Shown one piece after another: positions 1 through 24,000 of a stretch of 24,000 nt of DNA. Positions within the stretch are counted from its first letter, which is position 1; each line of letters opens with the position of its first letter. The position numbers and the translations under genes are program-made. The notes under the pieces are model-generated. The model was not told where the DNA came from and did no database searches. It worked only from the letters and a program-made list of their open reading frames with translations. The stretch comes from Geoglobus acetivorans (GTDB lineage Archaea > Halobacteriota > Archaeoglobi > Archaeoglobales > Archaeoglobaceae), in assembly GCF_039641995.1 (NCBI RefSeq), contig NZ_CP087714.1, positions 1,654,328 through 1,678,327 of the forward strand. The letters are read 5' to 3'.

Positions 1-2
1 GG

Positions 3-476
3 TATTACCACTCCAGAAGAGAGATCCAGATCAGCAAGCATTATGGCGAGAAGGAGAGAACGTTCATGCACGAGTACGGACACCATCTCGATCACACGCT
101 CTATCTCGATGAAACGAGGAAGTTCTTTATTGCGAGGGTAAAAAAGCACGGATACAGGCTCGAAATGCTGAGAAAGCACGAGCAGTACAGCCACCTCGGT
201 TTCGATATTTTCCACTTCGACGGATTCGACCACATAGACCCGTATGCTGGTAGAGTCTACCTCGGAACGTATGTGGACGAGCATTATAAAAGACTCAGGA
301 AGCTCATCGATAACCCCAAACTCATCGAAACCGATCCAGACATAAGAAACAGCTTTCACACCGAGCTTTTGAGTGTTGGAATGGAATATTTCACGAGGGA
401 GGAGCTGATGAAAGAGCTGTGGGAGAAGGACAGGGAGCTTTTCGGTTTCATTCTGTCTCTGCTTAGGGGAAAGTGA
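3..476 (+). CDS. HExxH-motif protein (putative Zn metallopeptidase-like), probably 5'-truncated by the window edge
   Basis: The frame is open from position 3 with no stop before the ATG at 66. The motif HEYGHHLDH (HExxH) sits immediately after that Met, so the domain probably begins upstream. Located upstream of the prohead protease. Confidence 0.5.
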   Translation, partial: YYHSRREIQISKHYGEKERTFMHEYGHHLDHTLYLDETRKFFIARVKKHGYRLEMLRKHEQYSHLGFDIFHFDGFDHIDPYAGRVYLGTYVDEHYKRLRKLIDNPKLIETDPDIRNSFHTELLSVGMEYFTREELMKELWEKDRELFGFILSLLRGK

Positions 477-501
477 TATATGGGTTGGAGGCTGAAATAG
501 A

Positions 502-825
502 ATGATGGAATGGAAAATCGTGTTGAAGCACGAGAACGGGATTGACAGGGTTGAAATCGTGGGGATTGGAGAAGATCCTCACAGGCCAGTTGACATAATC
601 ACAACTTCCAGGGGACCGTTTGGTAAAAAGACTCTTGAAAAGATCCTCGAAGGAGTCAGGAGGGGGGTTCCGGTTATAATCCCTGCGTTCTCTGATAGGG
701 ATCTCTACGCTTATGCCTATCACGCTGGTAGGATTGCAGATGAAGACCCGAGATGGAATTACGAGTCGAACCTGCCTGAGATAACTGTTCCAGAAGAAGA
801 GGATGGAGAGTTGTTGATTATTTAG
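502..825 (+). CDS. hypothetical viral protein (107 aa)
   Basis: ORF with a GGAGG about 10 nt upstream of the ATG and composition like neighbouring viral genes. No motif recognised. Confidence 0.55.
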   Translation: MMEWKIVLKHENGIDRVEIVGIGEDPHRPVDIITTSRGPFGKKTLEKILEGVRRGVPVIIPAFSDRDLYAYAYHAGRIADEDPRWNYESNLPEITVPEEEDGELLII

Positions 826-828
826 TGC

Positions 829-1155
829 CTAAAGATTGTTTTTAGATTGTTTCGATGAGTGGCCCACTAAGATCCACACTACGATCCAACACATGAATGC
901 GGATGTTAGAATTAAAATGGGTGACGAATTCTGACCAGAGGCTAAAGCCACAAATGAAGTATTTATTGCTACAGCAATCGCTGCACGTGTGTAATATGAC
1001 TGTTCATGGAAGTATTCATAATGAAAACCATATCGGATCTCTGTTGGTGGTTGGTATCGTTTTATTTTAATCAAGAGGTATAGCACACTTCCGCTGTAAA
1101 ATATATAGAAAACAGCTAAAGCTGGTCCGGATAATTGATTTAATAACTGATCCAT
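829..1155 (-). CDS. small membrane protein (about 3 TM helices), low-GC antisense moron
   Basis: Hydrophobic segments ALAVFYIFYSGSVLYLLI, AAIAVAINTSFVALA and ILILTSAFMCWIVVWILV in a visibly AT-rich tract. I prefer the internal ATG (complement of 1153-1155) because the track's N-terminus (to 1206) runs through the TATA element at 1174-1185. Confidence 0.5.
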   Translation of the reverse strand: MDQLLNQLSGPALAVFYIFYSGSVLYLLIKIKRYQPPTEIRYGFHYEYFHEQSYYTRAAIAVAINTSFVALASGQNSSPILILTSAFMCWIVVWILVGHSSKQSKNNL

Positions 1156-1173
1156 ACTCAAATAACATTCCAA

Positions 1174-1185
1174 TTTTTTAAAGTC
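1174..1185. promoter_or_regulatory. TATA-like element TTTTTTAAAGTC, probably bidirectional
   Basis: 19 nt separate the motif from the ATG at 1205 (+). On the other strand TTTAAAAAA lies 18 nt upstream of the ATG at 1155 (-). Confidence 0.55.
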
Positions 1186-1204
1186 TTTTTTCTTTGGAGG
1201 AAAC

Positions 1205-2563
1205 ATGGAACTACTGATAGTAAAGAGCCTTCAGGTCAGCGACAGCGAGAAGAATGTTTACGTTGAGGGCTACGCTTCAGCAGCGGTCAAGGATCTCGAC
1301 GACGAGATCATCACTGAAGAAGCACTGAAAACTGCAGCTGAGGAGCTGAAGCAGGAACCGTACAACAAGGTCTTCGTCAACCACAAGTACGACGACATCC
1401 CGATCGGAAAGATTGTAGATGCTGCGGTTAAGACTGTCGACGGAGTCAGAAAGCTCTGGATCAAGGTCGTGCTCAACAAAGCTCATCCGATGTTCGAAAC
1501 CGTTTACAGGTCCCTCAAGGACGGTTTCCTCGATGCGTTCTCGATAGGCTTCAAGGCCCTTGAGAGAGCTGGAAACAAAATCAAGAGGTTGAAGATTCTC
1601 GAGGTGAGCCTCGTTGGCATTCCTGCCAATCCTGAAGCTGTTGTAGACACAGTTTACGAGAAGATGTTTAGGCCTTGTGAGGACGACATTCTCGTCAAGG
1701 GAGTAGTTCCTGGGCATCCGTGGAAGTACGGCAAAGATTCTCAGAACTCATGGAAGAAGCCATCTCTGAGCGACTTCACGGACAAGAGCTGGGACGAGCT
1801 TAGCGATTCTGAAAAAAGAAGCATAGCAGGACACTTTGCCTGGTCTCCGAAGAATCCTCCAGAGAAGTTCACGGACCTCAAACTACCTCACCACGACCCT
1901 AAAACTCACGCTGTTGTCTGGAGGGGTGTTGTTGCGGCGATGGCGGCCCTGATGGGTGCGAGAGGTGGGATTGACATCCCGAGCGAGGACAGGAAGAAGG
2001 TGTACGATCACCTTGCAGCACACTATAAAGAATTCGGCAACGAACCTCCGGAGTTCAGGTTCCTCGAGGAGTTCACGGCAAAGCTGGTTGAAGCTACTGG
2101 TGAGACCGATTACGGCCTTCCAGACTCGACGAACTCGACAGATCCACAGCCTCATTTAAAAAGTCCGAATTCAAAAGCGGCGAACATGAGTGAAGAGATA
2201 GAGAAGAAAGTGGAAGAACTGACAGCAGAGATCGAGCGACTCAAGGCAGAGAACGAGGAACTCAGGAAGAGACTCGCAGAGTACGAGGAAAAAGAGAAGG
2301 TAGCGATCATCGAGAAGATCAAGAGGGTTGCGGCCATCACCAAAGCCGAAGTAAATGAGGAGGAGCTGAAGAAGGCGAATGTCATCGAACTCAAGCTCGT
2401 TTACGCTGATCTCGCTGACAGAGTCATTTCTCACAAGACCGCCGAGAAGGTCAAGACTCCTGTCGACAATTCTGAGGGTTTCATTGAAACAAAGTGGGGC
2501 AGGGCTGACGCCCGGAAGGTTGCGGAGCTGAGGAAGATGCTCGGAATTGAGGGGGAGGTGTGA
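1205..2563 (+). CDS. prohead (capsid maturation) protease, HK97/S78 family, fused to a C-terminal coiled-coil scaffolding domain
   Basis: The N-terminal ~150 aa carry S78-like motifs (VNHKYDDIPIGK, DAFSIGF, ILEVSLVGIPANPEA). The C-terminus is a charged heptad-rich coiled coil (EEIEKKVEELTAEIERLKAENEELRKRLAEYEEKEK). The gene sits directly upstream of the decoration protein and MCP genes. Confidence 0.85.
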   Translation: MELLIVKSLQVSDSEKNVYVEGYASAAVKDLDDEIITEEALKTAAEELKQEPYNKVFVNHKYDDIPIGKIVDAAVKTVDGVRKLWIKVVLNKAHPMFETVYRSLKDGFLDAFSIGFKALERAGNKIKRLKILEVSLVGIPANPEAVVDTVYEKMFRPCEDDILVKGVVPGHPWKYGKDSQNSWKKPSLSDFTDKSWDELSDSEKRSIAGHFAWSPKNPPEKFTDLKLPHHDPKTHAVVWRGVVAAMAALMGARGGIDIPSEDRKKVYDHLAAHYKEFGNEPPEFRFLEEFTAKLVEATGETDYGLPDSTNSTDPQPHLKSPNSKAANMSEEIEKKVEELTAEIERLKAENEELRKRLAEYEEKEKVAIIEKIKRVAAITKAEVNEEELKKANVIELKLVYADLADRVISHKTAEKVKTPVDNSEGFIETKWGRADARKVAELRKMLGIEGEV

Positions 2564-2567
2564 GTAG

Positions 2568-2936
2568 ATGGTTCTGGTGTATGTTGAGGGGAGGTCCATC
2601 AAGGCAACTGCAGGAGCTGCGATAACCGCAGGACAGCTCGTCGAACTCACTGGCGACGAGACGGTTTCTCCGGCTTCGGCCGGATCGACCAAGGTACTCG
2701 GAGTTGCGATGAAGGATGCTGCTGCGGGTGAGCTTGTTACTGTCATCACTGAGGGCGTTGTTGAGGTGACCGCTGCAGGAGCAATAACAGCAGGTGCGAG
2801 AGTTCAGGCCGCTGCAAACGGTCAGGTGGATGCGTGGAGTGCGGCTGCGGCTGGAGATTCAGCGAAGATCGTCGGACTCGCAATCACCTCTGCGGCTGCG
2901 GCAGGAGATAGCATAAAAATAAAGCTGGAGGTGTGA
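2568..2936 (+). CDS. DUF2190-like small Ala/Gly-rich head (decoration) protein
   Basis: 122 aa with repeated AGAAITAGxxV / GVAxxDAAAGELVTV / AAAAGDSIKIKL pattern, typical of DUF2190 proteins encoded between protease and MCP in HK97-like phages. Confidence 0.7.
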   Translation: MVLVYVEGRSIKATAGAAITAGQLVELTGDETVSPASAGSTKVLGVAMKDAAAGELVTVITEGVVEVTAAGAITAGARVQAAANGQVDAWSAAAAGDSAKIVGLAITSAAAAGDSIKIKLEV

Positions 2937-2940
2937 TGAG

Positions 2941-3738
2941 ATGACGGTCATAACTTCGGACGTTCTGCCGGCCGAGCTTCTGCAGGCGATAAGCGATGTC
3001 GTTGTTGTGCAGGCAAGAGCGACGAGAGTTGGAAGGAACCTTGTGCAGACCGAGAAAGTCGACAGGGGAACGCAGGTCTACAAGTACAGGAAGTTCACGG
3101 GATTCAGCGATGTCCAGGAGATCCCCGAGGGTGCGGAGTTCCCGCTCGAGGGCGTGACATACACTGAAGCAACCGCATCGATCAAGAAGATCGGTAAGGG
3201 GTTCTTCATAACCAGGGAGGAGTACCTCGGAAACAAGATTCACAGCATCGGACAGCTTGCGAGAGATGCTGCAGAGGTCGTTGCCCTCAAGGAGGACGAA
3301 ATGATCATCAACGAGTTCGTGAACAACGCAGGCAAGACCCAGGCTGCGGCTGCAGCATGGAGTTCTACTGGTAACCCCTACGACGATGTTTCTGCCGCAC
3401 TTGCCAAGCTTGAAGAGGTCAACGTGAAGCCCGACATGCTCGTGCTGCACCCGTACGAGGTGGCGGACCTCAGAAAAATCGATGCCAACGCCAAAATGTC
3501 CTACGCTCAGCTCATCGAGGGTCTTGGGCTTAAGGTCATCGCAACTCCAAAGCTTTCGACCGGCACAGGTCTGCTCCTCGACAGCAAGAGAGCCGGGGTT
3601 CTTGTGATTGCCGAGGACATAACGATTGAGGGGCCAGAATACAGGCAGGAGAACCAGAGCTACCTCGTCAACGTCTTCGAGAGAATCGTTCCCGTGGTCA
3701 GGTATCCGGATGCAGTCTGCAAGCTGACGGGAATCTAA
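2941..3738 (+). CDS. major capsid protein, HK97 fold
   Basis: 265 aa in the canonical position after protease/scaffold and DUF2190. Sequence character is typical of small HK97-like MCPs (…ASIKKIGKGFFITREE…, …LVLHPYEVADLRK…). Confidence 0.8.
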   Translation: MTVITSDVLPAELLQAISDVVVVQARATRVGRNLVQTEKVDRGTQVYKYRKFTGFSDVQEIPEGAEFPLEGVTYTEATASIKKIGKGFFITREEYLGNKIHSIGQLARDAAEVVALKEDEMIINEFVNNAGKTQAAAAAWSSTGNPYDDVSAALAKLEEVNVKPDMLVLHPYEVADLRKIDANAKMSYAQLIEGLGLKVIATPKLSTGTGLLLDSKRAGVLVIAEDITIEGPEYRQENQSYLVNVFERIVPVVRYPDAVCKLTGI

Positions 3739-3766
3739 CCCCATTATTTTTTATCAGGGGTCAGAA

Positions 3767-4000
3767 ATGACAGCGTTTGACAGAGATGCTGTGCAGTTAC
3801 TCGGAGAGCTTAACGGTAAAGTGGACAGAATACTGTGCGAACTCCAGAAAATCAGCGACAAGCAGAAAGATCACGAAGATAGGCTCGATAACCACGACAG
3901 GGTGATCGAGCGGCACAGCACATATTTCAGAGTCGTAGGCTTCGTCGTGTCGATCATCGTTGCTGCTCTCGGAGCGATAGTCTCATTCTTCAAATCCTGA
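3767..4000 (+). CDS. small coiled-coil protein with C-terminal TM anchor (XhlA-like architecture)
   Basis: 77 aa with an N-terminal charged helical region and the C-terminal hydrophobic segment VVGFVVSIIVAALGAIVSFF. Confidence 0.5.
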   Translation: MTAFDRDAVQLLGELNGKVDRILCELQKISDKQKDHEDRLDNHDRVIERHSTYFRVVGFVVSIIVAALGAIVSFFKS

Positions 4001-4011
4001 TTTTTAAAGTC
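4001..4011 (+). promoter_or_regulatory. viral promoter motif TTTTTAAAGTC
   Basis: Same motif as at 1174, 8967 and 12386. 19 nt to the ATG at 4031. Flanking T5/T6 runs could also terminate the upstream operon. Confidence 0.55.
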
Positions 4012-4030
4012 CGTTTTTTCAGCCCTTGAC

Positions 4031-4237
4031 ATGAAAGTCAGAAACGTGTCGAACTCTGTTGTGTATGTAGCCGACAAGACTATCGAGCCAGGCAAGACTG
4101 CAGAGCTTAGCAAGGAAGAAATGGCAATGTCCGGTGTCAAGGCCCTCATCGAGAGTGGAGAGCTTGAGATCGTTGAAGAGAAAACTGAAGAGAAGAAGAG
4201 GGAGAAGAAAGCACAGAAAAAGAAGAGTGAGCCATGA
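4031..4237 (+). CDS. small protein with Lys/Glu-rich tail (68 aa), unknown function
   Basis: ORF is preceded by the promoter motif and overlaps the next gene by ATGA. Weak similarity to the 56-aa ORF at 9500-9670. Confidence 0.55.
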   Translation: MKVRNVSNSVVYVADKTIEPGKTAELSKEEMAMSGVKALIESGELEIVEEKTEEKKREKKAQKKKSEP

Positions 4238-4614
4238 TCACGGTTGCCGAGGTCAGAACCCTGCTCGGAGATGCTTACTCGACCAAACCTGACGACCCAA
4301 CAATACAGAACTTCATCGATCGAAGAAAAGAGGAGTTACAGGACCTGATAGGAACAGATCCAGCTTCTGCATCTTACCAGAGCCTTCTGAAGAGGTGGCT
4401 GCTCAACAAAGTCTGCTGCGATGTTCTTGCAAATGATCTGCTCGGAGTGGACTCAGCAGATGTTCTCGAATACAGCATAGGTGATCTCAAGGAAAGCAAG
4501 AGCCAGAATGTAAAGCTGAAGCTCGCATGGTTTGAAACTTTCAAGGAATCTGCAGAACTTGCATTGAACACTTACTTTCTCAAAACACGAAGTTACAAAG
4601 CGGTCAAACTGTAG
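4234..4614 (+). CDS. head-tail adaptor / connector protein (gp6/gp15-like)
   Basis: 126 aa. The N-terminus ITVAEVRTLLGD…DDPTIQNFI resembles the gp6-like head-tail connector family. Position after the MCP block fits. Confidence 0.55.
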   Translation: MITVAEVRTLLGDAYSTKPDDPTIQNFIDRRKEELQDLIGTDPASASYQSLLKRWLLNKVCCDVLANDLLGVDSADVLEYSIGDLKESKSQNVKLKLAWFETFKESAELALNTYFLKTRSYKAVKL

Positions 4615-4759
4615 AAAGACATAAGTTATCATATCTACAGAAATCCCTGCGTGGACAGGGGAAGAAAGCTGATACGGCAACTGAAACACCTTATTGAAGA
4701 CCATTTCCCCGAGCTTGAGGTCGAGTATTCGAGAGATTCTATCCTGATAAGGGTCAAAA

Positions 4760-5251
4760 ATGGCGACTCAGGAAGAGGTTCTGCAGGCTATTGTTGAGAA
4801 CAATGGGGCGGTATCGTTCAAGCAGCTCAAAGAGAGGTTCGGGATAGGCAAGTCTGGCTCTTCTTGGCTTCCTCAGCGTTTGAGAAGTCTTGAAAACAAA
4901 AAGCTGATCTACAGACTGAGAATAGGGAATGAGACTTTCTTCATTGCAGATCCGGATCTGCTCGAATTTGAATCCCGTGGAAGGCCTGCAGGGTCGATCA
5001 GGATCAATGCGTGCATGGAGCGCAAACTCTTGAAGGTTCTCAGAGAGAGAAAGATACTGACGAAGTGGCAGCTGAGAGTGGCCCTCGGATGGGATGATAA
5101 GACTTTCAGCAAGTACCTCAAATCTCTTCTCGAAAAAAACATGGTCATCGAATGGCACACGGGGACGGTAACGCTCTATTTCACACCTGACACGCTGAAT
5201 GACATAATCAACCTGTACTACGAAAAGCTCTACAGTAATTTTCAATGCTGA
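4760..5251 (+). CDS. tandem winged-helix (wHTH) DNA-binding protein
   Basis: Two MarR-like wHTH-looking units (EEVLQAIVENNGAVSFKQLKERFGI…LRSLENKKLIYR and ERKLLKVLRERKILTKWQLRVALGWDDKTFSKYLKSLLEKNMV). Non-structural gene interrupting the connector module. Confidence 0.6.
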   Translation: MATQEEVLQAIVENNGAVSFKQLKERFGIGKSGSSWLPQRLRSLENKKLIYRLRIGNETFFIADPDLLEFESRGRPAGSIRINACMERKLLKVLRERKILTKWQLRVALGWDDKTFSKYLKSLLEKNMVIEWHTGTVTLYFTPDTLNDIINLYYEKLYSNFQC

Positions 5252-5254
5252 CAT

Positions 5255-5440
5255 CAGCATTAAACTGAGTCTTTTAGACAGCCTAAAACTCAGCTAAACT
5301 TGACCGTTTTGTGAACTACTCCGCCCTTACGGACGGAGCTTCCCGCTTCATCGAGAGAACTTGCCCCTCGATCACCTTCCGATATGGAATCACGAGGGAT
5401 AGAGACTCTCTCTCCACGGGCGTTCGGGACCGTCCCAGCC
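5255..5440 (-). ncRNA. candidate TnpB guide RNA (omega-RNA / reRNA) scaffold overlapping the tnpB 3' end
   Basis: On the - strand: GGGAC-G-GTCCC (5426-5436); ATCGAG…CTCGAT (5350-5372); an 8-bp stem with GUAA tetraloop and one U-G wobble, CTCCGTCC-GTAA-GGGCGGAG (5319-5338), spanning the last tnpB codons; and the extended hairpin CTGAGTTTTAG-GCTGT-CTAAAAGACTCAG (5265-5293). The exact ends and the guide are not determinable by eye. Confidence 0.35.
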
Positions 5441-6530
5441 CCACATCCAGTATGTTCAGGGAGGCGTTGTAATCTCTGTCAGCCTCCCATCCACAATTAG
5501 GACAGGCGAACGATCTATCTTTCAGGGATATGTTTTTAACAATGTAGCCACAGTTGGCACATCTTTTTGACGTATTTGTAGGATTAACTCTCACCACTCG
5601 CCTACCAGCTCTTTCAGCCTTGTAGACGAGCAGTGTATGGAATTTAGTCCATGCGGAATCGTGAATGTGCCTGTTCAGTGTTGGAGAGTTTCCATTTTCA
5701 ACCAAATCTTTCACATTCAGATCTTCAACGCAGATTATGTCATAGTTGTTGACATAATAACGAGACAACTTGTGCAAGAAATCCAGCCGCTGGTTGTTCA
5801 GCTTCTCGTAGAGTTTTGCCAGCTTGAGTCTGGCTTTCTCTCGCCTCTTCGACCCCTTCTGCTTTCTCGACAACTCTTTTTGAACCCTCTTTATCTTCTC
5901 AAGAGTTTTGTCAATGAATTTCGGATTCTCGAAAGCTATACCATCTGAATCTACGCAGAAGTGATTCACTCCCATGTCTAAACCAACTACTCTTCCCGTT
6001 TTTGGCAGTGATTTCGATTCTACTTCTGTTTGAACTATGGCGAACCACTTTTCGGTTTTAGTTTTCTTGACGATTACACCCTTGATTCTACCTTCAATCG
6101 GACGATGAAGCTTTATCGGAATTTCACCAATCTTGGATAGAACAAGCTTCTTTCTCTCAAAGTCAATCTTGAAACCTGACTGGTTGAAGTTTAGGGTTTT
6201 GAAAGAATTGGGAGAAGTCTTATAGCGAAGCCACCCAACTTTCTTCCCCTTCTTTCTCAGCTCGTTTAACGCTTTGATGTTTGACCAGAGCTGATAATTC
6301 ACCATCTGCAAAACTTTTGAGTAAACGTTCTTTAGCTCTGGTTTTTCTTGCTTAAGCCTCACGATAAGGGCTTGGGTATCTTTCCAACATATCTTTCTAC
6401 CCTCTTTTCTTGCCTTGTTTACTTCTTCAAGCAGCTTATTGTATAACCAGCGACATATCTCAAGCTGTTCATTTAGTTTTGCTTCAGATGTCTTCAAAGG
6501 ATAGATGCGGAATTTGTAGCTAATCAGCAT
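5316..6530 (-). CDS. tnpB: TnpB (IS200/IS605-family OrfB) RNA-guided RuvC nuclease, apparently intact
   Basis: 404 aa. N-terminus YKFRIYP, RuvC-I GLDMGV, RuvC-II ICVEDLNV, zinc finger CANCGY…CPNCGW, RuvC-III ADRDYNASLNI. No tnpA nearby. Confidence 0.9.
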   Translation of the reverse strand: MLISYKFRIYPLKTSEAKLNEQLEICRWLYNKLLEEVNKARKEGRKICWKDTQALIVRLKQEKPELKNVYSKVLQMVNYQLWSNIKALNELRKKGKKVGWLRYKTSPNSFKTLNFNQSGFKIDFERKKLVLSKIGEIPIKLHRPIEGRIKGVIVKKTKTEKWFAIVQTEVESKSLPKTGRVVGLDMGVNHFCVDSDGIAFENPKFIDKTLEKIKRVQKELSRKQKGSKRREKARLKLAKLYEKLNNQRLDFLHKLSRYYVNNYDIICVEDLNVKDLVENGNSPTLNRHIHDSAWTKFHTLLVYKAERAGRRVVRVNPTNTSKRCANCGYIVKNISLKDRSFACPNCGWEADRDYNASLNILDVGLGRSRTPVERESLSLVIPYRKVIEGQVLSMKREAPSVRAE

Positions 6531-6546
6531 CTTTTACACCAAAAAA

Positions 6547-6807
6547 TCATAAATTGTACTTTCTCTTGAACTTCTGAGCTCTCAGCGGAGCCATGTGTAT
6601 CATATCATCCAATCTGCCATAAATGTAGGACTCAACAGACTCAGTGATAACCTCTCCGATAAATCCATCTAATTTCTCCTCATCATAGCCTACCCACTTC
6701 CCATATTCTCTCAAGAACTCAACAAACCTCTTAGGCAGGGGTATTGACACCCTGACGAACTCCTCCCCCTCAATTATCACAGTCTGCTCCTCTTTCATCT
6801 CAATCAC
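6547..6807 (-). CDS. 86-aa cassette protein, possibly ribbon-helix-helix-like (copy 1)
   Basis: FVRVSIPLPKRFVEFLREYGKWVG looks like an RHH beta-strand plus helix. 85/86 aa are identical to 11674-11934. Its stop is 16 nt upstream of the tnpB ATG on the same strand, in an operon arrangement. Confidence 0.6.
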   Translation of the reverse strand: MIEMKEEQTVIIEGEEFVRVSIPLPKRFVEFLREYGKWVGYDEEKLDGFIGEVITESVESYIYGRLDDMIHMAPLRAQKFKRKYNL

Positions 6808-6818
6808 CTCCGAAAATT

Positions 6819-7013
6819 TTAGGAAAAAGCCTCGAGGACAGTTTGTCTTATTACAACCCTCTCCATTCCACCCTCAAAAACCAGCCAGCCCTTCTTAACC
6901 GGGAAGCTCTTAGAGAAGTCAAGTCGGGTCATTTTTGTTCCGCAAAGTGGACAAAGACCGCCGTTAACTCCCCAACCTTCATATCCGCATTTTGGACACA
7001 CCAACTCGGACAT
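6819..7013 (-). CDS. small Zn-ribbon protein (copy 1)
   Basis: CPKCG…x11…CPLCG zinc ribbon followed by a conserved C-terminal half (DFSKSFPVKKGWLVFEGGMERVVIRQTVLEAFS). I place the start at the ATG (complement of 7011-7013), which is preceded by GAGGTG; the track begins at a GTG at 7022. Confidence 0.6.
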   Translation of the reverse strand: MSELVCPKCGYEGWGVNGGLCPLCGTKMTRLDFSKSFPVKKGWLVFEGGMERVVIRQTVLEAFS

Positions 7014-7034
7014 TTTGGACACCTCTACTTTGTA

Positions 7035-7084
7035 GCTACATTGTAATTACATCAAAAGTTATTTAAACTTTTCGCTACATTGTA
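7035..7084. promoter_or_regulatory. divergent promoter of cassette 1 with two 11-nt direct repeats (putative operators) flanking a TATA box
   Basis: GCTACATTGTA at 7035-7045 and 7074-7084 (39 nt start to start) flank TTATTTAAAC (7059-7068). The palindromes GTAGCTAC and TGTAATTACA are also present. Confidence 0.5.
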
Positions 7085-7090
7085 GATACA

Positions 7091-7234
7091 ATGAAGCCCG
7101 CAAAAATAACTGTAGAAGGGTATGAAGTAATTGAGAAGGTCGTAAAAGATGCTGGGAATTCAGGTAGAGTCTATGTTCCAAAGTCTTGGGTTGGAAAGAG
7201 GGTTAAAATAATCTTGCTGGAGCCAAATGAATAA
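7091..7234 (+). CDS. DUF2080-like (AbrB/SpoVT-type) transposase-associated small protein (copy 1), 47 aa
   Basis: Below the ORF-track size cutoff; read directly from the sequence as MKPAKITVEGYEVIEKVVKDAGNSGRVYVPKSWVGKRVKIILLEPNE. The GNSGRVYVPKxWxGKxVK motif matches my memory of the archaeal DUF2080 family that accompanies tnpB. Confidence 0.6.
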   Translation: MKPAKITVEGYEVIEKVVKDAGNSGRVYVPKSWVGKRVKIILLEPNE

Positions 7235-7257
7235 AAGTGGAATCATCTGGAATTTTA

Positions 7258-7269
7258 TTTAATAAAGTC
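7258..7269 (+). promoter_or_regulatory. viral promoter motif variant TTTAATAAAGTC
   Basis: 18 nt to the ATG at 7288. Aligns with the motif at 12386-12396 at the right edge of the other cassette. Confidence 0.5.
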
Positions 7270-7287
7270 TGCTTCTGCCTTGCGATT

Positions 7288-7461
7288 ATGATTCGGTTGA
7301 ACGAGAATCAGCCACTCTGGATGCCTCCTGGGAGTGTCAGAGCGATAATTGCGCTTGCAATCGTCATTGGATACATTGCGATCAACAGAACCGTGGACAA
7401 GGAACTTGTCATGTTCGTACTCGGGTTCTACTTTGGCTCGAAGATGGGGGAGAGACGATGA
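7288..7461 (+). CDS. small 2-TM membrane protein (holin-like size)
   Basis: MIRLNENQ…AIIALAIVIGYIAI…LVMFVLGFYFG. The start is moved from the track's GTG at 7237 to the ATG at 7288 because the promoter motif lies in between. Confidence 0.55.
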   Translation: MIRLNENQPLWMPPGSVRAIIALAIVIGYIAINRTVDKELVMFVLGFYFGSKMGERR

Positions 7462-7679
7462 TGCTGGACGTTTTTGACGACAGGCTCAGCCTGATGCACA
7501 TCGTAGTAGGAGCGCTGAGTTTCTTCTACCAGGTGTTCTTCGTTGTCTTTGTGTTCTATGAGGTCGTTGAGCATATCTATCTCGCTGGAAGGGAGAAGGA
7601 AGCGAATTTCCTTGGGGATTTTGTCGAGTTTCTGTTTGGTCTCGGAGCGGCTGCCCTTGCGTGGGGGATGATGGCGTGA
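7458..7679 (+). CDS. small 2-TM membrane protein
   Basis: 73 aa with hydrophobic stretches IVVGALSFFYQVFFVVFVFY and FVEFLFGLGAAALAWGMM. ATGA overlap with the upstream gene. Confidence 0.55.
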   Translation: MMLDVFDDRLSLMHIVVGALSFFYQVFFVVFVFYEVVEHIYLAGREKEANFLGDFVEFLFGLGAAALAWGMMA

Positions 7680-8224
7680 GCTGGTGGGACTGGCTGTTCG
7701 GATGGAGGGCGAGAAAGAGGATAGATCCCCCGAAGAAGGAACTGGACAGGAGAGATATAACTGTCTACATCGATCCGGCCGTTGATGAGAGTTTGGTCAG
7801 GTCTGCACTCAAGCTTATACCGGGGTACTGGAAATTCAGCGTGGCGGAGTGGGACGAATCACAGCTCACATCTCTTGGAGGGGAATGGGCAGGCTTCCTG
7901 CTCCCAACTCAGGACAACACGGTGGTAGTTTTCGATGGCAAATCGAGAGGGGTCAGATACGCTGGGGGGACTGTCGGGAAGAGGGTCGGAGTGGCCGTTT
8001 TTGGCCGGGAAAGTGAGCTTATTATTGCGTTGAGGATCTGGCATGAGCTTCTGCACACGGAGAAACTCGATGCTGACGGGATGATGACCAACAGAGGGTT
8101 CCGTGACTGGCTTCCCGGGGAAGTCAGAGCAGCCTTCGAGGAAAAAGCCAGACCCCACGACTGGTTCTGGCAGATCGGGTACTACACATACCTGACCGAA
8201 ACTCTGGTCGGGAGGAGAAGATGA
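7661..8224 (+). CDS. HExxH-motif protein (putative metallopeptidase)
   Basis: The motif WHELLHTEKLD is an HExxH. The start is either the GTG at 7661 or the GTG at 7676 (GTGA overlap). The stop overlaps the next ATG (ATGA at 8221). Confidence 0.45.
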   Translation: MGDDGVSWWDWLFGWRARKRIDPPKKELDRRDITVYIDPAVDESLVRSALKLIPGYWKFSVAEWDESQLTSLGGEWAGFLLPTQDNTVVVFDGKSRGVRYAGGTVGKRVGVAVFGRESELIIALRIWHELLHTEKLDADGMMTNRGFRDWLPGEVRAAFEEKARPHDWFWQIGYYTYLTETLVGRRR

Positions 8225-8589
8225 ACTTCGACAAGATCTTAGAAAAGCACGGAGTGAGTGTAACACTGAGATCAGCAACGAAAACAGTGGTTGATGACGT
8301 CTATGGGGTGGAGAAAACAGCATACACAGACACGACAATCAAAGCAATTTTCTCAATGAAAACTGAAAGAGATGAGCTTAAGGTTCAGGGATACACGGGT
8401 GACGGAAAGACGATATCAGGCACCTCAGAAGTTGATTCTGTCTGCTATGTCTCACCGACATCTCAGGCAAAGCAGTTTGATAAGATTGTTTATGACAACA
8501 CGACTTATGAAGTTGTCAGAGTTGATAAGGCGATTTTCCAGGGGAATGTGATCTATCTGAAACTGTTTCTGAAGAGAATAGAGGAATAG
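8221..8589 (+). CDS. head-closure / head-tail joining protein (gp7/gp16-like)
   Basis: 122 aa beta-rich protein ending …YEVVRVDKAIFQGNVIYLKLFLKR, in the pattern of head-tail joining proteins. Directly precedes the gp10-like gene. Confidence 0.5.
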   Translation: MNFDKILEKHGVSVTLRSATKTVVDDVYGVEKTAYTDTTIKAIFSMKTERDELKVQGYTGDGKTISGTSEVDSVCYVSPTSQAKQFDKIVYDNTTYEVVRVDKAIFQGNVIYLKLFLKRIEE

Positions 8590-8591
8590 AA

Positions 8592-8915
8592 ATGAGCATC
8601 AGAATAACAGTCAAGGGATTGAATAAAACAAAGAAAGAGCTTGAGAAGCTCGATCTCTCAGAGATCGATAAGAAATTACACGAAGCAGTTCTCGAACTTG
8701 AGGGTGAGATAAAACAGACTGCTCCTGTGAGAACTGGAAGATACAGAGCTGCATGGGCATCAAGCAGGCTTGGAAAGCTGAAGTACGTGATCAGCAACAA
8801 TGTTGAGTACGCCAAATACTTGATTTATGGCACATCGAGGATGCCCGTGAAGCATGATGTTAGAGGAATAATCGAGAGGTGGAAGGGGCGATTGAAAAGA
8901 AAATTGAAACTTTAA
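8592..8915 (+). CDS. HK97 gp10-like neck/tail-component protein
   Basis: 107 aa with …EIKQTAPVRTGRYRAAW…NNVEYAKYLIYGT, resembling the HK97-gp10 family signature (P-V-x-T-G-x-L/Y-R…Y-A-x-Y-x-E/Y-G). Confidence 0.65.
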   Translation: MSIRITVKGLNKTKKELEKLDLSEIDKKLHEAVLELEGEIKQTAPVRTGRYRAAWASSRLGKLKYVISNNVEYAKYLIYGTSRMPVKHDVRGIIERWKGRLKRKLKL

Positions 8916-8966
8916 AGTGTTCAAATTCTCAAAATTTTATACACTAAAGTTAACAGAATTGTTCTC

Positions 8967-8978
8967 TTTTTTAAAGTC
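8967..8978 (+). promoter_or_regulatory. viral promoter motif TTTTTTAAAGTC
   Basis: Lies in an AT-rich stretch after the stop at 8915. 46 nt to the ATG at 9025, with a CCGATTG direct repeat in between. Confidence 0.45.
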
Positions 8979-9024
8979 CGATTGTAAGCTCCATTTTGGG
9001 AAAACCGATTGGCAAGGGTGCGAT

Positions 9025-9495
9025 ATGTTCAGGGAGCTTGTCAATGAGATAATCACGCTGTTGAGGAACAACATACCCGATCCGAACACAGCAAGGGCTA
9101 ACGCTGGCAAGAACTGGATCTATCCGGATTTTCCCCATGAGAAGGCAACGATGCCGAGGATCAGCGTTGTTTACATCGGACATTCAGAGCCTGATTTCTA
9201 TGGTGTCAATGGGGGGACGGCCCTGCTCTACCCGCTGAGATACGAGATCTCGGTCTGGGTGAGGAGAGGAGAGACATTCACGGTGGGCAACGAGGAACTT
9301 GGAGGAGGAGCCTTGCTCGATTACCTTGCGGATCAGGTGATCAATGTCATAGAGTCCAATGCGTTCTCAATGACGAATGTCGTCGTTGCAAAGTGCGTTG
9401 GGGGAGGTTCCATAGTAATAGAAGAACAGAACACCGGGATTCTCAGGAAACCGCTGGAATTCACGTTCTATTACTTGAAACAGTCAGGAGTGTGA
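9025..9495 (+). CDS. tail completion / terminator-like protein (DUF3168-like)
   Basis: Begins MFRELVNEIITLLRNNIPD…WIYPDFPHEKATMPRISVVYIG, the pattern typical of gp17/DUF3168 tail-completion proteins. I prefer the ATG at 9025 over the track's GTG at 8917, which would read through an AT-rich promoter-like region. Confidence 0.5.
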   Translation: MFRELVNEIITLLRNNIPDPNTARANAGKNWIYPDFPHEKATMPRISVVYIGHSEPDFYGVNGGTALLYPLRYEISVWVRRGETFTVGNEELGGGALLDYLADQVINVIESNAFSMTNVVVAKCVGGGSIVIEEQNTGILRKPLEFTFYYLKQSGV

Positions 9496-9499
9496 TGGT

Positions 9500-9670
9500 A
9501 TGAAGGTCAGGCTGAAGAGGGGAGAGAAGCTCCACGTTGGGAGCTTCGTGTTCGAGGCGGGAGAGGTGTATGACGTCGAACCCACGACCGACATCTCCCG
9601 CCTGGTGAAGAGAGGAGTGTTGGAGGTCGTGAAAGATGAGATGAAGAGACAGAAGGAGGTGAGTGAATAA
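9500..9670 (+). CDS. small protein (56 aa), unannotated in the ORF track
   Basis: Read directly from the sequence: MKVRLKRGEKLHVGSFVFEAGEVYDVEPTTDISRLVKRGVLEVVKDEMKRQKEVSE. TAATG overlap with the next gene. Confidence 0.5.
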   Translation: MKVRLKRGEKLHVGSFVFEAGEVYDVEPTTDISRLVKRGVLEVVKDEMKRQKEVSE

Positions 9671-10596
9671 TGCCGATAGGGGCGACAGGCTATCTGCTCT
9701 GGAGAGATGAAAGCACATACGGAACAGATCCAGGAACTGGAAGCAAAACGGCAGATGCAGCAAGCGTGGAGCTGAACTGGAACAGAAACCTTGAGAGAGT
9801 CAAAGCTCTCTGGGGGGTCAGGAACGTTCCCAAGGTTTACAGTCAGGAGAAGCACGTTGAGGGAAGGATCGCACTCAACACAAGCGACTGGAAGATGCTT
9901 AAACATGTTCTCGGCAGTCTGACAGAGAACGTAACTTCAGCAACTCAGGCTCCATACTATCATGATTTTGAGGAAGCTGAGACGCTTCCGAGCTTCACGC
10001 TGGAGAGGCAGTGGGGATCAAACACAGCTTACGTTGCAGTCGGCTGTAAAGTAAACTCAGCGAGAATCAGAGGGGAAGTTGGAAAAGCTGTCGAATTTGA
10101 GCTTGAGATCCTCGGCAAGAGCATGTCGAAGATAACATCAGGACTTGCAATTCCAAGCTATTCTCCAACGCTACCATTCAGAATGACGAACCTCGCAACT
10201 GCAACCTTCGGAGGCTCAGATGTAAGCGGACAGATAAAGAGCTTTGAGATCAACATCAACAACAACCTTGAGCCAGATTATGGCAGTGATGGAACTCCGA
10301 GGGCGATTGACGAGGGACTGAGAGAAGTGACTGGAACCCTGACATTCAAATTCGACTATACAATAGCCGACTACGTGCTGAACGAGTCTGAGGGAGACAT
10401 AGTCATCAAGCTGATCAGGGGAACGAACGACGAGGTTGAGTTCACGATAGAGAATGCGACATTTGAGGCTCTGAATGATGTAACCGAGGCTGAAGCACAG
10501 AAAGAGCTTGAGCTTGCTTTCATGAGTCAGGCCGATCCAACGAACAAGAACTGCATCAAGGTGAGAGTTACATCTGCAAACGCCACGTACTACTGA
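9670..10596 (+). CDS. major tail (tube) protein
   Basis: 308 aa beta-rich protein between the tail-completion and chaperone/tape-measure genes. The segment …SFEININNNLEP…REVTGTLTF… resembles phage tail-tube families. No sheath gene is present. Confidence 0.6.
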   Translation: MPIGATGYLLWRDESTYGTDPGTGSKTADAASVELNWNRNLERVKALWGVRNVPKVYSQEKHVEGRIALNTSDWKMLKHVLGSLTENVTSATQAPYYHDFEEAETLPSFTLERQWGSNTAYVAVGCKVNSARIRGEVGKAVEFELEILGKSMSKITSGLAIPSYSPTLPFRMTNLATATFGGSDVSGQIKSFEININNNLEPDYGSDGTPRAIDEGLREVTGTLTFKFDYTIADYVLNESEGDIVIKLIRGTNDEVEFTIENATFEALNDVTEAEAQKELELAFMSQADPTNKNCIKVRVTSANATYY

Positions 10597-10605
10597 CAGA
10601 GATAA

Positions 10606-11658
10606 TTAATTTTTAGTGATGGGGTTTATTATTTGGATGAAACGTAATACTTCTTTTTTTCCACCAAGCACCGTTAATACATGCTCTGGTTTTCTATTTC
10701 TTCTCGTATAAGTCTTGATTGACACTTTAAAGCCTAATTTTTCCAGTTGAGCTTTAATAAGTTTTAGCAGCTTTAAGTTAGTATTGTACATTTGAATGTT
10801 AGAATGGGCACGATGCCCTTCAGATTCATAAAAGCCTCGAATGAATTCTTTGCGAAAATCATCGTTTATGAGGTACTCAGTTTCGATTGTCTTTAAGTCT
10901 AAACTCTTATACCACTCGTAAAATTGTTTTGACCGAGCCCTTACATAATAGATCTTCTTCCAATTAGGTTTTTTAGGCTTAATTGTCTTCATATATGGTT
11001 TAAGACCAATTCTTCTCAAATTAACTACAAATTCATCTGCAAATTGTTTATCAATCACTTTTAATTGGATAAACCTATCTCCGTACTTCTTCGTGTGTCC
11101 CACATAACCATCACCGAATATGACTCCTAAAATATATGCTAACTCTTTAGAAGGTTTAAGATTTACATCTGCAACTCCACCAAGCTCACGAAGGGGGATG
11201 TGATATTTTTTAAGGTATTGTCTAATTGTTGTAGCACTACACCTGAATATTTTGGCACAATCTCTAACTGACAACTCTAAGTCCCAGTAGGCAGTAAATA
11301 GCAGATCTTGGGAGATATTAACACTGGCACACTTCTTTGAACAGAATTTTCCTTCTCCCCGCTTAACCCTATATGGAAAAATGTAGAATTCTTTACCACA
11401 TCCTTGGCAGATTCTTTTGATCTTGACACTTGTTTTTCTATCATAGTCCAACCGACACTCGTGTGAACAGAATTTTGCTTTATCTCTCCTGCTTTGCCAG
11501 ACTTCAAACTCTTTACCACAGTTCTGACAGATTTTATTAACTCTCTTACGTCTAAATTCGTAAAAACATCGTTTTGAACAAAATCTTCTCTTCTCAATTT
11601 TAGATGGTGGCACTTGAAACTCCTTCCTACAATTCAAGCATTTGACAGTTACAGGCAT
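10606..11658 (-). CDS. LAGLIDADG homing endonuclease with three N-terminal FCS/TRASH-type zinc fingers and an HTH
   Basis: Three repeats of C-x2-C-x16-18-(F)C-S-x2-C (CLNCRKEF…FCSKRC, CQNCGKEF…FCSHEC, CQGCGKEF…FCSKKC). HTH LSVRDCAKIFRCSATTIRQYLKKY. Two LAGLIDADG motifs (LAYILGVIFGDGYVG and EFIRGFYESEGH). Strongly AT-rich. Confidence 0.8.
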   Translation of the reverse strand: MPVTVKCLNCRKEFQVPPSKIEKRRFCSKRCFYEFRRKRVNKICQNCGKEFEVWQSRRDKAKFCSHECRLDYDRKTSVKIKRICQGCGKEFYIFPYRVKRGEGKFCSKKCASVNISQDLLFTAYWDLELSVRDCAKIFRCSATTIRQYLKKYHIPLRELGGVADVNLKPSKELAYILGVIFGDGYVGHTKKYGDRFIQLKVIDKQFADEFVVNLRRIGLKPYMKTIKPKKPNWKKIYYVRARSKQFYEWYKSLDLKTIETEYLINDDFRKEFIRGFYESEGHRAHSNIQMYNTNLKLLKLIKAQLEKLGFKVSIKTYTRRNRKPEHVLTVLGGKKEVLRFIQIINPITKN

Positions 11659-11673
11659 TCTATCACCAAAAAA

Positions 11674-11934
11674 TCATAAATTGTACTTTCTCTTGAACTT
11701 CTGAGCTCTCAGCGGAGCCATGTGTATCATATCATCCAATCTGCCATAAATGTAGGACTCAACAGACTCAGTGATAACCTCTCCGATAAATCCATCTAAT
11801 TTCTCCTCATCATAGCCTACCCACTTCCCATATTCTCTCAAGAACTCAACAAACCTCTTAGGCAGGGGTATTGACACCCTGACGAACTCCTCCCCCTCAA
11901 TTATCACAGTCTGCTCCTCTTCCATCTCAATCAC
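11674..11934 (-). CDS. 86-aa cassette protein, RHH-like (copy 2)
   Basis: Differs from copy 1 by a single residue (K5E). Its stop is 15 nt upstream of the LAGLIDADG ATG. Confidence 0.6.
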   Translation of the reverse strand: MIEMEEEQTVIIEGEEFVRVSIPLPKRFVEFLREYGKWVGYDEEKLDGFIGEVITESVESYIYGRLDDMIHMAPLRAQKFKRKYNL

Positions 11935-11945
11935 CTCCGAAAATT

Positions 11946-12134
11946 TTAGGAAAAAGCTTCGAGGACAGTCTGCCTTATCACAACCCTCTCCATTCCACCC
12001 TCAAAAACCAGCCAGCCCTTCTTAACCGGGAAGCTCTTAGAGAAGTCCACTTTATGCAGTTCTCCACCACACAGCGGGCACAGACCATTGCTCCCAGAAC
12101 CTTCATACCCACATCGGACACATTTCACGGGCAT
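11946..12134 (-). CDS. small Zn-ribbon protein (copy 2)
   Basis: MPVKCVRCGYEGSGSNGLCPLCGGELHKV followed by a C-terminal half identical to copy 1. ATG (complement of 12132-12134) is preceded by GAGGTG. Confidence 0.6.
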   Translation of the reverse strand: MPVKCVRCGYEGSGSNGLCPLCGGELHKVDFSKSFPVKKGWLVFEGGMERVVIRQTVLEAFS

Positions 12135-12160
12135 TTTTAACACCTCTTAGTTAGATTTTA

Positions 12161-12210
12161 GCTATAATATATTTAGAACATAAACTATTTAAACTTTTCG
12201 CTATAATATA
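12161..12210. promoter_or_regulatory. divergent promoter of cassette 2 with two 11-nt direct repeats flanking a TATA box
   Basis: GCTATAATATA at 12161-12171 and 12200-12210 (39 nt start to start) flank CTATTTAAAC. Same geometry as copy 1 but a different repeat sequence. Confidence 0.5.
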
Positions 12211-12215
12211 GCTAT

Positions 12216-12362
12216 ATGGCAGATCCGATTGAGGTAAAAGTTAAGGGATATGAAGTAATCGAGAAGGTCGTAAAACGGAGTGGGGATTCAGGTAGAGTCT
12301 ATGTTCCAAAGTCTTGGGTTGGGAAGAAAGTTAAGATAATACTATTAGAGCCAAATGAGTAA
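12216..12362 (+). CDS. DUF2080-like (AbrB/SpoVT-type) small protein (copy 2), 48 aa
   Basis: Read directly from the sequence: MADPIEVKVKGYEVIEKVVKRSGDSGRVYVPKSWVGKKVKIILLEPNE. Confidence 0.6.
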   Translation: MADPIEVKVKGYEVIEKVVKRSGDSGRVYVPKSWVGKKVKIILLEPNE

Positions 12363-12385
12363 GGTAAATCATCTGAAGTTTTTGA

Positions 12386-12396
12386 TTTTTAAAGTC
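12386..12396 (+). promoter_or_regulatory. viral promoter motif TTTTTAAAGTC
   Basis: 19 nt to the ATG at 12416. Confidence 0.55.
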
Positions 12397-12415
12397 TATT
12401 TGAAATCAAGCAGAT

Positions 12416-12751
12416 ATGGTTGAGGAACTGAGCTTTGAGGATCTTAAGGGGCAACCTAAAGAGTTCATCATAAGGGGTAAACGAGTGAGAATTCCACCGT
12501 TAGAGGTTAGAGATTTCAATCTGTTTCTACGAATGTCCGAACAAGACCCGAACAAGGTTGCGGAAGTAATGAAAGAGATTTTCCTCAAAACAATGCAGAA
12601 GATCTATCCCGATAAGAGCAGAGAGGAAATTTTGAGCCTGCCAGCCAGTATCTTGCTTGAATTCATGGTTTACATTCTAAAAGCGAACGGCTTGGAGGTT
12701 GATGAAGAGGTTTTTCAGAAAGTTTTACAGAGCTTACAGAGCGAGACCTAG
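12416..12751 (+). CDS. tail assembly chaperone (G-like)
   Basis: 111 aa acidic protein immediately upstream of the tape measure gene, in the conserved position for the chaperone. Confidence 0.6.
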   Translation: MVEELSFEDLKGQPKEFIIRGKRVRIPPLEVRDFNLFLRMSEQDPNKVAEVMKEIFLKTMQKIYPDKSREEILSLPASILLEFMVYILKANGLEVDEEVFQKVLQSLQSET

Positions 12752-12786
12752 TGAAACTTATAGTAGTCTGCTTATCAGAGCTCAAA

Positions 12787-12930
12787 ATGGATCTTGAAAC
12801 AGTACTTTCAATGAAGATCCCACAGTTCTTGACATTGATGGCAGCATATAGTGAGGTACAAGAAGATATACAGAGAGAAGTTGAAAAAGAACGGAGGAAG
12901 AGAGAGTTCTTTAGCAGGATGGGGGTATAA
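12787..12930 (+). CDS. T-like chaperone extension: a separate 47-aa ORF or the -1 frameshift product of 12416-12751
   Basis: The -1 frame is open from 12706 to 12930 and overlaps the end of the G-like ORF. It ends in a TAATG overlap with the tape measure start. It contains an internal ATG at 12787. Confidence 0.4.
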   Translation: MDLETVLSMKIPQFLTLMAAYSEVQEDIQREVEKERRKREFFSRMGV

Positions 12931-15290
12931 TGGAGAAAATTGAGATTGTTATCCAAGCAATAGACAAAGCAACCAAACCGCTTAAAGAAATTCAAAACCG
13001 AATTGGTAGTTTAGGTCAAACTATTGGCTCAGCAGGTGCGGCATTTACAAGGGCAGGCATGATGATGTCTGCTGCGGTGCTCCCAATAGTTGGAGCATTC
13101 GGTTTGGCTATTAGAACAGGAGTTGAGTTTGAGCAACAAATGAAAAATGTCCAATCTGTTGCTCAAGCATCTCAAGAAGATTTCATCAAACTTTCAGAAT
13201 TTGCACGAAAAATGGGAGAACAAACAATTTTCTCGGCTTCGGAAGCAGCCCAAGCAATGTATTACCTTGCTTCAGCAGGTTATGATGCTTCCAGAATTAT
13301 GGAAAGCTTGGAAGGTATACTAGATCTTGCAGCAGCAACTCAAACAGATCTGGCTTTCGCAACTGAAACAGTTCTTTCAGTCTTAAATTCATTTGGCATG
13401 GAAGCTAAAGAAGCAACAAAAATCTCTGACAAGTTTGCTGCAACGATTTCAGGATCACAAGCAACCATGGAAAAATTGGCATATTCGATGAGATATGTTG
13501 CTCCTCTTTTTAAGAGCTTAGGATATACTATAGATGAATTACTCGTAGCTCTTGGAGGACTTTATAATGCAGGTTATAGAGGAGAGCAAGCTGGAACAAT
13601 CTTGAGAGGCGCTTTATCGAGGCTTATTGACCCTACTAAAGAAGTTTTAGAGACAATCAGTAGGTTGGGTTTGGAGATATATGAGCTTACTCCAGCAGCA
13701 TTGGAAATAAAAAGACAGTTCGACAAACAGAGTGAAGCTCTGAGAGAGCTTAGAGAAGAATATGAAAAGACAATAAACGCAATGTCTGAGATGAACGATG
13801 AAATGAGCAAACTTGCCGACAAGGAAGCAAGACTGAGACTTGAGATAAAGAAAATAAGATATAAAGCAGCCAAAGAGGGAAGAGAATTAACAGAAGATGA
13901 GAAAAAGCAGATTAAAGAGCTTGAACTTGCAATAGATGAGTTAAGCATCAGGCAAGATGAGTTGAGACTAAAATATAAAGAACTATCAAGAACTAAAGAG
14001 GAACAGATTGCCCAGATTAAATCTTTAGAATCTGCAGTCGAAGCTCTTGCTGAGAAATTTGCGAAGAGCCCTAAGAAACTCAAGCAATTCAAAATATTGA
14101 TGGAAGAATTCAGGAAAACATCAATGACAGCAGCAGATGCTGTAAAGATCTTTGGACAAGAAGCAGGACCAGGAATGATGGCTTTGATTAGCCAATATGG
14201 GACTGAGGCTCTTGATATGCTTGAAGAGAAAATCAAGAATGCAAGTGGTGCTGCTAAAGAAATGGCTGAAATTCAGCTAAAATCAACAGCTGGAGCTTTG
14301 AAGGAGCTAAAATCAAAAATAGAAGACATTCAAATTACAATTTTTGAAGAACTCAAAGACGAGATAGATGCACTCATCAATACGATTAAAGAAAATATGC
14401 CTGCTATTAAAGAATTTACTAAAGAATTTACAGAAAATATGGTGCCTGCTGCAAAAACATTCGGAGAAATACTCTTAGATTTAATGAAAACGTTCAACAA
14501 GTTACCGGCTCCAGTAAAAGAGTCAGTAGCTAGGTTTTCTGCTTTAGCTGTCGTTTTCATGGCTGTTGGCGGACCGATGTTGATGGTTTTAGGAGGAGCT
14601 ATGCAAGTAGTAGGAGCTATGATCTCAATTGGCTCAGCAATAAGTGGCTTGATTGGTGGGGGTGGAATACTAGCCACTCTTGTTGCTTTATTAGGGCCAG
14701 TGGGAGTTGCATTACTAGCTCTTGCGGCTGCAGCAGCTGTACTCTATGCTGCTTGGGTAAATAATTGGTTTGGAATCAGAGACAAGACTAAAGAACTGGT
14801 AGAAAAACTCTCTAAATCCATATCCGGCTTCTGGAAGTGGTTTGTGAATGCATGGAGTGGAGGATGGAAACGGATTAAAGAGGGCAGCATCAACACCTTA
14901 GCAACTCTTGGCAAAATATTCGGTAATGCACTAAGTTTGATCTATAATAATATCGTGGCAAAGTTTGTTGAAGGCTTCATCAATGCGATTAATACTGTTA
15001 TTGGTAGTGTTAACAAGTTTATAGCTTTTATGAGTACTGTCCCTTATATTGGCGAAAAACTCAAGGACGTATCAATCCCAACCCTTAAGATCCCAAACAT
15101 CAGGATAGACCTCGGACCGGCGATAGAGGCAAGGATTCTCGGACTCAAGGGGACCGAGATAAACAACAGCGTTACAGTGAATGTGAACGTTCAGACGGAT
15201 GCAGATCCGGATGTTATTGCTGATAGAGTCGGCAGAGTTGTTCTGAGAAAACTTGCAGATGCATACACTGTCAGGAGGGGGATGATTTGA
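12930..15290 (+). CDS. tail tape measure protein
   Basis: 786 aa. N-terminal TP901-type TMP core (…FEQQMKNVQSVAQAS…SASEAAQAMYYLASAGYDA…LDLAAATQTDL…), long coiled coils and a Gly-rich hydrophobic segment (GGPMLMVLGGAMQVVGAMISIGSAISGLIGGGGILATL…). At ~0.15 nm per residue the length implies a tail of roughly 115-120 nm. Confidence 0.85.
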   Translation: MEKIEIVIQAIDKATKPLKEIQNRIGSLGQTIGSAGAAFTRAGMMMSAAVLPIVGAFGLAIRTGVEFEQQMKNVQSVAQASQEDFIKLSEFARKMGEQTIFSASEAAQAMYYLASAGYDASRIMESLEGILDLAAATQTDLAFATETVLSVLNSFGMEAKEATKISDKFAATISGSQATMEKLAYSMRYVAPLFKSLGYTIDELLVALGGLYNAGYRGEQAGTILRGALSRLIDPTKEVLETISRLGLEIYELTPAALEIKRQFDKQSEALRELREEYEKTINAMSEMNDEMSKLADKEARLRLEIKKIRYKAAKEGRELTEDEKKQIKELELAIDELSIRQDELRLKYKELSRTKEEQIAQIKSLESAVEALAEKFAKSPKKLKQFKILMEEFRKTSMTAADAVKIFGQEAGPGMMALISQYGTEALDMLEEKIKNASGAAKEMAEIQLKSTAGALKELKSKIEDIQITIFEELKDEIDALINTIKENMPAIKEFTKEFTENMVPAAKTFGEILLDLMKTFNKLPAPVKESVARFSALAVVFMAVGGPMLMVLGGAMQVVGAMISIGSAISGLIGGGGILATLVALLGPVGVALLALAAAAAVLYAAWVNNWFGIRDKTKELVEKLSKSISGFWKWFVNAWSGGWKRIKEGSINTLATLGKIFGNALSLIYNNIVAKFVEGFINAINTVIGSVNKFIAFMSTVPYIGEKLKDVSIPTLKIPNIRIDLGPAIEARILGLKGTEINNSVTVNVNVQTDADPDVIADRVGRVVLRKLADAYTVRRGMI

Positions 15291-17452
15291 GCTACACGAT
15301 AACTGTTGATGGGCAGGTGATCGCAGACCCTTCAAACGACATCCTCATTTATCCTTCGGAACTCAGCAGGAAGTTTGCAGAGGACTCAGACACTCTCAGA
15401 CTGCTGCTCCGGGACGATGGGGTTTCTAATTCGATTAATGTTGGGAAGAGGATTACTGCTGAATTCAAAATGCCATTAACACAATTAGAATTTGACAACA
15501 ATGGAGGGGGTGTCTGGTCAAGATATATCAATATTCCATTTTCTTCAGCAGCTTCCAAATACGCACAATACAAAATAGTAATTAGTTCGAACAATCTTAC
15601 AATTTATTCAGCTGACGGTGCTCAAAAAATACAATGGGGTGGTATCACTGACTTCTGGGAAAAAGTAAAGTCGGATGGTAGCGATATAAGACTTTTTAAT
15701 CAAACACACAGGACGAGTAAGAATTACAGCGATTATCAACTTTATTTCTGGCTTGAAAAATTCGATTACATAAACCGAACTGCAGTGATATGGGTAAGAA
15801 TAGATGCAAACACATCAGAGTTAAATATAGCGTATGGAAATGCATTCGCTACAATAAGTGGATACCATGATGGCGAACGAGTATTCGACTTCTTTGACGA
15901 TTTTGAAACAGATTTAAGCAAATGGTCAATTGCTGCTACATCAAGTACCTCAGTAGTGCGAATAACCAGCAATAAATATTATACTGGTTCAAAATCTGTA
16001 GAAGTTTATCAAACAGTTGACGATGGAGACACAGCACTAAAGCACTATATAGGAACGTATAGAACAGGCGTCTTAGAATGGATGTTCTATGACGATATCG
16101 ACATAACAGGTACTCATGCAGTAGGTGAAGATTCGGTTTTTGTAGGGATAACTACCTCTGGCAACAATTATTTTTGGAGGGTGGGCAGTAAATGGTATGA
16201 TACGGGAGTACCTCGCTCGACTGGGTGGCATTCGATCAAATTGATTTTTACAGGGACAGAAACAAAAGTGTATATAGACGATACATATATTGCATCAACG
16301 ACAAATGTAGGGATGCTAAATGCGATAAGCATCCTGAGTGTATGGTCTGTCAGTGGTCCCGGACTATACCAGGATTGTGTTCGCCTGTACAATCTTGAAG
16401 ATCCTATAACTTTCGGCATTCCTAAAGTAATAAAAATTGCGATTGAGCGCAAGTTCTCAGGCGTGGTCATCTCCAAGAAAAACACCTATGTCGATAACAA
16501 ACCAGCTCTCGAAATCAGCTGTGCTGACATCTCCTCAATCTTCGCAAGGCGTTTTGTTGCTGAAAGCTATGCCAATCAGACGATAGAGGCAATTGTCAGT
16601 GATTTAATCACAAAATACGCATCCGACATAGTCAACGCAACTTACATCGCCACGACAGGTGTAACCCTCACCATAGACTTCCGCTACAAATCCCTCAAGG
16701 ACTGTCTGAACCGCCTCGCAGAGCTTTCGGGCTGCATGTGGTTCGTTGATGAGAACAACAACCTCTACTTCGACTACGCAAACAACCTGAAAACCTCAAC
16801 ATCCAAAACAATAGATTCAGTTGAGGAATACGACATTCAGGAGAGTGCAGACATAATAAACAGAGTTTACATCTACGGGGGGCTTGACAGCAACAATGTC
16901 AGGGTTGCAGTCCAGATGGAGGATCCGAACTCAATCGCAACTTATGGTGCCTTCGAGAAAGTCATCTTCGACTACGAGATTACATCTCAGGATCAGGCTA
17001 AGCTCATCGGCTCGGCCATCCTCACCGAGAACGCACAGCCAGTAACCAGCGTCGAAGCTTCGTTCAGGGATCAGGATGTCGACGTCGGAGAGATCGTAAC
17101 TCTGAACATCACGAAGGAGAACTTCAGCAGACAGCTCCTCATAAAGCAGCTCGATGAAACCATATATCACAACAGAATTATTCAGAGAGCTGTTTTCGAA
17201 TCCTTCAGGAAGGATGCAGTCACCATTCTTGAATCCATGGACGAGAGGGTTGCGAAGCTTGAACAGCAGCAGGTTGACCTCGCAGACACTTTCGTCAAGC
17301 TCACGATTCTTTCAGAAGATCTTGGGCTGAAAGAGGCCATGAAGATGTACTACCGTGATTACTCTTCCTCATTCGTCCTCGGTCAGGCGAAGCTCGGTAA
17401 AAACAAGCTCGGGGAGGGTGCTAATTACTGGGTTTTGACAAGGGAGGTATGA
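15287..17452 (+). CDS. distal tail / baseplate protein with inserted DUF2341-like and LamG/ConA-like lectin domains
   Basis: TTG start overlapping the TMP stop (TTGA). N-terminus SYTITVDGQVI… is like Dit-type proteins. The central AT-rich part carries DGSDIRLFNQ…YFWLEKFD…AVIWVRIDANTSELNIAYGN (DUF2341-like), then a jelly-roll-like DFFDDFETDLSKW…WHSIKLIFTGTETKVYIDD. The C-terminal part is phage-tail-protein-like. Confidence 0.6.
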   Translation: MSYTITVDGQVIADPSNDILIYPSELSRKFAEDSDTLRLLLRDDGVSNSINVGKRITAEFKMPLTQLEFDNNGGGVWSRYINIPFSSAASKYAQYKIVISSNNLTIYSADGAQKIQWGGITDFWEKVKSDGSDIRLFNQTHRTSKNYSDYQLYFWLEKFDYINRTAVIWVRIDANTSELNIAYGNAFATISGYHDGERVFDFFDDFETDLSKWSIAATSSTSVVRITSNKYYTGSKSVEVYQTVDDGDTALKHYIGTYRTGVLEWMFYDDIDITGTHAVGEDSVFVGITTSGNNYFWRVGSKWYDTGVPRSTGWHSIKLIFTGTETKVYIDDTYIASTTNVGMLNAISILSVWSVSGPGLYQDCVRLYNLEDPITFGIPKVIKIAIERKFSGVVISKKNTYVDNKPALEISCADISSIFARRFVAESYANQTIEAIVSDLITKYASDIVNATYIATTGVTLTIDFRYKSLKDCLNRLAELSGCMWFVDENNNLYFDYANNLKTSTSKTIDSVEEYDIQESADIINRVYIYGGLDSNNVRVAVQMEDPNSIATYGAFEKVIFDYEITSQDQAKLIGSAILTENAQPVTSVEASFRDQDVDVGEIVTLNITKENFSRQLLIKQLDETIYHNRIIQRAVFESFRKDAVTILESMDERVAKLEQQQVDLADTFVKLTILSEDLGLKEAMKMYYRDYSSSFVLGQAKLGKNKLGEGANYWVLTREV

Positions 17453-17455
17453 TCA

Positions 17456-17905
17456 ATGCAGATTGCAAATAAGTTGGGATTGAAGGGAATTGCTGAGATA
17501 TATGTGAGAGAGGCGGGGGGAGAATGGAAGCTGATAAGGAGAGTCCCAAACATCCTGACTGACGACTTCCTCTCAAAGATCATGGACACCCAGACACCTT
17601 CAGCATACGGATATTTTGCAGTTGGAGATGGCTCCGGAACTCCAAGCGGGAGTGATACGGCTCTCTTCAACGAAACATTCAGAAAAGCTGTCTCAAGCAC
17701 GATAAAAGAGACCCAGAGTGACTTTTACTATAAGTGGGAGTGCTACATAACCACGACAGAGTACACAGGTAACATCAGCGAGTTCGGGCTTTTTGATGCT
17801 GCATCAGCTGGAAACATGATGAATCACATCGCATTCGCTTCTTTTTATAAGTCTAACACAATGGAGGTCCGTATAGATTACTACCTGTATTTAACGAGGC
17901 TGTGA
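17456..17905 (+). CDS. tail/baseplate-associated protein (149 aa)
   Basis: Positioned between the distal tail protein and the fibre. The pattern FAVGDGSGTPSGSDTALFNE…ISEFGLFDA recurs in phage tail proteins, but I cannot name the family. Confidence 0.45.
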   Translation: MQIANKLGLKGIAEIYVREAGGEWKLIRRVPNILTDDFLSKIMDTQTPSAYGYFAVGDGSGTPSGSDTALFNETFRKAVSSTIKETQSDFYYKWECYITTTEYTGNISEFGLFDAASAGNMMNHIAFASFYKSNTMEVRIDYYLYLTRL

Positions 17906-17914
17906 GGTGGTAGA

Positions 17915-19252
17915 ATGGGATTTAATGTTCAGGATGGAGAAATTCTGTATTCCCTGCATCTGAAAAACATAGTGCAGGGTATCAACTGGAAGGGAGTCGT
18001 TTCTGGCTGCCAGGTTACTCCGTATTCCGGCATGACACTCGATGTGAGTGCCGGCAGCGTTCTTTACGGTACGACCGAATACAGCGTGAGCGCAACCCAG
18101 GTAACCCTCTCAGCAGCTCCGACAGCTCCGAATGAGAGAATCGATGTGATTGTATGGGACTACAACAATGGCAGCCCTATTATAACAGTCCTTGAAGGAA
18201 CTCCTTCAGACCCATCAGTCTCTCCACCACAGGCTCCTGCAATAAGCGACACTCAGGTTGCTCTCGCTCAGGTTAGAGTGCAGGGAGGGGCAACTGCGAT
18301 AGTGGCTGAGGATATAACAGACCTCAGAATTGGAATTGATAATCTGAGGAACTGGCTGAGCAGCGTTAATGATGATCTGTTCTCCATCAAAGCTCAGCTA
18401 ATTGATCTTGTGTTCATACATGATACTGAATATTTTTTGAATAAAGAGAGACTTGATTTTGCAGAAGTGTGGTTCTTTGATGGATCTGAAACATTTGACG
18501 TCCTCAATAATGTAACTGTAGACTCCGCAAACAAGCAACTTCACAACAAGAATGTCATCGGTGATTTTGAAACGGGCTGGGATGGATGGACAGCATCAGG
18601 CAGTGCAGCAAGAATATCAAGCGGTTCATATTTTGGGTGGGCATCAAGTGGCACTTATTCTGCTGGAATTAATAAGTATATCTATGCATCAAGTGACAGC
18701 GGATCCATCGTCCAAAATTTCGATTTGACAGATGTTGATTATATTTATTTTGATTATAACATCAAAGCTGATGACGGATATCTTTATTTCAAAATTGATG
18801 GCACAACCTTAGTCACCAAATCTTCTATTAATTATGCTGAATCAACTGGTAATGTATTTGTAGATGTTACCTCTTACACTGGTACCCATGAGCTTCGATT
18901 TGATTTTACAGTATCAGGTGGTTGGGGTGGGAGTGGTCAATGGGTAAGATCTTTAGTTGATAACATTGCATTAATCAGAACAAGCTACCTTCAGCACAAT
19001 CTAACTCAGAACGCTGTAAACAATGTGTTGATAATAATACCAGACACAGATGCAAGCAAACTTGGGAATACTATAAGAGTTTATGTTACAGATGGAGTGA
19101 ATACAACAGAAATCACACAGAACAAAACTGCAGTTGCTGTAAACCTATCAAAAATGGATGTTAAAATTGAATTTGATAAAACAAACATCAGAAACGCAAA
19201 TCAGTGGTTTGAATCTCTGGACAACTTTGCAATTCTCTGGGAGGAGATATAA
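17915..19252 (+). CDS. tail fibre / receptor-binding protein with low-GC C-terminal carbohydrate-binding-like domain
   Basis: N-terminus is typical of phage fibre proteins (…LDVSAGSVLYGTTEY…ERIDVIVWD…VALAQVRVQGGATAIVAEDITDLR). The C-terminal AT-rich half has jelly-roll/CBM-like features (GDFETGWDGW…VQNFDLTDVDYIYFDY…LRFDF). Confidence 0.65.
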   Translation: MGFNVQDGEILYSLHLKNIVQGINWKGVVSGCQVTPYSGMTLDVSAGSVLYGTTEYSVSATQVTLSAAPTAPNERIDVIVWDYNNGSPIITVLEGTPSDPSVSPPQAPAISDTQVALAQVRVQGGATAIVAEDITDLRIGIDNLRNWLSSVNDDLFSIKAQLIDLVFIHDTEYFLNKERLDFAEVWFFDGSETFDVLNNVTVDSANKQLHNKNVIGDFETGWDGWTASGSAARISSGSYFGWASSGTYSAGINKYIYASSDSGSIVQNFDLTDVDYIYFDYNIKADDGYLYFKIDGTTLVTKSSINYAESTGNVFVDVTSYTGTHELRFDFTVSGGWGGSGQWVRSLVDNIALIRTSYLQHNLTQNAVNNVLIIIPDTDASKLGNTIRVYVTDGVNTTEITQNKTAVAVNLSKMDVKIEFDKTNIRNANQWFESLDNFAILWEEI

Positions 19253-19443
19253 TGAGAATTGAAAATAAGGAGAAGCTTGAAAAGAAGAAAAAACTGAAAA
19301 TCAGGGAAGAAGCAAAGAGAAAACTCATTACAAACAAGCAGCTGAGCTTGGAGGAGAGGGTAAGACTTCTCGAAATTGCGGTGTTTGGCAAGACAATTGA
19401 TGAGCTTCTGATTGAGGAGAAATACAAAAGAGAGAGGACATGA
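19252..19443 (+). CDS. small Lys/Glu-rich coiled-coil protein (63 aa)
   Basis: TAATG overlap with the fibre gene. Highly charged helical sequence. Confidence 0.45.
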   Translation: MRIENKEKLEKKKKLKIREEAKRKLITNKQLSLEERVRLLEIAVFGKTIDELLIEEKYKRERT

Positions 19444-19569
19444 CCTAAAACCAGATGCCCTTCCGATTCAAAACACATTTTGACATTAAAATTTTTATGA
19501 ATCAATTACTCAGTAGAATTCATGACGATTACTTTCGGTTCATCAGCATATTCCCATTTAAGGAGGGTA

Positions 19570-20157
19570 ATGATTTTCATAGATGGAGGGTATTTTAAGA
19601 GAGTCGTTGACAGACACTTTGGCGATGGAAAAAGCAAGGATCCGGAGGTAATGTCCAGAACTTTGAACCATCTGATCTCAGATATATTGCGCAACAGTAG
19701 TTTTGCCCCAAACTCCAAGCCTGAGTTGATCAGGTCATACTATTATGACGCAAAGTTCTCTCCTGAGGATGATGAGTTCAAAGACCAGAACAATTATTTT
19801 GAAGAAATTCGAGGATATATAAATTATCCATTCGAAATGAAATTCGGAAGACTTATCAGGGCTGGAAAAGATAGGCGAGAGAAGAGACAGAAGGGTGTTG
19901 ATGTATTGTTATCTGTGGATATGGTCACCAAAGCGTTTCTCGATCATTATGATGTAGCGGTTCTGGTTGCAGGAGATCAGGATTTTCTCGATGCAATAAG
20001 GGTGGTTAAAGACTTCTCTGGAAAGAAAGTTGCTGGTTATTTCGTTCCAGCGAATAATGCACCTCCGAACACCTCTGAAGAGTTGATAAAGAGCCTTGAT
20101 TTCAAGTTCCCGAGACTTCCAACACCGCTTTTTGATGACTTGAAGCTTGAAGATTGA
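19570..20157 (+). CDS. NYN/LabA-like (PIN-fold) nuclease-domain protein
   Basis: Motifs VMIFIDGGY, KGVDVLLSVDM and AVLVAGDQDFLDAI match the NYN/LabA (DUF88) Asp signature. I prefer the ATG at 19570, which has AGGAGG 3 nt upstream, over the track start at 19522. Confidence 0.7.
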   Translation: MIFIDGGYFKRVVDRHFGDGKSKDPEVMSRTLNHLISDILRNSSFAPNSKPELIRSYYYDAKFSPEDDEFKDQNNYFEEIRGYINYPFEMKFGRLIRAGKDRREKRQKGVDVLLSVDMVTKAFLDHYDVAVLVAGDQDFLDAIRVVKDFSGKKVAGYFVPANNAPPNTSEELIKSLDFKFPRLPTPLFDDLKLED

Positions 20158-20176
20158 TCGATAAATATTCCCACTC

Positions 20177-20968
20177 TTAACAGTCCAAAATCCTAAAATC
20201 TTTCCAATATTTGTCGTAAATTTTTTTCAGCTCTTCTTCGTCCTGGAAGTCGTAGTGTGATAAATCAACATCTCCAGCTGTTGAGTGTCCCATCAGAATC
20301 TTCTTCACTGCAGTTGGCATCCCCAGCCTGTCGCTCTGCTGGCTGAAGAACTTCCTCATGTGCTTCATTCTCAAACTCGTGTTTAATTTCCCGAAGTGGT
20401 ACAGTAGAGACTTCTTGGAGAAGAGAGGCTTGTCAGGTTTAACTACGGATAGATATTCCTGCAGAACTTCTTGGGCCTCTCTGGAGAAAAAAGTTACCCT
20501 GTCTTCATAGTCCTTGGCAAATTCTGCCCTGACATATATAGTTCTGTTTTCAGCATCAATATCCTTCCACATGAGATTGTACAGCTCCTCAGCCCTTATT
20601 CCGGACGTGGCAGATAAAAGCGTGGCAGACTTCACTTTCAAGGCATACCTCTCTCTAAGCTTACTGTCCGCCTCGGTGAGTATCTGTCTTATGTCTTTGG
20701 GCTTGATCACATGCTTTCTTCGCTTAGGTATCCTCGGAAGCTTGATATCGTCAGCTAAGGAGTGATTTATGAATTTCAGGAATTTCCTAATGCGGATAAG
20801 CTTGTTTCTGACACTCTTCGGGCTGTAACTGTTTTTTAATCTATTTATATAAATAATTATGTCATCATCGTTTAAATCGTAAGAACAGGCCTCTAAAAAG
20901 CTCAGAATATCGGATTTGTATGCTTTCAATTCCTGTGTGGAAATGTGCGACAGTTCCAGTCTCTTCAC
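20177..20968 (-). CDS. int: tyrosine recombinase (integrase); start uncertain, possibly the C-terminal part of a partitioned SSV-type integrase
   Basis: Catalytic-region motifs SGIRAEEL, KHMRKFF and LMGHSTAGDVDLSHY, with an N-terminal SAM-like core-binding region. There is no in-frame ATG between the tRNA and residue ~190; the nearest candidate start is the GTG at 20968. The ORF stays open through the whole tRNA gene up to 21115. Confidence 0.8.
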   Translation of the reverse strand: MKRLELSHISTQELKAYKSDILSFLEACSYDLNDDDIIIYINRLKNSYSPKSVRNKLIRIRKFLKFINHSLADDIKLPRIPKRRKHVIKPKDIRQILTEADSKLRERYALKVKSATLLSATSGIRAEELYNLMWKDIDAENRTIYVRAEFAKDYEDRVTFFSREAQEVLQEYLSVVKPDKPLFSKKSLLYHFGKLNTSLRMKHMRKFFSQQSDRLGMPTAVKKILMGHSTAGDVDLSHYDFQDEEELKKIYDKYWKDFRILDC

Positions 20969-21003
20969 AAACTCATCAAACGGCTCAAATAACGAAAAGC
21001 TAT

Positions 21004-21086
21004 GCGGGGGGCGGGATTTGAACCCGCGGACCCCTCCGGGACAGGGTCTTAAGCCCTGCGCCTTTTCCTGGCTCGGCAACCCCCGC
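21004..21086 (-). tRNA. tRNA-Leu (anticodon UAA), class II with long variable arm; no encoded CCA
   Basis: The reverse complement folds by hand. Acceptor GCGGGGG/CCCCCGC. D arm GCC…GGC. Anticodon stem CAGGG/CCCTG with loop CTTAAGA. Variable arm CCCGGAGGG. T arm GCGGG-TTCAAAT-CCCGC. Confidence 0.9.
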
Positions 21087-21297
21087 AGCGGAAATGGCGA
21101 CCAATTGCCGATCAATGGAGCTCCCGGCTGATTTGCAGTTTTCAGCTGTATTGGCTTGCGCGTGTGCGCTGAAGGTCAATAGCCTAGACCTGTGAAGTAC
21201 TTATGAAGTTTGTGGTAATGCTGAGACTGGACAGTGTTGTTAGTAGCCTTATCTGGCAGAATTGAGGGACAGATTTTTGGAAAAATAATATGAAGCA

Positions 21298-21954
21298 TCA
21301 TTTTTCGTTCATAATCTTCATTTCCTCGCCAACCTTGAACGTAGAGGTTCCGGGCTTTATGCTCGGAACGACGCTCTGTATCACGTGAAGCTCGTATATT
21401 TCCTCACCGAACGTGAATATGTCCTCCTGCTTTTTGACGTGAAGCGCGACGTCGAACATTCCGGAAAACTGGGCTATGTCGGTCTTCGTGTATGCGTTGT
21501 ATGACGTGAATGCGATTATTCTCAGCCCTTCCGGAGCTTCGTCAGTTAATTTGAGCATGAACCTCTTGGAGCTCTCGTTCGTTGCCACATCGAGAAGCCC
21601 TCTGCCAAGAACGATTAGCGTACCCTTCAGTTTCTTGATGTATTCCGTCAGATCGTCGAGCTGGTCATACCTGTATGTCAGGTGGGCATCGCTCATCCCC
21701 GTTGAGTTCAGGCAGATTATCCTCACCCTGTCTTCCTGCATGTTGAGGAAGTCCATGTTGAACTTCAAAGCCCTGAGCGTGGGATTCGAAATTGCAAGAA
21801 TGGTGATCTGGTCGTCTGATTTTTCCATAACCTTCCCCAGAATTGCCTTTGCAGGGTATATGTTCTCATAAAATACGATGAAGTTGAGATTCGAGGACAC
21901 GAGGAGTTCAACGAATTCTGATGACTGGCTCGGTATTATTTCATTCAGGCTCAT
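21298..21954 (-). CDS. host hypothetical protein; weak resemblance to a degenerate KaiC/RecA-type domain with no Walker A visible
   Basis: 218 aa. The C-terminal pattern FDVALHVKK…YELHVIQSV…TSTFKVGEE resembles the end of KaiC/RadA-like domains. TATA-like TTTAAATA lies 23 nt upstream of the ATG on the - strand. Confidence 0.4.
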   Translation of the reverse strand: MSLNEIIPSQSSEFVELLVSSNLNFIVFYENIYPAKAILGKVMEKSDDQITILAISNPTLRALKFNMDFLNMQEDRVRIICLNSTGMSDAHLTYRYDQLDDLTEYIKKLKGTLIVLGRGLLDVATNESSKRFMLKLTDEAPEGLRIIAFTSYNAYTKTDIAQFSGMFDVALHVKKQEDIFTFGEEIYELHVIQSVVPSIKPGTSTFKVGEEMKIMNEK

Positions 21955-22095
21955 AAAGGTATAACTGGTTTTAAGGCTATTTAAATTTAATTATCACGTA
22001 CTGATTGTGGATGGCCGGAATTTTTCATTACATCGCCTGTCTTCACGGATTTTGAAAAACTATATATCTATCCCGGAGAATCCATTACATAGTTT

Positions 22096-23529
22096 ATGAA
22101 TCCTGAGGATCTGGAAAGGGTGGCGGAGGAGTGGATTGAAAAGATTGCCCCCGGGATCCCATCAGATTTGCAGAACATGGTTGGGTTCATAGCGAGAAGT
22201 ATCGTTGAAGTGCTGTCCGGAAAGAGAACTGTGGATGACCTGGTAGGCGAGGTGGATGAGTCTCTTATCGAGGAATTGATAAGAAGGGGACAGGGTCCCG
22301 AGGACTTTCTGAAGAGAATTGAGCTTCTGGTTGAGATTGTTCGGAAGCATGACAGGGCACAGCAGCAGGAACTGCTTCCAGTAATATGTGAGCTCCAGAT
22401 GAAGGCCCTCGAAAAGGTTCTGAGAGTCTACAGCAGGATAACGGCCGGGGAGGTTCTGGCGAGAAAGAGGGCTGAAAGAGCATACAGAGTTCTCAATGCG
22501 GTAAATGAGGTTATCATAAAGGCAGAGGGAGAGAAAAAAATGCTCGAGGACGTCTGCAGGGTCATCGTGGAGGTTGGAGGGTACAAGCATGCGTGGATCG
22601 GGTATGCCGAGAACGGCAGGGTGATCAGGCTTGCTGCGAAGTACGGCTACAGCCGTGAAGAGCCTGAAAAGCAGCGAAACAGCCTGACAGGTTCGGAGGA
22701 CACAGAACCTTCTGCAGACTTGAGTGCGGATGATGACTGCAGTCCGTGTATAAAAATGGCCGAGAGGGAGGGCTTTGCATCATCGATCGCACTGCCTCTG
22801 AAGTATGACGGCGATATTTACGGCGTTCTGAACATTTACGCCCCTGAAAGCGATGTTTTTGACGATCAGGAGGTGGATCTGCTCACCAAACTGGCGGAGA
22901 ACATATCGTATGCGATCTCCAAGATAAGGACCGAGGCGGAGAAGAAGAAAATTGACCAGCTTTACAGGTTGCTCGTTGACAACACCGGGACTGCAATTCT
23001 GCTGATCGAGGATGGCAGAGTGGTGTTCGCAAACAGAAGGGCGGAGGAGCTTTCCGGTTACTCTAAGGAGCAGCTGATCGGAAAACCGTTCATCGAACTC
23101 GTCTGCGAAAAGGACAGGGAGAAGGTCATGAGAATGCACAGGATGAGGCTTGAAAATCCGGATTCGGTCCCTCAGAGCTACAGGCTGAACTACGTTGACT
23201 CGGCAGGAAACATGCGGAGCGGTGTTGCCATCGTCGCCAAAGTGCCGGAAAGCAGCAAGTTCATCGTGTCTGTTATTGACATTACCGACCTCATGCTTGC
23301 GATAGGGCAGATAGAGGAAAACATCGAGAAATTCGCAATACTCGTCGACAAGATCAGAAATCCTCTTGCGGCAATACACGGCTACGTTGAGGAGTACGTG
23401 GAGGATGAAACCTTGAGGGAGAAAATTTTCGAACAGATTGCCAGGATTGTCAAACTCGTGAATCAGCTTGAAGACGGCTGGATGGAATCAGAGAACGTCA
23501 GGATGTTTCTCAGAAAATTTGAGAGGTAA
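22096..23529 (+). CDS. GAF-PAS sensor protein with degenerate DHp/H-box and no HATPase domain
   Basis: GAF-like region (…HAWIGYAENG…ALPLKYDGDIYGVLNIYAPESDVFDDQEVDLL…). PAS-like region (LLVDNTGTAILLIEDGRVVFANRRAEELSGYSKEQLIGKPF…). H-box-like FAILVDKIRNPLAAIHGY, where Asp-Lys replace the canonical His-Glu. The ORF stops ~60 aa later. Confidence 0.7.
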   Translation: MNPEDLERVAEEWIEKIAPGIPSDLQNMVGFIARSIVEVLSGKRTVDDLVGEVDESLIEELIRRGQGPEDFLKRIELLVEIVRKHDRAQQQELLPVICELQMKALEKVLRVYSRITAGEVLARKRAERAYRVLNAVNEVIIKAEGEKKMLEDVCRVIVEVGGYKHAWIGYAENGRVIRLAAKYGYSREEPEKQRNSLTGSEDTEPSADLSADDDCSPCIKMAEREGFASSIALPLKYDGDIYGVLNIYAPESDVFDDQEVDLLTKLAENISYAISKIRTEAEKKKIDQLYRLLVDNTGTAILLIEDGRVVFANRRAEELSGYSKEQLIGKPFIELVCEKDREKVMRMHRMRLENPDSVPQSYRLNYVDSAGNMRSGVAIVAKVPESSKFIVSVIDITDLMLAIGQIEENIEKFAILVDKIRNPLAAIHGYVEEYVEDETLREKIFEQIARIVKLVNQLEDGWMESENVRMFLRKFER

Positions 23530-23561
23530 AGCCCACACTGGGTTGCGGGATCGCAGTTTCG

Positions 23562-23921
23562 TTATTCAGGACTGTTGATGTACTTTTCTATCGTGCTCAC
23601 CAGGGTGCTTTTTGAGAATGGCTTTTCAACGACCTCCAGGGCTCCAGCCTCGAGCAGATCACTTGCCCTCTGCTTTGCGTACGCAGTAACCCCTATGATC
23701 TTCGCATTCGGGTCCATTCTTTTGATCTCTCTCGTGGCTTCCACACCGTCCATCTCAGGCATGACCACATCCATGAGGACGATGTTCGGCTTGAACACCC
23801 TGTACTTTTCCACTGCCTCCTTGCCGTCTCTCGCCTCGAGTATTGCGTACCTGTCTCCCAGCATCGCTTTAATAACTTCAAGCACGGCATCGTCGTCTTC
23901 AACCACCAGTACAAGTTTCAT
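23562..23921 (-). CDS. CheY-like response regulator receiver domain protein
   Basis: MKLVLVVEDDD…IVLMDVVMPEMDG…IIGVTAY…EKPF has all the receiver hallmarks. ATG at 23921 is preceded by GAGGGGTGA; the track starts one codon earlier at a TTG. Confidence 0.85.
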   Translation of the reverse strand: MKLVLVVEDDDAVLEVIKAMLGDRYAILEARDGKEAVEKYRVFKPNIVLMDVVMPEMDGVEATREIKRMDPNAKIIGVTAYAKQRASDLLEAGALEVVEKPFSKSTLVSTIEKYINSPE

Positions 23922-24000
23922 CAAGACTTTTCACCCCTCTTGTTTGTGTGTTGTTAACCCGTTACATATATCTAACTTTTGGTGATGCTGCAAATATTGA

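Follow-up and report, generated by a model that had tools for sequence, protein, structure and literature searches.

The Geoglobus acetivorans provirus examined here (RefSeq assembly GCF_039641995.1, contig NZ_CP087714.1) carries two cassettes, at approximately 5311-7261 and 10606-12388 of the window, by which we mean the whole 24,000-nucleotide stretch that was analyzed. Both contain a divergent DUF2080 gene, a Zn-ribbon gene, a leader gene of 83 or 86 codons, and a promoter equipped with a pair of operators. The final gene encodes TnpB, with an intact omega-RNA, in cassette 1 and an I-DmoI-like LAGLIDADG enzyme in cassette 2. Both cassettes lie inside the late structural module, antisense to it, in intergenic spacers between virion genes where they abut the TATA element of a late promoter. 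The features are as follows.

Cassette 1
5291..5310, - strand: predicted omega-RNA guide AAAACGGTCAAGTTTAGCTG, the first bases past the transposon right-end boundary
5311..5442, - strand: IS605 right end with the omega-RNA scaffold, which overlaps tnpB at its 3' end
5316..6530, - strand: TnpB, an RNA-guided endonuclease of 404 aa in which the zinc finger and the RuvC D/E/D motifs are intact
6531..6546, - strand: swap junction, TTTTTTGGTG followed by TAAAAG
6547..6798, - strand: leader protein, 83 aa from the annotated ATG 6798, 86 aa from GTG 6807 (ORF 6547-6807)
6819..7013, - strand: Zn-ribbon protein, 64 aa, first operon gene (ORF 6819-7022)
7035..7084, no strand assigned: promoter/operator region, two GCTACATTGTA operators at 7035-7045 and 7074-7084
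7059-7074, - strand: BRE/TATA element CGAAAAGTTTAAATAA, between the two operators
7091..7234, + strand: divergent DUF2080 protein, 47 aa, predicted operator-binding repressor
7258..7270, + strand: motif TTTAATAAAGTCT, resembling a viral late promoter, on the cassette border; ATG 7288 follows after 17 nt

Cassette 2
10606..11658, - strand: free-standing LAGLIDADG endonuclease, 350 aa, N-terminally with three Cys4 fingers, besides an HTH and a double-motif core resembling that of I-DmoI
11659..11673, - strand: swap junction, TTTTTTGGTG followed by ATAGA
11674..11925, - strand: leader protein, 83 aa (86-aa ORF 11674-11934), one residue different from the cassette 1 copy
11946..12134, - strand: Zn-ribbon protein, 62 aa, start ATG 12134 (ORF 11946-12143)
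12161..12212, no strand assigned: promoter/operator region, two GCTATAATATA operators at 12161-12171 and 12200-12212
12185-12200, no strand assigned: BRE/TATA element, between the two operators
12216..12362, + strand: DUF2080 protein, 48 aa, second allele
12385..12397, + strand: motif ATTTTTAAAGTCT, resembling a late promoter, on the cassette border; ATG 12416 follows after 18 nt

The preliminary description held that the same module occurs twice, with a TnpB gene or a LAGLIDADG gene in third place, and this was confirmed by gene calls, comparison of the repeats, and domain matches. The cassettes share a 300-nt direct repeat of 99% identity with segments of 76-82% on its flanks. In the coordinates of cassette 1, they differ by a single mismatch in the 282 nt of 6537-6818, are 95% identical over 6819-6921, and show 57% identity in the 5' half of the Zn-ribbon gene, 69% in the intergenic region, 76% in DUF2080, and 31% within the nuclease genes. 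The spacer between the stop of the 86-aa gene and the nuclease ATG measures 16 nt in cassette 1 and 15 nt in cassette 2, and identity stops 6 nt and 5 nt before that ATG, respectively, at a GGTG Shine-Dalgarno sequence; the segment identities thus agree with the border first described. This GGTG (6537-6540) is the last block in common with cassette 2 and the first in common with the tnpA-tnpB junction of IS605 elements. Duplication during assembly was ruled out, because divergence reaches 24-43% in half of the repeat and all cassette genes are present in two independent G. acetivorans assemblies. The cassettes look like two lineages with different repressor/operator alleles whose leader was later homogenised, and not like a simple duplication.

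The TnpB of cassette 1 matched NCBIfam guided_TnpB (1e-92) as well as Pfam OrfB_IS605, Cas12f1-like_TNB, and HTH_OrfB, and was matched over its full length by ISDra2 TnpB (2e-49). Its closest relatives are the TnpBs of canonical tnpA-tnpB IS605 elements (87% identical), whose homology to the window covers exactly 6540-5311 and in which tnpA occupies the exact position of the 86-aa gene. The right-end boundary is sharp, with 13 relatives sharing conserved sequence as far as ...GTAGTTCAC (window 5311) and unrelated past that point, and the omega-RNA scaffold ending at it is conserved (38 pairs, 14 with compensatory changes by RNAalifold; z = -2.7 for the single-sequence fold). The guide consists of flanking DNA; the window holds a single copy of it, and the other loci compared have none. 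At the opposite border of cassette 1 stands a TTTAW motif, which reads TTTAT and not the TTTAA inferred as TAM from the TnpB relatives. Joining the cassette flanks (5310 to 7262) yields a perfect late-promoter motif, TTTTATAAAGTCT.

In its TnpB, omega-RNA, guide, and TTTAW border, cassette 1 resembles IS200/IS605 tnpA-tnpB elements of the ISDra2 type. Unlike them, it has neither a TnpA nor a left end, with no left-end hairpin beside DUF2080; it carries the DUF2080, Zn-ribbon, and 86-aa genes and a putatively repressor-controlled promoter between its TAM side and tnpB; and it lies in a virus structural module with a sister cassette bearing a LAGLIDADG enzyme instead of TnpB. The sequence comparisons indicate capture of tnpB, the omega-RNA, and the right end from a canonical IS605 element whose tnpA and left end were lost. 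An ordinary IS element end, which would accord with the NCBIfam label "transposase-associated" for DUF2080 and with one DUF2080 homologue that adjoins an IS6-type DDE transposase, is, like an assembly duplication, extremely improbable, given the divergence and the two assemblies described above and the finding of the DUF2080/Zn-ribbon/86-aa module in 0 of 63 relatives of this TnpB.

The enzyme of cassette 2 matched LAGLIDADG_3 (2.9e-17) and I-DmoI (1e-6), with its GDG and SEG motifs present. Three CxxC...FCSxxC repeats are seen in its sequence, and this finger module is common to phage HNH-endonuclease PHROGs (3e-15); the FCS/TRASH label first given to the fingers was not upheld, as zf-FCS scored 18.1 bits, under the cut-off of 22.4. 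The two-motif core is like that of free-standing homing endonucleases and I-DmoI-type archaeal LAGLIDADG enzymes, the modular N-terminal DNA-binding fingers are like those of phage HNH homing endonucleases, and the intergenic position of both cassettes between conserved virion genes is like that of the free-standing genes of phages (intronless homing). In contrast to such genes, this one is the third of an operon with its own divergent putative repressor and paired operators, behind a leader that is nearly base-for-base that of the TnpB cassette. No transposon-like end was found on the nuclease side of cassette 2.

Both DUF2080 proteins matched their family (Pfam 1e-9 and 3.5e-8; NCBIfam 2e-19 and 4e-19); no support was found for an AbrB-like fold of DUF2080. 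The promoter core CGAAAnnTTTAAATACTTTA is common to all loci of the cassette family, and the repeats around it go with the divergent gene: the cassette 1 DUF2080 allele pairs with CTACAaTGTAG here and in locus L102, the cassette 2 allele with CTATAtTATAG here and in L075, an RHH gene with TCTACTA repeats, and a MazE-like gene with GTAAAG repeats. Because operator sequence varies with the family of the divergent gene, that gene is likely a repressor, and from this co-variation, seen at two loci per allele, DUF2080 is predicted to bind the operators. The late-promoter-like motif occurs five times on the + strand, against 0.4 expected.

A small antitoxin-type DNA-binding protein (MazE-like, RHH, here DUF2080) beside a repeat-bracketed promoter, and modular exchange of the repressor gene, are also found in autoregulated type II toxin-antitoxin and Acr-Aca-style operons, where a small repressor sits on operators flanking a strong promoter. 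The cassettes differ from these in that their regulator is divergent and not co-transcribed and their cargo is a sequence-specific nuclease. The nuclease might be a toxin restrained by DUF2080 and/or the 86-aa protein that stabilises the provirus or aborts superinfection, with no homing drive. MazE-like and RHH proteins, with which the divergent gene is interchangeable, have classic antitoxin DNA-binding folds, a DUF2080-labelled domain is among antitoxins validated with nuclease toxins (PMC10440598), and in the sister provirus SBH6 a MazE-like gene heads a DUF4258/DUF2283 pair. We nevertheless consider such a role quite unlikely: TnpB and LAGLIDADG enzymes are sequence-specific and not general toxins, two unrelated nuclease folds are unlikely to be neutralised by one antitoxin, and SBH6 has lost part of the cassette, apparently without losing the provirus.

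Across the cassette family, the 83/86-aa gene is the member that does not vary. Its product matched no family, and the RHH fold first suggested for it was confirmed neither by profile searches nor by the AF2 model (pLDDT 79), which has a short strand and three helices. The cassette 1 Zn-ribbon protein, whose true start is probably ATG 7013 after GAGGTG, has a visible CxxC...CxxC motif with weak profile matches to zinc ribbons; that of cassette 2 is 95% identical to the Zn-ribbon of L006 and 91% to that of SBH6. One protein, P0009, fuses the Zn-ribbon to the 86-aa domain. Any role of the two proteins in the cassette is putative.

The 86-aa family has only 11 representatives among 1.84 billion proteins. 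Nine loci were readable, several of which lie on contigs 1-3 kb long; in 6 of the 9, the gene directly downstream encodes a TnpB or LAGLIDADG-type nuclease, from two TnpB and three LAGLIDADG-type lineages: TnpB-like genes with different repressor genes in L007-9 and L102, an HTH-LAGLIDADG in L010/11 (Pfam 4.7e-13, PHROG 4e-17), and, on weak evidence, an intein-like LAGLIDADG protein in L076. The other three (SBH6, L077, and L078) have no nuclease there, and the leader can thus exist without one. As both the divergent gene (DUF2080, MazE-like, or RHH) and the first operon gene differ among loci, the trio of the preliminary description gives way, in this gene-content comparison, to a conserved unit of the 86-aa gene and a divergent small putative repressor gene of varying family. 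The proposal of the nuclease as swapped cargo behind conserved expression signals withstood this survey, the IS comparison, and the assembly check.

The survey could also be read to mean that the 86-aa gene belongs to the ordinary late-operon genes of the virus and that selfish nucleases of unrelated kinds insert preferentially at its 3' flank, with no functional link between leader and nuclease and with cassettes 1 and 2 as partial operon-head duplications carried along. In SBH6 and L006, the Zn-ribbon and 86-aa genes head a packaging operon that continues with a winged-helix protein and then terminase and includes no nuclease; the C-terminal K(F/Y)NL-stop of the family encodes TTTAAT in most members, which holds the TTTAA TAM of the IS605 relatives; and free-standing homing endonuclease genes typically lie between conserved phage genes (PMC13565253). 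However, a TnpB without left end or tnpA, fused at the Shine-Dalgarno sequence, did not arrive by simple transposition, and its guide lies at the outer cassette flank, making the whole cassette the TAM-to-right-end unit. Moreover, entire cassettes, putative repressor and operators included, stand at ectopic sites distant from any terminase gene, and the repressor gene has been exchanged with leader and nuclease retained (L007 vs L102). We therefore hold this reading to be rather unlikely.

Related viruses offered comparators for the cassette 1 site, and none was found for that of cassette 2. At the cassette 1 site, SBH6 holds a copy of the cassette from which 1,822 bp have been deleted internally; the remnant retains the 3' end of the omega-RNA, the guide sequence, and the tail of DUF2080. 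In a third virus, L005, the site is empty with the late promoter and its motif intact. No cassette-free allele matching the 20-nt guide was found, L005 agreeing at ~15 of 20 bases with indels needed. Such presence, absence, and decay in sister genomes is the polymorphism expected of free-standing homing endonuclease genes and fits a role in homing or exclusion. Nucleases serving the virus itself (host-DNA degradation, anti-defence, genome processing or packaging), timed by a late-type regulatory cassette, would be consistent with the position inside the late module and with the native SBH6 leader directly upstream of terminase genes. Yet close relatives lack or have degraded the cassette, its transcription is antisense to the structural genes, and TnpB retains a transposon-type omega-RNA with a flank-derived guide, making such domestication very doubtful.

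According to published work, TnpB serves its transposon as a homing nuclease (bioRxiv 10.1101/2023.11.20.567912; review PMC13565253), and in IStrons, which combine a group I intron with TnpB, it takes a place that classically belongs to homing endonucleases (bioRxiv 10.1101/2023.11.20.567912). Unlike IStrons, the cassettes have no intron, and the link is a common protein-coding leader and regulatory cassette. We propose, with a probability of roughly 0.55, that they are selfish, repressor-gated nuclease cassettes for homing or competition, members of a small modular family in hydrothermal-vent archaeal head-tail viruses. DUF2080 would bind the two operators around a strong BRE/TATA promoter driving a tightly coupled operon of a small first gene (here the Zn-ribbon), the invariant 83/86-aa gene, and a site-specific DNA endonuclease, the nuclease slot being filled through recombination at the Shine-Dalgarno GGTG. 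In a lysogen, the repressor would hold the nuclease silent; once repression is lifted, alleles lacking the cassette in related viruses would be cut, by TnpB through its omega-RNA guide beside a TTTAW TAM in the uninterrupted promoter and by the LAGLIDADG enzyme through protein recognition. The predicted targets are the reconstructed empty sites, TTTAW plus AAAACGGTCAAG... and the junction of the tail-tube and chaperone genes. The break would then be repaired from the cassette-bearing genome, resulting in homing, or lead to destruction of the competitor genome. The pairing of TnpB and LAGLIDADG enzymes in related vent-virus cassettes would thus be natural evidence that nucleases of two unrelated kinds perform one and the same selfish task.

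The window lies within a siphovirus-like provirus that has two nuclease-bearing cassettes among its structural genes, and a tRNA gene together with a host kinase gene likely represents its attachment site and right border. The features concerned are as follows.

1205-2563, + strand, prohead protease
2941-3738, + strand, HK97-type capsid protein
+ strand, head-closure and gp10-like proteins
about 5311-7261, cassette 1, with TnpB at 5316-6530 (- strand)
9670-10596, + strand, tail tube protein
about 10606-12388, cassette 2, with a LAGLIDADG endonuclease at 10606-11658 (- strand)
12930-15290, + strand, tape-measure protein
+ strand, distal tail proteins
21003-21086, - strand, tRNA gene (55 bits)
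22096-23529, + strand, host GAF/PAS sensor histidine kinase

By exact protein look-up, the genes of the window were also found in a second G. acetivorans genome and in an independent draft assembly. Positions 1-5400 are collinear with a provirus in G. acetivorans SBH6 (CP009552 / IMGVR_UViG_2634166507) at roughly 70-95% translated identity, and the tail modules of the two proviruses are not homologous to each other. An NYN-domain protein is encoded just inside the right border (19522-20157). Between the tail tube and tape-measure genes are two + strand ORFs of 111 and 59 aa (12416-12930, overlapping at 12751), a position usually occupied by tail assembly chaperones with a programmed frameshift. 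The motif TTTWWWAAAGTCT has five + strand copies in the window (1174, 7258, 8967, 12385 and 17842) versus 0.4 expected, three of which end 17-19 nt upstream of a structural-gene ATG, making it a candidate late-promoter TATA element for leaderless transcripts. A motif of this type terminates both cassettes, and it is also found at the DUF2080 end of L102, a metagenomic cassette locus, and at two SBH6 sites.

The gene content claimed for the cassettes in the preliminary description was borne out by gene calls: each has a divergent DUF2080 gene, a promoter, a Zn-ribbon gene, an 86-aa gene and a nuclease gene. The spacer before the nuclease, given there as 15-16 nt, is 16 nt in cassette 1 and 15 nt in cassette 2, and the near-identity of the two copies, said to stop 5-6 nt before the nuclease ATG, indeed has GGTG as its last shared sequence, 6 nt from that codon in cassette 1 and 5 nt in cassette 2. 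The DNA repeat between the cassettes is a mosaic. Positions 6537-6818 differ from cassette 2 by 1 mismatch in 282 nt, and 95% identity extends over the 3' half of the Zn-ribbon gene. At about 6921 identity then falls abruptly, to 57% for the remaining 5' half of this gene, 69% for the intergenic region and 76% for the DUF2080 gene. An assembly duplication was rejected because half of the repeat is 24-43% diverged and the genes are present in two assemblies. The two cassettes also carry different repressor and operator alleles, each with relatives of its own (the cassette 1 type has them in L102, the cassette 2 type in the loci L075 and L007). Since the leaders are almost identical up to the nuclease junction despite these differing alleles, gene conversion, or a recent exchange of leader and cargo between two cassette lineages, fits better than a simple duplication within the genome. 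Recombination among cassettes is frequent, since in L007 one cassette is broken against another.

The TnpB of cassette 1 was described as an intact RNA-guided nuclease, and this holds. The protein matches the NCBIfam guided_TnpB model over its full length at 311 bits (cut-off 100), matches ISDra2 TnpB (8bf8/8exa) at 2e-49 over residues 5-361, and contains the motifs GLDMG, VEDLN, ADRDYN and CxxC...CxxC, i.e., the RuvC D/E/D triad and the zinc finger of a TnpB. Its omega-RNA overlaps the 3' end of tnpB. An alignment of 13 relatives gave a consensus fold of 38 pairs, 14 of them compensatory, with conservation running to ...GTAGTTCAC and unrelated sequence beyond; conservation stops at GTTCAC (window 5311), the right-end boundary, and on this evidence the scaffold is intact. 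No Rfam family matched either cassette. The predicted guide begins at 5310 and reads AAAACGGTCAAGTTTAGCTG; a second match to it is absent from the window and the fetched loci, and a scan of viral contigs with 14-mers of the guide returned chance matches only.

A scan of representative genomes retrieved 63 loci with TnpB relatives, up to 87% identical. In the closest of these (L012, L013, L026, L065, L017, L032, L019 and L020), a TnpA gene precedes tnpB in the place that the 86-aa gene takes in the window; it ends in ...LDVLKKYVESQG-stop, 5-8 nt ahead of the tnpB ATG. Nucleotide homology between these IS605 relatives and the window is confined to 6540-5311. The three junctions are set side by side below.

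IS605 relative: ...CAGGGTGAAAACGATG
Cassette 1: TGATTTTTTGGTGTAAAAGATG
Cassette 2: TGATTTTTTGGTGATAGAATG

From this comparison, GGTG is the overlap of the leader homology and the IS605 homology, the signature of a microhomology-mediated swap, and the 86-aa gene lies exactly where tnpA had been. The possibility that the module is simply the ordinary left end of an insertion sequence was rejected, as an 86-aa, Zn-ribbon or DUF2080 gene is found near none of the 63 TnpB relatives. Nor does the element have the canonical IS200/IS605 organization, since cassette 1 contains no Y1 transposase TnpA and the window contains nothing similar to the relatives' left end with its subterminal hairpin. Those left ends start after TTTAA(C/T), likely the TAM of the IS605 relatives, followed by the hairpin GTTGCTGCTAAGTCCCCTTGCGAAAGCGAGGGGA. 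The DUF2080-side ends of the cassettes are abutted only by TTTAT or TTTAA. In most members of the 86-aa family, the C-terminal K(F/Y)NL-stop encodes TTTAAT (e.g., L001 6250-6261, L006 and L010), the same sequence as the TTTAA(C/T) just outside the left ends of L012, L013, L026 and L065, which may explain IS605-type elements landing behind this gene. In L065 (2877-5823), a close tnpB relative is split by an insertion of about 1.8 kb.

The cassette 2 nuclease scores 63 bits against Pfam LAGLIDADG_3 (cut-off 22.5), matches I-DmoI at 1.2e-6 and has the two motifs of an I-DmoI-like core, GVIFGDGY and GFYESEGH. The three FCS/TRASH zinc fingers attributed to it did not hold as a Pfam assignment, zf-FCS reaching 18.1 bits under a gathering threshold of 22.4; the protein shows three CxxC-x14-18-FCSxxC repeats, and this finger module matches phage 'HNH endonuclease' PHROGs at 3e-15. 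None of 20 viral loci with relatives of this LAGLIDADG enzyme has the leader alongside, so the association with nucleases is a property of the leader family rather than of this nuclease family.

The leader family itself is small. The 86-aa protein, annotated by NCBI as 83 aa from an ATG at 6798, falls in 4 close clusters among 5.8 billion non-redundant proteins, and a profile search found 11 family members among 1.84 billion representatives. The RHH-like fold given for it in the preliminary description is putative: Pfam, NCBIfam and PHROG yielded no match. Its AF2 model, a short strand and three helices, retrieved nothing at E < 0.6 with Foldseek (Arc appeared at rank 12, E = 3.5). One member, P0009, is a fusion of a Zn-ribbon to the 86-aa domain, which supports the two proteins working together. 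No viral loci were found for the distant members P0012 and P0013, and a narrow-alignment metagenome scan added one new locus, L102. The loci examined are listed below.

Gene neighborhoods of the 86-aa family (divergent gene; first gene of the operon; gene after the 86-aa gene)
Cassette 1: DUF2080; Zn-ribbon; TnpB, 404 aa
Cassette 2: DUF2080; Zn-ribbon; LAGLIDADG, 350 aa
L007-9: RHH; 66-aa gene; TnpB-like, 336 aa
L102: DUF2080, 91% identical to that of cassette 1; 42-aa gene; TnpB-like gene as in L007-9
L010/11: first gene other; HTH-LAGLIDADG_2 after a 16-nt spacer
L076: MazE-like; none; 372-aa intein-like protein with GYWISEGN and ISGDGY (weak evidence)
SBH6 provirus: MazE-like; Zn-ribbon; winged-helix protein, then terminase genes
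L006: RHH; Zn-ribbon; probable winged-helix protein, 40 aa readable
L077: 55-aa orphan after the 86-aa gene
L078-80: MazE-like; none; nothing adjoining the 86-aa gene

With L006 left out of the count because its downstream gene is readable for only 40 aa, a site-specific nuclease lies directly behind the 86-aa gene in six of nine readable loci, and these nucleases belong to at least five lineages. The neighborhood survey proposed earlier has thus come out in favor of the nuclease as swapped cargo behind conserved signals, as has the meeting of leader and IS605 homology at the junction. The TnpB-like protein of L007-9 is 31% identical to the window TnpB over its C-terminal half, with D/E/D present.

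Several of these loci showed further features. The L076 gene (2606-3724) encodes a candidate free-standing intein-like protein with a Hint region and a LAGLIDADG domain (3.7e-11 to PHROGs of intein-bearing proteins; 0.013 to a V-ATPase intein in the PDB). In L007 (2164-2276), the TnpB-like gene runs directly into an inverted, truncated cassette start (MLKVVQT...) with cassette 2-type operators and an L075-type DUF2080. L102 has a GC-rich, probably structured region after its nuclease gene (2470-2600) that is lacking in L007 and may be the omega-RNA of the TnpB-like gene. Beside the native leader upstream of the terminase genes in SBH6 (L002 9063-9703) lies a putative toxin-antitoxin, a DUF4258/DUF2283 pair with the MazE-like divergent gene at its head.

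Among the domain labels of the preliminary description, TnpB, LAGLIDADG and DUF2080 all passed curated cut-offs, the two DUF2080 proteins scoring 38.5 and 33.5 bits against Pfam PF09853 (21.5) and 69 and 67.8 bits against NCBIfam NF033496 (22), and the AbrB-like label for DUF2080 found no support. Pfam MazE_antitoxin matched just one of the copies, at E = 0.042, an hhalign comparison with the MazE-like proteins found in the equivalent position gave a probability of 0.2%, the DUF2080 AF2 model had no Foldseek match, and a PDB profile search was also empty.

In every locus, a promoter core CGAAAnnTTTAAATACTTTA (BRE then TATA) points into the operon and has two flanking repeats, whose type tracks the divergent gene and not the Zn-ribbon gene.

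Divergent genes and their operators
DUF2080 allele ...DAGNSG...: GCTACATTGTA, in cassette 1 and L102
DUF2080 allele ...SGDSG...: GCTATAATATA, in cassette 2, L075 and the truncated second cassette in L007
RHH: TCTACTA repeats, in L006 and L007
MazE-like: GTAAAG repeats, in SBH6 and L076

For instance, L006 has RHH-type operators even though its Zn-ribbon shares 95% identity with the one in cassette 2. The operator 11-mers occur in the window at these four places only, versus 0.01 expected by chance. As one operator overlaps the BRE and the other sits at the expected transcription start, we infer that the divergent protein is a repressor of the nuclease operon. Validated toxin-antitoxin pairs whose toxin is a nuclease are reported to include a DUF2080-labelled domain as antitoxin (PMC10440598), and such a domain is also listed in CalpT; in the cassettes themselves, the one sign of a possible type II toxin-antitoxin system is the positional analogy of the predicted repressor gene to MazE and RHH antitoxin families. 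Around distant DUF2080 homologues in viral contigs, contexts were heterogeneous and a nuclease was not detected nearby. One multi-copy homologue, P0037, is divergent from an IS6/IS240-type DDE transposase (loci L103-L110), so DUF2080 accompanies unrelated DNA-processing enzymes and not TnpB alone.

The history of the cassette 1 site can be followed in related viruses. SBH6 keeps a remnant at the same locus (L004 10503-10700), in which window 5252-5392 is joined to 7213 onward by a 1,822-bp deletion across AATC microhomology, retaining ~80 nt from the end of the omega-RNA scaffold together with the guide and the final DUF2080 codons. The locus L005 is an empty site, with the 163-aa gene followed by the promoter motif and then the next gene. 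Joining window 5310 to 7262 yields GACCGTTTTATAAAGTCT, a perfect TTTWWWAAAGTCT copy that on the - strand reads TTTAT and then the guide. The geometry of this join suggests that the unit between TAM and right end would be the whole cassette, and that TnpB would target the uninterrupted promoter of cassette-free alleles; L005 itself is only a loose match to the guide. Invasion, decay and absence among sister viruses together resemble the pattern of selfish homing genes. No comparator was found for the site that cassette 2 occupies between the tail-tube and chaperone genes, the tail-tube protein being without relatives in viral contigs. Elsewhere in SBH6 (L004 13707-14260), a second, N-terminally truncated DUF2080 gene abuts an opposite-strand 135-aa orphan and is itself followed by the TTTWWWAAAGTCT motif; this is probably a further decayed cassette, here at a site in the tail module.

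A conserved leader under a predicted repressor, with a slot for interchangeable nucleases into which a TnpB was captured from IS605 without its TnpA, is therefore well supported, and homing or competition between viruses would be the best-fitting role for the nucleases. A stronger proposal, which we consider unlikely, is that the leader, made up of the 83/86-aa protein and a partner such as the Zn-ribbon, would serve any endonuclease behind it as a nuclease-agnostic 'homing adaptor', which could protect the carrier genome, recruit repair or license cleavage. If this were true, archaeal viruses would own a plug-and-play chassis that makes an RNA-guided or protein-guided nuclease a gene drive, and a direct natural intermediate for TnpB leaving transposons toward other roles.

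TnpB as a functional analogue of homing endonucleases has already been argued from bacterial experiments (bioRxiv 10.1101/2023.11.20.567912; PMC13565253), and neither this cassette family nor any TnpB/LAGLIDADG swap turned up in our literature search. Here the swap has seemingly been done by nature, with one leader and the same four-base join carrying TnpB in one copy and LAGLIDADG in the other, and further lineages of each nuclease are found in the same pairing. Specialists in mobile genetic elements should find this of particular interest. It offers a concrete case of an intact TnpB and omega-RNA freed from TnpA and placed under a dedicated, predicted repressor/operator switch inside a virus. 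DUF2080, hitherto a 'transposase-associated' orphan, gains a testable role as an allele-specific operator-binding repressor. The result is a compact thermophilic system in which RNA-guided and protein-guided homing or inter-virus competition may be compared side by side, with two repressor/operator pairs predicted to be orthogonal, a programmable nuclease and a second nuclease that is protein-guided.

Follow-up and report, generated by a model that had tools for sequence, protein, structure and literature searches.

The window, by which we mean the whole stretch of 24,000 nucleotides analysed, corresponds to the late (structural) region of a head-tailed virus that is integrated in the genome of a Geoglobus-like archaeon. 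Two paralogous accessory cassettes lie in it, each located directly upstream of a viral late promoter and composed of a gene of the DUF2080 family, a bidirectional promoter flanked by two palindromes, and then the divergent genes for a Zn-ribbon protein, an 83-aa protein and a nuclease. The elements of the first cassette are as follows.

5291-5315, minus strand: right end of tnpB, with the terminus TTCAC (5311-5315) and a 20-nt putative guide (5291-5310)
5316-6530, minus strand: TnpB (404 aa), third gene of the operon (NCBIfam guided_TnpB, E=1e-92)
6531-6546, minus strand: boundary between the 83-aa gene and the third gene; the two copies cease to share sequence at the GGTG ribosome-binding motif (6537)
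6547-6798, minus strand: 83-aa protein gene, copy 1; homogenised tract, 0/258 differences from copy 2; no family match
6819-6920, minus strand: C-terminal half of Zn-ribbon gene copy 1 (codons 32-64, DFSKSFPVKKGWLVFEGGMERVVIRQTVLEAFS), conserved throughout the copies found
6921-7013, minus strand: N-terminal CxxC...CxxC half of Zn-ribbon copy 1, type A
7014-7090: divergent promoter/operator region, predicted from sequence geometry
7034-7044 and 7074-7084, with a degenerate one at 7024-7035: palindromic sites, core CTACA-T-TGTAG
7060-7067: TATA of the symmetric BRE-TATA-BRE element AAAAGTTATTTAAACTTTT, flanked by the palindromes
7091-7234, plus strand: DUF2080 gene, class A (MKPAKITVE...AGNSGR; PF09853 E=1e-9, NF033496 E=2e-19)
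7259-7290, plus strand: late promoter of the viral backbone, TTTAATAAAGTC, followed by the start codon (ATG, 7288) of the next viral gene

Those of the second cassette are as follows.

10606-11658, minus strand: LAGLIDADG homing-endonuclease-like gene (350 aa), third gene of the operon (LAGLIDADG_3 E=3e-17; PADLOC HEase)
11674-11925, minus strand: 83-aa protein gene, copy 2, the same as copy 1 except for E2
11946-12134, minus strand: Zn-ribbon gene, copy 2; its N-terminal half (12048-12134) is type B
12135-12215: divergent promoter/operator region, predicted from sequence geometry (TATA 12187-12194)
12161-12171 and 12200-12210: palindromic sites, core CTATA-A-TATAG
12216-12362, plus strand: DUF2080 gene, class B (MADPIEVKVK...SGDSGR; PF09853 E=3.5e-8, NF033496 E=4e-19)
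12388-12418, plus strand: late promoter TTTAAAGTC, placed 28 nt ahead of the ATG that opens a tail-chaperone-like gene

The late promoters belong to the virus. TTTAAAGTC lies 28 nt ahead of the ATGs at 1205, 4031 and 12416 and occurs in a related virus, too, where the site has no cassette, and the promoter at 7259-7290 is kept both at the cassette-free site of contig L009 and in a sister provirus of G. acetivorans. The similarity that an earlier note saw returning at the downstream promoter is thus present, but reflects a generic late-promoter motif of the virus. The sister provirus, whose structural proteins are 90-96% identical to those encoded here, is without the sequence corresponding to 5391-7209, and the junction, with AATC microhomology, is a deletion scar of cassette 1 that retains the last 24 codons of tnpB and the last 8 codons of the DUF2080 gene, one of which is now a stop. 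Because of this scar, cassette 1 must predate the split of the two viruses. A cassette copy is also located upstream of the terminase genes of G. acetivorans. A BLAST search of the cassette against phage records gave no match, a scan of a viral collection with the tail tube protein and one of a genome collection with the single 83-aa protein yielded no relatives, and no description of the cassette module was found in the literature on DUF2080, TnpB or proviruses in Archaeoglobales.

The operon's third gene occupies a variable slot, which in the copies compared holds a TnpB, a TnpB-like gene, a LAGLIDADG protein or a winged-helix protein. In the aligned DNA of the two window copies, G. acetivorans and L003, this gene starts a few nucleotides past the same GGTG, the junction reading TTTTTTGGTG|TAAAAGATG in copy 1 and TTTTTTGGTG|ATAGAATG in copy 2. 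The TnpB is a full-length RNA-guided type, matching positions 1-387 of 389 of the profile NF040570 (E=1e-92) as well as PF01385 (OrfB_IS605), PF07282 (Cas12f1-like_TNB) and PF12323 (HTH_OrfB_IS605), with the RuvC and Zn-finger regions covered. In about ten archaeal genomes, every tnpB locus has TTCAC as its terminus, for the most part in the form ...TAG TTCAC, beyond which the loci diverge at once; DNA homology of the window tnpB to its relatives begins approximately 10 nt before the ATG. Most relatives carry tnpA at the left, a position that in the window holds the 83-aa gene, common to the tnpB-free copy 2, and the window gene has neither tnpA nor a recognisable left end. The TTCAC right end is accordingly present without a complete IS200/IS605 element, and the idea that the whole cassette is such an element with passengers was rejected, since homology to TnpB elements extends no further than the tnpB ORF with its right end. 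A candidate TnpB RNA region may be placed at 5291-5480, with a putative target bearing AAAACGGTCAAGTTTAGCTG; the guide-like 20-mer occurs once in the window, in its own flank, an Rfam search recovered tRNA but no guide-RNA family, and the 3' region of tnpB folded only weakly better than shuffled sequences (z=-1.7). The LAGLIDADG protein carries three N-terminal Zn-finger repeats, marked by the 26-nt repeat family D3, and an HTH; it matched PF14528 in two stretches (E=3e-17), and the two predicted catalytic motifs, ILGVIFGDGY and FIRGFYESEGH, can be read in its sequence. Both window nucleases are full length, and they are the only cassette proteins with a PADLOC match, the small ones giving none.

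Membership of both small proteins in the DUF2080 family was clear, with 38.5 and 33.5 bits against PF09853 (cut-off 21.5) and 69 and 67.8 bits against NF033496 (cut-off 22). The two palindromes associated with them exceeded chance, CTACA-T-TGTAG giving 8 matches versus 1.2 expected and CTATA-A-TATAG 5 versus 0.85. In 7/7 loci the type of palindrome followed the class of DUF2080, namely CTACA-T-TGTAG with class A in cassette 1 (W1), L073 and L075, and CTATA-A-TATAG with class B in cassette 2 (W2), L078, L079 and L081, and by manual count from the sequences the class-specific base was as expected in 27/28 half-sites; the more distant DUF2080 loci from viral contigs were too diverged and were left out of this comparison. 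The palindromes thus change together with the adjacent presumed regulator, as expected of a repressor-operator unit, and the loci fall into two clades of physically adjacent sequence, so that linkage alone could give the covariation. Neither the first gene of the divergent operon, which varied independently of DUF2080 class, nor the N-terminus of the Zn-ribbon tracked with the palindrome type. The DNA-recognition half of the earlier note therefore does not form one unit. The promoters were assigned by consensus geometry. Given the covariation of class and site type, DUF2080 would be an autoregulator that binds the palindromic sites. As to a swapped-hairpin fold of the AbrB/MazE/SpoVT kind, there was only one weak match to Pfam MazE_antitoxin (E=0.042), and PDB profile searches and hhalign against the MazE-like neighbour of the G. 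acetivorans copy gave no match; an AlphaFold monomer (pLDDT 72) had no significant PDB match, a monomer model being unable to reveal a dimer-only fold. A type II antitoxin should have a co-transcribed neighbouring toxin gene, and the window DUF2080 genes, which precede a viral late promoter and structural genes, were rejected as such. In L079, the DUF2080 gene is followed by a Fic gene.

The 83-aa protein is rare, with only 10 representative matches among 1.8 billion proteins, and is strongly conserved (55/83 columns invariant among five sequences). It matched no Pfam, NCBIfam, PHROG or PDB profile, nor did its AlphaFold model (pLDDT 73) give a fold-search match with E below 0.7, and a possible role as a ribbon-helix-helix regulator was supported by neither a profile nor a fold match. 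In four to five of 7 contexts with a readable third gene, a gene of this family is followed by a LAGLIDADG or TnpB-type nuclease. The argument for a partnership with the Zn-ribbon drawn from the 111-aa fusion protein P0009 was weakened and dropped, as a close relative of the fusion in L093 adjoins a separate Zn-ribbon gene of the window type.

To define the relationship between the two cassettes, we compared 6537-6920 with 11664-12047. Global alignment and a repeat finder both revealed exactly five differing positions in the 384 nt (6795, 6831, 6843, 6846 and 6852 in copy 1), each C/T on the plus strand, in good agreement with the about five transitions noted earlier. Codon analysis likewise bore out the earlier assignment of one amino acid replacement and four synonymous changes: site 6795 is codon 2 of the 83-aa ORF, K in copy 1 and E in copy 2 (K2E, equivalent to K5E when the upstream GTG of an 86-aa ORF is counted as the start), and the other four, all within 6831-6852, are synonymous in Zn-ribbon codons 32-64. 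The five sites were clustered (P=0.002 for a span of at most 57 nt of 384), and the tract is a composite of three zones. The first, 6537-6794 (11664-11921), covers the 83-aa ORF and showed 0/258 differences between the window copies, foreign copies differing at 41-57/258 (16-22%). The second, 6795-6852, had 5/58 differences between the window copies and 4-9/58 relative to foreign copies, so that the window copies are no nearer to each other here than to foreign ones. The third, 6853-6920, had 0/68 and was nearly invariant in all copies found. The near-identity described as a single 384-nt tract is thus real, but only the 83-aa ORF has been homogenised within the genome.

Beyond 6920 the two copies diverged strongly, as had been pointed out. 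The N-terminal halves of the Zn-ribbon genes were 59% identical (35/87 nt differing, synonymous sites saturated) and the genes were 195 and 189 nt long in copies 1 and 2, respectively, the 6-nt difference being in frame. The intergenic promoter regions were 75% identical, and in the DUF2080 genes codons 1-10 were 41% and codons 11-48 84% identical. The identical core noted in DUF2080 was present with a length of 37 nt (7158-7194) rather than 36, the longest such run in the gene; it was discarded as a nucleotide-level element, being not clearly beyond chance and carrying synonymous changes in L075. The heterogeneity was far above what chance would give (41/102 columns differing, as against 5/398; Fisher p=1.5e-26), divergence across the module was not uniform, and none of the inter-copy differences broke a reading frame. 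A breakpoint within the Zn-ribbon gene, as previously claimed, was supported by a maximum chi-square of 80 (p=0.0002) at codons 31-34, a domain boundary. Furthermore, in the triplet of copy 2, copy 1 and the metagenome contig L002, 35 consecutive informative sites united copy 2 with L002, and nearly all later sites united the window copies. The mosaic between the cassette copies is thus a genuine recombination patchwork.

The origin of the separate pieces could be traced to some extent. The type B Zn-ribbon half of copy 2 was identical to L002 over 87/87 nt and to G. acetivorans over 81/87, the rest of L002 differing by 10-16%; this half stood unchanged (0/87 nt) or nearly so beside three unrelated upstream regions, and the complete identity with L002 indicates a very recent exchange with outside elements. 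Type A was found in this window only, a database search matching nothing beyond the protein of the window itself, that of G. acetivorans and a single relative of 68 aa. The 83-aa gene was closest to G. acetivorans in its 5' half (95%) and to L002 in its 3' half (83% versus 66%).

That the small ORFs are real genes, as proposed earlier from the synonymous changes, was borne out by the dN/dS analysis, in which the outgroup comparisons yielded omega values of 0.05-0.11 (83-aa gene) and 0.07-0.33 (Zn-ribbon), indicating purifying selection; these are firmer support than the five sites, where the chance of 4/4 transitions all being synonymous is 0.0096. For DUF2080 the outgroup comparison gave dN 0.057 with dS saturated. 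Between the window copies, dS was 0 in the 83-aa gene, 0.21 in the C-terminal Zn-ribbon half, saturated in the N-terminal half and 0.67 in the DUF2080 core, and the contrast in synonymous sites, 0/49 in the 83-aa gene versus 4/22, was significant (Fisher p=0.0075). The dS of the 83-aa gene relative to other genomes was 0.73 (L002), 1.19 (G. acetivorans) and 2.2 (L003). Since dS is 0 within the genome and 0.7-2.2 between genomes, the identity points to recombination and not to nucleotide-level constraint; dS of 0 inside the tract and at least 0.21 in its flank is the pattern expected of a conversion tract. The earlier suggestion of gene conversion or recombination over one half of the module was thus right as to recombination, but the homogenised part is only the 83-aa ORF.

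We consider it probable that this mosaic arose by conversion of the 83-aa gene together with exchange of switch units at conserved linkers, within accessory cassettes of a provirus. The process would have at least three layers. First, a recent non-reciprocal exchange between the two copies in this genome would have erased all differences in the 83-aa ORF, beginning with its codon 3 and continuing up to the third gene's ribosome-binding site, the same GGTG that precedes this gene in the G. acetivorans and L003 copies. Second, the C-terminal halves of the Zn-ribbon would be alike simply through the conservation seen in every known copy (1-10% divergence across genomes). Third, the Zn-ribbon's N-terminal half and, separately, the unit of DUF2080 plus operator would be discrete allelic types swapped between elements. 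The crossovers would lie in short conserved linkers: the start region with AGAGGTGTnnAAAATG, the domain junction at GACTTCTC, the ribosome-binding site GGTG and the motif of the late promoter. Only four or five homologous DNA copies exist from which a donor or a direction might be read, and the donor may have been a third copy that lies elsewhere than in the window, such as G. acetivorans has ahead of its terminase genes; what may be proposed for direction and trigger, or for the roles of the Zn-ribbon and 83-aa proteins, is a matter of inference. The anatomy, divergence profile, breakpoints, purifying selection and covariation are shown by the sequences. Under any scenario the five-difference patch between two identical stretches requires an extra event.

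The strongest competitor, although itself rather unlikely, is a recent duplication of the whole cassette whose flanks were later replaced by outside elements, leaving the identical 83-aa gene as an untouched residue. Its outcome is formally hard to distinguish from that of conversion, and the 0/87 differences between the copy-2 Zn-ribbon N-terminal half and L002, a sign of very recent outside exchange, would suit it, as would the circulation of class A and B switch units and of different third genes among other elements. It needs, however, at least three replacements, affecting the third gene, the patch of 58 nt at 6795-6852, and the Zn-ribbon N-terminus together with the switch, all of which must halt exactly at the edges of one small ORF. 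It is also at odds with a dS of 0.67 between the DUF2080 cores and with the age of cassette 1, whose scar is seen in the sister provirus.

Less likely again is that a cassette nuclease triggered the conversion, a break made by LAGLIDADG or TnpB near the 83-aa/nuclease junction being repaired from the paralogous copy to leave a co-conversion tract beginning at that junction, in the manner of phage homing endonucleases. The tract with 0/258 differences does start exactly at the nuclease-gene junction (6537/11664) and ends about 260 nt away, and such a trigger would fit the recurrence of nuclease genes behind the 83-aa gene and the full length of both window nucleases. Against this, the guide-like 20-mer of TnpB matches its own flank only, the nuclease genes in the two slots are different and have not been transferred from one copy to the other, and ordinary homologous recombination between 384-nt repeats suffices. 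An assembly artefact, in which one repeat copy was partly overwritten by reads of the other, is very improbable: short-read assemblies can collapse short repeats, but the copies keep five differences and intact frames and are flanked by different sequence on either side, the source contig measures 1.9 Mb, and the same architecture occurs in independent assemblies. Hardly credible at all is identity maintained without recombination, whether by nucleotide-level constraint, as from an RNA or a binding site embedded there, or by strong purifying selection, since the protein is indeed strongly conserved but its synonymous sites vary freely between genomes.

On the conversion and exchange reading, the switch units can be given a tentative function. 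DUF2080 dimers may bind the two palindromes, which lie approximately 40 nt apart and would cover both transcription start points, and thereby repress DUF2080 itself and the nuclease operon. Different specificities of protein and operator would then permit independent control of the cassettes despite the same 83-aa protein.

This arrangement resembles the mosaics of tailed phages and in particular the lambdoid immunity regions, with near-identical sequence giving way abruptly to unrelated sequence at the borders of genes or domains, crossovers in short conserved boundary sequences, and a regulator gene that exchanges with its repeated palindromes as one unit of alternative specificity. It differs from lambdoid immunity in its archaeal host, its TATA/BRE promoter and a predicted 47-aa DUF2080 regulator in place of a helix-turn-helix repressor, and in that the unit would control a late-region accessory nuclease operon rather than lysogeny, with two specificities in one genome. 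As in gene conversion between paralogues, an island of zero synonymous divergence lies between older flanks and the phylogenetic signal switches along the alignment, but here the tract is only about 260 nt, matches one ORF and is read from one genome. The window tnpB shares with IS200/IS605 elements a full-length TnpB, the ...TAG TTCAC right terminus and a hairpin-rich 3' region at the usual place of the guide RNA; lacking tnpA and a left end and spliced into a foreign operon at a ribosome-binding site, it is not a complete mobile unit. As with the free-standing homing endonucleases of phages (T4 seg, mob), the nuclease genes sit between conserved genes and use a neighbour's promoter, their presence or absence varies among close relatives, and the adjoining sequence is locally mosaic, although here two unrelated nuclease types share one slot. 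Finally, the DUF2080 family is known as a transposase-associated protein, and at other loci, too, its gene is divergent from operons ending in TnpB-like, DDE transposase or integrase genes, whereas the operator covariation is a new functional lead beyond established knowledge.

The mosaic itself is ordinary viral mosaicism, in a little-known module, where it acts as a natural experiment that separates the units, which are DUF2080 together with its sites, the N-terminus of the Zn-ribbon, the 83-aa gene and the slot for the nuclease. DUF2080, so far only "transposase-associated", would acquire a testable role as a sequence-specific autoregulator with two specificities one symmetric base pair apart. 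The slot itself illustrates how a single regulated position in an operon of an archaeal virus can capture either a TnpB gene or one for a homing endonuclease. A more speculative reading, which we regard as possible but doubtful, is that the DUF2080-operator unit, the Zn-ribbon and the 83-aa protein constitute an undescribed portable control module for the TnpB, LAGLIDADG, transposase and integrase genes of archaeal viruses, with immunity-like operator types and the Zn-ribbon/83-aa pair as a nuclease cofactor or governor. If so, interchangeable operator specificities would let two nuclease cassettes share one genome without cross-regulation, and the rare Zn-ribbon/83-aa pair would be a dedicated nuclease cofactor or governor rather than a passive neighbour. 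The module thus offers a direct route to studying how selfish nucleases are restrained in archaeal mobile elements.

The window corresponds to the late region of an integrated head-tailed virus. The closest relative of this virus is a provirus in Geoglobus acetivorans SBH6, whose head proteins share 90-96% of their amino acids with those of the window. As listed below, the late genes of the window, which also include a cement protein, an HK97-gp10-like protein and baseplate-like genes, are interrupted by two cassettes with both operons on the - strand. The tyrosine integrase adjoins, and as an ORF called overlaps, tRNA-Leu; together they probably mark the provirus end and attachment site, beyond which a cellular gene follows.

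Features of the provirus and the two cassettes (window coordinates)
1205-2563, prohead protease/scaffold
2941-3738, HK97-type capsid protein
5316-6530, -, cassette 1 TnpB
6547-6798, -, cassette 1 83-aa gene
6819-7013, -, cassette 1 Zn-ribbon gene
7034-7044 and 7074-7084, cassette 1 palindromes CTACA-T-TGTAG
7091-7234, +, cassette 1 DUF2080, divergent from its operon
9670-10596, tail tube
10606-11658, -, cassette 2 LAGLIDADG endonuclease with three Zn-finger repeats and HTH
11674-11925, -, cassette 2 83-aa gene
11946-12134, -, cassette 2 Zn-ribbon gene
12161-12171 and 12200-12210, cassette 2 palindromes CTATA-A-TATAG
12216-12362, +, cassette 2 DUF2080, divergent from its operon
12930-15290, tape measure
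20177-21115, -, tyrosine integrase
21002-21087, -, tRNA-Leu (anticodon TAA)
22096-23529, cellular GAF-PAS sensor kinase

Just inside the provirus end, an NYN-domain protein (19522-20157, +) has a further match to HEC-09, a candidate defence family of PADLOC (E=2e-12). Two short abutting ORFs (12416-12751 and 12751-12930, +) lie directly 5' of the tape measure gene, the usual position of tail assembly chaperones with a programmed frameshift. G+C is 0.33-0.44 in both cassettes (5500-7100, 10700-12300) versus 0.48-0.53 in the head genes, which fits a foreign origin of the cassettes.

Global alignment of 6400-7500 with 11530-12630, together with a repeat finder, revealed exactly five differences between 6537-6920 and 11664-12047 (384 nt), at 6795, 6831, 6843, 6846 and 6852, all C/T on the + strand, in good agreement with the earlier note. 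On the coding (-) strand, that at 6795 changes codon 2 of the 83-aa ORF from K to E (the previously described K5E if the start is the GTG inside the ribosome-binding site), and the other four are synonymous, all within Zn-ribbon codons 32-64. The strong divergence reported past 6920 was also recovered: the N-terminal halves of the Zn-ribbon genes are 59% identical, the genes differ in length in frame (195 versus 189 nt), and identity is 75% in the intergenic regions and 41% over the first ten DUF2080 codons. Similarity does return in the DUF2080 core (84% identical), where the longest identical run is 37 nt (7158-7194), not 36. Frame-disrupting differences were sought, and none of the reading frames is disrupted; uniform divergence was ruled out by the uneven spread of differences (Fisher p=1.5e-26).

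Comparison with homologous DNA of G. acetivorans (L005) and the metagenome contigs L002 and L003 revealed that the 384-nt block is composite.

Differences along the 384-nt block
Zone i, 6537-6794: copy 1 versus copy 2, 0/258; foreign copies, 41-57/258
Zone ii, 6795-6852: copy 1 versus copy 2, 5/58; L002 and G. acetivorans, 4-9/58
Zone iii, 6853-6920: copy 1 versus copy 2, 0/68; L002 and G. acetivorans, 1-4/68

Homogenisation within this genome is therefore confined to the 83-aa ORF, where it runs from codon 3 as far as the ribosome-binding site of the following gene. Between the copies, the 83-aa gene has a dS of 0 (0/49 synonymous sites differ) and a dN of 0.005, the C-terminal half of the Zn-ribbon gene a dS of 0.21 and a dN of 0, its N-terminal half a saturated dS (pS 0.79) and a dN of 0.38, and the DUF2080 core a dS of 0.67 and a dN of 0.078. 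The difference between 0/49 and 4/22 changed synonymous sites in the 83-aa gene and the Zn-ribbon C-terminal half was significant (p=0.0075), as was the clustering of the five differences (p=0.002).

Gene conversion over one half of the module, as originally suggested, thus appears to hold for the 83-aa ORF with its dS of 0, and not for the rest of this composite block, which is not homogenised. We infer a recent conversion between the two window copies across this ORF, for which the donor could instead have been an unseen third copy. That the cassette's own nucleases induced the conversion by making breaks is an attractive idea, as the tract begins at the nuclease junction, yet it is unsupported. 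Nucleotide-sequence constraint as the cause of the identity was ruled out, as dS for the same gene between genomes is 0.73-2.2.

All three small genes are under purifying selection, with omega between genomes of 0.05-0.11 for the 83-aa gene, omega of 0.07-0.33 for the Zn-ribbon gene, and a dN of 0.057 with saturated dS for DUF2080. These values across genomes are firmer evidence that the small ORFs are real genes than the five sites on which the claim had first rested. The 83-aa family is extremely rare, having matched 10 representative proteins among 1.8 billion, and the Zn-ribbon family had three members among 5.8 billion.

Exchange with other elements was also evident. The Zn-ribbon N-terminal half of copy 2 equals L002 at 87/87 nt and G. 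acetivorans at 81/87 nt, the remainder of L002 is 10-16% different from the window, and the regions upstream in the three are mutually unrelated. In the triplet of copy 2, copy 1 and L002, 35 informative sites in a row join copy 2 with L002, and almost all later sites join the two window copies, placing the breakpoint noticed inside the Zn-ribbon gene at alignment columns 101-104 from the ATG, i.e. codons 31-34 (chi-square 80, p=0.0002). The 5' half of the 83-aa gene is nearest to G. acetivorans (95%) and its 3' half to L002 (83% versus 66%). Several distinct divergence levels and statistically supported breakpoints occur along the cassette. The breakpoints fall on short stretches that are conserved in every copy, namely AGAGGTGTnnAAAATG where the Zn-ribbon gene starts, GACTTCTC at the junction of its domains and TGAT...GGTG following the stop codon of the 83-aa gene. 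Allelic Zn-ribbon N-terminal units and DUF2080/operator units may have been exchanged at these linkers.

The third gene begins a few nt past the same GGTG in the DNA that was aligned, from both window copies, G. acetivorans and L003. It encodes TnpB in copy 1, a distant TnpB-like protein in L073/L074, LAGLIDADG in copy 2 and L003/L004 (weakly in L088), and, in both G. acetivorans and L002, a winged-helix protein. Some ten close TnpB relatives in other archaea have the conserved end TTCAC (mostly ...TAG TTCAC), and in most of them tnpA lies directly 5' of tnpB. The window tnpB keeps the right end (5311-5315) and lacks tnpA and the left end; rather than a complete insertion sequence, it is a captured nuclease gene. 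Its hairpin-rich 3' end (5252-5480, -), with the terminus TTCAC and the unique 20-mer AAAACGGTCAAGTTTAGCTG, has the position expected of a TnpB guide RNA, and G. acetivorans keeps this part though the gene itself is gone. TnpB proteins 75-87% identical to that of the window occur in bins assigned to Alkanophaga, Baldrarchaeota, Hydrothermarchaeota and Archaeoglobales (L010-L072), and such identity across very different archaeal lineages suggested recent horizontal spread among thermophiles. The LAGLIDADG protein carries at its N-terminus three tandem Cys-rich finger repeats of ~40 aa each (11329-11591, -), resembling DNA-binding modules annotated in phage 'HNH endonuclease' families.

At a distance of 28 nt, the motif TTTAAAGTC (1177, 4003 and 12388, +) precedes each of the ATGs at 1205, 4031 and 12416; the ATG at 7288 has a variant of it in front, at 7259 (+). 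The motif is probably the late promoter of the virus, from which leaderless transcripts would be made. The similarity previously noticed in the downstream promoter is thus present, and reflects this consensus, which precedes other late ATGs as well. The motif may also serve as a right-hand crossover point. Window 5391-7209 is missing from the G. acetivorans provirus, where the flanks meet at an AATC microhomology; the scar (L007 12379-12473, equivalent to window 5316-5390 plus 7210-7236) keeps the last 24 tnpB codons with the right end, together with the final eight codons of DUF2080, one now a stop. Cassette 1 therefore predates the split of the two viruses and was later deleted in the G. acetivorans lineage. 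At this position the more distant relative L009 has an empty site with the late promoter retained, and another relative, L008, has a metallophosphatase-like gene and a 141-aa gene (7055-8317); this position appears to be an accessory-gene hotspot. Upstream of its terminase genes, the G. acetivorans provirus furthermore carries a Zn-ribbon/83-aa/winged-helix operon that is intact. It also has a DUF2080 gene truncated at its N-terminus (L096 2064-2617), which precedes another tail operon and looks like a decayed third cassette. This gene has no promoter of its own and abuts an opposite-strand 135-aa gene, and a TTTAAAGTC promoter comes after it.

In both intergenic regions a near-palindromic BRE-TATA-BRE element can be read from the sequence (AAAAGTTATTTAAACTTTT in copy 1). 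The DUF2080 ATG is ~26-27 nt away from the TATA centre of this element, a spacing that implies a leaderless mRNA; the same centre is also ~27 nt from a position that precedes the Zn-ribbon ATG by 24 nt. These predicted starts rest on established archaeal promoter geometry. Both presumed start points are covered by an 11-nt palindrome that occurs twice per region at a spacing of 39-40 nt, and the palindrome motifs of the two cassettes are both enriched versus shuffled sequence. Across seven loci, which form two clades of adjacent sequence, palindrome type covaries with DUF2080 type: class A (KITVE...AGNSGR) in cassette 1, L073 and L075, and class B (E-I/V-K...SGDSGR) in cassette 2, L078, L079 and L081. 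By our count from the sequences, 27/28 half-sites bear the class-specific base. Which gene comes first in the divergent operon varies freely between loci (Zn-ribbon type A or B, a 53-aa or 108-aa protein, or a 40-42-aa protein found with both DUF2080 classes). The DNA-recognition half described earlier does not behave as a single unit, and the Zn-ribbon N-terminus is probably not the reader of the palindromes. DUF2080 is a candidate site-specific, probably dimeric regulator of both promoters; structure and profile comparison yielded no support for a DNA-binding fold. It would repress the nuclease operon, with two non-cross-reacting specificities. Elsewhere DUF2080 is divergent from operons whose last gene encodes an integrase (L079) or DDE transposase (L083), which fits the database name 'transposase-associated'. 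In L079 (3001-3549) a Fic-domain gene lies 30 nt after the class B DUF2080 gene, with the integrase operon divergent, and from this neighbour the family may be antitoxin-like in some contexts.

The mosaic is thus real, more finely structured than first described, and mechanistically ordinary. It works like classical phage mosaicism, and resembles the exchange of immunity regions among lambdoid phages, together with gene conversion between paralogues. Unlike in those systems, of which the cassettes are not members, the predicted regulator is DUF2080, the promoter is archaeal, and the genes predicted to be regulated are selfish nucleases in the late region. The interest of the finding lies in the testable function suggested for DUF2080 and in one regulated slot common to TnpB and a homing endonuclease.

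What the first reader, a model, noticed from the sequence alone, without database searches (positions are those of the whole stretch)
7035..7084. Co-varying 11-nt operator-like direct repeats in the divergent promoters of the two cassettes
In copy 1, GCTACATTGTA occurs twice (7035 and 7074). In copy 2, GCTATAATATA occurs twice (12161 and 12200). In both copies the repeats are exactly 39 nt apart and flank the conserved TATTTAAACTTTTC TATA region, with the downstream repeat ending 5-6 nt before the DUF2080 ATG. The two repeat versions differ at the same 3 of 11 positions in both members of each pair, so each cassette keeps an internally consistent but distinct site. The adjacent DNA-binding candidates (Zn-ribbon N-terminus and DUF2080 N-terminus) diverge over the same interval. 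This suggests copy-specific autoregulation with matched protein and operator specificities, which would avoid cross-talk between cassettes in one genome.
Basis: seen in the sequence. Interest (0 to 1): 0.7.

Follow-up and report, generated by a model that had tools for sequence, protein, structure and literature searches.

The report
Matched operator sites for DUF2080 regulators
The repeated 11-base words are real, and they are most likely binding sites for the tiny DUF2080 protein encoded beside them, an uncharacterised regulator found on archaeal mobile elements; each of the two cassettes carries its own matching version of protein and site.

Summary
GCTACATTGTA lies at 7035 and 7074 and GCTATAATATA at 12161 and 12200, each pair 39 nt apart, against 0.01 matches expected by chance.

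Each 11-mer is one period of a larger element, a 17-bp palindrome with consensus TAGCTA-CATTG-TAGCTA. Among 158 unique DUF2080 loci from many archaeal phyla, 91 carry this palindrome. It usually sits between a TATA-like box and an apparently leaderless DUF2080 start codon. None of 144 control windows has it.

The C/T and G/A difference between the two cassettes tracks one loop residue of DUF2080, G-N-S-G-R in copy 1 and G-D-S-G-R in copy 2. All D, T or S variants have T..A operators, including an independent D lineage. The Zn-ribbon protein is not the specificity partner: the same Zn-ribbon N-terminus occurs with three unrelated repeat types when the small regulator is swapped.

Most likely DUF2080 is an AbrB/MazE-like repressor. 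It would sit on both sides of one shared BRE-TATA-BRE core and shut off both itself and the divergent Zn-ribbon/86-aa/nuclease operon (TnpB or LAGLIDADG).

No binding has been shown, and insulation between the cassettes is inferred. This is an ordinary mechanism applied to a family that has no described function.

The parts
7033..7049 (.). Copy 1 operator O1, TAGCTACATTGTAATTA.
   Evidence: It matches the 17-mer family consensus with 2 mismatches. It is listed as a site at -50 from the ATG.
7022..7038 (.). Additional upstream 11-bp unit of copy 1, CCTCTACTTTGTAGCTA. It overlaps the Zn-ribbon Shine-Dalgarno sequence (AGAGGTG on the minus strand, 7026-7020).
   Evidence: Site at -61. Sequence read.
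7054..7073 (.). Shared core promoter, AAAAGT-TATTTAAA-CTTTTC. It is a quasi-palindromic BRE/TATA/BRE, with the TATA box at 7060-7067.
   Evidence: Conserved in both cassettes. In the family logo a purine run and an AT-rich block lie 14-27 nt upstream of the operator centre. P. furiosus provides a precedent for transcription in both directions from one TATA box.
7072..7088 (.). Copy 1 operator O2, TCGCTACATTGTAGATA. It contains the second 11-mer (7074-7084), lies between the TATA box and the DUF2080 ATG, and ends 2 nt before that ATG.
   Evidence: Its position matches the family-wide architecture.
7091..7234 (+). DUF2080 gene of copy 1 (47 aa). The loop is G22-N23-S24-G25-R26, with the Asn codon at 7157-7159. 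This is the proposed operator-binding repressor. No Shine-Dalgarno sequence precedes the ATG.
   Evidence: Pfam PF09853 at E = 1e-9. NCBIfam NF033496 at E = 2e-19. 100% identical to a Geoglobus acetivorans protein. Loop-versus-operator table.
6819..7013 (-). Zn-ribbon protein of copy 1 (64 aa from the ATG at 7013, preceded by AGAGGTG). It is the first gene of the divergent operon.
   Evidence: The 64-aa form matches an NCBI protein at 100% identity and coverage. Only weak Zn-ribbon Pfam hits.
6547..6807 (-). 86-aa protein of copy 1, the second gene of the divergent operon. It is 99% identical to its copy 2 counterpart.
   Evidence: The family is rare, with 4 homologues and 7 representatives. 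AF2 model at pLDDT 83.5 with a beta-alpha-alpha pattern.
5316..6530 (-). TnpB RNA-guided nuclease (404 aa), the third gene of the copy 1 divergent operon.
   Evidence: Pfam OrfB_IS605 and Cas12f1-like_TNB. NCBIfam guided_TnpB at E = 1e-92.
12159..12175 (.). Copy 2 operator O1, TAGCTATAATATATTTA. It contains the 11-mer at 12161-12171.
12148..12164 (.). Additional upstream 11-bp unit of copy 2, TAGTTAGATTTTAGCTA.
12186..12199 (.). Copy 2 TATA box TATTTAAA (12186-12193) followed by CTTTTC.
12198..12214 (.). Copy 2 operator O2, TCGCTATAATATAGCTA. It contains the 11-mer at 12200-12210 and ends 1 nt before the ATG.
   Evidence: One mismatch to the degenerate consensus. The same type occurs in L004, L085, L087 and L175-178.
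12216..12362 (+). DUF2080 gene of copy 2 (48 aa). The loop is G23-D24-S25-G26-R27, with the Asp codon at 12285-12287.
   Evidence: Pfam PF09853 at E = 3.5e-8 and a weak MazE_antitoxin hit. NCBIfam hit.
11946..12134 (-). Zn-ribbon protein of copy 2 (62 aa from the ATG after AGAGGTG).
   Evidence: the homologue P0036 is 62 aa.
11674..11934 (-). 86-aa protein of copy 2.
10606..11658 (-). LAGLIDADG homing-endonuclease-like protein with N-terminal zinc fingers and an HTH (350 aa). It is the third gene of the copy 2 divergent operon.
   Evidence: Pfam LAGLIDADG_3 at E = 3e-17.

Best explanation
Each cassette has a compact two-way archaeal promoter. One quasi-symmetric BRE-TATA-BRE core (AAAAGT-TATTTAAA-CTTTTC) is flanked by two operators, each built from TAGCTA-like hexamers repeated every 11 bp.

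The 47-48 aa DUF2080 protein encoded on the plus side is proposed to be a small AbrB/MazE-like DNA-binding protein that binds these operators as an oligomer.
- O2 lies between the TATA box and the leaderless DUF2080 start. Binding there would block RNA polymerase recruitment and so autoregulate DUF2080.
- O1 lies at the predicted start site of the divergent Zn-ribbon/86-aa/nuclease operon. Binding there would keep the TnpB or LAGLIDADG nuclease switched off once DUF2080 has accumulated.

The two cassettes carry two natural specificity types. Asn in the G-x-S-G-R loop goes with C:G at positions +/-2 from the operator centre. Asp goes with T:A. Each DUF2080 would therefore prefer its own promoter.

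Shown here: the anatomy, the family-wide conservation, the position relative to the TATA box and ATG, and the protein/site covariation. Inferred: binding itself, repression, the transcription start sites, and insulation between the cassettes.
For: (1) The motif belongs to DUF2080 rather than to its neighbours. In 91 of 158 unique DUF2080 loci a 17-bp palindrome lies within 55 nt of the ATG, and it ends within 5 nt of the ATG in about 80 of the 91. These loci come from DPANN archaea, methanogens, Archaeoglobales, Bathyarchaeia and Marsarchaeota. None of 144 control windows has it.

(2) The neighbouring genes vary. They are IS66 transposases downstream (43 loci), DDE transposases divergent upstream (28 loci), a TdeIII restriction enzyme with a methylase, a Fic/Doc toxin, and viral genes.

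(3) When sequences are anchored on the operator, a purine run lies at -27..-24 and an AT-rich box at -21..-14, and the ATG begins about 10-14 nt downstream of the operator centre. The site therefore fills the gap between TATA and start. Neither window DUF2080 ATG is preceded by a Shine-Dalgarno sequence, while all minus-strand genes have GGTG.

(4) Covariation:
- GDSGR proteins have T..A at positions 7 and 11 of their best operator in 5 of 5 loci in the first set. L175-178 add another case.
- L131 is a D variant nested among 88-89%-identical N-type proteins whose operators carry C at position 7, and it has T..A.
- GTSGG, GTSGR and GSSGR lineages also have T..A.
- GNSGR proteins mostly have C..G.
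- All GNSAR proteins have GTTAC..GTAAC.
- At the level of 75%-identity clusters, 5 of 6 non-Asn sub-lineages are not C..G, against 5 of 19 Asn sub-lineages (Fisher p = 0.02).

(5) The loop aligns with the AbrB DNA-contact loop. hhalign pairs DUF2080 17-33 with AbrB 6-22 (P = 3.8e-4), and 13 of 28 members weakly hit Pfam MazE_antitoxin.

(6) Regulator swapping. Where DUF2080 is replaced by an AbrB-type or a possibly RHH-type protein next to the same Zn-ribbon/86-aa operon, the intergenic repeats change too.

(7) The closest relatives keep both sites at 39 nt (L004, L085, L087, L173/174, L175-178).

(8) Transcription in both directions from one BRE-TATA-BRE core, with start sites about 49-50 bp apart, has been demonstrated in Pyrococcus furiosus (PMC6640164).
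Against: - No binding or expression data exist.
- The AbrB/MazE relationship is weak. hhalign probability is 36% over 17 columns. The Pfam MazE hits fall below the cutoff. The AF2 monomer has pLDDT 72 and no Foldseek match.
- Naive mutual information is dominated by phylogeny. The lineage-level test rests on few independent events.
- Some Asn-type proteins sit next to T..A or hybrid sites (17 TA, 28 TG and 15 CA of 168 sites). Asn may therefore tolerate both, which would make insulation incomplete.
- Across all multi-site loci, sites in the same locus do not share the variant more often than random pairs (0.33 against 0.34, with loose site calling).
- Sixty-seven of 158 loci lack a good proximal palindrome.
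- O1 and O2 are not in helical phase, so cooperative looping is not evident.
- The exact consensus 17-mer also occurs in 23 viral contigs without DUF2080.
Confidence: 0.6

Rival explanations
1. The sites are operators, but another cassette protein binds them: the Zn-ribbon protein, or the 86-aa protein, whose model looks ribbon-helix-helix-like.
For: The Zn-ribbon N-terminus diverges over the same block as the repeats. The 86-aa model has a beta-alpha-alpha pattern at pLDDT 83.5. A natural fusion of a Zn-ribbon to the 86-aa family shows that the two proteins work together.
Against: The Zn-ribbon N-terminus of L001 and L209 is almost identical to window copy 2, but their repeats are CTTTAC and TCTACTATA. 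The 86-aa proteins of the two cassettes differ by one residue while the sites differ at 3 of 11 positions. Both proteins are rare, with 3-7 homologues, whereas the motif accompanies DUF2080 in about 90 loci that lack them. The 86-aa model has no Foldseek support.
Confidence: 0.08
2. The repeats are core-promoter or initiator sequence read by the basal machinery or a host factor. They are conserved because the promoter moves with the gene, and no dedicated repressor is involved.
For: They surround the TATA box and the predicted start sites. The copy 2 version is itself TATA-like. In several methanogen loci a hexamer doubles as the TATA box.
Against: A strict two-fold symmetric 17-mer conserved across archaeal phyla is not expected for initiator elements. 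The site variants track a DUF2080 loop residue. The repeats are replaced when the regulator gene is replaced, although the TATA core stays.
Confidence: 0.12
3. The palindromes are recombination or transposition sites: transposase binding sites, element ends, or nuclease homing sites.
For: DUF2080 is annotated as transposase-associated. It directly precedes IS66 transposases in 43 loci, where the motif lies about 95 nt inside the presumed left end. The window cassettes carry TnpB or a homing endonuclease.
Against: The motif keeps its position between the TATA box and the ATG in loci with no transposase, namely restriction-modification, Doc and viral contexts. It lies internal to the cassette homology, not at its boundaries, which are at about 6537/7275 and 11664/12400. 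The transposase families differ while the motif stays the same.
Confidence: 0.07
4. The palindromes act as RNA hairpins in the 5' leaders, for example to control translation or stability.
For: Inverted symmetry could form stems. The copy 1 O2 region folds at -4.2 kcal/mol with z = -2.3.
Against: The predicted structures are weak or absent at 37 C (-4.3, -2.7 and 0 kcal/mol, with z-scores not significant). The host is, from my own knowledge, a hyperthermophile. O2 lies upstream of the predicted start of a leaderless mRNA. An 11-bp hexamer periodicity suits binding along one face of DNA better than an RNA stem.
Confidence: 0.03

Closest known systems
AbrB/MazE/SpoVT-type (swapped-hairpin) antitoxins and transition-state regulators that autoregulate through palindromic operators
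   Same: A very small protein with a G-x-S-x-R-V-x-V/I-P motif that aligns to the AbrB/MazE DNA-contact loop. It is encoded at the head of operons for harmful genes, such as Doc in L004 and a restriction enzyme in L083. Its sites overlap its own promoter. In L001 a bona fide AbrB-family protein occupies the same position. A DUF2080-labelled domain was validated as an antitoxin in bacteria (PMC10440598).
   Different: Membership of the fold is not established. The protein is shorter than AbrB-N or MazE. In the window there is no co-transcribed toxin, and the putatively controlled nuclease operon is divergent. The promoter is an archaeal TATA/BRE type with a leaderless gene.
Controller (C) proteins of restriction-modification systems and their C-boxes
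   Same: A small regulator gene directly upstream of the nuclease gene and divergent from the methylase (L083/L084). It has paired symmetric operators at its own promoter. Specificity classes among C proteins cause or avoid cross-talk between co-resident systems; this last point is from my own knowledge.
   Different: C proteins are Xre-type helix-turn-helix proteins, which DUF2080 is not. In the window the controlled genes are TnpB or LAGLIDADG, not a restriction enzyme.
Archaeal repressors that bind between the TATA box and the start site and block RNA polymerase recruitment (for example MDR1, LrpA and Phr; from my own knowledge)
   Same: O2 occupies the gap between the TATA box and the predicted start.
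   Different: Those are wHTH, Lrp or ArsR-type proteins encoded by the host chromosome. This one is a 47-aa protein carried by mobile elements.
Bidirectional BRE-TATA-BRE promoters of Pyrococcus furiosus (PMC6640164)
   Same: One symmetric TTTAAA-type TATA box with purine-rich flanks on both sides. The published distance between the two start sites, about 49-50 bp, fits the leaderless ATG at 7091 and a minus-strand start near 7041, inside O1.
   Different: In P. furiosus the second transcript is mostly non-functional antisense RNA. Here both directions would serve real operons and carry operators. The start sites here are not mapped.
Small transposon-encoded repressors (for example IS1 InsA; from my own knowledge)
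   Same: A small protein encoded just upstream of the transposase, and co-transcribed with it in 43 DPANN loci, with a site in the element's own promoter.
   Different: InsA binds the terminal inverted repeats. Here the site is internal, at the promoter, and the same module also serves elements that are not insertion sequences.

Membership tests
DUF2080 (Pfam PF09853 / NCBIfam NF033496, 'transposase-associated protein') | Profile match above the curated cutoff | tested here: met
   Pfam gives 38.5 and 33.5 bits against a cutoff of 21.5. NCBIfam gives 69 and 67.8 bits against a cutoff of 22.
DUF2080 promoter-operator module (defined here) | A 17-bp palindrome of TAGCTA-CATTG-TAGCTA type between a TATA-like box and the DUF2080 ATG | tested here: met
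   Window O2 sites at 7072-7088 and 12198-12214. The architecture occurs in 91 of 158 loci against 0 of 144 controls.
AbrB/MazE/SpoVT swapped-hairpin superfamily | Significant sequence or profile similarity to the SpoVT-AbrB domain | tested here: inconclusive
   hhalign gives 17 aligned columns, P = 3.8e-4 and probability 36%. Pfam MazE_antitoxin is weakly hit by 13 of 28 members, best E = 0.0045, below the cutoff. No hit in the PDB sequence search.
AbrB/MazE/SpoVT swapped-hairpin superfamily | Interdigitated beta-barrel dimer fold | tested here: inconclusive
   The AF2 monomer has pLDDT 72 and two strands. Foldseek against the PDB gives nothing below E = 1. A dimer could not be modelled with these tools.
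AbrB/MazE/SpoVT swapped-hairpin superfamily | Sequence-specific DNA binding through loop arginines | not testable with these tools
   There is only indirect covariation between the loop residue and operator positions 7 and 11.
Type II toxin-antitoxin module | Toxin gene co-transcribed with the small DNA-binding antitoxin | tested here: not met
   In the window the genes after DUF2080 are small ORFs with hydrophobic stretches and no family match, and viral neck or tail-chaperone-position ORFs. The feature is met in relative L004, which has Fic/Doc downstream.
Restriction-modification controller (C) protein | Xre-type HTH protein upstream of the restriction gene | tested here: not met
   No HTH family hit and no restriction gene in the window. 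The positional analogy holds only in L083/L084, which have RE_TdeIII downstream.
Bidirectional BRE-TATA-BRE archaeal promoter | Symmetric TATA box with purine-rich BRE-like flanks on both strands | tested here: met
   AAAAGT-TATTTAAA-CTTTTC at 7054-7073, read directly and conserved in copy 2 and relatives.
Bidirectional BRE-TATA-BRE archaeal promoter | Two start sites about 50 bp apart arising from one TATA box | not testable with these tools
   This needs dRNA-seq or primer extension. The only indirect evidence is that DUF2080 lacks a Shine-Dalgarno sequence while the Zn-ribbon gene has one.
IS200/IS605-type TnpB element (copy 1 neighbour) | TnpB protein profile | tested here: met
   NCBIfam guided_TnpB at 311 bits against a cutoff of 100.
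IS200/IS605-type TnpB element (copy 1 neighbour) | Recognisable omega-RNA, TnpA gene or hairpin ends | tested here: not met
   Rfam finds only a tRNA in the window. No TnpA gene is present. Cassette homology runs up to a Shine-Dalgarno sequence 5-9 nt before the TnpB ATG, which leaves no room for a left end.

The most novel reading that the evidence does not exclude
DUF2080 would be a previously uncharacterised, pan-archaeal family of roughly 47-aa controller repressors carried by insertion sequences, restriction-modification systems, toxin modules and viruses. It would have a simple readable recognition code: Asn versus Asp, Thr or Ser in the G-x-S-G-R loop selects C:G versus T:A at operator positions +/-2. 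Natural orthogonal repressor/operator pairs would then exist. Two such pairs would co-reside in one Geoglobus provirus, separately gating a TnpB operon and a LAGLIDADG nuclease operon from single-TATA two-way promoters.
Probability: 0.3. Interest if true: 0.6.

Novelty: new member of a known kind. Interest (0 to 1): 0.45.

Why it matters
The finding gives a domain of unknown function a concrete, testable role. That family is annotated only as 'transposase-associated', and I found no paper on its function.

It supplies four things for experiments:
- a consensus operator;
- the operator's position in an archaeal core promoter;
- a candidate specificity residue;
- two natural variants side by side in one genome.

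If confirmed, it would explain how many archaeal insertion sequences, restriction-modification systems and viral selfish cassettes keep their transposase or nuclease genes in check. It would also provide very small orthogonal repressor/operator pairs for hyperthermophilic archaea.

The mechanism itself, a small autorepressor on palindromes over its own promoter, is textbook. A specialist would find this useful rather than surprising.

Tried and rejected
- **Structure route for DUF2080.** The AF2 monomer had pLDDT 72. Foldseek against the PDB and a PDB profile search gave nothing usable.
- **Naive mutual information between protein columns and operator positions.** It was dominated by clade structure, so I replaced it with residue tables and cluster-level counts.
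- **TnpB as the general 'associated transposase'.** phmmer with the window TnpB found none next to the other DUF2080 loci. The partners are IS66 and other DDE transposases.
- **Exclusivity of the exact consensus 17-mer.** It occurs in 23 IMG/VR contigs, none near DUF2080. These fall into a few phage groups, and the count is probably near chance, so the result is not informative.
- **RNA hairpin reading.** Predicted folds are weak.
- **86-aa protein.** An exhaustive search found only 7 representatives. The AF2 model is decent, but Foldseek gives no match, so the RHH-like reading is by eye only.
- **Within-locus concordance of site variants across the whole family.** It was no better than random with loose site calling. 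The 'both members co-vary' pattern is clean only in the Archaeoglobales clade.
- **Sigma-70 promoter and terminator scan.** It does not apply to an archaeon.
Full report
**Observation.** GCTACATTGTA lies at 7035 and 7074, and GCTATAATATA at 12161 and 12200. Each pair is 39 nt apart and flanks the conserved TATTTAAACTTTTC. The downstream copies end 6 and 5 nt before the DUF2080 ATGs at 7091 and 12216. The degenerate pattern GCTAYAWTRTA occurs nowhere else in the 24 kb window, against 0.01 matches expected.

The two cassettes (about 6537-7275 and 11664-12400) form a mosaic. About 390 nt covering the 86-aa gene and the Zn-ribbon C-terminus are 99% identical. A diverged block follows, covering the Zn-ribbon N-terminus, the intergenic region and the first half of DUF2080. 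After that identity is about 82-85%.

**Context.** The window comes from Geoglobus acetivorans, because its proteins match that organism's at 100%. It is the structural module of a tailed provirus, with protease, major capsid, neck, tail tube and tape-measure genes. A tRNA-Leu lies near 21 kb.

Both cassettes are inserted among these plus-strand genes. On the minus strand each has a three-gene operon, and every gene in it has a GGTG Shine-Dalgarno sequence:
- a Zn-ribbon protein;
- an 86-aa protein;
- a nuclease, which is TnpB in copy 1 and a LAGLIDADG protein with zinc fingers in copy 2.

On the plus side each cassette has a 47-48 aa DUF2080 gene with no Shine-Dalgarno sequence.

**What the repeats are.** I collected 170 DUF2080 loci from genomes, metagenomes and viral contigs. 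I added more through exact-protein look-ups.

In most of these loci the DUF2080 ATG is directly preceded by a 17-bp palindrome with consensus TAGCTA-CATTG-TAGCTA. Ninety-one of 158 unique loci have such a site within 55 nt of the ATG, usually ending within 5 nt of it. None of 144 control windows taken 142-200 nt upstream has one.

TAGCTA-like hexamers recur every 11 bp, and 11 nt is by far the commonest distance between sites. Two near-identical loci, L179 and L181, differ by exactly one 11-nt unit.

Re-read in this way, the window has these sites:
- O1 at 7033-7049 and 12159-12175;
- a further upstream unit at 7022-7038 and 12148-12164;
- O2 at 7072-7088 and 12198-12214.

Two of the three differences between the cassette versions are the symmetric partners of one half-site base pair. 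The third is the centre of symmetry.

**Position in the promoter.** I anchored 83 loci on the operator centre. A purine run then appears at -27..-24 and an AT-rich TATA-like block at -21..-14. The ATG begins about 10-14 nt downstream of the centre. The operator therefore fills the space between the TATA box and a start site at or next to the ATG, which implies a leaderless mRNA. The window fits this pattern: the TATA centre is at 7063.5 and the O2 centre at 7080.

The core AAAAGT-TATTTAAA-CTTTTC is nearly its own reverse complement. In Pyrococcus furiosus, one BRE-TATA-BRE element was shown to fire in both directions, with start sites 49-50 bp apart (PMC6640164). Applied here, the minus-strand start falls near 7037-7041, inside O1. 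That would leave a leader of about 22 nt carrying the Zn-ribbon Shine-Dalgarno sequence. The start sites are inferred, not mapped.

**Which protein goes with the sites.** The motif follows DUF2080 whatever the neighbouring genes are:
- IS66 transposases immediately downstream (43 loci);
- DDE transposases divergent upstream (28 loci);
- a TdeIII restriction enzyme with a divergent methylase (L083/L084);
- a Fic/Doc toxin (L004);
- DNA methylases;
- viral tail genes (L174).

The converse also holds. The Zn-ribbon/86-aa operon (or its Zn-ribbon-less 66-aa/84-aa counterpart in L206-208) also occurs opposite other small regulators: an AbrB-family protein in L001/L002 and a weakly RHH-matching protein in L206-208, with a similar 56-aa one in L209. 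The intergenic repeats change with the regulator, to CTTTAC/GTAAAG and to TCTACTA(A/T)A respectively. The Zn-ribbon N-terminus of L001 and L209 nevertheless stays almost identical to window copy 2.

The 86-aa proteins of the two window cassettes differ by one residue. Neither the Zn-ribbon nor the 86-aa protein can therefore explain cassette-specific sites.

**Covariation.** DUF2080 copy 1 has the loop G-N-S-G-R (N23). Copy 2 has G-D-S-G-R (D24).

Across the family the loop residue tracks the operator:
- Every GDSGR protein has T..A at operator positions 7 and 11. This group includes window copy 2, L004, L085, L087, L175-178 and L131. L131 arose independently among 88-89%-identical Asn-type DPANN proteins whose operators carry C at position 7.
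- The GTSGG, GTSGR and GSSGR lineages also have T..A.
- GNSGR proteins mostly have C..G (98 of 168 sites).
- All GNSAR proteins have GTTAC..GTAAC.

At the level of 75%-identity clusters, 5 of 6 non-Asn sub-lineages are not C..G, against 5 of 19 Asn sub-lineages (Fisher p = 0.02).

The association is not perfect. Some Asn proteins sit beside T..A or hybrid sites, so Asn may accept both. Family-wide, secondary sites are heterogeneous.

The window's two intergenic regions belong to two pre-existing lineages. Copy 1 resembles L173 and copy 2 resembles L087/L175. The cassettes therefore did not diverge in place. Instead the left flank has been homogenised between two distinct regulator/operator alleles.

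**What kind of protein.** The loop region aligns with the AbrB DNA-contact loop. DUF2080 17-33 (VVKDAGNSGRVYVPKSW) pairs with AbrB 6-22 (IVRKVDELGRVVIPIEL) at hhalign P = 3.8e-4 and probability 36%. Thirteen of 28 members weakly hit Pfam MazE_antitoxin, which is the only recurrent secondary family. A bona fide AbrB protein occupies the same position in L001.

The fold itself could not be confirmed. I found no paper on DUF2080 function. The few mentions concern an antitoxin domain and a CalpT domain in bacteria.

**Mechanism proposed.** DUF2080 binds the hexamer arrays on both sides of the shared TATA box as an oligomer.
- At O2 it would block polymerase recruitment at its own leaderless promoter.
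- At O1 it would block the divergent Zn-ribbon/86-aa/nuclease operon.

This is the logic of antitoxins, restriction-modification controller proteins and transposon repressors. The dangerous gene gets a burst of expression on arrival in a new cell and is then shut off. The Asn/C:G and Asp/T:A pairs would let the two cassettes be regulated separately.

Binding, the sign of regulation and insulation between the cassettes are all inferred. I put the overall explanation at about 0.6.

**Rivals.**
- Binding by the Zn-ribbon or 86-aa protein (0.08).
- Plain core-promoter sequence with no dedicated repressor (0.12).
- Transposition or homing sites (0.07).
- RNA hairpins (0.03). Folds are at most -4.3 kcal/mol at 37 C, in what is, from my own knowledge, a hyperthermophile.

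**Verdict.** The operator idea and the matched protein/site idea gain real comparative support. The partner, however, is DUF2080's loop rather than its N-terminus or the Zn-ribbon, the motif is family-wide, and the 39-nt spacing is specific to the closest clade.

I classify it as a new member of a known kind of system. It is useful because it assigns a testable function, an operator and a candidate specificity residue to a DUF family. It is not mechanistically surprising.

Noticed in passing
window 6528-6549 and 11656-11676: TnpB (copy 1) and a LAGLIDADG/zinc-finger protein (copy 2) occupy exactly the same slot. Cassette homology runs through a shared GGTG Shine-Dalgarno sequence and stops 5-9 nt before each nuclease ATG. 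It looks as if whole nuclease ORFs were exchanged behind a common Zn-ribbon/86-aa leader operon.
   Followed up: partly
L001/L002, L173/L174, L206-L209 (relatives of window 5316-7022): The Zn-ribbon/86-aa(/TnpB) operon recurs in other archaeal viruses and metagenome contigs. Its divergent small regulator is swapped between DUF2080, an AbrB-family protein and a weakly RHH-matching protein, and each comes with its own repeat type in the intergenic region.
   Followed up: yes
P0043 (homologue of window 6547-6807): One homologue is a natural fusion of a CxxC...CxxC Zn-ribbon to the 86-aa family. This suggests the two small proteins of the divergent operon act together.
   Followed up: no
window 6547-6807 and 11674-11934: The 86-aa protein belongs to a very rare family, with 7 representatives among 1.8 billion proteins. 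Its AF2 model (pLDDT 83.5) has a strand-helix-long helix-helix layout that looks ribbon-helix-helix-like by eye, but it has no Foldseek match in the PDB.
   Followed up: partly
L179 versus L181, about 60-90 nt upstream of DUF2080: Two otherwise identical metagenome loci differ by exactly one extra 11-nt unit (TAGTTACATTG) in the upstream operator array. The copy number of the unit therefore varies in nature.
   Followed up: no
window 21002-21087 (-): A tRNA-Leu(TAA) gene sits just after the viral structural module. It is a probable provirus attachment region.
   Followed up: no
window 7245-7275 and 12375-12400: A conserved T-rich block (AATCATCTGRA..TTTTT..TAAAGTCT) follows each DUF2080 stop codon and marks the right end of cassette homology. 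It could be an oligo-T terminator or a promoter for the downstream viral genes.
   Followed up: no
L183-L205 (IMG/VR contigs): The exact consensus TAGCTACWTTGTAGCTA occurs in 23 viral contigs with no DUF2080 gene nearby. L190 and L194 carry 3-4 tandem 11-nt units of it, so another protein may use a similar site there.
   Followed up: partly
L015, L024, L026, L027, L034 and others, about 95 nt upstream of DUF2080: DPANN loci share a GTATTTGTTTAGCTRATTT block. This is probably the left inverted repeat of the IS66-like element. It contains one TAGCTA-type hexamer, so DUF2080 might also touch the element end.
   Followed up: no
L182 (P0025, loop G-T-S-G-R): This relative has quite different upstream repeats (TTATGA / ATGATTATAAT) in place of the TAGCTA-type palindrome. 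It may represent a further specificity class.
   Followed up: no
L163 (the other G. acetivorans provirus): A DUF2080 gene has a replaced N-terminus (MPEQFFPDPLY...) and no upstream operator or TATA box. It looks like a decayed or captured copy.
   Followed up: no
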